From Myxococcaceae bacterium (GTDB lineage: Bacteria; Myxococcota; Myxococcia; Myxococcales; Myxococcaceae): a DNA stretch of 32,000 nucleotides. How positions within the stretch are numbered: the stretch's first letter is position 1; each line of letters starts with the position of its first letter. The translations under genes and the position numbers were made by a program. The stretch is taken from contig JALOQF010000014.1 of NCBI GenBank assembly GCA_025459425.1, forward strand, positions 1 to 32,000. The letters are read 5' to 3'. Positions 1 through 32,000 of this stretch are shown here, one piece after another. The notes under the pieces were generated by a model that was not told the origin of the DNA, ran no database searches, and was given only the letters and a program-made list of their open reading frames with translations.

Positions 1-1827
<1,827 letters not shown>

Positions 1828-1840
1828 GGGGAGTCGGCCT

Positions 1841-2896
1841 TCAGCGAATGGTGAGGGGCTCGAGGCCCGAGAGGCGCTGCGCTACCACCGGCGCGGGAAT
1901 CGCGTGCGGCGCGTGGGCTTTGACGGCGTTGGCGATGGCGGCGATGTGCGCGGGCGTCGAGCCGCAGCAGCCGCCGACGAGGTTGAGCCAGCCCTGCTTC
2001 GCGAAGTCGCCCAGCACGCGCGCCATGTCGTCGGGCGTCTCGTCGTAGCCGCCGAAGGCGTTGGGCAGGCCGGCGTTCGGGTAGCAGCTGACGTGGCACT
2101 CGGCGAGGCCGGCGAGCTCTTCGATGTACGGGCGCATGTCGTTGCCGCCGAGCGCGCAGTTGATGCCCACCGAGAAGGGCTTCGCGTGCCGAATCGACGC
2201 GTAGAACGCCGCGATGGTCTGGCCCGAGAGCGTGCGGCCCGAGCGGTCGGTGATGGTGACCGACACCATGACGGGCACGCGCCGGCCGAGCGCCTCGAAG
2301 ACGCCCTCGATGGCGAAGAGGGCCGCCTTGGCGTTGAGCGTGTCGAAGATGGTCTCGACGAGGAGCGCGTCGACGCCGCCCTCCATCAGCGCGTGCACCT
2401 GCTCGGTGTATGCGGTGACGACCTGCTCCCACGTGACGGCGCGGAAGTCGGGGCGGTTCACGTCGGGAGACAGCGACAGCGTGCGGTTGAGCGGGCCGAT
2501 GGCGCCGGCGACGAAGCACCGGCGCCCCGGCGTCTTCGCCTCGGCCTTCTCGACGGCCCGCTTCGCGCACGCCACGGCGGCGAGGTTCAGCTCGCGCACG
2601 AAGGGCTCGAGCTTGAAGTCGGCCTGGGCGACGGTGGTGGCGCCGAAGGTGTTCGTCTCGATGACGTCGGCGCCGGCCTCGAGGTACTGGGCGTGAATCG
2701 ACTCGATGATGTCGGGCCGGGTGAGGCACAGCACGTCTGAGTTGTTCTTCAGCTCGTGCGGGTGGTCCTTGAAGCGCTCGCCGCGGTAGTCGGCCTCGGT
2801 GGGCTTGTAGGTCTGCACCATCGAGCCCATGGCGCCGTCGAGAATGACGATGCGCTCCTGGAAGAGTCGTTCGAAGGCCTGGCTGCGGGTCGTCAT
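1841..2896 (-). CDS. metH: Methionine synthase MetH, N-terminal polypeptide (homocysteine S-methyltransferase domain only)
   Basis: Track ORF 1841..3007, trimmed to the internal ATG at 2896 ([28 protein letters not shown]...) with GGAG about 9 nt upstream. Hcy-domain hallmarks are present: [18 protein letters not shown] and VGGCCGSTP (Zn-ligand Cys). It ends ...SGLEPLTIR*, which is the interdomain linker position of single-chain MetH. Confidence 0.9.
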
Positions 2897-2918
2897 GGAA
2901 GGCTCCGGTGAAGTGACG

Positions 2919-3848
2919 TCAGGCGCGCGCCTCTTTGGCGGGCCGGCGGGCGGCGCGGGCGGGCCGCGACGCGGTGAGGAGGAACGCGCGGAACGGCGAG
3001 CCGCCATCGCGCGGCGTGGGCGTGAGCTGCAGGTCGACGAAGCCGGCCGCGCGCAGGGCGCTCTCGAGGCCGTGGGGCTCGAAGCCGAGGTGCTGGTGGC
3101 CCAGGCGCGACTTCACCCAGGCCTCCTGGTGCGGCATCAGCTCGAGCACGACGAGCTTGCCGCCAGGGACCAGCACCCGCGCGGCTTCGTGCAGCACCGC
3201 CGCCGGGTCGGCCACGTGGTGGAGGCTCTGCGAGATGACGACGAGGTGCTGGCGGCCCACCGAGCGCGGCAGGGCCTCGAGGTCGCCCTCGACGAAGGTG
3301 ACGTTGTCGCGCTTGTCACGCGCCAGCCGGCCGCGCGCCTGCTCGAGCGCCGCGCCGCTCTTGTCGACGGCGGTGACGTGCCGGGCCCAGCGCGCGAGCT
3401 CGGCCGTCAGCACGCCGGAGCCACACCCGAAGTCGGCCACGTCGAGCTTCGGGAGCAGCGACGACAGCGCCGACGCCCAGAGCAGCCAGGACTGCCCGGG
3501 CTCGAGCAGCTTCTCGTTGAGGGTGTGCCGGTCTTCACGACGGCGGAGCAGCTCGGTCAGGCGCGCCTGGTCGCCGTGGGGGTCGTCGCCCTCCCTCGCC
3601 AGCCGGATGAGCGGCCAGCGTGGGTCCGACGCGTCGACGGCGAGGGAGTAATACGTGTAGCCGCCCTGCCGCTCCTCGCGGATGAGCTCGAGCCCCTTGA
3701 GCTTCGCCAGGTGGTGCGACACCGACGACTGGGCCACGCCGATGAGCGAGACGACTTCCGACACGTTCAGCGTGGCCGAGGCCACCAGCCGCAAGATGCG
3801 CAGCCGCGTCGGGTCTCCCAGGGCGCTGAAGGTCTCGGACAGCTCCAT
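2919..3848 (-). CDS. ArsR-family wHTH fused to a SAM-dependent methyltransferase-fold domain (SahR-like regulator of methionine/SAM-cycle genes)
   Basis: This is the 3' 309 codons of track ORF 2919..5003, starting at MELSETFSALGDPTRLRILRLVASATLNVSEVVSLIGVAQSSVSHHLAKLKGLELI (ArsR/SmtB HTH). That is followed by VADFGCGSGVLTAELA...VLVPGGKLVV (class I MTase motifs I and post-I). It lies 22 nt upstream of the metH N-terminal ORF on the same strand. Confidence 0.8.
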   Translation of the reverse strand: MELSETFSALGDPTRLRILRLVASATLNVSEVVSLIGVAQSSVSHHLAKLKGLELIREERQGGYTYYSLAVDASDPRWPLIRLAREGDDPHGDQARLTELLRRREDRHTLNEKLLEPGQSWLLWASALSSLLPKLDVADFGCGSGVLTAELARWARHVTAVDKSGAALEQARGRLARDKRDNVTFVEGDLEALPRSVGRQHLVVISQSLHHVADPAAVLHEAARVLVPGGKLVVLELMPHQEAWVKSRLGHQHLGFEPHGLESALRAAGFVDLQLTPTPRDGGSPFRAFLLTASRPARAARRPAKEARA

Positions 3849-3874
3849 ATCGACATATCGATGTACGTCGATAC
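3847..3874. promoter_or_regulatory. AT-rich palindromic operator candidate (TATCGA half-sites) abutting the start codon of the SahR-like gene
   Basis: The plus strand reads atatcgacatatcgatgtacgtcgatac. Positions 3856-3873 (tatcgatgtacgtcgata) form TATCGA-N-GTAC-N-TCGATA, with 16 of 18 positions dyad-symmetric. A third TATCGA half-site lies at 3848-3853. The local GC content is far below the window average. Confidence 0.45.
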
Positions 3875-3918
3875 GGGTCGCCGCGCAAGCGTTGATCAGC
3901 CCGGGCGCCCGCTGGTTC

Positions 3919-5133
3919 TCAGACGACGGGCGCGAGGGCGGCTCCTGGCTCGTGGCGCACGAACGCGCGGCGGCTCCACAGGTGGAGCAGCACCACGACG
4001 CCCACCGCTGCCGCGGCACCGAACAGTGGAAGCGGTTGAAGCGCGGCGAGGACCAGGACGGCCGCTGCTCGAACCACCTGGGTCCGAAACGACGCGGTCC
4101 AATCACCGAACGCGGTGAGCGCTCCCGCGGGGCTGAGCTTGAAGAACAGGAGGGCCAGCGGCAACCCGACGCCCGGGAGCAGCCCCGCCGCCGCGAACAC
4201 GGGCACCAGCACGGCCACCCGACGGTCGACGGAGTGCACGAAGGCCGTGCGCTCGGCGGACGAATTCCACGGTGGGTTGCCGCACGACGCACAGACGCGA
4301 CGTGGGTCACGCCCGAGGCGCTCGGCACACGAGGGACAGCGATGCGCGAGCAGGAGTCCGAGTCGATGTCTGGCGTCGTCGTCTGGAGCTCCGCTGACAG
4401 GGCGGCCCCACGGCGCCAGTCGCGCGGGACTGCGCCCGTGGCGACAGGAAGGACAGGTCGAGGCGGCTCGGTGAACCGACGCCCCGCAGGCCTCGCACGC
4501 GGTGCGGCTGCCCTCGATGAACCGTCGCAGCAGCACCACCAGCACGAGCAAGCCCACGAGCGATGCCAGGGCCAGCCCCGCACCGACCAACGGAAACGTG
4601 AGGGCCAGGGCGAGCCCACACACCACCCACCAACACTCCGCGAGGAACAGCACCCGGCCGAGTCCGCCCGTGCCCGAGACCGGAAGGCCGTCGAACAACG
4701 ACCCCAGACGACCGCGCAGCCTGGCGAACGCCCAGGCCAGGACCGCGACGAGCACCAGCTTCCACGCGTCGCCCGACACACCCGCGAGGGCGAAACCGGT
4801 TCGTTCGAGCGCGCGCTGCCCCAGCATGCCGAGCGTACTCGCCGCGAAGAGGACCGAGAGGGTGATGGCGACCACCTCGTGGAGTCGTCGCTCCAGTTCG
4901 CGCGAGAGTTCGACCAGCTCGTACGCCAGGTCACGGACACGCTCCGCCAGCACCTGAAGCACCACCCCGAGCACCCCAGCCAGGAGCGACACCGCAAAGC
5001 CACCGACGTCCCAGGTCCCGCGGTCCCAGGCGAGCCGCAGGCCCATCAGCATCGCCAGCAACCCCGCCGCCAGAAGCGGGCGGCCCGCGAGAAATGGAAC
5101 GACCGCAAGGCTCAACGCGAGGGTCTGCGTCAT
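3919..5133 (-). CDS. Polytopic membrane protein with a central double zinc-ribbon (hypothetical)
   Basis: Track ORF of 404 aa. It has several hydrophobic helices on both sides of the segment CEAC...CPSC...CPSC...CASC (two CxxC-Nn-CxxC ribbons). Codon third positions are G/C-rich across the whole ORF. It sits 70 nt upstream of the SahR-like gene on the same strand. Confidence 0.65.
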   Translation of the reverse strand: MTQTLALSLAVVPFLAGRPLLAAGLLAMLMGLRLAWDRGTWDVGGFAVSLLAGVLGVVLQVLAERVRDLAYELVELSRELERRLHEVVAITLSVLFAASTLGMLGQRALERTGFALAGVSGDAWKLVLVAVLAWAFARLRGRLGSLFDGLPVSGTGGLGRVLFLAECWWVVCGLALALTFPLVGAGLALASLVGLLVLVVLLRRFIEGSRTACEACGASVHRAASTCPSCRHGRSPARLAPWGRPVSGAPDDDARHRLGLLLAHRCPSCAERLGRDPRRVCASCGNPPWNSSAERTAFVHSVDRRVAVLVPVFAAAGLLPGVGLPLALLFFKLSPAGALTAFGDWTASFRTQVVRAAAVLVLAALQPLPLFGAAAAVGVVVLLHLWSRRAFVRHEPGAALAPVV

Positions 5134-5170
5134 GGTTGGCTTCGGACGTGACGGCTGCCGGTGGATTCAG

Positions 5171-5252
5171 CCTGAAATCCGAGGGTTGGCCCGCGCCCCA
5201 GCCTCCTGGAACGCGGCCTTCAAGCGCGATGGGGGCGACCTGAAATCCGAGG
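5171..5252. repeat. Two exact copies of the 14-mer CCTGAAATCCGAGG, 68 bp apart, in the intergenic region upstream of the 3919..5133 gene
   Basis: The copies are at 5171-5184 and 5239-5252. Copy 2 lies in the hairpin CCTGAA(5239-5244)/TTCAGG(5253-5258). Copy 1 lies in the imperfect palindrome GGATTCAGCCTGAAATCC (5163-5180). Confidence 0.5.
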
Positions 5253-5336
5253 TTCAGGGCTGGTGCAAACGGGGCCCGCCTTCCTCTGTGGCCTCGGCGA
5301 CCTGCCCCACGCTGCCGCTCGAGCTTCGATGCGCGC

Positions 5337-5906
5337 TCACTGCGCCTTCACACACTTCGCCGTGTCGGCCCCCGTGTGCGCGCACGCCTCGCCCTCGCGG
5401 CAGCACTGGTCCATGCACTGGCGATGGGCGCAGCGACACCGGCCGGCGGCGAGGTCGGAGCCAGCACAGTCGTCGCTCTGGGGAACCCCGGCATCGAGTG
5501 ACTCACGCGCGACGTTCTCGGCGGCCCGGTCGATGGCGCGGTTCACCTGCTTGCAGTCGAGCACCGACCATTCAGCGCGGTACCTCGAGAGCAGGGCGTC
5601 TCGCTCGACGGGGTCGACCTTCTCCTGCTCGAGCTTCTTCCGCAGGTGCACGAGCTCGGCCTCGAGCTGCTCTCCGCGCGAGCACGCCAGCGTGCGGGCA
5701 TCGAAGGCTTTGCACTCGACGATCCACTTCTGGCCCAGGCGCTCGGCCGCGTTGGGGAACTGGCGGAAGAACGGCGGCAGCTCGCCCTTCACCTCGCGCG
5801 CGAGCCACGCCTTCCAGACGCCAGGCCAGAGTTGGTCGCACGACAGCGGAGCGGCCGAGAGGACGAGCGAGAGCATCAGCGACATGTGGGCAGTGTGCTC
5901 GGCCAC
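5337..5906 (-). CDS. Secreted hypothetical protein with a Cys-rich C-terminus (possible lipoprotein)
   Basis: Track ORF of 189 aa. The signal-like sequence MSLMLSLVLSAAPLSC suggests the true start may be the ATG at 5885. A coiled-coil-like middle section is followed by the C-terminal CAGSDLAAGRCRCAHRQCMDQCCREGEACAHTGADTAKC. GC3 is very high in this frame. Confidence 0.6.
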   Translation of the reverse strand: MAEHTAHMSLMLSLVLSAAPLSCDQLWPGVWKAWLAREVKGELPPFFRQFPNAAERLGQKWIVECKAFDARTLACSRGEQLEAELVHLRKKLEQEKVDPVERDALLSRYRAEWSVLDCKQVNRAIDRAAENVARESLDAGVPQSDDCAGSDLAAGRCRCAHRQCMDQCCREGEACAHTGADTAKCVKAQ

Positions 5907-5942
5907 GGGTCGCGCTGCACGAGTGAACCAGGTGAGCCCTGC

Positions 5943-6398
5943 TCAAAACGTCACGCCCGACAGCGTCACCACGCCGCCGTTGTTCCCTTCCAGCAGCCGG
6001 AACCCGATGCGCGTCGGCCGCACGCTGGTGACCGCGCCCTCTTCGGCCCCCGGCTCGTCGAGCTCGAGCGCCAGCAGCGCACACCCGACGCTCTGGAGCG
6101 ACAGGCTCATCGCGCTCAACGCCACCCGTGCCTGCCAACCAGCCTGGCGATGGTGCGTCTCCATCAGCATCACGCTCATGGGGCCCAGCAACGGCACCTC
6201 GCTGGCGACGAGGTCGAAGCGGCCGAAGAGCGGCGTGACGGCGCCGAGCTCGGACGAGCGGTCGAGCCACGGCCGGCCACCACCCGCCGCGAAGCCCGCC
6301 TCGCCCGCCACGAGGAACACGTCTCCGAGGCTGACCGTCTTCGCTGGGGCCGTGACGGGCATGGCGGCGAGGGCGGCGGTGAGCAGGAGCGAAACCAT
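5943..6398 (-). CDS. Small secreted hypothetical protein
   Basis: Track ORF of 151 aa with the N-terminal signal-like sequence MVSLLLTAALAAMPVTAPA. It ends in ...LSGVTF (terminal Phe). The frame is GC3-rich. I recognise no family. Confidence 0.55.
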   Translation of the reverse strand: MVSLLLTAALAAMPVTAPAKTVSLGDVFLVAGEAGFAAGGGRPWLDRSSELGAVTPLFGRFDLVASEVPLLGPMSVMLMETHHRQAGWQARVALSAMSLSLQSVGCALLALELDEPGAEEGAVTSVRPTRIGFRLLEGNNGGVVTLSGVTF

Positions 6399-6432
6399 GG
6401 CCGCGAGCAGAGCAAGCCGTCGGCCACCCGCA

Positions 6433-6473
6433 GTTCAAGGGGTTGAACGTTCGGACTGTGCAACGGGTTGCAC
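6433..6473. promoter_or_regulatory. Two adjacent inverted repeats in an intergenic GC dip (operator or hairpin candidates)
   Basis: The repeats are GTTCAA-GGGG-TTGAAC (6433-6448) and GTGCAAC-GG-GTTGCAC (6458-6473). They lie between the stop of ORF 6617..6844 and the start of ORF 5943..6398, both on the minus strand. Confidence 0.3.
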
Positions 6474-6616
6474 ACCCTGCCCGTTTCCCCGCTGCGCCTT
6501 GCACACGTCGGGAGCGACGCGCCGGCGTCGACACGGGCTCACGAGCTTCGACGAACCGACCTGCCAGGCGTCGGAGCGGTCCAGGCCGTCCATCGCCTCA
6601 GCCCGCGCCTCGAGGC

Positions 6617-6844
6617 TCAATGGGGCGTGAACACATACGAGCCGCTGACCGGCTCGGGGAGCAACACCGTGGCCGTGGTGAACCCGGCCGTGACGAAGAA
6701 CGACCCGTTCGCGAGCCGCGCTGCGGCCTCCTGGCCGCAGAGCCCCATTCGTTCGACGTTGGAAGGCACAGCCAAGGATTCGAGCACACACGCCGAGCCG
6801 AAGAGGAGCGAGCTGAGGAGCACCGAGCAGACGGTTCCGCGCAT
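6617..6844 (-). CDS. Small putative lipoprotein (75 aa)
   Basis: Track ORF beginning MRGTVCSVLLSSLLFGSAC|V, with a lipobox-like FGSAC. About 87% of third positions are G/C in this frame. The antisense track ORFs 6443..6910 and 6468..6926 lack such features. Confidence 0.5.
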   Translation of the reverse strand: MRGTVCSVLLSSLLFGSACVLESLAVPSNVERMGLCGQEAAARLANGSFFVTAGFTTATVLLPEPVSGSYVFTPH

Positions 6845-6973
6845 TCGCGCCGCCTACCACGGCGAGGCCGGCGTCAGACATGTGGGAAAGGCCAGCACGC
6901 GCCCGAGTGAAGAAGCCATCGGGTGAGTCACCGTCAAAGGGTGGTGTCCGCCGTGGACGTATTCCCCCGTGAG

Positions 6974-7072
6974 TGGAGGAATCCGGAGTCGAACCGGTTG
7001 CGTGGGCGTGTGGGGCCTCGTCGGCCGGGCGCGTGCTGGTGCGCCGCACGTCGCGCGTGAGACGAGATTCCT
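6974..7072 (-). other. tRNA-like (selC-like?) remnant or structured element; not a convincing functional tRNA
   Basis: The minus strand carries a canonical T-arm, CCGG-TTCGACT-CCGG (plus-strand ggagtcgaacc at 6985-6995), followed by ATTCCTCCA. A 7-bp terminal pairing AGGAATC (7072-7066) with GATTCCT encloses about 96 nt. I cannot build a D-arm or a 7-nt anticodon loop. Confidence 0.25.
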
Positions 7073-7098
7073 GACCGGGCACCCGCTACCGTGTCCTC

Positions 7099-10000
7099 AT
7101 GCGCAAGGTCGTCCTCGTCGCTGGAGCGCTCCTCACCGCCTGCCTGGACGTCACCGTGCCGCAGCCGCCACCTCCGGCGGGCCCCGGTTCGCTGCAGGGC
7201 ACCGTGGTGTATTCCGTGCCCGGCCGCACCGGCCTTCGGCCCGCGGGCGGCGCCACCGTCACCCTCGTCGGCACGTCGCGGCGAGCCACCGCCGACGCCG
7301 AGACCGGCCGCTTCGAGCTCGACGGGCTGACGCGCAGCACGGGCCAGGTCCTCTTCACCTTCGACGCCACCGGTGATGGCGTGATCGACCGCCAGAGGGT
7401 GCTCGAGCTCTCGTCCGTCGGCGCGGGCCGCGGGAAGACCATCGCGCTGGGCGACGTGGCGCTGGGTCGCAATGGCTCCGTCGTCGGCACCGTGCTGCGC
7501 GGTGACGTCGTCGGGCCGAGTGGGCATGCAGGCACCGCCGTCTTCGTCGCCGGCCTGCCCATCGCCACCGCCACCAGCGACCGCGGCGAGTTCGTGCTCG
7601 AGAACCTGCCCGAGGGCCGGGTGACGGTGTCGTTCTTCCGCGCGGGCTACCTCGCCGAGACGGCCGACCTCGAGGTGCGCTCCGGCCAGGAGTCACAGGC
7701 CGCCACCGTTCGGCTCCAGGTCGACCCGGCGGCCTCGTCGGCCGCGCCCGCGCGCCTCACCGGCACCCTGCGCTTCGAAGACGACTCGCCCGTCGCCAAC
7801 GCGCGCCTCCTGCTCGTCTCGGGGGCGCTGCGCCTCACCAGCACCACCGGGCCCACCGGCGCCTTCACCGTCGAGGCGAGCCAGGCCGCGCTCTTCCAGG
7901 TGGGCATCGAGGCCGAGGGCGCGCAGAGCCTCGTCCTCTCCAACGTGCTGCTGTTGCCCGGCACCACCGACCTCGGCGTCCTGGCCCTCACGCGCGGCAC
8001 CTCGACGCCCATCGACTTCGACGGCGGCTTCAACCCGGGCACGCCCGACGCGGGCCCCTCCGTCATCGCCGTCATCGACCCGCCGGTGCTCGACGTCGTG
8101 CCGGGCGGCACCGGCACCCTCTCGAGCGCGCGCTCGACCGGCACCCGGCCCCTCACCTCGCGCTGGCGCACCCGGCAGGACGGCGGCCTCGAGCTGCTGT
8201 TCGCCACCCCCATCACCACCGGCGCGCTCAGCACCTTCACCGCGCCCGACGCCTCGGGCCTGTTCTCCGTCGGCCTCGAGGTCATCGACGTGAGCGGCAC
8301 GGTGAGCGCCGAGGCGAGCGCGCTGGTGCGCGTGGGCCGCGCCCCGACGGTCTCGCTGACGCCATCGACCATGCAGGTGCAGTCGGGCGACCAGGTGACG
8401 CTCACTGCCACCCCGCAGTCCGAAGACGGCCGGCCCATCAGCGAGTTCCGCTGGAGCCAGGTGACGGGCCCCGCGGTGCCCGCCGTGGCGACTGAAACCG
8501 GCGCGACGCTCACCTTCACCGTGCCGCCCGTGCCGGGCCTCATCCCCATGACGTTCGAGGTTCGGGCGCGCACCGACCTCGGCTTCGAGAGCGCTCCAGC
8601 CGGCGTGACGCTCCAGGTGCAGCCGCGGGGCGCGCCGCGGCTCACCATCACCACGATGTCCACCCCCGTGACGTGGACGGGAGGCCCCCGCCCCATCGTG
8701 CGGCTCAGCGCGACGCTCTCGGGCGCGGCACCGCAAGACACCGTCAGCTTCGCGTGGTCGCCCGCGGTGCAGTTCGCCTGCCCGCTCTCCGACGGCGGCT
8801 CCGACGCCACCTGCCCCCTCGCCGTGGTGCTCTCGGACGTGACAGGCCCGACGACGGAGTTCTTCGCGCCCGCGGTGTCGGGCGACCAGTCGGTGCGCTT
8901 CACGGCGACGGCCCGGGGCTCCGATGGTGGTGTGCTGGCGACCGAGGCCGTCGACGTGACGGTGCTCGACCGCCGGCCGCCGAGCTGTCGCGCCAACCTG
9001 ACGCGGCTCGCGCTGCGCGTGCAGTGCGACGAGGCGCTCGCGAGCGGCCCGATGCTCGACGGAGGCCCCAACACGCCACCCCACAGCGTCGAGGTCGACG
9101 GTGGCCTCGCCCTGTTTCTCTTCGAGACGTTCCCCGCCGGCCCCCTGACGCTCTCGGTGTCGGGTATCGCCGACAAGGCCAACAACCCGCCCGCCGCCCC
9201 CATCACGATTCCATCGAACGTGGGCCTCGACGTGTCCTCGGTGTTCGCCGCCGGCGGCACCTCGGTGGCGAACCCGCGGCCCACGTGGGTGTCCGGCTCC
9301 GCGTCGCAGGGCGCACCGGCCCGCCGCTTCGTCATCGGCCGCGCCACCACGGCGACCAACCGCCAGGTGTGGCTGTGGGACCCCGAGAACACGTGCAGCC
9401 TGCTGCCCTGCCAGCAGTTCACCCTCAGCATTCCGCTCCCCGGCGCCGAGCCCGGCCCGTCCCTCGGCGCCGTGGTGGCGGGCTCACGCACGTACCTCAT
9501 CACCTCGCGCACCAACCCCAACGCGCTCGTCGAGTTCAGCAACGGCACGGCGCGCGAGTTCCTGCCCACGACGATGCCGCCGCTGGTGGGCCTGTCGGCC
9601 ATCGGCGACGACCTGTGGGTGCTGTCGACCGACGGCGGCCCGTTGACCCGTCAGCGCCTCATCGGCACTGCGTCTGACGGCGGCACCCTCGCGCCACCGG
9701 AGCTGGTGAACGACGAGTTCAACGGTGCCCTCGCCGACGTCTTCGCGAGCCCCGACGGGCAACAGGTGGCCGCGGGCCTCGTGGACGACTTCTCAGTCTT
9801 CCGCTTCCGGCAGTTCGACGGCGCCTCGCAGCAGTGGGGCGTCGCGGGAGAGCTCGCCCTGCCCAGCGCTGCGACCGTCGTGGGAACCCGCGGCGCCTTC
9901 CTCGGGCCTTCACCTGGCCGGCCGGTGTGGGTGACGGCCGAGTCGGGCGGCGCCCTGCGCGCGTCGTTCGAGCTGCCCGGCACCCCGCCCATGGCGACCT

Positions 10001-10293
10001 CGACGACGCTGAGCACGAGCCAGGCGAAGGGCGACCTCGACGTGGTGCGCTTCGGCAACGTGGGGCTGGTCGCCTGGGTCACGGTGGGCGGTGAGCTGCG
10101 CCTCACGCTGGTGTCGACGGACCCGACGGCGCCGCCCATCGACCTGGTGACGCCGGCCAGCAGCACGCGGTGGAACGACGCGACGCTGGCCGCCACGCCG
10201 CGGCTGTCGGTGGTGAATGGAGAGGTGCTGCTCACCTGGGCGGCAGGCTCTGGCGCCGGCCCGTGGACGATGCAGGCCCGGGTGATTCGCTGA
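7099..10293 (+). CDS. Large surface/secreted lipoprotein with three CarboxypepD_reg-like domains and PKD/Ig-like repeats
   Basis: Track ORF of 1064 aa. It starts MRKVVLVAGALLTAC|L (lipobox LTAC). There are three G-x-V...G-A-x-V...T-D-x-x-G-x-F modules (for example GSLQGTVVYSVPG...TGRFELDGL and GSVVGTVLRGD...DRGEFVLENLPEG). These are followed by repeated ...W.QV.GP.V....G..L.FT.P... PKD-like units. I do not recognise the C-terminal roughly 350 aa. Confidence 0.85.
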   Translation: MRKVVLVAGALLTACLDVTVPQPPPPAGPGSLQGTVVYSVPGRTGLRPAGGATVTLVGTSRRATADAETGRFELDGLTRSTGQVLFTFDATGDGVIDRQRVLELSSVGAGRGKTIALGDVALGRNGSVVGTVLRGDVVGPSGHAGTAVFVAGLPIATATSDRGEFVLENLPEGRVTVSFFRAGYLAETADLEVRSGQESQAATVRLQVDPAASSAAPARLTGTLRFEDDSPVANARLLLVSGALRLTSTTGPTGAFTVEASQAALFQVGIEAEGAQSLVLSNVLLLPGTTDLGVLALTRGTSTPIDFDGGFNPGTPDAGPSVIAVIDPPVLDVVPGGTGTLSSARSTGTRPLTSRWRTRQDGGLELLFATPITTGALSTFTAPDASGLFSVGLEVIDVSGTVSAEASALVRVGRAPTVSLTPSTMQVQSGDQVTLTATPQSEDGRPISEFRWSQVTGPAVPAVATETGATLTFTVPPVPGLIPMTFEVRARTDLGFESAPAGVTLQVQPRGAPRLTITTMSTPVTWTGGPRPIVRLSATLSGAAPQDTVSFAWSPAVQFACPLSDGGSDATCPLAVVLSDVTGPTTEFFAPAVSGDQSVRFTATARGSDGGVLATEAVDVTVLDRRPPSCRANLTRLALRVQCDEALASGPMLDGGPNTPPHSVEVDGGLALFLFETFPAGPLTLSVSGIADKANNPPAAPITIPSNVGLDVSSVFAAGGTSVANPRPTWVSGSASQGAPARRFVIGRATTATNRQVWLWDPENTCSLLPCQQFTLSIPLPGAEPGPSLGAVVAGSRTYLITSRTNPNALVEFSNGTAREFLPTTMPPLVGLSAIGDDLWVLSTDGGPLTRQRLIGTASDGGTLAPPELVNDEFNGALADVFASPDGQQVAAGLVDDFSVFRFRQFDGASQQWGVAGELALPSAATVVGTRGAFLGPSPGRPVWVTAESGGALRASFELPGTPPMATSTTLSTSQAKGDLDVVRFGNVGLVAWVTVGGELRLTLVSTDPTAPPIDLVTPASSTRWNDATLAATPRLSVVNGEVLLTWAAGSGAGPWTMQARVIR

Positions 10294-10295
10294 CG

Positions 10296-10697
10296 TCAGC
10301 GCATGCCGAACAGCACCAGCGCCACGATGGTGGTGAGGAAGTACGGCACCATCGCCGCCGCCGAGGCGTAGTCCTTCGCGAGCCGCTGCCCGAGGAAGAG
10401 GCCCACGATGCTCGACGCGCTCAAGAAGGCGCCTGCCATCGCCAGCGCCGTGGTGCCGAGCAGCACCGTCGCCAGCACGCCCGCCGCCGAGGTGATGCCC
10501 GCGAGCACCTCGAGCACCGTGATGACGAAGAACAAGAAGCCCGCCACCGGCCGCATCGGCGTCTTCTCGAGGTAGCCGGTGATGTAGGCCTTGTTGCCGC
10601 TCCAATCGAAGACCTTGTCGAGGCCCGACTGCAGGAAGAGGACGGCCAGGAACGCGCCCACGAAGCCCTGCGCCAGGAAGAGGCCGGTGTCTCGCAT
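10296..10697 (-). CDS. DoxX-family membrane protein
   Basis: This is the 3' 133 codons of track ORF 10296..11354, from the ATG at 10697: MRDTGLFLAQGFVGAFLAVLFLQSGLDKVFDW... It has four hydrophobic helices, typical in size and pattern for DoxX. The upstream part of the track ORF is a shadow of the hydrolase gene. Confidence 0.8.
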   Translation of the reverse strand: MRDTGLFLAQGFVGAFLAVLFLQSGLDKVFDWSGNKAYITGYLEKTPMRPVAGFLFFVITVLEVLAGITSAAGVLATVLLGTTALAMAGAFLSASSIVGLFLGQRLAKDYASAAAMVPYFLTTIVALVLFGMR

Positions 10698-10761
10698 GGG
10701 CGGGGCACATAGCGCGTCTTGCTTGAAAAGCACGCGGGGCCCGGCAAGGAGCGAGGGGCCC

Positions 10762-11586
10762 ATGCAGCTCCACGTCGACCTCGTCACCGCGCCGAACGCG
10801 ACGCCCTCGCGGGCGTTCCTCTTTCTCCACGGCATTCTGGGCCAGGGCACCAACCTGCGAACGCTGGCGCGGCGCTTCGTCGAGGCGCGGCCGACGTACC
10901 AGGCGGTGCTCGTCGACCTGCGCGCCCACGGCGCCTCCCAGGGCGTCGAAGGCGAAGACTCGGTGGTGACGGCGGCGGGCGACGTGGCGCAGACGGCGAA
11001 GGCCCTGCCGCTGCCGGTGACGGGCGCCTGCGCGCACTCGTTCGGTGGAAAGGTGACGATGCTGCTGGCCGAGCGCCTCGACGGGCTCGAGCACCTCGTC
11101 ATCCTCGACTCGGGGCCGGGCGCACGCACCGACTTCCGCGGCTCGGAGCTGACGATGAAGGTGCTGTCGACGCTCGAAGACGCACCGGCGCGGTTTCCTT
11201 CACGCGAGGCCTTCGTCGCGCACCTCGGCACCGCCGGCATCGAGCGCGGCATCGCGACGTGGCTGGGCATGAACCTCGACCGCGGCGACGACGGGTTCCG
11301 CTTCACCCTGTCGCTCGCCCGCATCCGCGCGCTGCTGGCCTCGTACTTCGCCACCGACTGCTGGCCGGTGCTCGAGCGGCTGGCCCTCGACGCAGGCCCG
11401 GCGTTTCACCTCGTCATCGGCGCGCGCTCGAAGGTGTTCGACGCCCACGAGCGGGAGCGGGCCGAGGCGCTGGCGGCCCGCTCAGGTGGGCGCTGCACCG
11501 TCGACGTGTTGCCGACGGGCCACTGGGTGCACGTCGACGACTTCGAGGGCACCGTGCGGGCGCTGCTGTCACGTGTTCCGGCGTGA
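10762..11586 (+). CDS. Alpha/beta hydrolase
   Basis: ATG at 10762, preceded by AAGGAG (10746-10751). The protein reads MQLHVDLV...RAFLFLHGILGQGTNL (oxyanion HG motif), AHSFGG (nucleophile elbow GxSxG-like) and C-terminal LPTGHWVHVD (catalytic His region). Confidence 0.85.
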   Translation: MQLHVDLVTAPNATPSRAFLFLHGILGQGTNLRTLARRFVEARPTYQAVLVDLRAHGASQGVEGEDSVVTAAGDVAQTAKALPLPVTGACAHSFGGKVTMLLAERLDGLEHLVILDSGPGARTDFRGSELTMKVLSTLEDAPARFPSREAFVAHLGTAGIERGIATWLGMNLDRGDDGFRFTLSLARIRALLASYFATDCWPVLERLALDAGPAFHLVIGARSKVFDAHERERAEALAARSGGRCTVDVLPTGHWVHVDDFEGTVRALLSRVPA

Positions 11587-11649
11587 GCCTGGCGCTGGGG
11601 GTGCGGAGTCAGGGACACGCCGCGACCGGCGTGAGCGAGCCGGGACTCG

Positions 11650-12096
11650 TCACCGCTCCCATGTCAGCAGCGACAACGGGTACATCGGCCCGTCGAGGGC
11701 GAGGTCGACGAACTGCTTCACGTCGCGGCCGGCGAGCGCCACCGTCGGCACCTGCTCGCGGGTGAACCACTGCGCGGCGAGCGAGTGCTCGTCGGCCTGC
11801 AGCTTGAGCGGCCGGTCGTCGGCGGGCCGGGCCACCACGCAGATGCGCAGCCGGGCCTCACCGCCGTCGACGAGCGTGTGCTGCACGCGCAAGAGGCCCT
11901 CGAGCTCGACGGGAACGCCCACCTCGGCGTGGGCCATGCGGCGCGCGGCGGCCAGCAGCTCTTCGCCGGGTTCGACGCGGCCACCCGGCAGCGACCAGGC
12001 CACGCCGTCCTTCGGGTCGCGCACCAGCGCCACCTTGCGCCCGGACTTCACGACGACGAGGGCGAACGTCCACGTGGGCGTCGGGGTGCGGGCCAT
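11650..12096 (-). CDS. Nudix-fold protein with a degenerate Nudix box
   Basis: Track ORF of 148 aa. The box region is GRVEPGEELLAAARRMAHAEVGV (11914-11982). It matches the spacing of GX5EX7REUXEEXGU, but REUXEE reads RMAHAE. Confidence 0.8.
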   Translation of the reverse strand: MARTPTPTWTFALVVVKSGRKVALVRDPKDGVAWSLPGGRVEPGEELLAAARRMAHAEVGVPVELEGLLRVQHTLVDGGEARLRICVVARPADDRPLKLQADEHSLAAQWFTREQVPTVALAGRDVKQFVDLALDGPMYPLSLLTWER

Positions 12097-12283
12097 GCCG
12101 CCACACTGCGCCGCACAGGCCCGTCATTCAACCGCCGAAGGGGGCGCGCCCGCTGCTTCGTGGTGACAGCGTTCGCCGCGCGCCAGCCGTCGGGCGCGAA
12201 GACGGACCAGCGGGTGCCACCGCAGGGCTCGGGGGGCTCCATCGTCGCCGCTGCCCGTTCCCCCTGTGGTAACGAGGCGCCCC

Positions 12284-12721
12284 ATGGACGAACTCACGCA
12301 ACGCACCAACGCGCTCAAGTCGATGCCGCTGCTCGCCGACCTTCCCCACGGCGAGCTCGAGAAGCTCGCGAAGCGGCTGTCGGTGGAGCAGCACCGCACC
12401 GGCTCCGTCATCATCAAGGAAGGCTCGAGCGGCGCGGCGGCGTACTTCATCGTCTCGGGCAGCTGCGAGGTGCGGCGCGAGGGCAAGCGCGGCAGCAAGC
12501 GCGTCAACGTCATCAAGCGCGGCGACTGCTTCGGCGAGCTGTCCATCATCAACCCGGCCCCGCGCTCGGCCACCGTGGTGGCGCTCGAGACCGTCGACCT
12601 GCTGGTGCTGAACGAGGCCGACTTCCGCGACGCGCTGCGGTCGAACCGCTCGATGGCGCTGCAGCTCGTGCGCGCGCTCGCCAAGCGGCTCCAGGCACGG
12701 GAAGACGAGTTCACGGGATGA
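12284..12721 (+). CDS. Stand-alone cyclic-nucleotide-binding (CAP effector-type) domain protein
   Basis: Track ORF 12266..12721 starts at a GTG. I prefer the ATG at 12284, with GAGG 7 nt upstream. Motifs: LEKLAKRLSVEQHRTGSVIIKEG...YFIVSGSCEV...GDCFGELSIINPAPRSATVVA (phosphate-binding cassette FGE...PRSAT). There is no HTH or other output domain. Confidence 0.85.
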   Translation: MDELTQRTNALKSMPLLADLPHGELEKLAKRLSVEQHRTGSVIIKEGSSGAAAYFIVSGSCEVRREGKRGSKRVNVIKRGDCFGELSIINPAPRSATVVALETVDLLVLNEADFRDALRSNRSMALQLVRALAKRLQAREDEFTG

Positions 12722-13737
12722 TTTCGACCTCGACCACGCCTTCCTGCACCATCCGCCAGCTCCTCGAGGACACGCAGTACGACCTCAAGCTCGAGCTGGT
12801 GGCGGGTGGCCCCGGCCTCGACCGGCGCATCTCGAGCTCGCGCGTGCAGAAGCCGGGCCTCGCGCTCACCGGCTTCACCGAGCACCTGCACCCCGAGCGG
12901 CTGCAGATCTTCGGCAACACCGAGATCTCGTACCTGCGCACCCTCTCGCCGGAGCAGCAGGTGGCGGTGCTGAAGAAGGTGTTCGAGTCGAACCTGGCGG
13001 CGGTGGTGGTGACGAAGGGCCTCGAGGTGCCGGCGCCACTCCACGAGGGCTGCGACCGCACGAACCTCACGCTCATGCGCACGCCGCTCATCTCGTCGGC
13101 GTTCATCTCGCAGGTGCAGTCGTTCCTCGAAGAGGCGCTGATGGCGTCGGGCAGCCTGCACGGCGTGCTCGTCGACGTCTTCGGCGTCGGCGTGCTGCTG
13201 CTGGGCAAGTCGGGCATCGGCAAGAGCGAGATTGCGCTGGACCTCGTGATGCGCGGGCACCGCCTGGTGGCCGACGACATCGTGAACCTCGTGCGCAAGC
13301 AGGCCGACGTGTACGGGCACGGCAACGAGATGATTCAGCACCACATGGAGATTCGGGGGCTGGGCATTCTCAACATCAAGGACCTCTTCGGCGTGGCGGC
13401 GGTGCGCGACCGGAAGAAGATCGAGCTCGTCATCGAGCTGGTCGAGTGGACGCCGACGGCCGAGTACGACCGCCTGGGCCTCGAGCAGGAGTCGATGAAC
13501 ATTCTGGGCGCCGAGCTGCCGCACGCGGTGGTGCCGGTGCGGCCGGGGCGCAACATGACGACCATCGTCGAGGTGGCGGCGCGCAACCACCTGCTCAAGC
13601 TGCGCGGCCACAACTCGGCGCAGGAGTTCGCGGAGCGCCTGTCACAGGCCATCTCGCGCCAGGGCACACCGTCGTCGGGCCGCGCGCAGGTGCCCGCGCC
13701 GAGGCCGACGCCGCAGTACGAAGAAGACGTCGAGTAG
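12718..13737 (+). CDS. hprK: HPr kinase/phosphorylase
   Basis: This is the 3' 339 codons of track ORF 11785..13737, from the ATG at 12718. That ATG overlaps the cNMP-binding gene's stop (ATGA). Motifs: GVGVLLLGKSGIGKSEIALDLV (P-loop) and HHMEIRGLGILNIKDLFG (HprK signature). Confidence 0.92.
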   Translation: MISTSTTPSCTIRQLLEDTQYDLKLELVAGGPGLDRRISSSRVQKPGLALTGFTEHLHPERLQIFGNTEISYLRTLSPEQQVAVLKKVFESNLAAVVVTKGLEVPAPLHEGCDRTNLTLMRTPLISSAFISQVQSFLEEALMASGSLHGVLVDVFGVGVLLLGKSGIGKSEIALDLVMRGHRLVADDIVNLVRKQADVYGHGNEMIQHHMEIRGLGILNIKDLFGVAAVRDRKKIELVIELVEWTPTAEYDRLGLEQESMNILGAELPHAVVPVRPGRNMTTIVEVAARNHLLKLRGHNSAQEFAERLSQAISRQGTPSSGRAQVPAPRPTPQYEEDVE

Positions 13738-13740
13738 CGC

Positions 13741-14159
13741 TCAGGGCCCACGCGGGGCGCGCGCCCACCACGACAGCGCCGCCTCGAGGTTCTCCCGCGC
13801 GCGCGCGCTCAGCGCCTCACCCAGCCCGAACTGCCACCCCCGAATCGCGAGCACCTTCGCGGGCGGCGCCTTCTCGCCGGTGAGCTGCTCGAACACGTGC
13901 AGCAGCGCGCCGGGCGAGAGGTGGTGCGTCGTGAGGCTCGCCGCGCCGTCGGGCATCACCTCGCGCACCTCGAAGGGCTCGGCCGCGTCCACCGCCGCGT
14001 CGACGAAGAGCACCTGGTCGCGGCCGACGAGGTCGAGCGCGTGCTCCGGCTGCAGCTGGTAGTCGACGACGAGCTCGACGTCGTCTCGCCGCGCGGCCTC
14101 TCCGACGAACGTCCGCCCCCCCGCGTGCCGACGCCCACCACCGCTCCGCGCGCGTCCAC
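13741..14159 (-). CDS. hoxW: Hydrogenase maturation endopeptidase (HoxW/HybD family), reading frame interrupted at a G7 run (possible pseudogene, indel error or frameshift site)
   Basis: The protease-like sequence RTFVGEAARRDDVELVVDYQLQPEHALDLVGRDQVLFVDAAV...SLTTHHLSPGALLHVFEQL...VLAIRGWQFGLGEALS is in the frame ending at 13741. The expected N-terminal strand (GAVVGVGT, compare hhhGhGN) is encoded only in the hoxH frame. The two frames meet at the C7/G7 run 14116-14122. The protease frame has no ATG/GTG/TTG start that would give a proper N-terminus. The coordinates assume the GTG at 14159 plus a -1 shift (419 nt). Confidence 0.55.
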
Positions 14160-15542
14160 CACCGTCACCTCGAGCGGCATGCGCCCCATCGCGTGCGTCG
14201 CGCACGACAGGCACGGGTCGAACGCGCGCACCGCCACCTCGACGTGGTTGAGCAGGCCCTCGGTCACCTCGTGGCCGTCCAGGTACCGGCGCGCCACCGA
14301 GCGGATGGCCTCGTTCATCGCCTGGTTGTTGTTGGTGGTGCTGACGATGAGGTTGCAGCGGGAGACGAGGTCGTCGTCGCCCACCTCGTAGTGGTGAATC
14401 AACGTGCCACGCGGCGCCTCGATGATGCCGATGCCTTCCCGCTGCCGGGCGCCCGTCGAGACGAGGTCGCCGTGCAGCAGGCCATCGTCGTGGAGCAGCC
14501 GCTCGAGGTCTTCGGCGGCGTGGAGGAGCTCGATCATCCGCGCCCAGTGGAAGGCGAGCGGCGCGTGGGTGATGCCCGGGTACGCCGCGCGGAAGTCCCG
14601 GCGGGCCGCCTCGGCGAGCGGCGTCGGCAGGCGGTCGCACAGCTGCACGCGCGCCAGCGGGCCCACCTTGTACCAACCGACGTCCGGCCCCAGCCGCTCG
14701 AGGTAGGGGAACTTCATGTACGACCAGGGCCGCACGTCTTCACGAATCAGCGCCTGGTAGTCGGCCGCCTCGACGCCATCGAAGAGCACCCGCCCCTCGG
14801 CGTCGACGCCGCGCAGGCCACCGTCGTAGAGGTCGAGCGCGCCGTCGGAGGCCACCAGCCCGAGCAGGTTCGAGGGCACCGCGCCGAAGCCCCGATGCCG
14901 GGCCTCGTTCACCTCGGTGAGGCGCCGCGCGAGCGCGACGGCCTCGAGCGCCCAGGCCTTCACCTGCGGCACCTGCGAGAGGAACGTGTCGCGCGCCTCG
15001 AGCGCCAGGTGCTTGTTCACGCCCCCCGGCACCGCGCCCGTGCCGTGAATGCGCTTGCCGTAGACGGCCTCGAGCACCTGCTGACCGAACTTGCGCAGCA
15101 GCACCCCCATCTTCGCGATGTCGGGGTGCTGCGCCACCAGCCCGATGAGGTTGCGCCGCGAGACGTCGGAGTCGAAGCCGAACAGCAGGTCGGGCGAGGC
15201 GAGGTGGAAGAAGTGCAGCGCGTGCGACTGGAGCATCTGCCCCGAGTGCATGAGCCTCCGGAGCTTCACCGCCGACGGTGGAGGCACGCCGCCCACCACC
15301 TGGTCGAGCGCCTTGGCCGCGCACAGGTTGTGCGACACCGGGCAGATGCCGCACAGCCGCTGCACCACCACCGGCACTTCCCAGTACGGGCGCCCGACGA
15401 TGAAGGCCTCGAAGCCGCGGAACTCGACGATGTGCAGCCGCGCCTCGTGCACCTTCCCCGCCTCGTCGAGGAGCAACGTCACCTTCCCGTGGCCTTCGAC
15501 GCGCGAGAGCGGCTCGATGGCGATGCGGCGCAGGTCAGTCAT
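13956..15542 (-). CDS. hoxH: [NiFe] hydrogenase large subunit, NAD(P)-linked bidirectional type (HoxH, group 3d-like)
   Basis: Track ORF of 528 aa. It contains LSRVEGHGKV, the N-terminal Ni-Fe ligand motif RLCGICPVSH and the C-terminal DPCLSCATH (His codon at 14193-14195). Homology-like sequence ends around ...MPLEVTVVDARGAVVG. The remaining tail, out to 13956, is Ser/Thr/Arg-rich and is the out-of-frame reading of hoxW. Confidence 0.92.
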   Translation of the reverse strand: MTDLRRIAIEPLSRVEGHGKVTLLLDEAGKVHEARLHIVEFRGFEAFIVGRPYWEVPVVVQRLCGICPVSHNLCAAKALDQVVGGVPPPSAVKLRRLMHSGQMLQSHALHFFHLASPDLLFGFDSDVSRRNLIGLVAQHPDIAKMGVLLRKFGQQVLEAVYGKRIHGTGAVPGGVNKHLALEARDTFLSQVPQVKAWALEAVALARRLTEVNEARHRGFGAVPSNLLGLVASDGALDLYDGGLRGVDAEGRVLFDGVEAADYQALIREDVRPWSYMKFPYLERLGPDVGWYKVGPLARVQLCDRLPTPLAEAARRDFRAAYPGITHAPLAFHWARMIELLHAAEDLERLLHDDGLLHGDLVSTGARQREGIGIIEAPRGTLIHHYEVGDDDLVSRCNLIVSTTNNNQAMNEAIRSVARRYLDGHEVTEGLLNHVEVAVRAFDPCLSCATHAMGRMPLEVTVVDARGAVVGVGTRGGGRSSERPRGETTSSSSSTTSCSRSTRSTSSAATRCSSSTRRWTRPSPSRCAR

Positions 15543-16074
15543 AGCGGAGCGCTCCTCTCGGCAACGTCGGCTCGCGCCCGTCGAGCAGCGCGGTGAGGAA
15601 GGCCCAGAACGCGTCGGCCGGCGGTGGGCAGCCCGGCAGGAAGTAGTCGACGCGAACGAACTCGTGCACCGGCCGAACCTTGTCGAAGAGCCGCGGCAGC
15701 TCGACGTCGTCAGGCAGCGCGCGCCGGCCGAGGCCCGGCTCGGCCATGTAGACGGTGTGCAAGAGCTCGCTCACGTCGAACTGGTTGCGCTGGGCGGGGA
15801 GGCCTCCATTGATGGCGCAGGCGCCCACCGACACCAGCAGGCGGCACTGGTCGCGGAACTCCTTCAGCACGTGCAGGTTGTCTTCGTTGCACACGCCACC
15901 CTCGATGAGCCCTACGTCGCAGGCGCTGGCGTGCTTCACGTCGGTGAGCGGAGACCGGTCGAACGTCACGCGCTCGAGCAGCGGGAGGATGCGCTCGTCG
16001 AGGTCGAGGAACGACATGTGGCAGCCGAAGCAGCCGGCGAGCGACGTGGTGGCCAGCTTCACCTTGCCCGTCAT
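15535..16074 (-). CDS. hoxY: [NiFe] hydrogenase small subunit (HoxY)
   Basis: From the ATG at 16074 (179 aa): MTGKVKLATTSLAGCFGCHMSFLDLDE...GGVCNEDN...VGACAINGG...DYFLPGCPP (proximal 4Fe-4S Cys pattern of short group-3 small subunits). It has an ATGA overlap with hoxU and an 8-nt overlap (ATGACTGA) with the hoxH start. Confidence 0.9.
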   Translation of the reverse strand: MTGKVKLATTSLAGCFGCHMSFLDLDERILPLLERVTFDRSPLTDVKHASACDVGLIEGGVCNEDNLHVLKEFRDQCRLLVSVGACAINGGLPAQRNQFDVSELLHTVYMAEPGLGRRALPDDVELPRLFDKVRPVHEFVRVDYFLPGCPPPADAFWAFLTALLDGREPTLPRGALRYD

Positions 16075-16781
16075 GGCTCCTCCTTGCCTTCGACCTGCGT
16101 GCGCGGCGGCGCGACGTCGTGGGGCCGCTGGCCGATGGGCGTCGAGAAGCCGACGCGCTTCTTCAAGATGACGCCGACCGGGCACACGCGCGCCGCGACG
16201 TCGTCGACGGACATGCCGGTGTCCGCCAGCCGGCCCGACTCGGCGTTGACGATGAGGTGCTTGTGCAGCCCACGCCCCGAGAGCGCGAAGACGTGCTTGT
16301 GGTCGACGTCCGCCGAAGCGCGCACGCACAGCTCGCAGAGGATGCAGCGGTTGAAGTCGAGGAGCAGGTCGGGGTGCGACGCATCGACCGGGCGCTGCGG
16401 CGACTCGTGCGCGAAGCCTGCCGAGGTGACGCCGAGGTCGGTGCCGAGGGTCTGCAGCGTGCAGCCGCCGGACTTCTCGCACCCGGGGCAGAAGTGGTTG
16501 CCCTCGACGAGGAGCATCTGCACGAGCGCCTGCCGGTCGGCGTGGAGCGACGGCGTCTGGCTCTCGACGGTGAGGCCGGCCGCAGCCCGGGTGGTGCACG
16601 CCGCCATCGGGCGCCCGTTCACCAGCACCGTGCAGACGCGACACGAGCCGTGAGCCGGGAAGTCCGGGTGCGCGCAGAGGAAGGGAATGTACGTGTGCGC
16701 AGCGCGCGCGGCCTCGATGAGCGTCTGGCCCTCGTCGAACTCGACCGGCACACCGTCGAGGGTGAAGCGCGGGCGGCTCAT
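16071..16781 (-). CDS. hoxU: Diaphorase Fe-S subunit HoxU (NuoG N-terminal-like)
   Basis: Track ORF of 236 aa. Motifs: CAHPDFPAHGSCRVCTV...AAC (2Fe-2S), HFCPGCEKSGGC (His-ligated 4Fe-4S), CILCELCVRAS and RVCPVG (4Fe-4S). Confidence 0.9.
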   Translation of the reverse strand: MSRPRFTLDGVPVEFDEGQTLIEAARAAHTYIPFLCAHPDFPAHGSCRVCTVLVNGRPMAACTTRAAAGLTVESQTPSLHADRQALVQMLLVEGNHFCPGCEKSGGCTLQTLGTDLGVTSAGFAHESPQRPVDASHPDLLLDFNRCILCELCVRASADVDHKHVFALSGRGLHKHLIVNAESGRLADTGMSVDDVAARVCPVGVILKKRVGFSTPIGQRPHDVAPPRTQVEGKEEP

Positions 16782-18520
16782 CGGCGGGCTCCTTCGTGGC
16801 GGCCGTTCATGAGGGCCGCCTCGACGTCGAAGGACGGCTCGAACGAGGCCGACAGTCGCCGCCGCACGTCTTCGGGGAACTTGCGCAGCCAGTGCCGGTA
16901 CGCGTTGGGCGCCATCACGCCGAGGCCGCAGTGCGACGTGTCTCGGAGCAGGTGGGCGAGGGTCTCGAGCTCGGTCAGCTCGACGCTCGAGCCACGGCCC
17001 TGCTGGAGCTTCGAGAGGCTGCGTGCCGCGACGTGCGTCCCCACCCGGCAGGGCGTGCAGAAGCCGCAGCTCTCGTGCGCGAAGAAGCGCGCGAAGTTGA
17101 GCGCCACCTCGAGCAGGTCACGCCGGGGCCCGAAGACGGCGATGGCTCCGGCGCAGGCGAGGTCTTCGAAGCACAGCCGGCGGTCGAACTCGAACGGGGC
17201 CACCAGCTCACCGGAAGGGCCGCTCACCTGCACGGCCCGGGCGTCGACCCCGCCTGCGAGCGCCAGCACGTCTCGGAGCGTCACGCCCCACGGCACCTCG
17301 TAGACGCCGGGGCGCTCGACGTCGCCAGCGACCGACAGGAGCTTCGAGCCGGTGGACTTCTCGGTGCCGAGCGCGCTCCACGCCTCGACGCCGTTCGCGA
17401 AGACGACGGCCACGTCGGCGTACGTCTCGACGTTGTTCACGATGGTGGGCCGACCGAGGTAGCCATTCGTCACCGGAAAGGGAGGCCGGTGCCGCGGGAC
17501 GCCGCGCTTGCCCTCGAGGGACTCGATGAGCGCGGTCTCTTCACCGCAGACGTACGCCCCCGCGCCCAGGTGCAGGTCGATGTCGAAGTCGAAGCCCCGC
17601 TCGCCGAGAATGCCCTGGCCGAGCAGGCCCTCACGACGACGCCGCTCGAGCACCCCGCGCAGGTGCCCTTCGAGGAACGTGTACTCACCCCGGAGGTAGA
17701 TGAAGCCCGTCGTCGCCTGCGTACAGTGCGCGGCGACGGTCATGCCCTCGACGACGAGGTCGGCGCAGGTGGCGAGGAGCACCCGGTCCTTGAAGGTGCC
17801 CGGTTCGCCCTCGTCGGCGTTGCACACCACGACGCTGTCGCCGGGCGCGGTGCGGCAGGTCTCCCACTTGGTGACGACGGGAAAGCCCGCGCCGCCGCGC
17901 CCACGGAGCCGCGCGGCCTCGAGCGTCTTCGTCCGTGCGTCGTGGCCCTGCTCGAGCACGCGGCGCAGGGCGGCCCCGGGCGCGAGCCGAGACGAGAGGA
18001 CCGGACCTCGCTGCCGAATGCCTTCGTCGACGTGCAGCAGCGCCTCCGGCCAGCGGTCGACGGGCGTCCCTGCTTCGATGCAGGCCACCACGGCGTCGAG
18101 TCGTTCCCCGACGACGCGTGAAATCGCGCGCCCGTTCACCAGAATCGCGGGCGGCTGGTCGCACAGCCCGGTGCACGACGTGCGGTCGAGCGAGACGACG
18201 CCATCGGTGCGAACGTGGCCGGGCTCGACGTGGAGCCGCTCGGAGAACGCCCGGAGCGTGTCGTGACTGCCCGCGAAGACGTCGGTGATGTTGTCCGAGA
18301 CGAGCACACGGAAGCGGCCGACGGGCTCGAGGTGCAAGAAGGCGTAGAACCCGGCCACGCCCTCGACATGCGCGCGTGGCAGACCGAGCCCGTTGGCCAC
18401 CTCGGTGAGCACACGCGGTGGGAGCCACTGGCCGCTGGCCGCCTGAACGTCTCTCAGAAGCTGGAGGAGCCGCGTGGGGTCGCGCTGGTGCGCGTCGAGG
18501 AGCTCGGACACCGTGCGCAT
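16778..18520 (-). CDS. hoxF: Diaphorase NAD(P)H/FMN subunit HoxF with a fused NuoE/HoxE-like N-terminal domain
   Basis: Track ORF 16778..18583 begins at a TTG. I prefer the ATG at 18520 (MRTVSELLDAHQRD...). Motifs: GRGGAGFPVVTKWE (FMN), CNADEGEPGTFKDR (NADH) and ESCGFCTPCRVG (4Fe-4S). The N-terminal thioredoxin-like domain has SCTGLCDQPPAILVNG. It has an ATGA overlap with hoxU. Confidence 0.9.
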   Translation of the reverse strand: MRTVSELLDAHQRDPTRLLQLLRDVQAASGQWLPPRVLTEVANGLGLPRAHVEGVAGFYAFLHLEPVGRFRVLVSDNITDVFAGSHDTLRAFSERLHVEPGHVRTDGVVSLDRTSCTGLCDQPPAILVNGRAISRVVGERLDAVVACIEAGTPVDRWPEALLHVDEGIRQRGPVLSSRLAPGAALRRVLEQGHDARTKTLEAARLRGRGGAGFPVVTKWETCRTAPGDSVVVCNADEGEPGTFKDRVLLATCADLVVEGMTVAAHCTQATTGFIYLRGEYTFLEGHLRGVLERRRREGLLGQGILGERGFDFDIDLHLGAGAYVCGEETALIESLEGKRGVPRHRPPFPVTNGYLGRPTIVNNVETYADVAVVFANGVEAWSALGTEKSTGSKLLSVAGDVERPGVYEVPWGVTLRDVLALAGGVDARAVQVSGPSGELVAPFEFDRRLCFEDLACAGAIAVFGPRRDLLEVALNFARFFAHESCGFCTPCRVGTHVAARSLSKLQQGRGSSVELTELETLAHLLRDTSHCGLGVMAPNAYRHWLRKFPEDVRRRLSASFEPSFDVEAALMNGRHEGARR

Positions 18521-18684
18521 GAGTCGGTTGGATGCACGCGCCGCGCCGCCATGTACGAGCCCACGCCGGTCGGCCCGACGCAAGGCTTGCGTCAGGGCGC
18601 TTCACCAGACCGGGACGGCGCAAGAAGCGGGCGCGGGAGACGCACGGCGCCAAACGCGGTGGCTGCTGGCACGATGCGGCCGCG

Positions 18685-19830
18685 ATGGCCACCCCCGAAG
18701 ACGAACAGGTTCTGGACGAGCTGGCGACGTTGCTCGCGACGAATGGGCTGGGCGACTTCGTCTTCGGGCCCCTGCTGACGCCAGACCCGACGTTCTTCCC
18801 TGACGCGTGGCGCGGCGATCTGGCGAGCGCCGAGGCGATGCTCCGGCGCCTGCTGGCGTACGCGCGGCTCGGCTCGCTCCCCTTCGTGCTCTGGCGCTTC
18901 GATGATCCGCGCTGGCTCGAGGGCGAGCACGAGCGGGAAACGACACATCACGACGCCGCGGCCTTCTTCGACGGGGCGAACGAGTTCGGCACGTACCTCT
19001 TCGGCGTGCGGGCGGATCAATGGGACGACCCGATGTCGCTCGCGGGCGTGCTGGCGCACGAGACGGCGCATGCCTGGCGCTTCCGCCGTGACATCACCTC
19101 GAGCCACGAGGCCACCGAAGAACGGCTCACCGACCTCACCTCGGTCTTCCTCGGCTTCGGGGTGCTCGCGGCCGCGGTGGCGTATCGACATGCGCCGGAG
19201 CTGCAACGTCGAGGCTACCTGCCGCTCCACGTGGTGGCGTTCGCGCTGGGCGTGCAGTTGGTGGTTCGAGGAGACGAAGCCGAGTGGGCGCTCATCGACG
19301 ACGCGCTCGGAGCGGACGCCAGAGCCATCGTGCGAGACGTGCGGCGGCAGTGGGCTCCCAGGCGGGCCGAGCTGCTCTCACGATTGGGCCTGCCTGCCGA
19401 GACGACGTGGAAGCGCCCGGCGCCTCCGACGCTGCCGAAGCCCTGGAGCCCGCGCGTCGCGTCGGGTCGCGACGTGGTGTTCCGCGTGGCCGAGGCGCCG
19501 TGGTGGCCGGTCGCGACGGTGGCGGCGATCGTCTCGGGCGCGGTCGCGATGGCGAACCAGTCGTGGTGGCCGCTGCTGGGACTGGGGCTGACACCGGTCG
19601 CGGTCCTGCTGCGGAAAGACGTGTGCTCTGGGTGCAGGGCGCCGCTCGCCTCGTCGGCCAGTCGCTGCGCGGGGTGTGGTGGTGAGGTGAAGGGGCGCGT
19701 CCGCCGGCGCGCAGAGCACACCGCGGCCGAGCGCGCGTTCCTCGAGGCCGCAGAAGACACGCGTGCTGCCGAGGCGCGCGACGTGGTGAAGGACTTGCTC
19801 TCGAGGGCGCGGGACGACGACTCGAAGTAG
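18685..19830 (+). CDS. Hypothetical HExxH (zincin-like) protein with TM segments and a C-terminal zinc ribbon
   Basis: This is track ORF 18532..19830 trimmed to the ATG at 18685 (MATPEDEQVLDEL...). It contains GVLAHETAHAWRF (HExxH), hydrophobic segments (LTSVFLGFGVLAAAVA, WWPVATVAAIVSGAVAMA, WWPLLGLGLTPVAVLL) and then CSGC-x12-CAGC. It is divergent from hoxF. Confidence 0.65.
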   Translation: MATPEDEQVLDELATLLATNGLGDFVFGPLLTPDPTFFPDAWRGDLASAEAMLRRLLAYARLGSLPFVLWRFDDPRWLEGEHERETTHHDAAAFFDGANEFGTYLFGVRADQWDDPMSLAGVLAHETAHAWRFRRDITSSHEATEERLTDLTSVFLGFGVLAAAVAYRHAPELQRRGYLPLHVVAFALGVQLVVRGDEAEWALIDDALGADARAIVRDVRRQWAPRRAELLSRLGLPAETTWKRPAPPTLPKPWSPRVASGRDVVFRVAEAPWWPVATVAAIVSGAVAMANQSWWPLLGLGLTPVAVLLRKDVCSGCRAPLASSASRCAGCGGEVKGRVRRRAEHTAAERAFLEAAEDTRAAEARDVVKDLLSRARDDDSK

Positions 19831-19842
19831 GCACTCGCCTGC

Positions 19843-20262
19843 ATGAACCCGGTTCCCTGCAGTCGCTGCGGCACCTTCATTCGCGAACGGCGCGAACTGC
19901 TCTACTCCGATGCAGGCGACCCGATGTGTCCGGAGTGCCGGCGGGCGATCGACGAGCCGCGCCGAAGGCAGCTGCGGAGCCGCACGCACCCGCTCGTCTG
20001 GCGTTCGCTCGGCGCGGCGTTCTGGTCGGTGGCCGGACTTCCCTTCTCGATCATCGTCCTTGGGGGCGCCGTGTGGGCGAGCATGCCGGCGCTCTCGACC
20101 GGCCTCGTCATCTTGAGCCGACTCAACGGCGACGCGGAGCTGCGGGCCGAAGTGGGCCCTCGACTTCGGCTCGTCCGAACGAGCGCCTGGGTGAGCGTCG
20201 TCCTGGGCGCGGTTGGTGGGTTCGCGACGCTCGCCAGGCTGGCGGTCTTGTTGGCCGGCTGA
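19843..20262 (+). CDS. Small membrane protein with an N-terminal zinc ribbon
   Basis: Track ORF of 139 aa. It has CSRC-x18-CPEC followed by three hydrophobic helices. It starts 12 nt after the previous gene's stop. Confidence 0.6.
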   Translation: MNPVPCSRCGTFIRERRELLYSDAGDPMCPECRRAIDEPRRRQLRSRTHPLVWRSLGAAFWSVAGLPFSIIVLGGAVWASMPALSTGLVILSRLNGDAELRAEVGPRLRLVRTSAWVSVVLGAVGGFATLARLAVLLAG

Positions 20263-20327
20263 ACGCGAGCGCTCCCGCAGGCCGAGGTGGCGCACCAGCG
20301 ACTGGCGACTCCGGGTAGGCTTTTTAC

Positions 20328-22325
20328 ATGCTCCCGGTCCTCGTCCTCGGGCTGTGTCTCGCGGCACCTGACGGAGGCACCGACGCGCCGAAACGCCTCC
20401 GGGTGCTGATGCGCAACGCAGGCGAAGGCTTTCTGCCGCCGCAGGCCAACCCCGAGGCCCACGAGCTCGAGCTGCTCGAAGAGTTCGCCGCGCGTCACCA
20501 CCTCACACTCGAGCGCGTGGTCGTCGAGCGCTTCGACGAGCTCATTCCCGCGCTGCTCGCCAACCGCGGAGACGTCATCGCAGCCGGCCTCACCATCACG
20601 CCGGAGCGTCAGAAGCAGCTCGCCTTCACCCGCCCCACCGAGGTCGTCGACGAGCTGCTCGTCACGCGCGCCTCGGATGGCGGCGTGCCGCGCGCCGTGA
20701 AGGACCTCGCCGGCGCCACCATTCACGTCGCGGCCGGCAGCGCCTTCGTCGACTCCCTCGAGACGTTGAAGGCCCAGGGCGTGGCCTTCACCATCGCCAC
20801 CGAGTCGGGCTCCTTCCCGCCCGACCAGCTCGCCTTCGACGTCGCGCGCGGCACGAAGCGCTTCACCGTCATCGACAGCCGCCGCTTCGAGGCCATCAGC
20901 GAGTACACGAAGGGCCTCGTGGCGCCCTTCGCCATCGCGCGCGACCGACCGATTGCGCTGGCGCTCAGGCCGCAGGACACCGCGCTGCGCGCCCAGCTCG
21001 ACGCCTTCCTCATGGAGCGCGCCTTCCTCGACGACCTGGGGCCCGCCCTCGGCGACCTCGACGACATCAAGAAGCGCGGGCGGCTCCGGGTGCTGACCCG
21101 CAACAACGCCGTCACCTTCTACCTGTACAAGGGCGAGCGCCGCGGCTTCGACTGGGACCTCGCCAAGCTGCTCGCGAAGTCGCTCGGCGTGCGCCTCGAG
21201 GTCGTGCTCGCGCCGTCGTACGACGAGCTGATTCCGATGCTGAAGGCCGGCCAAGGCGACCTCATCGCGGCCTCGCTCACCGCCACGCCCGAGCGCGAGC
21301 GCGACGTCGCCTTCTCCACGCCATACCTCTTCGTGAAGGAGGTCCTCGTCGAGCGCGCGAGCCCCGACGGCGGCATCACCCGCCCCGAGCAGCTCCGCGG
21401 CCGCCGCGTCACCGTGCGCGCCTCGTCCTCGTACGCCGCCACCCTCGCCCCGCTCGCTGCCCAGCACGGCTTCACCATCGAACCCGCCGACGAAGACACC
21501 GAGGTCGAAGACCTCATCGCCGACGTCGCATCGGGCGCCATCGACCTCACCGTCGCCGACAGTCACTTCCTCGACGCGGAGCGGCTCACCCGCTCCGACG
21601 TGCGCGCCGCGCTCGCCCTCTCGGCCGACCGCCCCATCGCCTTCGCCGTCCGCCACGACAGCGTGAAGCTGCTCGCCGCCGTGAACGCGTTCGTCAAGAA
21701 GACGTACCGCGGGCTCGAGTACAACATGATCAAGAAGCGCAACTTCGAGAACCGCCAGTCGGCGCTCCTCGCGCGCACGCAGGACTCGGCGAAGACCGGC
21801 TCGCTCTCGCCGTACGACGGCATCATCAAGAAGTACTCGCGGCAGTACGGCTTCGACTGGCGCCTCATGTCGGCGCAGGCCTGGCGCGAGAGCCAGTTCA
21901 ACCCGAAGGCCACCTCGTTCGTCGGCGCGCGGGGGCTCTTCCAGGTGATGCCCGCGACCGGCCAGGAAATGGGCTTCACCCGCCTCTACGACGCTGACAC
22001 GGGCGCCCACGCGGGCATCAAGTACATGCACTGGCTGCTCAAGCGCTACGAGCCCTCGCTCCCGCTCAACGAGCGCGTTCGCTTCTCGCTGGCCGCGTAC
22101 AACGCCGGCTTCGGCCGGGTGGAAGACGCGCGGCGGCTGGCCGTGCTGCTCGGCCTCGACCCCGACGTCTGGGACGACAACGTCGAGAAGGCCATGGGGC
22201 TGCTCGCCCGCTCGAAGTACGCCCGCCTGGTGAAGGGCGGCTTCTGCCGCTGCCAGGAGCCCGTCGACTACGTGAACGTCATCGAGAACAAGTACGAGTC
22301 GTTCGCGCAGCTCGTGGAGGACTAG
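20328..22325 (+). CDS. MltF-like lytic murein transglycosylase with two tandem SBP_bac_3-like domains and a C-terminal SLT domain
   Basis: Track ORF of 665 aa. An in-frame TAG 12 nt upstream fixes the start. The two periplasmic-binding-like modules begin LRVLMRNAGEGF... and LRVLTRNNAVTFY...; each has an ELIP(A/M)L...GD(V/L)IAA(G/S)LT(I/A)TPER motif. The SLT catalytic region is AQAWRESQFNPKATSFVGARGLFQVMPATG. Confidence 0.85.
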   Translation: MLPVLVLGLCLAAPDGGTDAPKRLRVLMRNAGEGFLPPQANPEAHELELLEEFAARHHLTLERVVVERFDELIPALLANRGDVIAAGLTITPERQKQLAFTRPTEVVDELLVTRASDGGVPRAVKDLAGATIHVAAGSAFVDSLETLKAQGVAFTIATESGSFPPDQLAFDVARGTKRFTVIDSRRFEAISEYTKGLVAPFAIARDRPIALALRPQDTALRAQLDAFLMERAFLDDLGPALGDLDDIKKRGRLRVLTRNNAVTFYLYKGERRGFDWDLAKLLAKSLGVRLEVVLAPSYDELIPMLKAGQGDLIAASLTATPERERDVAFSTPYLFVKEVLVERASPDGGITRPEQLRGRRVTVRASSSYAATLAPLAAQHGFTIEPADEDTEVEDLIADVASGAIDLTVADSHFLDAERLTRSDVRAALALSADRPIAFAVRHDSVKLLAAVNAFVKKTYRGLEYNMIKKRNFENRQSALLARTQDSAKTGSLSPYDGIIKKYSRQYGFDWRLMSAQAWRESQFNPKATSFVGARGLFQVMPATGQEMGFTRLYDADTGAHAGIKYMHWLLKRYEPSLPLNERVRFSLAAYNAGFGRVEDARRLAVLLGLDPDVWDDNVEKAMGLLARSKYARLVKGGFCRCQEPVDYVNVIENKYESFAQLVED

Positions 22326-22382
22326 GTCACCGGTCCGTCACGCTGGGCGCTGATCACCGCCGGGGGCAGGTAAGCAGGCCGC

Positions 22383-23768
22383 ATGTCGACGCTCGACGCG
22401 ACGCTCACGCCAGACGTGCCTGCTGCCGACCCGTCGGCCCGACGGCGCATGCTGCCCGTGCTCTTCCTCGGCGTCTTCATGGCGGCCCTCGACGCCGCGG
22501 TGGTGGCGCCCGCGGTGCCCGCCCTCAAGGCAGCCTTCGGCCTCGACAACCGGCAGGTCGGCCTCGTCACCATCGTCTTCAGCCTCTGCTCGCTGAGCGC
22601 CACCGCGTTGATGGCCAACCTGTCGGACCGCTTCGGCCGGCGCACCATCTACCTGCTCGACATCGCCGGCTTCGCGCTCGGCTCGCTCGTCATCGCGCAG
22701 GCGAGCAGCTTCGGCGCGGTGCTGGTCGGTCGCGCCATTCAAGGCCTCTGCGCCGGTGGCATCACGCCCACCGCGAGCGCCGTCGTCGGTGACGCCTTCC
22801 CTCCAAAGGAGCGCGGCAAGGTGCTCGGCCTCATCGGCGCCACCTTCGGCATGGCCTTCCTCGTCGGGCCCCTGCTGGCGTCGGCGGTGCTGCTGGTGGC
22901 GAGCTGGCCGTGGATCTTCCTGCTCAACCTGCCGGTGGCCGCGCTCGTCTTCACCCTGGGCCTCAAGGCGCTGCCGGGGAAGACCGTGCGCTCCGGCCAG
23001 GCGCCCTTCGATGCGGCTGGCGTCGTGGTGCTGGCGACGACGCTCGCGTGCCTCATGCTGGGCATCAACCGCGCGCTCGACCTGCAGCTCGGGCGCACCC
23101 TGTGGCCGTACCTCCTGGGCGTCGCCGCGCTGGGCGTGCCGCTGCTCGTCCTCGTCGAGCGCCGGGCCGCGCAGCCCATCGTGCCGATGCGCCTCTTCAC
23201 CCGGCTCGCGCTGCAGCGCACGTGGCTGCTCTGCGTGGGCGCCGGGTTCGGCATGGGCAGCATCATCTTCATCTCGTCCATCGCCGTCGCGGCGTTCGGC
23301 GTCACGACGCAGAAGGCCGGCCTGCTCCTGATTCCCCTCGTGCTGGCGTCGGCCGGCGGGTCGATGGGCTTCGGGCGCGTGCAGCACCGGGTCGGCGCGC
23401 GCGTCGTGCTGCTCTCGGGCTTCGGAGCGCTCTTCCTCGGCGCGAGCCTGCTCGGCGGCCTGACGCCGACGTGGGTGAGCTTCTTCGTCTCGACGATGCT
23501 GGTGGGGCTCGGCGTGGGCATCGTGGTCGGCGGCACGCTGCGCACGATGGTGCTCGACGAGGTCGACGCGGCCGAGCGGAGCGCGGCGCAGGCGCTGGTG
23601 AACATCTTCATCGCCATCGGCAACCTGCTGGTGGTGGCGACGCTGAGCGTGGTGGCCGACGGCAGCGGTGGCGGCGCGGCGGGCCTGACGCGCGCGTACC
23701 TCGTCGCCGCAGCGGTGATGGCGGTGATGCTGGTGCTCTCGTCGACCATCCGTCGGCGGGCGGCGTGA
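22383..23768 (+). CDS. MFS transporter (drug:H+ antiporter-like)
   Basis: Track ORF of 461 aa with about 12-14 hydrophobic helices. The MFS motif-A-like sequence LSDRFGRRTIYL follows TM2, and GRAIQGLCAGGITP is present. Confidence 0.9.
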   Translation: MSTLDATLTPDVPAADPSARRRMLPVLFLGVFMAALDAAVVAPAVPALKAAFGLDNRQVGLVTIVFSLCSLSATALMANLSDRFGRRTIYLLDIAGFALGSLVIAQASSFGAVLVGRAIQGLCAGGITPTASAVVGDAFPPKERGKVLGLIGATFGMAFLVGPLLASAVLLVASWPWIFLLNLPVAALVFTLGLKALPGKTVRSGQAPFDAAGVVVLATTLACLMLGINRALDLQLGRTLWPYLLGVAALGVPLLVLVERRAAQPIVPMRLFTRLALQRTWLLCVGAGFGMGSIIFISSIAVAAFGVTTQKAGLLLIPLVLASAGGSMGFGRVQHRVGARVVLLSGFGALFLGASLLGGLTPTWVSFFVSTMLVGLGVGIVVGGTLRTMVLDEVDAAERSAAQALVNIFIAIGNLLVVATLSVVADGSGGGAAGLTRAYLVAAAVMAVMLVLSSTIRRRAA

Positions 23769-24649
23769 CGTCGCTGGTGCGGCTGCCGTCAGGCGGAGCG
23801 CTCCACCTCGAAGGCCCCGCGCAGGCTGACCGCCCGGCGCTCCTGTTCCTGCACGGCGTCGGTGGTGCAGCCTGGTCGTGGGCCCCACAGCGCACGGCGT
23901 TCTCGTCGACCCACGCGTGCTTCACCTGGGAAGCGCGTGGGCACGGGCAGGCCGCTGCGTGCGACGACGCGGGCCTCGCCGACTACCACCTCGACGCCAG
24001 CGAGGCGCTCGGGTGGATTCTGGCCAACACGGCGCACGACGTGGTGCTCGTCGGCCACTCGATGGGCGGGCTGCTCGCGGTGGCGCTCGCGTGCGAGGTG
24101 CGCGCGCGCATCGCTGGCGTCTTCCTCGTCGACCCGGTCTACGCGGAGCGCGGTGACGGCGTTCCCCTGCCCTCGGTTCTCCTCGCGCCGCTCCGGGTGT
24201 TCTTTCGTGCGGTGGCCCGCTCGTTCCAGCGCGGCGGTTGGCTCGGGCGCGCCGTCGCCTGGCCCTTCTTCAAGTGGGCGTTCCTCGACGCGCGCGTGCG
24301 CGACGCGACGTGGCCGCTTCAGCTCGCGCAGCGGCCCATCGAGTACCCGCGCACGGTGCTCGAGGCGCTCGACGGCGTGAGGGGGTTTCCCTTTCGGCCC
24401 TTCGCCGACGAGCTCGACGTGCCGATGGTGCTGCTCGAGGCCGTGCAGAGGCCGAAGCAGAGGCGCCGCTTCGAGTCGGTGGTGACGCGCCTGCGCTCCC
24501 GGCTGGGCGAGCGCTTCCGCCACGAGGTGGTGCTGAGCGGCCACTACGTGCAGCTCGACCGGGCCGAGCTGACGACGTCACACCTCGAGGCCTTCGTCGC
24601 CAGCGCGCTCGTCCTCTTCCTCCTCGTAGCGGGGACACCGGGCGCATGA
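23765..24649 (+). CDS. Alpha/beta hydrolase
   Basis: This is the 3' 294 codons of track ORF 22910..24649, from the GTG at 23765. That GTG overlaps the MFS stop (GTGA). Motifs: ALLFLHGVGGAAWSW (HG oxyanion), LVGHSMGG (GxSxG nucleophile) and VLSGHYVQLD (catalytic His). Confidence 0.8.
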   Translation: MTSLVRLPSGGALHLEGPAQADRPALLFLHGVGGAAWSWAPQRTAFSSTHACFTWEARGHGQAAACDDAGLADYHLDASEALGWILANTAHDVVLVGHSMGGLLAVALACEVRARIAGVFLVDPVYAERGDGVPLPSVLLAPLRVFFRAVARSFQRGGWLGRAVAWPFFKWAFLDARVRDATWPLQLAQRPIEYPRTVLEALDGVRGFPFRPFADELDVPMVLLEAVQRPKQRRRFESVVTRLRSRLGERFRHEVVLSGHYVQLDRAELTTSHLEAFVASALVLFLLVAGTPGA

Positions 24650-24835
24650 CGCCGCGAGGCACTCACAGCTGCAGGTGCCGTTCTTCAGCTTCGTACACGA
24701 CTCGTTGGGGTCGCATGACCGGCACTCCCCGTCCTCGAGCGAGTGCCGCTGGGTCGCCCCGGTCTGGGGAGCCTCGACGGTGCCGCACGCCAGCGCGAGG
24801 CTGAACAGAAAACACTTCAAGAATGACCGATGCAT
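24578..24835 (-). CDS. Small Cys-rich lipoprotein with an acidic tail (85 aa)
   Basis: This is track ORF 24578..24892 trimmed to the ATG at 24835: MHRSFLKCFLFSLALAC|GTVEAP (lipobox LALAC). It continues ECRSCDPNESCTKLKNGTCSCECLAASCARCP and ends YEEEEDERAGDEGLEV. Its last 72 nt overlap the convergent hydrolase gene. Confidence 0.5.
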   Translation of the reverse strand: MHRSFLKCFLFSLALACGTVEAPQTGATQRHSLEDGECRSCDPNESCTKLKNGTCSCECLAASCARCPRYEEEEDERAGDEGLEV

Positions 24836-24949
24836 GCACACCTCGGGTGTTGGTGACGATGCAAAGACAGGGGCTGCGTTGGAACGGCGCATGGACCTGC
24901 GTCAGCAGCCGCTGCCCGGGGGAGTTGAGCCCGGGCGCACTTTTCGGCT

Positions 24950-24996
24950 GTGAACGTAATTCGCCGGTTCACGGCCGGGGCCGCTGCCCCTAGACT
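24950..24996 (+). promoter_or_regulatory. Inverted repeat plus sigma70-like promoter candidate upstream of the OmpA/FecR/cyclase cluster
   Basis: The inverted repeat is GTGAAC (24950-24955)-N11-GTTCAC (24967-24972). TTCACG (24968-24973)-N17-TAGACT (24991-24996) resembles TTGACA-N17-TATAAT, with 4 of 6 matches in each hexamer. The element lies in a low-GC patch 10 nt upstream of the ATG at 25006. Confidence 0.3.
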
Positions 24997-25005
24997 TTGG
25001 CGTGG

Positions 25006-27680
<2,675 letters not shown>

Positions 27681-27684
<4 letters not shown>

Positions 27685-28877
27685 CCCGTTCCCTCCTGTT
27701 GCGCGCGCTCGTCGTGGTGAGCCTCGGCCTCGCGCCCGCTGCCCGGTCGGCGCCCGACGCGTGCGGCGGCGTGAAGCTCGAAGCCGGCGCGATTCGCCTC
27801 GGCAAGCCGCTCACCGACGCCTTCGTGAAGACGGCCGACGGGAAAGCCTGCCTCGGCGACGTGGTGAAGGAGGTCGAGCGCAACCGCCTCGTGCGCGCGG
27901 TGACGGTGGCCGCCATCGTGTCGGACGCGGAGCGCGCGAGCGGCAAGGGCCTCGACGCGGCGAAGGCCGTCGCGGCGGCGCTGGTGGACGCGGGCCTGCC
28001 GAAGAACCGCGTCTTCAGCCTCGCGCCCGCGCCGCAGCGCACCGACGTGCCCGGCCTGTCGCTGCGCTACGTCGAGCGCGCGCCGGAAGACGTCGTGGCC
28101 CGGGTGGCCGCCGCGGGCGGGAGCGTGTTCCTCGGCGCCGACGAGCGCGCCCTCAAGCCCGCCGAGCCCGGCATGCCGGTGCTGGTGAACGAGCTGGTGA
28201 AGACGGGCCCCAACGCGCGCGCCACCATCGCCATGAAGGACGGCAGCACCGTCGAGGTGAAGCCCGAGTCGACCATCAAGCTCGCCGTCATGCAGTTCCC
28301 CGCCGGTGGGGAGCGGCAGGTGAAGATCGAGATTCTGGGTGGCGGCATCGTGGCCGACGTGAAGAAGGCCACCCAGCTCGGCCGCTTCGAGGCCTCGACG
28401 CGCGTGGCGGTCGCCTCGGTGCGCGGCACGCAGTTCCGGCTCGGCGTCTCGGAAGACAGCGGCGCGCGCCTCGAGACCCTCGAGGGAGTCGTCGGCGTCG
28501 CGCCGGCGAACGACCCGTCGGCCACGCCGGTCGAGGTGAGCGCGGGCCAGGGCACGCTGGTGAGCGCCGAGGGCAAGGTCGAGCCGCCGAGCGCGCTCCC
28601 GGCCGAGCCCGTGCCCACCGCGCCGCTGAAGGGGGCGCTGGGGGCCGACGCGCGGCTCGACTGGCAGGCCGTCACCGGCGCCACCAGCTACCGCGTCGAG
28701 CTGGCGCGCGACCCCGACTTCCTCGTCGACGCGAAGAGCGCTTCGACCGAGGCCACCACGCTGTCGTGGCCCGAGGCGCTCGCGAAGGGCAAGTGGTTCT
28801 GGCGCGTCACCGCCGTCGACGCGAAGGGCTTCTCGGGCCCCTCGTCGAAGATCTACGCCTTCACGGTGGGCAAGTGA
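27681..28877 (+). CDS. Periplasmic FecR-domain protein with a C-terminal Fn3/Ig-like domain
   Basis: Track ORF of 398 aa with an ATGA overlap on the OmpA stop. The signal is MTRSLLLRALVVVSLGLAPAARS|A. The FecR-type segment is VLVNELVKTGPNARATIAMKDGSTVEVKPESTIKL...ASVRGTQFRLGV. The C-terminus reads LDWQAVTGATSYRVELARDPDF...WFWRVTAVDAKGFSG (Fn3-like). There is no TM anchor or anti-sigma domain. Confidence 0.85.
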
Positions 28878-31798
28878 CGAAGCCCGGCCGCCTCGACCTT
28901 CCGGGCCTTGGGCTCGTGGGAGGCGCGCTCGCCCTCTGGGTGATGCGCGACGAGGCGGCGTGGGCGTTGACGGCGCGCTTCAAGGAGGTGGGGTTTCCTC
29001 CGCTGGCGCTGTTGGTGCGCGCGAGCGTCGCGCTGCTCGGCGCGGCGGGCCTCTTCCGGGTTCGCGACACCCTGCGGGCGCTCGGCGCGGGGGCGCTGGG
29101 TGTGCTCGACGCGGCCGAGGCGCGGCTCTCGGCGCTGCCCACCACCCGGGGCCGCGTGCTGCGGTCGCTCGCCCTCACGCTCGTCGCCTCGGGCCTCACG
29201 CTGACGCTCTTCGAGGCCACGCCGCTGGGGCCGATGCTCGAGACGCGCGTGCTCGACCTCTTCTTCCGCCTGCGCTTCCCCGAGCGCTCGCAGGCCGAGC
29301 TCGCGACGGGCCAGGCGCTCCCCTCGGCCAACCCCCAGCCCGACGTGGTGGTGGTGGCCGTCGACGACGACACCATCTCGCACCTGGGTTGGCCGCTCCC
29401 GCGCGTCCACTACGCGCGGCTGCTCGAGCGGCTCTCGACGGCAGGCGCCCGCCGGGTAGCCTTCGACGTCGCCTTCGTGGACGCGTCGCGTGAGCACCCG
29501 GAGTGGGACACGGCGCTGGGCGCGGCAGCCCGGGCGGCGCCCACCTCGGCCTTCACCTTCACCGTCGCACGGCTGGGCACCGACGCGCGGCCGACCATGT
29601 CGGAGCGCGCGCTGGCGGCGCTCGACGCCAACTCGATTCCGCTCCACCCCTCGGCCGAGCGGCTGCCCCCGTACCCTGCGCTCGTGGGCGGAGACGTGGC
29701 GCCGCAGCCGGTGCTCGACGCGCTGCTCGAGTCGGGCCGGCCGCTGGCGATGGCGAACGTGCTGCTCGACTCGGGTGACGACCTCTTGCGGCACTCGCTC
29801 GTGGTGGCGCGCCTGTCGGGCCGGCTGCTGCCCTCGCTGTCCTTGCGGCTCGCGGCCGAGGAGCTCGGTGTGCCGCTCTCCTCCATCCGGGTGGAGCCGG
29901 GCTCGCACGTCGACCTCGGGGGCCAACGGCGCATTCCCATCGACGCGCTCGGGCGCACGCTGGTGCGCGCCCAGGGCCGGCACGACACGCGCGGCCAGGG
30001 ACCGTTCCAGTACGTGTCGATGTGGTCGCTCTTGCGCACCGACGTGACGCTCACCCTGGCCGGCAACCCGCTCGGAGAAGACCAGCGCTTCGTGCTCGAC
30101 GAGCAGACGCGCGTGACGAAGGACGGGGTGGTGGTGCCGGCGGCCGAGGTCGAGGGCCTCGTGCACGAGGGGGCGTTCCTCGCAGGCCGGGCCCGCTACT
30201 CGACGGACCCGGGCCGCATCGTCGAGCTGGCGTTCTCGTCGACGGCGCCGCGGCCGCCAGAGCCCGACTTCGAGCTGCTCGACGAGCACGTCATGCGCTT
30301 CGGCACGCTGGTGGCCTCGACGAAGCGCAACCAGCTCGACCCGGCGCTCTTCACCGGCAAGCACGTGCTGGTGGGCTCGACGGCGCTGGCCGCCGCCGAC
30401 CTGCGGAACACGCCGCTGGGTGAAGCGCCCGGCGTCGAGCACCACGCCACGATGCTGGCGAACATCCTCCACCAGGACTTCTTCACCGAGACGCCCCGGT
30501 GGGCCGGGGTGCTCTTCGTGCTCGCGGCGGCGCTCCTGGCGGCGCTCGGGGGCCTGTCGTTGTCGAGCGAGCTGGCGCTGCTGTCGACGGCGCTGCTGCT
30601 GCTCGCGTGGCTCACCGCCTCGTATGGCTCGTTCGTCTCGGGGGTGCGGGTGCCCGCCGTCGCGCCGGCGGTCTCGGCCTCGCTCAGCGCGCTCCTGGTG
30701 CTCGTGCTCGGCGCGCGCGCGGCCCGGCTCGCCCGTCGCAAGGCCGAGTCCGAGCGCGAGTTCGTTCGCCAGACGTTCGGCCGCTACCTCACCGAGCAGG
30801 TGGTGCAGCAGCTCCTCGACTCACCCGACGGGCTCGCGCTCGGCGGCAAGCGCGGCTTCGTCACCATCATGATGACCGACCTGCGGGGCTTCACGAGCAT
30901 GTGCGGCACCATGGAGCCCGAGGCGGTGGTGAAGCTGCTCAACCACTACCTCGAGGCGATGACGCGCATCATCACCCGCTACGGCGGCACCATCGACGAG
31001 TTCATCGGCGACGCCATTCTCGTCGTCTTCGGCGCCCCGGTTCCGCTCGAGCACCCCGAGCTCCGCGCGGTGGCCTGCGCCATCGAGATGCTCAACGTCA
31101 TGCCCGACATCAACGCGTGGAACGCGAAGCACGGCCTGCCCGCCGTCGAGATGGGCATCGGCATTCACAGCGGCGAGGTGGTGCTGGGGAACATCGGCTC
31201 CGAGCTGCGCGCGAAGTACGGCATCGTCGGCGCCACCATCAACCTCACCTCGCGCGTCGAGTCGTACACCGTCGGCGGCCAGGTGCTGCTCTCGGAGACG
31301 ACGCGCGAGCGGTGCGGAGACGCGCTCACCGTCGGCGCCTCGCAGGTGGTGTCACCCAAGGGCGTGAAGGGCACGATGACCATCTTCGAGGCGCTCGGCG
31401 TGGGCGCGCCCTTCGAGGTGTCGCTCACCTCGGCCGCCGAGGCGCTGGCGCCGCCCAACCGCGTGCTCGAGTTCCGCTACGCGCTCATCAAGAACAAGCA
31501 GGTGTCCGACGAGGTGCGCGTGGCGCGGGTCGAGGCCTTGTCCGACCGCGGGCTCGAGCTGAAGGTCGACGAAGCGCTCCCCACGCTGAGCGACCTGAAG
31601 CTCGAGCTGCTCGAAGACGGCGCCCCGCGCCCCGGCGAGCTCTACGGCAAGGTGCTCAAGGCCGACGTGCGGCCGAACGTCGTCTACCTGCGCCTCACCT
31701 CGGTGCCGAACGAGCTGCGCCCCGTGCTCGAGGCCGCGCGCTCCGTCGTCGCCCCTCCGTCCGTGCCGGTCGCGCCGTCTGCCCTGGTGTCGTCATGA
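28874..31798 (+). CDS. CHASE2 sensor / class III nucleotidyl cyclase (predicted guanylate cyclase) with an extra C-terminal domain
   Basis: This is the 3' 974 codons of track ORF 27761..31798, from the GTG at 28874. That GTG overlaps the FecR stop (GTGA); an alternative ATG lies at 28943. The CHASE2 hallmark is VVVVAVDDDTISHLGWPLPRVHYARLLERLSTAGARRVAFDVAFVD. Three TM helices span roughly 30480-30720. The cyclase core reads FVTIMMTDLRGFTS...GGTIDEFIGDAILVVFGAP...IGIHSGEVVLGNIGS...KYGIVGATINLTSRVES. Confidence 0.9.
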   Translation: MTKPGRLDLPGLGLVGGALALWVMRDEAAWALTARFKEVGFPPLALLVRASVALLGAAGLFRVRDTLRALGAGALGVLDAAEARLSALPTTRGRVLRSLALTLVASGLTLTLFEATPLGPMLETRVLDLFFRLRFPERSQAELATGQALPSANPQPDVVVVAVDDDTISHLGWPLPRVHYARLLERLSTAGARRVAFDVAFVDASREHPEWDTALGAAARAAPTSAFTFTVARLGTDARPTMSERALAALDANSIPLHPSAERLPPYPALVGGDVAPQPVLDALLESGRPLAMANVLLDSGDDLLRHSLVVARLSGRLLPSLSLRLAAEELGVPLSSIRVEPGSHVDLGGQRRIPIDALGRTLVRAQGRHDTRGQGPFQYVSMWSLLRTDVTLTLAGNPLGEDQRFVLDEQTRVTKDGVVVPAAEVEGLVHEGAFLAGRARYSTDPGRIVELAFSSTAPRPPEPDFELLDEHVMRFGTLVASTKRNQLDPALFTGKHVLVGSTALAAADLRNTPLGEAPGVEHHATMLANILHQDFFTETPRWAGVLFVLAAALLAALGGLSLSSELALLSTALLLLAWLTASYGSFVSGVRVPAVAPAVSASLSALLVLVLGARAARLARRKAESEREFVRQTFGRYLTEQVVQQLLDSPDGLALGGKRGFVTIMMTDLRGFTSMCGTMEPEAVVKLLNHYLEAMTRIITRYGGTIDEFIGDAILVVFGAPVPLEHPELRAVACAIEMLNVMPDINAWNAKHGLPAVEMGIGIHSGEVVLGNIGSELRAKYGIVGATINLTSRVESYTVGGQVLLSETTRERCGDALTVGASQVVSPKGVKGTMTIFEALGVGAPFEVSLTSAAEALAPPNRVLEFRYALIKNKQVSDEVRVARVEALSDRGLELKVDEALPTLSDLKLELLEDGAPRPGELYGKVLKADVRPNVVYLRLTSVPNELRPVLEAARSVVAPPSVPVAPSALVSS

Positions 31799-32000
31799 GA
31801 GCCTGCCTCGTCGTCGCGTTCTTCGTCCTGTCGGGCTGCAGCTGGCTCACCGCGCCACCGAGCGCGTGCAGCGATGGCGTCGTGAATGGTGAAGAGACCG
31901 ACGTCGACTGTGGCGGCCCCGGGTGTGGGCCCTGCGCTGGCGGGCTGGCGTGCCTCGAGGCCGACGACTGCGCTTCGGGCGCGTGCGTGCTCAACCGGTG
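31795..32000 (+). CDS. Cys-rich lipoprotein, 5' part only (runs off the window)
   Basis: Not in the track because it is open to the window edge. The ATG at 31795 overlaps the cyclase stop (ATGA). My translation is MRACLVVAFFVLSGC|SWLTAPPSACSDGVVNGEETDVDCGGPGCGPCAGGLACLEADDCASGACVLNR..., with lipobox LSGC and a GEETDVDCGG...C..C....C....DC.SG.C motif. Confidence 0.6.
   Translation, partial: MRACLVVAFFVLSGCSWLTAPPSACSDGVVNGEETDVDCGGPGCGPCAGGLACLEADDCASGACVLNR

Follow-up and report, generated by a model that had tools for sequence, protein, structure and literature searches.

The locus is a canonical hoxFUYHW operon of an uncultured member of the Myxococcaceae, and the lesion it carries is an ordinary one: an allele that lost its function recently, or else an error of assembly. 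The hoxH and hoxW reading frames meet because the contig lacks 69 bases holding the hoxH stop codon and the first 23 codons of the maturation protease. Behind it is a deletion of the ordinary sort, whether genuine or introduced during assembly, and not a programmed frameshift or a natural fusion of an enzyme to its protease. In what follows, the window is the whole stretch of DNA that was analysed (32,000 nucleotides), and the coordinates of the features are collected in Table 1.

Table 1. Features of the hox operon and of the hoxH/hoxW boundary, in window coordinates
Feature	Position	Strand	Description
hoxF	18520..16778	-	intact, NuoE-like N-terminal domain
hoxU	16781..16071	-	intact
hoxY	16074..15535	-	intact
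hoxH proper	14112..15542	-	477 codons; [NiFe] hydrogenase large subunit, NAD-reducing, group 3d type; expected stop gone
G7 run (C7 on + strand)	14116-14122	-	Arg-Gly-Gly codons (CGG GGG GGC) of the native HoxH tail
Deletion junction	14111..14112	-	69 bp of relatives absent between the two bases; blunt
hoxH-frame read-through	13956..14111	-	51 out-of-frame codons over the hoxW remnant (RSSERPRGETTSSSSSTTSCS...), stop at 13956-13958
hoxW remnant	13741..14112	-	codons 24-146 of hydrogenase maturation protease, codon 24 Ala->Thr; stop 13741-13743

The missing segment between hoxH and hoxW

The hoxH ORF runs from 15542 to 13956 on the minus strand and encodes 528 aa. Both nickel-binding motifs of the large subunit, RxCGxC and DPCxxCxxH, are present, in the forms QRLCGICPVSH (N-terminal region) and DPCLSCATH (C-terminal region). 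Family support comes from Pfam NiFeSe_Hases, with PF27537 HoxH on the orthologues, and the JGI name for the protein is NAD-reducing hydrogenase large subunit. The initial annotation had placed the His codon of DPCLSCATH at 14193-14195 and had followed the frame for 78 further codons to 13956 without a nearby stop, and the sequence bears out both statements. It had also divided these codons into 27 resembling a normal HoxH tail and a remainder that is merely the protease gene read out of frame. That division holds: the 27 aa after DPCLSCATH (AMGRMPLEVTVVDARGAVVGVGTRGGG) are the native tail, and the other 51 codons lie over the hoxW remnant. It had, in addition, seen a protease-type first strand in the VVGVGT of the tail, and this part does not survive comparison with the intact allele, which reads VVGVGTRGGG and then stops. 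P0123, a 477-aa HoxH in the same 90% cluster, is identical to the window protein over 477 aa and ends at exactly that point. HoxH tails across orthologous junctions are short and stop-ended at 26-46 aa, as against 78 aa here. Wrong frames stay open for hundreds of codons because of the high G+C content, and hence the hoxH read-through resembles a long ORF.

Alignment of the window to five related contigs (L031, L032, L033, L035 and L036) leaves a single clean gap of 69 bp with identical flanks. Identity to the window is 89-93% for L031 (GCA_033763395.1) and 99.3-99.5% for L032 and L033, L032 (ENA ERZ27268118) standing at 99.4%. BLAST of L032 against the window returns two gap-free blocks that abut at 14112|14111, with this as the sole indel in 12.4 kb; the missing stretch is L032 6002-6070. 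It consists of the hoxH stop and hoxW codons 1-23 (MKKPRVLVFGWGNPSRGDDALGP). The intact allele reads ...ACG CGG GGG GGC GGA TGA, the hoxW ATG overlapping the hoxH stop (GGATGA), and its boundaries are GCGGA|TGAAGAAG and GGCCCCG|CGTTCG. In the window, the deletion junction reads GGGGGGGCGGA|CGTTCGTCGG. Of the hoxW ATG only the A is retained, and the loss extends into codon 24. As 69 is divisible by three and hoxW is offset from hoxH by one base, the hoxH frame crosses the remnant out of frame and takes on the RSSERPRGETTSSSS... tail. The suggestion of an indel in the initial annotation was thus right in kind and wrong in place and size: the loss is of 69 bp and lies 4 nt downstream of the G7 run. 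The protease homology, said to begin exactly after that run, likewise begins 4 nt later, at the junction.

The intact arrangement is the canonical one. Twelve orthologous junctions were examined, from Myxococcaceae, Archangiaceae, Polyangiaceae, Piscinibacter, Rubrivivax, Thiohalocapsa and Zoogloea. At 11 of them, the hoxH stop shares bases with an ATG or GTG that is in frame with hoxW (ATGA or GTGA); the twelfth, that of Zoogloea, has no stop/start overlap. A separate HoxW of ~146 aa is found in the near-identical contigs and in all the orthologous Myxococcaceae and betaproteobacterial loci examined. The orthologous proteases are 141-155 aa long and begin M(R/K)KPRVLVFGWGNPSRGDD... or M(R/K)KPRVLVFGWGNPSRGDDALGPAFVGEAARRDDVEL.... 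Comparison of junctions, proposed at the outset as a way to find a fusion or a conserved heptamer, therefore turns up neither, but a separate hoxW with the usual stop/start overlap. With the canonical operons of L031 and L032, the window shares the gene order and the neighbours hprK, a cNMP-binding gene, NUDIX, abhydrolase and DoxX. It differs from them in lacking the 69 bp, and consequently in its annotation: HoxH is given 528 aa where 477 would be expected, and HoxW appears only as a hypothetical protein of 83 aa. These are the GenBank entries on the 56,961-bp contig of the Myxococcaceae MAG, a 528-aa 'Ni/Fe hydrogenase subunit alpha' (MCU0695525.1) and an 83-aa 'hypothetical protein' (MCU0695524.1). 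The practical value of the present analysis is to reannotate them as hoxH with its stop lost and hoxW truncated at the 5' end.

A hairpin was considered as the cause of a deletion or of a sequencing dropout. Inverted repeats of 8 nt (I8, I9) flank the segment. The breakpoints are not at the base of the stem, and the DNA fold of the region is not more stable than that of shuffles (z -0.46), so the hairpin idea is unsupported.

The G7 run and the question of a frameshift

The G7 run is where the initial annotation had put it, and it is the only G7 or C7 run in the whole window, where dinucleotide shuffles give an expectation of 7.4 +/- 3.7; such runs are depleted. In the intact allele, the run stands 5 nt before the normal stop, and it has the same length in four intact contigs (L032, L033, L035 and L036). 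The protease homologue had been assigned to the -1 frame relative to hoxH, with no plausible start codon of its own. This is upheld by the match of that frame to TIGR00072 and by the lack of any ATG, GTG or TTG where the homology begins, at ...FVGEAARRDDVEL.

These features led to the proposal of a HoxH-HoxW fusion that processes itself in cis, made either by programmed -1 frameshifting or by transcriptional slippage at the seven G. The heptamer in CG G GGG GGC does formally fit the X XXY YYZ pattern in the hoxH frame, and the protease remnant does lie in the -1 frame. The site has that much in common with programmed -1 sites such as those of dnaX and of the orfAB genes of IS elements. It differs from them in that the heptamer is not conserved, no stimulatory structure is found, part of the downstream domain is missing, and the same heptamer stands before a normal stop in an intact allele with two separate genes, where no frameshift is needed. 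The run is confined to this species, the orthologues reading CGAGGGAGC, GGCGGGGCGAT, AGGGACGCG and similar. Of 200 shuffles of the 86 nt downstream, 198 fold better than the native RNA (z +1.81). A YYY triplet of GGG is not known as an efficient bacterial slip site. The trans-frame product would not be a complete conserved protein either; the protease part lacks its 23 N-terminal residues, including a metal ligand. When the conceptual fusion is run on TIGR00072, it scores 46.3 bits, and the upstream residues from the HoxH frame, MGRMPLEVTVVDARGAVVGVGTRGGG, add no match, leaving VVGVGT uncovered. Among the best 120 homologues of the protease frame, which stand alone throughout at 83-201 aa, there is no HoxH-protease fusion, and those named by their source are all called 'hydrogenase maturation protease'. 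We consider a frameshift or slippage fusion improbable to the point of being negligible.

A miscounted homopolymer had been offered as another way to account for the two frames: the true run would be G8 or G6, and its correction would restore the gene pair or an in-frame fusion. Homopolymer errors are common on some sequencing platforms. Yet four independent intact contigs of the species all have seven G, and no run length brings back the stop, the start codon or the 23 codons, so we attach next to no credence to a miscount. One could also combine a real deletion with slippage at the G7 run, by the ribosome (-1) or in transcription (one G inserted), such that some HoxH is joined to truncated HoxW, VVGVGT replaces the first strand, and the result is a self-processing hydrogenase. 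This we hold to be exceedingly unlikely. More generally, a frameshift or fusion site can be mimicked when high-G+C DNA, with its open wrong frames, is joined out of frame.

Real allele or assembly artefact

The origin of the deletion was examined by comparison with JGI metagenome 3300037462. Its contig Ga0392395_0000951 is 100.000% identical to window 14112-24520 (10,409 bp), and its contig Ga0392395_0008598 is 100.000% identical to window 10218-14111 (3,894 bp). For comparison, L032 has 36 mismatches to the window over the 6.8 kb nearest the junction (2,931 + 3,894 bp). Ga0392395_0000951 traverses the intact 69 bp and ends 4 nt later (...GGCCCCGCGTT), and Ga0392395_0008598 ends at the exact base where the window resumes (CGTTCGTCGG...). 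Since both JGI contigs break at the junction, two assemblies of one population differ here: one has the 69 bp and a contig break, and the other has neither.

That an otherwise identical metagenome contig has the 69 bp makes the deletion most simply a loss-of-function variant standing beside an intact allele in the sampled population. We regard a real 69-bp deletion allele of the canonical operon as somewhat probable. For the narrower statement, that one Myxococcaceae population harbors a natural hoxW knock-out allele alongside the intact one, the chances appear about even. The end of Ga0392395_0008598 is the expected convergence node of a two-allele bubble, and a de Bruijn contig would normally need junction-bearing reads in order to cross a junction free of repeats. 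Several observations count against a real deletion. It is known from one assembly only, and the 528-aa product and the 83/90-aa remnants are confined to a single contig. The blunt junction, coinciding as it does with the contig ends of the other assembly, fits a mis-join too, and the left JGI contig stops 4 nt past the junction, unlike what a simple two-allele graph would give. The nearest strain-diagnostic SNPs are 564 nt (window 14676) and 317 nt (13794) from the junction; at that distance, the intact 69 bp on the JGI contig is not phasable to the window's strain.

Further copies were sought. Neither the 528-aa HoxH nor the 90-aa remnant, looked up exactly in the contig index, occurs on any other contig there, and a search with the HoxF of the window strain for further samples returned only the same JGI contig. 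A scan of metagenome_contigs gave 0 matches for either the deletion or the intact junction. The intact pattern of the JGI contig L035 was missed too, so the collection does not include this sample and these nulls are uninformative. It is also observed that the JGI contig ends (L035/L040 on one side and L039 on the other) overlap by CGTT only, which is predicted by neither a two-allele graph nor a random coverage gap.

The alternative is that the organism has an intact junction, and that the MAG contig lost the 69 bp by a wrong join at a poorly covered spot of 75% G+C or through chimeric reads. We think this somewhat less probable than a real deletion. The JGI contigs, which come from the same population (0 mismatches in 14.3 kb), break at this very place, the left one with the 69 bp and the right one ending where the window resumes. 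No direct repeats or microhomology were found at the two breakpoints, and the bluntness of the junction fits a wrong join; by the same token, there is no repeat or overlap on which a graph collapse or an overlap join could have acted. The left breakpoint is 73 nt within the JGI contig, not at its end. The unexceptional DNA fold of the region also speaks against an artefact. There is no N run, and there is no other indel in 12-14 kb, so the assembly is not error-prone. Finally, the deletion allele is in no other assembly, and the remnant is undecayed, which is as expected of an artefact and bears on the age of any real deletion.

This last point can be followed through the operon. The upstream part (15535..18520, minus strand) is gap-free against L032. 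Codon differences from L032 number 7 synonymous and 4 non-synonymous in hoxF, and 5 synonymous and 0 non-synonymous in hoxU and hoxY jointly; in hoxH, there are synonymous differences only. Over its 123 codons, the remnant differs from L032 by 1 synonymous and 1 non-synonymous change. With neither it nor the other hox genes otherwise damaged, the deletion is either very recent or not biological.

The protease remnant and its surroundings

The remnant belongs to HoxW, the C-terminal endopeptidase of group 3d hydrogenases (HybD/HycI family, TIGR00072). It matches the NCBIfam model TIGR00072 at positions 30-140 of 145 (E 2.7e-12), with 46.9 bits falling just under the curated cut-off of 47.45; Pfam gave no match to the protease frame. 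P0127, an intact 146-aa protease in the same 90% cluster, differs from the remnant by one residue and the junction codon, and scores 72.9 bits over positions 1-140. The remnant is like HoxW in the positions of its Asp and His ligands, in YQL and in its place downstream of hoxH. It is unlike HoxW in lacking the start codon and residues 1-23, and in its score.

What those 23 residues contained can be read from the alignment of P0127 to E. coli HycI (2I8L, 2E85), in which WGNPSRGDDALGP falls on VGNSMMGDDGAGP, FVDAAV on IVDATD and LTTHHL on MTTHNM. The family metal ligands are Glu16, Asp62 and His93 in HybD, with Asp16 and His88 in HoxW (PMC2670836). The alignment places GDD within the deleted residues, and by it the lost Asp19 is the equivalent of HycI Asp16 and HybD Glu16, one of the three metal ligands. 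The first beta-strand, the GN motif and this acidic ligand are therefore absent from the window, while the second and third ligands are kept, in FVDA (Asp) and THH (His). HoxW proteins also have a specific 'HOXBOX', H(Q/I)L, that stands for the D(G/C/F)GT of other proteases (PMC2670836); the YQL of 'DYQLQPEH' in the remnant sits at that position. The initial annotation had read GT....RT as a mutated form of the GN....D(D/E) motif. The real GN...DD motif is missing because it was deleted along with residues 1-23. Of the explanations originally on offer, a hoxW pseudogene comes closest if the deletion is real, but its premise of motif decay was mistaken, the remaining 123 codons being almost unchanged. 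Of the other two, a homopolymer error is refuted and a slippage-dependent fusion is unsupported by the evidence given above for the G7 run.

If the allele is real, the course of events might have been as follows. HoxH of the normal allele ends ...VVGVGTRGGG-TGA, and the overlapping hoxW start (GGATGA) would couple translation of the protease to it. A recent deletion would then have removed the hoxH stop and hoxW codons 1-23. Translation of hoxH would pass through the remnant out of frame, giving a C-terminal extension of 78 aa and not 27 aa. Judging from the sequence, hoxW without its start codon, first beta-strand, GN and Asp19 would yield no functional protease, and the HoxH precursor would probably stay unprocessed unless another protease elsewhere in the genome substitutes. 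Loss of HoxW is known from the Cupriavidus necator literature to abolish activity of the soluble hydrogenase. More broadly, each maturation protease acts specifically on its cognate large subunit, and activity is abolished when the protease is lost (PMC6769069). Given this specificity and the loss of the ligand, strand 1 and GN, HoxH is expected to be unprocessed and inactive if the allele is real, again barring a substitute. No second protease gene or hyp gene was found within the 32-kb window. The biological weight of this is small: an uncultured Myxococcaceae population would, at most, have recently acquired a loss-of-function allele of a hydrogenase maturation protease.

A cNMP-binding protein gene and hprK (HPr kinase), with a 4-nt overlap, occupy window 12284-13737 (+). 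They are convergent with hoxW, and only 3 nt separate the stops where they meet its 3' end. The neighborhood is conserved in L031 and L032. In L031, an additional sigma-70/SnoaL_2 gene and a gene of 84 aa lie between the cNMP-binding and NUDIX genes (7833-9243), and these are not present at the corresponding places in the window (~12100-12284) and L032 (7898-8086).

Elsewhere in the window, metH on the minus strand is apparently split (region 1841-1881) into ORFs at 3112..1841 and 1881..1, so that the contig has either a MetH naturally encoded by two genes or a second lesion. The first ORF encodes the homocysteine-binding domain, covers positions 5-354 of the methionine synthase profile and ends LEPLTIR-TGA. 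The second is in another frame, with an ATG 13 nt past that stop; it encodes the pterin-binding and B12 domains, covers positions 348-952 and leaves the window.

What the first reader, a model, noticed from the sequence alone, without database searches (positions are those of the whole stretch)
24950..32000. Overlap-coupled four-gene cluster: TSP3-OmpA, periplasmic FecR-domain protein, CHASE2 cyclase and Cys-rich lipoprotein, a candidate trans-envelope second-messenger module
Seen in sequence:
- Four consecutive plus-strand genes are joined by 4-nt stop/start overlaps: ATGA at 27681-27684, GTGA at 28874-28877 and ATGA at 31795-31798. This implies co-translation and probably fixed stoichiometry.
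- The predicted locations tile the whole envelope. The first protein has an outer-membrane barrel-like N-terminus, nine Ca-binding-type TSP3 repeats and a peptidoglycan-binding OmpA_C domain.
- The second is a soluble periplasmic FecR-domain/Fn3 protein with a signal peptide and no TM segment.
- The third is an inner-membrane cyclase with a periplasmic CHASE2 sensor.
- The fourth is a lipoprotein.

Established knowledge: FecR domains act in FecA-FecR-FecI cell-surface signalling. No defined ligand is known for CHASE2.

Inference: this looks like a FecA/FecR-style outside-in relay in which the output is a cyclic nucleotide rather than an ECF sigma factor. The TSP3-OmpA protein would be the surface or cell-wall (possibly Ca2+ or mechanical) input. 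I recall FecR genes sitting next to CHASE2 genes in other genomes, but I know of no mechanistic description of this four-part arrangement.
Basis: partly seen in the sequence, partly recalled or inferred. Interest (0 to 1): 0.8.

Follow-up and report, generated by a model that had tools for sequence, protein, structure and literature searches.

The report
Envelope-spanning CHASE2 cyclase sensing operon
The four overlapping genes are real and form the start of a conserved myxobacterial operon in which an outer-membrane/cell-wall tether and a periplasmic FecR-type protein sit next to a membrane CHASE2 cyclase that probably makes cyclic GMP; it is a new variant of a widespread but mechanistically unstudied gene pairing, not a FecA/FecR system.

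Summary
Four plus-strand genes are joined by ATGA/GTGA/ATGA overlaps at the stated coordinates, and every domain call holds.

The window cuts the operon. In the closest relatives it continues with a second Cys-rich lipoprotein and a TPR plus two-cNMP-binding-domain protein.

The conserved core is a triad:
- a barrel-like/TSP3/OmpA_C protein;
- a secreted N-domain/FecR/Fn3 protein;
- a CHASE2 cyclase.

This triad keeps its order, and almost always its overlaps, in 19 loci down to about 34% identity.

The cyclase is of the Synechocystis Cya2 type. It has the Glu/Gly specificity pair and the Cya2 C-terminal extension, so cGMP is the likely product.

FecR next to CHASE2 is not new. It is reported in Burkholderia, Pseudomonas, Campylobacterota and Sinorhizobium. 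In my survey, 34 of 45 informative loci with distant FecR relatives had a CHASE2 gene just downstream. Those CHASE2 proteins were mostly histidine kinases, and 23 of 30 partner proteins carried LysM.

So the general module is a cell-wall-linked FecR-Ig protein plus a CHASE2 sensor with any output. Here LysM is replaced by a private N-domain plus a separate OmpA_C/TSP3 protein.

It is not FecA/FecR-like in its parts: there is no TonB receptor, STN domain, anti-sigma domain or ECF sigma factor.

Verdict: a new variant of a known kind, of moderate interest.

The parts
24997..27684 (+). G1: secreted barrel-like / TSP3-repeat / OmpA_C protein (895 aa; alternative ATG start at 25006)
   Evidence: ORF. 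Pfam OmpA 2.9e-22 and TSP_3 1.6e-17. The NCBIfam TraB model scores 173 bits against a cutoff of 700, so it is TraB-like in architecture only. Orthologues lie upstream of every full-length G2 relative.
25087..25926 (+). G1 N-terminal domain (about residues 31-310), putative 12-stranded outer-membrane beta-barrel
   Evidence: Low-confidence AF2 model (pLDDT 44) with 12 long strands. Conserved terminal aromatic residue. No Pfam hit for the window protein. A homologue in L107 gives a marginal PF13557 hit. The homologue P0241 is named 'porin'.
26119..27300 (+). Nine thrombospondin type 3 (Ca2+-binding type) repeats of G1
   Evidence: Regex DxDxDGxxDxxDxCP matches 9 times at residues 375-752. Pfam TSP_3 hit.
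27364..27648 (+). OmpA_C peptidoglycan-binding domain of G1 (residues 790-884)
   Evidence: Pfam PF00691, residues 790-884. The GHTDD...LSQKRAEAI motif was read in the sequence.
27681..27684 (+). ATGA stop/start overlap between G1 and G2
   Evidence: Read. A GGGAGAG Shine-Dalgarno-like run lies 8 nt upstream. The 4-nt overlap is conserved in 18 of 19 triad loci.
27681..28877 (+). G2: secreted soluble protein with a signal peptide, a family-specific N-domain (residues 26-136, nt 27756-28088), a FecR domain (about residues 138-300, nt 28092-28580) and an Fn3-like domain (residues 305-398, nt 28593-28874)
   Evidence: Pfam FecR 1.9e-15. AF2 model with pLDDT 85. Foldseek top hits are 4M0N/4M0H BDI_1681 and 6OVK_R PupR CCSSD, followed by Fn3 arrays. 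The N-domain occurs in 94 clusters, nearly all with the same architecture.
28874..28877 (+). GTGA stop/start overlap between G2 and G3
   Evidence: Read. The same junction is AAGTGA or AAATGA in 11 of the 16 loci scored, and a 14-nt overlap in 3.
28874..31798 (+). G3: inner-membrane CHASE2 / class III nucleotide cyclase of the Cya2 type (974 aa)
   Evidence: Pfam CHASE2 9.6e-41 and Guanylate_cyc 2.4e-25. Hydrophobic segments at residues 95-113 and 545-613. Best PDB match is 2W01 Cya2 at 2.6e-59.
29204..30541 (+). Periplasmic CHASE2 domain of G3 (residues 111-556), followed by three TM segments (residues 545-613, nt 30506-30712)
30857..31318 (+). Cyclase catalytic domain of G3 (residues 662-815): CTE motif FGRY at 635, metal-binding Asp 669 and 713, specificity residues Glu709 (nt 30998-31000) and Gly783 (nt 31220-31222)
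   Evidence: Residue-by-residue alignment to Cya2 (2W01, wild-type Glu) and to its E488K adenylate-cyclase variant 6FHT. Residue numbers checked. Cya2 biochemistry is from PMC5995499.
31376..31753 (+). C-terminal extension of G3 (about residues 835-960), shared with Cya2-like cyclases
   Evidence: No Pfam hit. An HMM I built finds it in 28 of 88 loci. In nearly all of these the motifs read were Glu/Gly; L057 and L065 carry Lys/Thr.
31795..31798 (+). ATGA stop/start overlap between G3 and G4
   Evidence: Read. The same 4-nt overlap is seen in L001, L003 and L090.
31795..32000 (+). G4 (5' end only; cut by the window): Cys-rich Stig1/MXAN_6577-like lipoprotein, about 450 aa in relatives
   Evidence: Lipobox LSGC read. 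Full-length orthologues in L001 and L009: Stig1 4.9e-15, NF041328 6e-35. Present in 10 of 10 loci of the close clade.

Best explanation
What it is
This is the 5' two-thirds of a co-translated operon from an uncultured Myxococcaceae/Archangiaceae lineage. It encodes an envelope-spanning sensor that produces a cyclic nucleotide.

Shown
- G3 is an inner-membrane receptor cyclase with a periplasmic CHASE2 domain and a Cya2-type catalytic domain.
- G2 is a soluble periplasmic protein. Its FecR-plus-Ig/Fn3 core belongs to the protein type that is encoded immediately upstream of CHASE2 sensors across many phyla, whatever their output domain.
- G1 (barrel-like domain, nine TSP3 repeats, OmpA_C) is encoded upstream of every G2-type protein that carries the private N-domain.

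Inferred
- G2 binds the CHASE2 domain through its FecR/Fn3 core and sets the activity of the cyclase.
- G2 is held at the outer membrane/peptidoglycan layer by G1 through its N-domain. This N-domain takes the place of the LysM domain that anchors the usual partner directly to peptidoglycan.
- The signal is therefore a property of the cell wall or outer envelope relayed by a protein partner, not a small ligand bound by CHASE2 alone. Candidates are wall integrity or geometry, Ca2+ loading of the TSP3 linker, or something bound by the surface Cys-rich lipoproteins G4/G5.
- Because G3 has the Glu709/Gly783 pair of Cya2, the product is most likely cGMP.
- The product would be read in this lineage by the downstream TPR plus 2x cNMP-binding protein G6, which lies outside the window. 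In sister lineages it may be read by a neighbouring cNMP-binding GGDEF enzyme.
For: Domains and topology.

Operon extent and conservation
- L001, L003 and L009 carry six same-strand genes.
- The triad alone is present at about 50% identity with unrelated flanks: L005, L091, L101.
- The overlaps are conserved.

G1-G2 coupling
- 21 of 21 metagenomic full-length G2 relatives, plus all earlier loci, have the barrel/TSP3/OmpA gene immediately upstream.
- The N-domain is confined to this architecture.

FecR-CHASE2 coupling
- 9 of 55 unrelated CHASE2-cyclase loci have a FecR ORF within 3 kb: 0.039 per kb near the cyclase, against 0.006 per kb far from it and 0.0025 per kb in cyclase loci without CHASE2.
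- 34 of 45 informative FecR-relative loci have a CHASE2 gene within 2.5 kb downstream on the same strand.
- The outputs of those CHASE2 proteins are 20 histidine kinases, 2 GGDEF-EAL and 1 cyclase.
- FecR neighbours occur with both Glu/Gly-type and Lys/Thr-type cyclases.
- 23 of 30 partner proteins carry LysM plus an Ig/Fn3-like domain.

cGMP
- Best PDB match is Cya2 (2W01, 2.6e-59), with identical Glu and Gly at the specificity positions. The E488K variant 6FHT is the adenylate-cyclase version.
- The C-terminal extension is shared with the Glu/Gly subfamily.

Precedents
- Outer-membrane barrel NsrA acting upstream of CHASE2 cyclases in S. meliloti (PMC13001267, PMC7529298).
- Guanylate cyclase plus cNMP-GGDEF in Xanthomonas (PMC3770947).
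Against: - No interaction, transcript or enzyme data exist for any of these proteins.
- A sister clade (L105-L113) keeps the G1/G2 pair with no CHASE2 gene nearby. The pair therefore has a function that does not need an adjacent CHASE2 protein.
- In S. meliloti, the FecR-domain protein SMc02177 was reported not to be required for plant-signal perception by the CHASE2 cyclases (PMC5498481).
- The barrel assignment for G1 rests on a low-confidence model.
- Whether the N-domain binds G1, peptidoglycan or neither is untested. Its similarity to OmpA_C is only suggestive (Pfam E = 0.2; hhalign E = 0.0018 with probability 15%).
- Nucleotide specificity is inferred from two residues and homology.
- G6's second cNMP-binding domain lacks the conserved phosphate-binding Arg (read).
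- G6 is missing from 3 of 8 close loci that have room for it.
Confidence: 0.6

Rival explanations
1. G1 and G2 form an envelope structural or housekeeping complex (an outer-membrane-to-peptidoglycan tether with a periplasmic accessory protein). In one clade this pair merely came to share an operon with a CHASE2 cyclase. The cyclase senses something else, and the pair is not its input.
For: - A sister clade has the G1/G2 pair followed by a RoxA-like dihaem cytochrome c, or by HEAT plus peptidase M2 genes, with no CHASE2 gene.
- A homologue with a G1-type barrel-like N-terminal domain, TSP3 and OmpA_C also occurs next to unrelated genes (P0241 in L092).
- OmpA_C/TSP3 proteins are common structural envelope proteins (NCBIfam hits).
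Against: - The FecR-Ig core of G2 is exactly the protein type that accompanies CHASE2 sensors in other phyla.
- The G2/G3 junction is a conserved 4- or 14-nt overlap in 14 of 16 loci scored.
- The triad persists with unrelated flanks at about 50% identity.
Confidence: 0.2
2. The FecR-domain protein is a target or feedback element of the cyclic-nucleotide pathway rather than an upstream co-sensor. It would be an inhibitor or an envelope effector whose level is set by the pathway.
For: In S. meliloti the FecR-domain gene smc02177 is a Clr (cAMP) target and was not needed for signal perception (PMC5498481).
Against: - Being encoded upstream of the sensor and translationally coupled to it is unusual for a downstream target.
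- The same pairing occurs with histidine kinases and GGDEF-EAL proteins, whose outputs differ.
Confidence: 0.1
3. A true FecA/FecR-type cell-surface signalling relay. G1 acts like a FecA transducer, binding a surface ligand and passing the signal to G2 as FecA does to FecR, with a cyclase replacing the ECF sigma factor.
For: - The G2 FecR domain superposes on the PupR/FecR-type periplasmic domain (6OVK_R, 137 columns, rmsd 2.2).
- The three proteins have an outer-membrane / periplasm / inner-membrane arrangement.
Against: - G1 has no TonB-dependent receptor, plug or STN domain.
- G2 lacks the anti-sigma domain, the TM segment and the STN-like subdomain that contacts the transducer. It has an Fn3-like domain there instead.
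- No ECF sigma factor or TonB-box protein is found in the window or in syntenic loci next to the triad.
- Most relatives of G2 use LysM, a wall anchor, not a transducer partner.
Confidence: 0.05
4. G3 is an adenylate cyclase, as current database names say, and the module is a cAMP system.
For: - Database names for orthologues say 'adenylate cyclase' or 'adenylate/guanylate cyclase'.
- Most CHASE2 cyclases surveyed have the Lys/Thr adenylate-cyclase pair.
- The S. meliloti CHASE2 cyclases make cAMP (PMC13001267).
Against: - G3 and all its orthologues whose motifs were read (L001, L003, L005, L009) carry Glu/Gly, not Lys/Thr, and group with Cya2, a biochemically characterised guanylate cyclase.
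- A single Glu-to-Lys change is what converts Cya2 into an adenylate cyclase.
Confidence: 0.25

Closest known systems
COG4254-type LysM-FecR protein plus CHASE2 sensor kinase (Burkholderia 'BiofilmReg' operon RR / LysM-FecR / CHASE2-HK / DUF4136; P. aeruginosa PA4035-PA4036)
   Same: - A secreted FecR-domain protein is encoded immediately upstream of, and on the same strand as, a CHASE2 membrane sensor.
- The partner protein has a C-terminal Ig/Fn3-like domain.
- There is a link to peptidoglycan.
(PMC5192318.)
   Different: - The output here is a class III cyclase, not a histidine kinase.
- G2 has no LysM domain. It carries a private N-domain instead.
- A separate barrel-like/TSP3/OmpA_C protein is translationally coupled upstream.
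- Cys-rich lipoproteins and a cNMP receptor lie downstream.
Synechocystis sp. PCC 6803 Cya2 (CHASE2-regulated guanylate cyclase; PDB 2W01)
   Same: - The CHASE2 / TM / CTE (FGRY) / class III catalytic domain / C-terminal extension architecture.
- The Glu and Gly specificity residues.
- E = 2.6e-59 over the catalytic domain.

   Different: - No FecR or OmpA partner was described for Cya2 in the papers I read.
- The CHASE2 domain of G3 is about 190 residues longer than the Pfam model.
- The organism and gene neighbourhood differ.
Sinorhizobium meliloti NsrA plus CyaD1/CyaD2/CyaK (outer-membrane beta-barrel receptor upstream of CHASE2 adenylate cyclases), with the FecR-domain protein SMc02177
   Same: - An outer-membrane barrel protein is genetically required for activation of inner-membrane CHASE2 cyclases.
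- A FecR-domain periplasmic protein belongs to the same regulon.
(PMC13001267, PMC7529298, PMC5498481.)
   Different: - The product there is cAMP.
- No shared operon of nsrA with the cyclases is described in the papers read, and no similarity to G1 was tested.
- SMc02177 was reported as dispensable for signal perception.
Campylobacterota CHASE2 adenylate cyclase / phosphodiesterase / FecR-domain protein / TPR protein cluster
   Same: A CHASE2 cyclase is clustered with a FecR-domain protein and a TPR protein (PMC9239204).
   Different: - That cluster contains a phosphodiesterase, which is not seen here.
- It has no OmpA/TSP3 or Cys-rich genes.
- The TPR protein here is fused to cNMP-binding domains.
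FecA-FecR-FecI / PupB-PupR-PupI cell-surface signalling
   Same: The beta-rich periplasmic FecR domain fold (Foldseek match to 6OVK_R and 4M0N).
   Different: There is no TonB-dependent transducer, STN domain, anti-sigma domain, TM anchor or ECF sigma factor.
Xanthomonas campestris XC_0250 (guanylate cyclase) / XC_0249 (cNMP-binding GGDEF)
   Same: A bacterial guanylate cyclase is linked to a cNMP-domain receptor. A 327-aa cNMP-GGDEF gene lies beside the cluster in L003, L089, L090 and L010 (PMC3770947).
   Different: - In the window's own lineage the linked receptor is a TPR plus 2x cNMP-binding protein without a GGDEF domain.
[quoted passage not shown]
Myxococcus xanthus TraB (outer membrane exchange)
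   Same: TSP3 repeats plus an OmpA_C domain. TraB is the best NCBIfam model for G1 (6.5e-51).
   Different: - The score of 173 bits is far below the family cutoff of 700.
- No traA-like neighbour is present.
- The N-terminal domain differs.

Membership tests
FecR/PupR-type anti-sigma regulators (cell-surface signalling) | Periplasmic FecR domain (PF04773 fold) | tested here: met
   Pfam 1.9e-15. Foldseek matches to 4M0N (1.8e-7) and 6OVK_R (6.6e-7).
FecR/PupR-type anti-sigma regulators (cell-surface signalling) | N-terminal cytoplasmic anti-sigma domain and a single TM anchor | tested here: not met
   G2 starts with a cleavable-type signal peptide. The model shows no other hydrophobic helix, and no such Pfam domain is found.
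FecR/PupR-type anti-sigma regulators (cell-surface signalling) | C-terminal STN-like subdomain that binds the transducer's signalling domain | tested here: not met
   The C-terminal domain is Fn3-like (Foldseek Fn3 arrays; weak DUF4962 hit). No FecR_C hit.
FecR/PupR-type anti-sigma regulators (cell-surface signalling) | Adjacent ECF sigma factor and TonB-dependent transducer with an STN domain | tested here: not met
   None is found in the window or directly flanking the triad in L001, L003, L005, L090 or L091. G1 has no TonB_dep_Rec or STN hit.
Cya2-type CHASE2 guanylate cyclases | N-terminal periplasmic CHASE2 domain flanked by TM segments | tested here: met
   PF05226 at 9.6e-41, residues 111-556. 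Hydrophobic segments at residues 95-113 and 545-613.
Cya2-type CHASE2 guanylate cyclases | Class III catalytic domain with Glu (Cya2 E488) and Gly at the base-specifying positions | tested here: met
   Glu709 in GGTIDEFIGD and Gly783 in KYGIVGATINLT align to the same residues of 2W01. 6FHT carries the E488K adenylate-cyclase variant.
Cya2-type CHASE2 guanylate cyclases | Conserved C-terminal extension after the catalytic domain | tested here: met
   An HMM built from residues 835-960 finds 28 loci. In nearly all of these the motifs read were Glu/Gly; L057 and L065 carry Lys/Thr. A structurally uncharacterised C-terminal extension of Cya2 is described in PMC5995499.
Cya2-type CHASE2 guanylate cyclases | GTP-selective cyclase activity | not testable with these tools
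   Needs an enzyme assay.
FecR-partner + CHASE2 sensor module (COG4254/CHASE2 pair) | A secreted FecR-domain protein encoded directly upstream of a CHASE2 membrane sensor on the same strand | tested here: met
   G2/G3 share a 4-nt overlap. The same arrangement is seen in 34 of 45 informative loci of distant FecR relatives.
FecR-partner + CHASE2 sensor module (COG4254/CHASE2 pair) | N-terminal LysM domain on the FecR protein | tested here: not met
   G2 has no LysM hit. 23 of 30 distant partner proteins have one. G2 has a different 110-residue N-domain.
FecR-partner + CHASE2 sensor module (COG4254/CHASE2 pair) | Ig/Fn3-like domain C-terminal to the FecR domain | tested here: met
   Model residues 305-398 with Foldseek Fn3 matches. 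Ig_J, DUF4962 or fn3 hits in the distant partner proteins.
OmpA family peptidoglycan-binding proteins | OmpA_C domain with the conserved Asp/Arg peptidoglycan-contact motif | tested here: met
   PF00691 at 2.9e-22. GHTDD...LSQKRAEAI was read. Actual peptidoglycan binding is untested.
Outer-membrane beta-barrel proteins | Closed transmembrane beta-barrel in the G1 N-terminal domain | tested here: inconclusive
   12 predicted strands, but pLDDT is 44. No Pfam hit for the window protein. Marginal PF13557 hit in the L107 homologue.
TraB (myxobacterial outer membrane exchange) | Score above the NCBIfam NF033763 cutoff | tested here: not met
   172.9 bits against a cutoff of 700.
Bacterial lipoproteins (G4) | Signal peptide ending in a lipobox Cys | tested here: met
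   MRACLVVAFFVLSGC, read. Orthologues have LSGC or VSAC. Lipidation itself is untested.

The most novel reading that the evidence does not exclude
CHASE2 is not a small-molecule receptor. It is the membrane-proximal receiver for a cell-wall-anchored FecR-Ig adaptor protein. In this myxobacterial lineage the adaptor is docked to a Ca2+-binding TSP3 'spring' that links the outer membrane to peptidoglycan. Envelope geometry, mechanical load, Ca2+ status or surface contact (through the Cys-rich lipoproteins) would then be converted into cGMP. That would give CHASE2 its first defined input and would define a trans-envelope cGMP pathway in bacteria.
Probability: 0.2. Interest if true: 0.8.

Novelty: new variant of a known kind. 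Interest (0 to 1): 0.5.

Why it matters
CHASE2 is a widespread extracytoplasmic sensor domain. The papers I read still describe its signals as unknown.

The survey done here sharpens a scattered literature observation into a rule. CHASE2 sensors of any output class tend to be preceded by a secreted FecR-Ig protein that is tied to peptidoglycan. That tie is made either by its own LysM domain or, in this lineage, by a co-translated OmpA_C/TSP3 outer-membrane protein.

This points to a protein partner and the cell wall, rather than a diffusible ligand, as the place to look. It can be tested in tractable species such as P. aeruginosa (PA4035/PA4036) and Burkholderia.

The window's variant also adds a predicted guanylate cyclase with its likely cNMP receptor in the same operon. 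In the papers read here, bacterial cGMP signalling rests on only a few characterised systems (Cya2, Xanthomonas XC_0250).

Tried and rejected
- **G1 as TraB:** rejected; the score is far below the cutoff.
- **G2 N-domain as an OmpA_C-like or LysM-like wall-binding domain:**
  - Only weak signals: Pfam OmpA E = 0.2; hhalign E = 0.0018 with probability 15%.
  - A profile search against PDB found nothing.
  - A search of 1.84 billion cluster representatives found only G2-type proteins.
  - Left as unknown.
- **G3 C-terminal tail as a PilZ-like domain** (my guess from reading the sequence): no Pfam or NCBIfam support. It is instead the extension shared with Cya2-like cyclases.
- **P0324 as a natural G2-CHASE2-cyclase fusion (Rosetta stone):** rejected as evidence. 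The domains are truncated and two-thirds of the sequence is Arg/Gln/Pro-rich out-of-frame-looking text.
- **Promoter and terminator consensus scans:** nothing found; uninformative at 72% G+C.
- **Genome-contig scan:** I therefore cannot say whether cultured myxobacteria carry the cluster. Among the source-named hits listed, none is from a cultured isolate (MAG labels or generic 'hypothetical protein' names only).
- **Structure searches:**
  - A fold search of the G1 model was not attempted because pLDDT is 44.
- **cNMP-binding domains of G6 and of the CNB-GGDEF neighbour:** their best PDB hits are apicomplexan PKGs. I do not regard that as evidence for cGMP selectivity.

Full report
**1. What is in the sequence**

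The region has about 72% G+C. On the plus strand, one search lists these ORFs:
- G1, 24997-27684 (895 aa).
- G2, 27681-28877 (398 aa).
- A long frame whose in-phase GTG at 28874 gives G3, 28874-31798 (974 aa).
- G4, an ORF starting at 31795 that runs off the window.

Reading the junctions directly gives ATGA at 27681-27684, GTGA at 28874-28877 and ATGA at 31795-31798. A GGGAGAG run lies 8 nt before the G2 start.

| Gene | Domain | E-value |
|---|---|---|
| G1 | OmpA | 2.9e-22 |
| G1 | TSP_3 | 1.6e-17 |
| G2 | FecR | 1.9e-15 |
| G3 | CHASE2 | 9.6e-41 |
| G3 | Guanylate_cyc | 2.4e-25 |

Further points:
- A regex finds exactly nine DxDxDGxxDxxDxCP units in G1.
- G4 begins with a lipobox (LSGC) and is Cys-rich.
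- A sigma-70/terminator consensus scan found nothing and is uninformative at this G+C content.

**2. The window cuts the operon**

G2 has more than 140 relatives at 49-91% identity. Those that carry organism names are all labelled as MAGs of Myxococcaceae, Archangiaceae or Myxococcota. G3 behaves the same way.

Three loci carry six same-strand genes: G1, G2, G3, a roughly 450-aa Cys-rich lipoprotein (G4), a second Cys-rich lipoprotein (G5), and a protein of about 415 aa with TPR repeats and two cNMP-binding domains (G6). The loci are:
- L001 (85% G2 identity; syntenic with the window, including the upstream SBP_bac_3-SLT, MFS and hydrolase genes).
- L009 (95% G2 identity; a Myxococcaceae MAG).
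- L003 (67% G2 identity; labelled 'Archangium sp.'; different flanks).

G4 and G5 hit Stig1 (about 5e-15) and pass the NCBIfam MXAN_6577-like Cys-rich model. G6 hits cNMP_binding at 1.7e-31.

The junctions in L001 and L003 are 4, 4, 4 and 16-nt overlaps, followed by a 12-27-nt gap.

**3. How far each part is conserved**

I combined look-ups by protein with a metagenome scan seeded with the G2 alignment. I then scored all loci with HMMs built here. The results:
- The triad G1-G2-G3 is found in the same order in 19 loci, down to 34% G2 identity (L104).
- G4 is present in 10 of 10 loci of the clade with at least 60% G3 identity that have room for it.
- G6 is present in 5 of 8 such loci.
- Neither G4 nor G6 is present in the clades at or below 53% identity. 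There the triad is followed instead by a TPR-SLT lytic transglycosylase and a PhoPQ_related protein (L005, L091).
- The G1/G2 junction is a 4-nt overlap in 18 of the 19 loci and a 1-nt overlap in the remaining one.
- At the G2/G3 junction, 11 of the 16 loci scored have a 4-nt overlap and 3 a 14-nt overlap. In several loci the start is ATG where the window has GTG, which fixes the G3 start.

Four-base overlaps are the commonest kind in compact bacterial operons (background knowledge). On their own they do not prove fixed stoichiometry. Their persistence across this much divergence is good evidence for co-translation.

**4. The cyclase is a Cya2-type, probably guanylate, cyclase**

- The best solved relative of the catalytic domain is 2W01, Synechocystis Cya2 (E = 2.6e-59).
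- The printed alignment shows G3 Glu709 (GGTIDEFIGD) and Gly783 (KYGIVGATINLT) opposite the same residues of Cya2.
- The top hit, 6FHT, is the engineered Cya2 E488K protein and shows Lys at that position.
- PMC5995499 describes Cya2 as a CHASE2-regulated guanylate cyclase. It can be switched to an adenylate cyclase by that single exchange, it has an FGRY transducer motif, and it has a structurally uncharacterised C-terminal extension.
- G3 has FGRY at residue 635.
- Its 125-residue tail is shared by 28 loci from many phyla. In nearly all of these the motifs read were Glu/Gly; L057 and L065 carry Lys/Thr.
- Most other CHASE2 cyclases in my sample have the Lys/Thr pair of class IIIb adenylate cyclases.

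Specificity is therefore inferred, not shown.

**5. What G2 is**

An AF2 model built on 37 orthologues (pLDDT 85) shows four parts:
- a signal-peptide helix;
- an alpha/beta N-domain (residues 30-132, with two invariant cysteines);
- a beta-rich FecR domain;
- an Fn3-like domain.

Foldseek puts the periplasmic domains of the anti-sigma factors BDI_1681 (4M0N) and PupR (6OVK_R; 137 columns, rmsd 2.2) on top, followed by Fn3 arrays.

So the FecR fold is real. G2 nevertheless lacks the anti-sigma domain, the TM anchor and the STN-like subdomain of true FecR/PupR proteins.

The N-domain is private to this architecture. A profile search of 1.84 billion cluster representatives found 94 clusters. Nearly all are 380-420 aa with the domain at the N-terminus, and nine of the ten I sampled carry FecR. 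The exception, P0326, has NUMOD/HTH domains and no FecR.

Its resemblance to OmpA_C is only suggestive.

**6. FecR goes with CHASE2, not with the output**

The literature already records FecR-domain genes beside CHASE2 genes:
- Burkholderia and P. aeruginosa: LysM-FecR plus a CHASE2 histidine kinase (PMC5192318).
- Campylobacterota: CHASE2 cyclase, phosphodiesterase, FecR-domain protein and TPR protein (PMC9239204).
- S. meliloti: SMc02177 in the cyaD1 regulon (PMC5498481).

I found no paper on mechanism.

My own counts:
- Among 55 non-orthologous CHASE2-cyclase loci, 9 have a FecR ORF within 3 kb. The density is 0.039 per kb near the cyclase, against 0.006 per kb further away and 0.0025 per kb in cyclase loci without CHASE2. 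These neighbours occur with both the Lys/Thr and the Glu/Gly types.
- Among 58 distant FecR relatives of G2 from metagenomes, 34 of the 45 with enough downstream sequence have a CHASE2 gene within 2.5 kb on the same strand.
- Of 23 complete CHASE2 proteins from those loci, 20 are histidine kinases, 2 are GGDEF-EAL proteins and 1 is a cyclase.
- Of 30 partner proteins, 23 carry an N-terminal LysM domain and most carry an Ig/Fn3-like C-terminal domain.

These loci were chosen by similarity to G2, so the percentages describe G2's relatives, not all FecR proteins.

**7. G1 goes with the N-domain**

- Every full-length G2 relative (21 of 21 in the metagenome set, plus all earlier loci) has a barrel-like/TSP3/OmpA_C gene directly upstream.
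- Nine of them (L105-L113, 33-37% identity) have no CHASE2 gene nearby. They are followed instead by a RoxA-like dihaem cytochrome c, or by HEAT plus peptidase M2 genes.
- The co-variation is therefore: N-domain with G1, and FecR-Ig core with CHASE2.
- The simplest reading is that G2 is an adaptor. Its N-domain docks to G1 or the wall, taking the place of LysM, and its FecR-Ig core addresses CHASE2.
- The sister clade shows that the G1/G2 pair can exist without an adjacent CHASE2 gene. This is the main support for the rival that G1/G2 is primarily a structural complex.

**8. Is G1 a barrel?**

- With only five sequences the AF2 model is poor (pLDDT 44). It nevertheless shows a signal peptide and 12 long strands.
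- The last strand ends in a conserved aromatic residue.
- NCBI calls one homologue 'porin'.
- The L107 homologue gives a marginal hit to the outer-membrane barrel family PF13557.

I treat the barrel as likely but unproven.

TraB is the best NCBIfam model, but the score is far below the cutoff.

**9. Comparison with FecA/FecR**

The window contains no ECF sigma factor and no TonB-dependent receptor. Its other genes are MetH-like pieces, hydrolases, a CarboxypepD_reg protein, hydrogenase/NADH-dehydrogenase-type genes, an SBP_bac_3-SLT protein and an MFS transporter.

The resemblance to FecA/FecR is limited to one fold and a three-compartment layout.

A closer functional precedent is S. meliloti. 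There the outer-membrane barrel NsrA is required for activation of the CHASE2 cyclases (PMC13001267, PMC7529298). However, the FecR-domain protein in that system was reported as dispensable for perception (PMC5498481).

**10. Downstream reading of the signal**

- G6 (TPR plus two cNMP-binding domains) is the obvious receptor in the window's lineage. Its second domain lacks the conserved phosphate-binding Arg (read).
- In L003, L089, L090 and the distant L010, a 327-aa cNMP-binding GGDEF gene lies beside the cluster.
- This mirrors the Xanthomonas XC_0250/XC_0249 route from cGMP to c-di-GMP (PMC3770947).
- Best PDB hits of these cNMP domains are PKGs. I do not take that as evidence of specificity.

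**11. Verdict**

It is wrong in calling it FecA/FecR-like, and incomplete about the operon's extent and its product.

The module is a new variant of the LysM-FecR/CHASE2 pairing, which is known but mechanistically unexplored. Three things distinguish it:
- an OmpA_C/TSP3 outer-membrane partner in place of LysM;
- a Cya2-type cyclase output;
- clade-specific Cys-rich lipoproteins and a cNMP receptor.

Noticed in passing
window 24578-24835 (- strand): An 85-aa ORF, MHRSFLKCFLFSLALACGT..., with a lipobox and many cysteines (GC3 0.84). It fills the 348-nt gap between the hydrolase gene and G1, and its 3' end overlaps the hydrolase stop. It has no counterpart in the syntenic loci L001 and L009, where the gap is short or different.
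   Followed up: partly
L003 20112-21095 (-), L089 13579-14562 (-), L090 13561-14544 (-), L010 3814-4794 (+): A 327-aa cNMP-binding plus GGDEF protein recurs next to the cluster in sister lineages, and next to a distant (38% identity) Cya2-like CHASE2 cyclase. This has the same logic as Xanthomonas XC_0250/XC_0249. It was not seen within the sequence available for the window's own lineage.
   Followed up: partly
L105-L113 (for example L107 6124-10636, L112 about 3400-7882): A sister clade keeps the barrel/TSP3/OmpA gene plus the N-domain/FecR/Fn3 gene but has no CHASE2 gene nearby. The next gene is a RoxA-like dihaem cytochrome c (L107, L112), or HEAT repeat plus peptidase M2 genes (L105).
   Followed up: partly
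L005 13036-17175, L091 11069-15215; upstream L005 4167-6614 (-): In the clade at about 52% identity, the triad is followed by an 850-aa TPR/SLT lytic transglycosylase and a PhoPQ_related protein. It is preceded by a divergent Ser/Thr kinase fused to a periplasmic-binding domain. This is another link to peptidoglycan.
   Followed up: no
L103 9122-11767: In one relative at 44% identity, an 882-aa protein with a beta-helix, five DUF4215 Cys-rich repeats and TSP3 repeats is inserted between the G2 and G3 homologues. Cys-rich secreted proteins therefore recur in this cluster in different forms.
   Followed up: no
L008 6787-9978: Three tandem FecR-domain genes lie directly upstream of a Lys/Thr-type CHASE2 cyclase. 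The public Pfam pre-computation had left them without any family.
   Followed up: partly
protein P0324: A 1154-aa database protein joins a truncated G2-like N-domain and FecR domain to partial CHASE2 and cyclase domains, followed by about 550 residues of Arg/Gln/Pro-rich text. It is most likely a gene-calling or assembly artefact, not a natural fusion.
   Followed up: yes
L010 7203-11434: An 'uncultured delta proteobacterium' MAG has an OmpA_C protein ending 27 nt before a Cya2-like CHASE2 cyclase (Glu/Gly pair, C-terminal extension). A FecR-domain ORF lies about 3.5 kb upstream on the opposite strand. This is a looser version of the same parts list.
   Followed up: partly
window 1-3112 (- strand): Methionine-synthase-type domains are split over two overlapping ORFs. 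One carries Pterin_bind plus B12-binding (nt 1-1881, cut by the window edge). The other carries S-methyl_trans (nt 1841-3112).
   Followed up: no
G3 residues 111-556 (window 29204-30541): The CHASE2 match spans 446 residues against a 257-position Pfam model. The domain therefore carries about 190 extra residues, and these are conserved among the orthologues. Their role is unknown.
   Followed up: no

Follow-up and report, generated by a model that had tools for sequence, protein, structure and literature searches.

Which nucleotide does a CHASE2 receptor cyclase from a Myxococcaceae bacterium make, and with which partners might it work? The window analysed here is a stretch of 32,000 nucleotides (assembly GCA_025459425.1, contig JALOQF010000014.1, positions 1 to 32,000 of the forward strand). 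Near its end lies a class III cyclase gene that a first-pass annotation had predicted to encode a guanylate cyclase, from Glu and Gly at the two positions that specify the purine base. To our knowledge, very few enzymes of bacterial cGMP signalling have been studied (Cya2, the Rhodospirillum centenum Gcy proteins and Xanthomonas XC_0250), and we know of no CHASE2 domain with a known ligand or known partners.

The receptor gene and its operon

The cyclase is encoded by a single, intact open reading frame (GC3 0.96) that contains all active-site codons, and one ortholog, P0001, is 94% identical to it over 974 residues (100% coverage). The domains are arranged in the order membrane helices, CHASE2, three further helices, FGRY element, catalytic domain and PilZ-fold domain (Table 1). 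Hydrophobic segments were located before CHASE2 (residues 43-61 and 95-113) and after it (545-613). The FGRY motif of the transducer element is invariant across the aligned orthologs and has been described for Cya2 (PMC5995499); statements on Cya2 are taken throughout from reviews and from papers that cite the primary work. With 89.7 bits (E 2.4e-25), the Pfam match to Guanylate_cyc (PF00211) was well above the curated cutoff of 21.9.

The operon runs from an OmpA/thrombospondin-repeat protein through a FecR protein and the cyclase to a Cys-rich lipoprotein, an order kept in 18 of 18 ortholog loci. The stop of the first gene overlaps the FecR gene start by 4 nt, and the FecR gene overlaps the cyclase gene by 4 nt. 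The 895-aa protein contains thrombospondin type 3 repeats followed by a C-terminal OmpA peptidoglycan-binding domain; its N-terminal ~330 residues gave no Pfam match, and its best NCBIfam match, TraB-like, fell below cutoff. The FecR protein has an N-terminal signal-like sequence and a FecR domain at residues 173-271, and is weakly similar to Leptospira LipL45/Lsa33. Its homologs (45-94% identical) lie directly upstream of the cyclase in 18/18 ortholog loci, and the OmpA/TSP3 gene lies upstream of both in all 18 loci with upstream DNA. The start of the fourth gene is 70% identical to the start of a 450-aa protein at one ortholog locus (L001) that carries STIG1-like repeats (PF04885, 6.7e-15).

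Table 1. Positions in the window of the operon genes and of the parts of the cyclase; residues are numbered in the cyclase.
Feature	Positions	Strand	Evidence and remarks
First operon gene, 895-aa envelope protein	24997..27684	+	Pfam OmpA 2.9e-22, TSP_3 1.6e-17
Second gene, 398-aa secreted FecR-domain protein	27681..28877	+	Pfam FecR 1.9e-15
CHASE2 cyclase gene, 974 aa	28874..31798	+	ORF and translation; GTG start overlaps FecR stop (GTGA)
CHASE2 extracytoplasmic sensor domain, residues 111-556	29204..30541	+	Pfam PF05226, E 9.6e-41
Three predicted membrane helices after CHASE2, residues 545-563, 567-585, 595-613	30506..30712	+	Kyte-Doolittle scan
Cyclase transducer element with FGRY motif (F635 G636 R637 Y638)	30755..30823	+	Sequence reading
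Class III cyclase catalytic domain, residues 655-852	30836..31429	+	phmmer vs 2w01, E 2.8e-63, query 26-223
Glu709 codon GAG, first base-specifying position (Cya2 Glu488)	30998..31000	+	Codon reading, phmmer alignment
Gly783 codon GGC, second base-specifying position (Cya2 Gly562)	31220..31222	+	Codon reading, phmmer alignment
Predicted C-terminal PilZ-fold beta-barrel and helix, residues about 858-956	31445..31741	+	AlphaFold2, Foldseek, weak PF07238 matches
Fourth gene start, Cys-rich lipoprotein	31795..32000	+	Ended by window; ATG overlaps cyclase stop (ATGA)

From gene order alone, conserved and translationally coupled, we infer that an envelope signal would reach CHASE2 via the periplasmic FecR protein and the OmpA/thrombospondin-repeat protein. 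This partnership is clade-specific, because tblastn searches with the FecR and OmpA proteins of the window returned almost nothing outside myxobacterial loci and because a cyanobacterial homolog of the cyclase has a DUF928 gene upstream instead of FecR and OmpA.

Base-specifying residues and predicted product

Direct codon reading bore out the active-site residues named in the first-pass annotation: both metal-binding Asp residues (Asp669 in TDLRGFT, GAC 30878-30880; Asp713, GAC 31010-31012), the Asn/Arg pair (Asn790 and Arg794), Glu709 within DEFIGD and Gly783 within KYGIVGATINLTSR. The hand alignment behind that annotation was not offset. In a phmmer search of PDB sequences the best solved-structure match was Cya2 (2w01, ~53% identity), its E488K fusion 6fht likewise being among the closest solved relatives; DEFIGD aligned with Cya2 DEFMGD and KYGIVGA with Cya2 KYGVVGA, placing Glu and Gly on their Cya2 counterparts, whereas the adenylate cyclases CyaB (3r5g: DKFVGD, DYTIIG) and CyaC (1wc0: DKFVGD, DFTAIG) have Lys and Thr at the same two positions. 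Each of the eight active-site residues that PMC6005667 tabulates for Cya2 has its counterpart here, and K781 stands in the place of Lys560 (D669=D448, R671=R450, E709=E488, D713=D492, K781=K560, G783=G562, N790=N569, R794=R573, K829=K608). The stretch K781-Y782-G783 corresponds to Cya2 K560-Y561-G562, and K781 is a candidate for the Lys that supports the specificity Glu in Cya2 (PMC6005667).

Comparison of sequences indicates that the Glu/Gly pair is under selection and not there by chance, since Glu/Gly recurs in 76 of the 77 full-length orthologs (48-94% identity), the remaining one having Glu/Ser. The description in the first-pass annotation of Cya2 as a CHASE2 guanylate cyclase with Glu and a small residue also proved accurate, the pair being Glu-Gly (PMC6005667, PMC4215837). 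In Cya2, E488K alone yields an adenylate cyclase (PMC5995499); GTP is the preferred substrate, and a cya2 mutant had lowered cGMP but not lowered cAMP (PMC6005667). Among changes made to the adenylate cyclase Ma1120, introduction of Glu/Gly (K101E/D157G) produced the highest guanylate cyclase activity (PMC4215837). Given the Cya2 switch and this Ma1120 result, GTP preference can soundly be predicted from Glu/Gly in a Cya2-like scaffold. The predicted specificity is thus supported by the closest solved relative, which has the same pair, and we read the protein, at a probability of about 0.72, as a Cya2-type class III cyclase, a homodimeric receptor enzyme that would convert GTP into 3',5'-cGMP. 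[quoted passage not shown]

It is conceivable, and in our judgement quite unlikely, that the enzyme is of dual specificity or mainly an adenylate cyclase, with comparable ATP turnover in the absence of the Cya2 tyrosine and with cAMP as the physiological product. Tyr572 is reported to strongly enhance the guanylate but not the adenylate cyclase activity of Cya2, and the affinity of Cya2 for ATP is about that for GTP, so that selectivity is kinetic (PMC4215837). The equivalent residue here is Ser793, invariant in 24 aligned orthologs; Cya2 is therefore an imperfect proxy, and the predicted GTP selectivity could be weaker. However, among 152 compared sequences (150 clade representatives, the cyclase and Cya2) Tyr occupies this position in only 6, and Ser or Ala, found in most, is the norm across the Glu/Gly clade, in which the Cya2 tyrosine is atypical. 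Animal guanylate cyclases have Ser before the catalytic Arg (N-L-T-S-R), and Ser793 is therefore compatible with guanylate cyclase activity. The cyclic-nucleotide-binding proteins encoded at ortholog loci have the phosphate-binding cassettes RSAS and RVAT, in which no cGMP signature (R-T-A) was recognisable; the lack of a cGMP-specific cassette would suit cAMP as product and was judged uninformative. Other CHASE2 cyclases, namely CyaD1, CyaD2 and CyaK of Sinorhizobium meliloti, do signal via cAMP, but such adenylate cyclases carry Lys at the first position, and at 33-38% identity the more remote CHASE2 cyclases show Lys/Thr at the pair, whereas Glu is invariant in the orthologs studied here. 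The Glu-to-Lys change is what creates adenylate cyclase activity in Cya2 (PMC5995499).

The guanylate cyclase reading was further weighed against a cyclase-like receptor of weak or no catalytic activity, which would signal not by a cyclic nucleotide but by protein-protein contacts, for example via its PilZ-fold domain. That domain, which has no nucleotide-binding motifs, could serve for interaction, and the Cya2 core by itself is of low activity (PMC5995499). Every catalytic residue is nevertheless present and invariant across the aligned orthologs (D669, D713, Arg671, Asn790, Arg794, Lys829), for which reason a pseudo-enzyme was rejected, and genes for cyclic-nucleotide receptors are linked to the ortholog cyclases; we regard a weak or inactive receptor as very improbable. 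Least probable of all, with hardly any weight, is another product such as cIMP or a cyclic pyrimidine. Other cNMPs can, as a general statement, arise from class III-like cyclases whose base pocket is altered (PMC10249747), but here the pocket does not differ from that of Cya2, assayed as GTP-preferring, and a defence-system context was sought in the window and none was found.

The wider clade and its C-terminal domain

The cyclase adds a member to the known, little-studied Cya2 family and is not a new kind of enzyme. The guanylate cyclase prediction stood; its novelty had been overstated, since Cya2 already joins CHASE2 to a guanylate cyclase and the Glu/Gly module is widespread. At least 538 relatives were counted in species-representative genomes, a count for which one search pattern itself contained the Glu and residues were tabulated for a subset. 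Glu/Gly was present in 123 of the 152 compared sequences, and Glu with Gly, Ala or Ser in 141. The catalytic module with its PilZ-fold tail is joined to REC, GAF, HAMP, PAS and CHASE2 sensors, and the two together form a large, phylogenetically broad clade. If this clade makes cGMP like Cya2, bacterial cGMP signalling would be much less rare than usually stated.

Full-length orthologs from species-representative genomes numbered 19 and came from uncultured Myxococcaceae, Archangiaceae or 'Myxococcales' MAGs, with one (L019) labelled Pseudomonadota. Guanylate cyclase activity was reportedly found in Myxococcus xanthus by Devi and McCurdy in 1984; the present gene as its source is unsupported, because none of these 19 orthologs is titled M. 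xanthus. A literature search on myxobacterial guanylate cyclases found nothing relevant.

An AlphaFold2 model of the C-terminal extension, built from an alignment of the ortholog proteins, had a core pLDDT above 90. The top Foldseek matches in the PDB were all PilZ domains (Alg44, CeSA and PA0012; probability 1.00), with TM scores of up to 0.77 when normalised by target, and 10 of 29 family members matched PF07238 weakly. On this basis, a fold search and weak Pfam matches, the extension is modelled as a PilZ fold; in a profile search against PDB sequences, the only match was where the query overlapped the final part of the Cya2 core. Homologous extensions occur in 139 of the 152 compared sequences, including the cyanobacterial loci L053 and L077. 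The canonical c-di-GMP motifs, RxxxR and (D/N)xSxxG, are absent from the extension, which has RVLEFR and ALSDRG. In the family, (D/N)xSxxG was present in 1 of 139 members and RxxxR in 15 of 139, its placement not conserved; the family has a conserved signature of its own (G-K, N-L-K, Y-(A/G)-K-V and F-T-S-x-P). A C-terminal extension of about 118 residues stimulates activity in Cya2, the one enzyme for which this is known, and the PilZ-fold domain may likewise stimulate the catalytic core via intraprotein contacts.

Candidate receptors and known systems

The window ends 200 nt past the cyclase stop, and the candidate receptor genes come from related contigs. Of the 15 ortholog loci with enough flank, 12 encode cyclic-nucleotide-binding proteins downstream of the cyclase, and such genes also occur close to Cya2-like cyclases of Acidobacteriota and other phyla. 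One form of the linked proteins carries TPR. In seven loci (L004, L005, L007, L010, L012, L013 and L016) one gene encodes a cyclic-nucleotide-binding domain fused to GGDEF with an intact GGDEF motif. The linked GGDEF protein had a match at E 2e-11 to PDB 5h5o, whose entry is of a cyclic-nucleotide-binding domain and bears the label "diguanylate cyclase"; a literature search on 5h5o found nothing relevant. By analogy with these related genomes, cGMP would be read by downstream-encoded cyclic-nucleotide-binding proteins, one of them fused to a GGDEF diguanylate cyclase, and may be coupled to c-di-GMP as in Xanthomonas XC_0250/XC_0249.

The locus thus adds a well-conserved myxobacterial member whose operon offers candidate input partners (FecR, OmpA/TSP3 and Cys-rich lipoproteins) and whose related genomes offer putative receptors for cGMP, among them a diguanylate cyclase that carries a cyclic-nucleotide-binding domain. 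Put together, these would make a trans-envelope cGMP pathway in which OmpA/TSP and FecR gate CHASE2, cGMP acts on linked receptors including the diguanylate cyclase and so on c-di-GMP, and the clade-wide, non-canonical PilZ-fold domain, in which Lys/Lys/Thr are invariant, would be a regulatory module of a new sort, binding a ligand or partner, tuning the cyclase and possibly closing a feedback loop. As a whole this scheme is tentative, and we hold it to be unlikely in full.

Among known systems Cya2 (sll0646, Synechocystis sp. PCC 6803, PDB 2w01) is the nearest, with the same CHASE2, membrane helices, FGRY element and class III cyclase. The catalytic domains share Glu/Gly, Lys560, the metal Asp pair, Arg450, Asn/Arg and Lys608, and a C-terminal extension of about 120-140 residues follows in each, that of Cya2 by description. 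The Clr protein of S. meliloti, which responds to cAMP as well as cGMP, has been used with cya2 (PMC10127613). They differ in phylum (Myxococcota against Cyanobacteria) and in Tyr572, which is Ser793 in the myxobacterial cyclase. CHASE2 is much longer here than in a cyanobacterial homolog (~310 residues), where DUF928 takes the upstream place of FecR and OmpA/TSP3. PilZ domains (PF07238; Alg44, BcsA, PA0012) have the barrel of six to seven strands followed by a helix that is predicted for the extension, but the extension lacks the two motifs.

In Xanthomonas campestris, the guanylate cyclase gene XC_0250 is linked to the cyclic-nucleotide-binding-GGDEF gene XC_0249, an arrangement similar to that in the seven ortholog loci. 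XC_0250 is a soluble TPR-linked cyclase, whereas the myxobacterial cyclase is a CHASE2 receptor, and XC_0249 binds cGMP, whereas the myxobacterial GGDEF partner, encoded outside the window, is a predicted receptor.

The first-pass annotation knew of no cGMP signalling in this kind of envelope module. FecR-CHASE2 pairing and signalling from an outer-membrane protein to a CHASE2 cyclase had both been described already, but for histidine kinases and adenylate cyclases. The S. meliloti cyclases, compared by description and not by sequence, are likewise CHASE2 receptors that take an external signal via an outer-membrane protein, NsrA, and a FecR-domain protein is also in their regulon; NsrA is a beta-barrel protein, unlike the OmpA/TSP3 protein of the window. 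In Burkholderia and Pseudomonas aeruginosa (COG4254, PA4035-type), operons of FecR(LysM) and a CHASE2 histidine kinase likewise have the FecR gene directly upstream of CHASE2. Their output is a histidine kinase with a response regulator, whereas in the window it is a nucleotide cyclase; their FecR protein bears the LysM domain, whereas in the window a separate OmpA-domain protein supplies the peptidoglycan-binding module.

Catalytic site of the CHASE2 cyclase

The cyclase gene begins at a GTG that shares the tetranucleotide GTGA with the stop codon of the preceding gene, and this start was confirmed by an ortholog that is also 974 aa long (94% identity, 100% coverage). The catalytic residue set of the encoded protein is complete, and its domain architecture is given in the table. 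Codons read in the sequence agreed with the first-pass annotation for both metal-binding aspartates (GAC at 30878-30880, Asp669; GAC at 31010-31012, Asp713) and both base-specifying residues (GAG at 30998-31000, Glu709; GGC at 31220-31222, Gly783). The Asn/Arg pair it had named is also present, as Asn790 and Arg794.

Features of the cyclase operon and of linked genes in related loci (window coordinates unless a locus or residues are named)
Feature	Position	Strand	Evidence or remark
OmpA/TSP3 protein, 895 aa	24997-27684	+	thrombospondin type 3 repeats, C-terminal OmpA peptidoglycan-binding domain
FecR-domain protein, secreted	27681-28877	+	weak similarity to Leptospira LipL45
CHASE2 cyclase gene	28874-31798	+	intact ORF, 974 codons, GC3 0.96
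Hydrophobic segments N-terminal to CHASE2	residues 43-61, 95-113
CHASE2 domain	residues 111-556		Pfam, E 1e-40
Three hydrophobic segments C-terminal to CHASE2	residues 545-613
Cyclase transducer element, FGRY motif	residues 635-638		after hydrophobic segments
Class III cyclase domain PF00211	residues 662-815		Pfam, E 2e-25
PilZ-fold tail	31445-31741, residues ~858-956	+	AlphaFold2 model, fold search
Cys-rich lipoprotein	from 31795	+	cut by window end at 32000; full-length homolog in ortholog locus L001 has STIG1-like repeats
Downstream cyclic-nucleotide-binding genes, ortholog loci	L001 13468-14715; L007 13415-14749, 14756-16006 (-), 16061-17599 (-)
Cyclic-nucleotide-binding genes, some GGDEF-fused, near distant Glu/Gly cyclases	L035, L040, L042, L045, L049, L054, L055, L057, L059, L061, L078

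The cyclase domain was aligned by phmmer against all PDB sequences. The top two matches were an engineered phytochrome-Cya2(E488K) fusion (6fht, E 4e-73) and the catalytic domain of Synechocystis Cya2 (2w01, E 2.8e-63; roughly 53% identical in BLASTP); the next in rank were genuine adenylate cyclases, CyaB (3r5g) and CyaC (1wc0). DEFIGD lies opposite DEFMGD of Cya2, and KYGIVGATINLTSR opposite KYGVVGAQVNLTYR; CyaB and CyaC carry Lys at the first base-specifying position (DKFVGD) and Thr at the second (DYTIIG, DFTAIG). The earlier hand alignment was not offset, as phmmer gives the same pairing, and the profile alignment shows Glu/Gly at the specificity positions, not Lys/Asp or Lys/Thr. PMC6005667 tabulates eight active-site residues of Cya2, and residue mapping found each of them matched here (D669=D448, R671=R450, E709=E488, D713=D492, G783=G562, N790=N569, R794=R573, and K829=K608), and K781 likewise matches Lys560. 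The Glu/Gly pocket is identical to that of Cya2.

PMC6005667 describes Cya2 as a homodimeric CHASE2-linked cyclase with a strong GTP preference, and sets its Glu-Gly pair against Glu-Cys/Ser in animal guanylate cyclases and Lys-Asp/Thr in adenylate cyclases; the first-pass description of a CHASE2 guanylate cyclase with a Glu/small-residue pair was correct. Inactivation of cya2 in Synechocystis is described as reducing cGMP and not lowering cAMP. Selectivity is ascribed to quicker GTP turnover rather than stronger binding (PMC4215837), one substitution, E488K, is stated to make Cya2 an adenylate cyclase (PMC5995499), and the best guanylate cyclase activity of the adenylate cyclase Ma1120 was obtained with grafted Glu/Gly (PMC4215837). 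Together, these observations make Glu/Gly in a Cya2-like scaffold a well-founded predictor of cGMP synthesis. With the pocket identical and the E488K switch known, the proposal of a guanylate (cGMP) cyclase is supported as a prediction: the sequence argues for a Cya2-type guanylate cyclase that would make cGMP. By homology, its active sites would be homodimeric, with GTP preferred via Glu709 together with Lys781 and the small Gly783.

Breadth of the clade, position 793 and the C-terminal extension

A database search yielded 77 full-length orthologs (48-94% identity), every one with CHASE2 and cyclase domains and with Myxococcaceae, Archangium or Myxococcales MAGs as source names; 76 carry Glu/Gly and one Glu/Ser. 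CHASE2 cyclases that are more remote (33-38% identity) carry Lys/Thr instead. Scanning a single genome from each species, with a bias toward Glu-type cyclases because one of the two patterns included the Glu (EFIGDAIL), found at least 538 relatives. Those listed comprised 19 full-length orthologs, all MAGs (18 labelled as Myxococcota lineages, one as Pseudomonadota), and relatives whose similarity is confined to the catalytic domain (50-60% identity), from Cyanobacteria, Alphaproteobacteria (Methyloceanibacter), Acidobacteriota, Desulfobacterota, Leptospiraceae, Methylococcaceae, Rhodothermales, and others. With 1.84 billion cluster representatives searched exhaustively by HMMER, 6547 matches reached E 1e-30 or better. 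The best 150 of these (one being the engineered 6fht chain), this protein and Cya2 formed a set of 152, in which Glu/Gly occurs in 123 and Glu with Gly, Ala or Ser in 141. N-terminal sensors among clade representatives were varied (n = 74; REC 22, GAF 9, HAMP 8, CHASE2 7, PAS 7). Given the many phyla, the many matches and the varied sensors, the Glu/Gly catalytic module forms a large, broad clade, which makes the Glu/Gly cyclase itself less new and is consistent with a suggestion of 2008, reported in PMC6005667, that Cya2 stands for a bacterial subgroup. This kind of enzyme is already known; the uncultured Myxococcaceae/Archangiaceae lineage and the operon context are new to description.

One residue differs from Cya2. 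Tyr572, just before the catalytic Arg, is reported in PMC4215837 to raise guanylate cyclase activity and leave adenylate cyclase activity unaffected, whereas this cyclase has Ser793. The serine is invariant among 24 aligned orthologs; in the set of 152 the position is Ser in ~78 and Ala in ~50 (Ser or Ala in about five sixths) and Tyr in only 6, so the tyrosine is a peculiarity of Cya2. Mainly because Ser793, the majority residue of the clade, replaces Tyr572 and may weaken selectivity, we keep the probability of guanylate cyclase activity below about 0.75.

The C-terminal extension (residues ~831-974) had no direct Pfam match in this protein, and 10 of 29 aligned family members gave weak PilZ matches (best E 1.6e-4). 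An AlphaFold2 model built with orthologs had a core pLDDT > 90 and placed a helix after six to seven strands, and the top Foldseek matches in the PDB were PilZ domains only (Alg44, CeSA, PA0012, BcsA; probability 1.00). As modelled, the tail has a PilZ fold. The c-di-GMP-binding motif (D/N)xSxxG occurs in one of 139 family members, and RxxxR lacks a conserved placement among them; conserved instead are G-K, N-L-K, Y-(A/G)-K-V, and F-T-S-x-P, with the family's own conserved Lys, Lys and Thr. Of the 152 sequences, 139 carry a homologous extension. This tail probably corresponds to the 118-aa C-terminal extension of Cya2, described as strongly stimulating cyclase activity and as "structurally uncharacterized", and by homology the tail would stimulate the catalytic core. 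A literature search found no paper tying a Cya2-type C-terminal extension to PilZ.

Operon partners and surrounding genes

The OmpA/TSP3, FecR, cyclase, and Cys-rich lipoprotein genes are linked by 4-nt overlaps. The operon is conserved: the order OmpA/TSP3, FecR, cyclase was found by tblastn in all 18 ortholog loci with upstream DNA, and a lipoprotein gene follows the cyclase in 15 of 19. Against NCBIfam the OmpA/TSP3 protein scores best with TraB, a Myxococcus protein of outer-membrane exchange, but at 173 bits it is far under the 700-bit cutoff. Its thrombospondin type 3 (calcium-binding) repeats are numerous, and its N-terminal ~330 residues have no Pfam match. In most ortholog loci the cyclase gene is followed by two genes in a row for Cys-rich lipoproteins with STIG1-like repeats (PF04885, a family of plant stigma proteins; L001 10922-12271, 11755-13446). 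Directly upstream of a cyanobacterial Cya2-type CHASE2 cyclase, a DUF928 protein is encoded instead of FecR (L022 6413-7213), so FecR and OmpA are clade-specific partners, and CHASE2 may pair with different periplasmic partners in different lineages. Gene order suggests that a signal would reach CHASE2 through the FecR and OmpA/TSP3 proteins.

Elsewhere in the window, methionine synthase domains are divided between two overlapping ORFs in different frames (1-3007, minus strand), with homocysteine S-methyltransferase at 1844-3007 and pterin- and B12-binding domains at 1-1881, continuing past the window edge; either the gene is naturally split or a frameshift has occurred. The HPr kinase/phosphorylase ORF at 11785-13737 (plus strand, 650 aa), whose kinase domains start only at residue 322, has either a long N-terminal extension or a start codon set too far upstream. 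At 13959-18583 (minus strand) a NiFe hydrogenase large-subunit gene lies ~1.2 kb from a gene for a NuoF-like flavoprotein (2Fe-2S thioredoxin-like, FMN-binding, and 4Fe-4S domains), a cluster that looks like a soluble NAD-linked hydrogenase. Long antisense and off-frame ORFs, the largest 743 aa, overlie real genes, e.g. 25203-27434 and 28853-30472 (both minus strand); we rejected them as artefacts of 71.5% G+C, third-position GC identifying the true frames.

Linked cyclic-nucleotide-binding genes and known systems

In related contigs, beyond the window's end, two STIG1-like genes precede one for a TPR protein that bears a pair of cyclic-nucleotide-binding domains; in many cases a second TPR protein with one such domain and a further such domain fused to an intact GGDEF motif are encoded as well. 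Such genes also occur in L004, L005, L008-L010, L012-L014, and L016; 12 of the 15 ortholog loci whose downstream sequence reaches at least 3.6 kb have one or more, and the three with none (L015, L018, L019) belong to the most divergent subclade. Cya2-like cyclases of Acidobacteriota loci and of one Leptospiraceae locus have such genes as neighbours too, and L045 has one directly after a proteobacterial CHASE2-Glu/Gly cyclase; the hosts of the distant loci in the table are Acidobacteriota, Leptospiraceae, and a proteobacterial MAG. This linkage may be a general trait of the Glu/Gly clade, and it supports a cyclic-mononucleotide pathway. The phosphate-binding cassettes of the linked proteins (RSAS, RVAT) are uninformative, and the linked genes therefore do not tell cGMP from cAMP. 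Judged by gene order, the product would be read by these proteins, one of them a diguanylate cyclase. A full relay from envelope to cGMP to c-di-GMP with a new regulatory PilZ-like module, drawn from gene order and fold, we consider rather unlikely.

Burkholderia and P. aeruginosa are described as having FecR-CHASE2 pairs in histidine kinase operons, and in S. meliloti the outer-membrane protein NsrA serves to activate CHASE2 adenylate cyclases; the idea that an envelope signal is relayed into a CHASE2 cyclase is thus not new. In those relays cGMP is not the output, unlike the output predicted here. The cyclic-nucleotide-binding and GGDEF genes of the ortholog loci resemble the cGMP-to-c-di-GMP link of Xanthomonas, in which XC_0250 is a guanylate cyclase and XC_0249 a cGMP-binding GGDEF enzyme.
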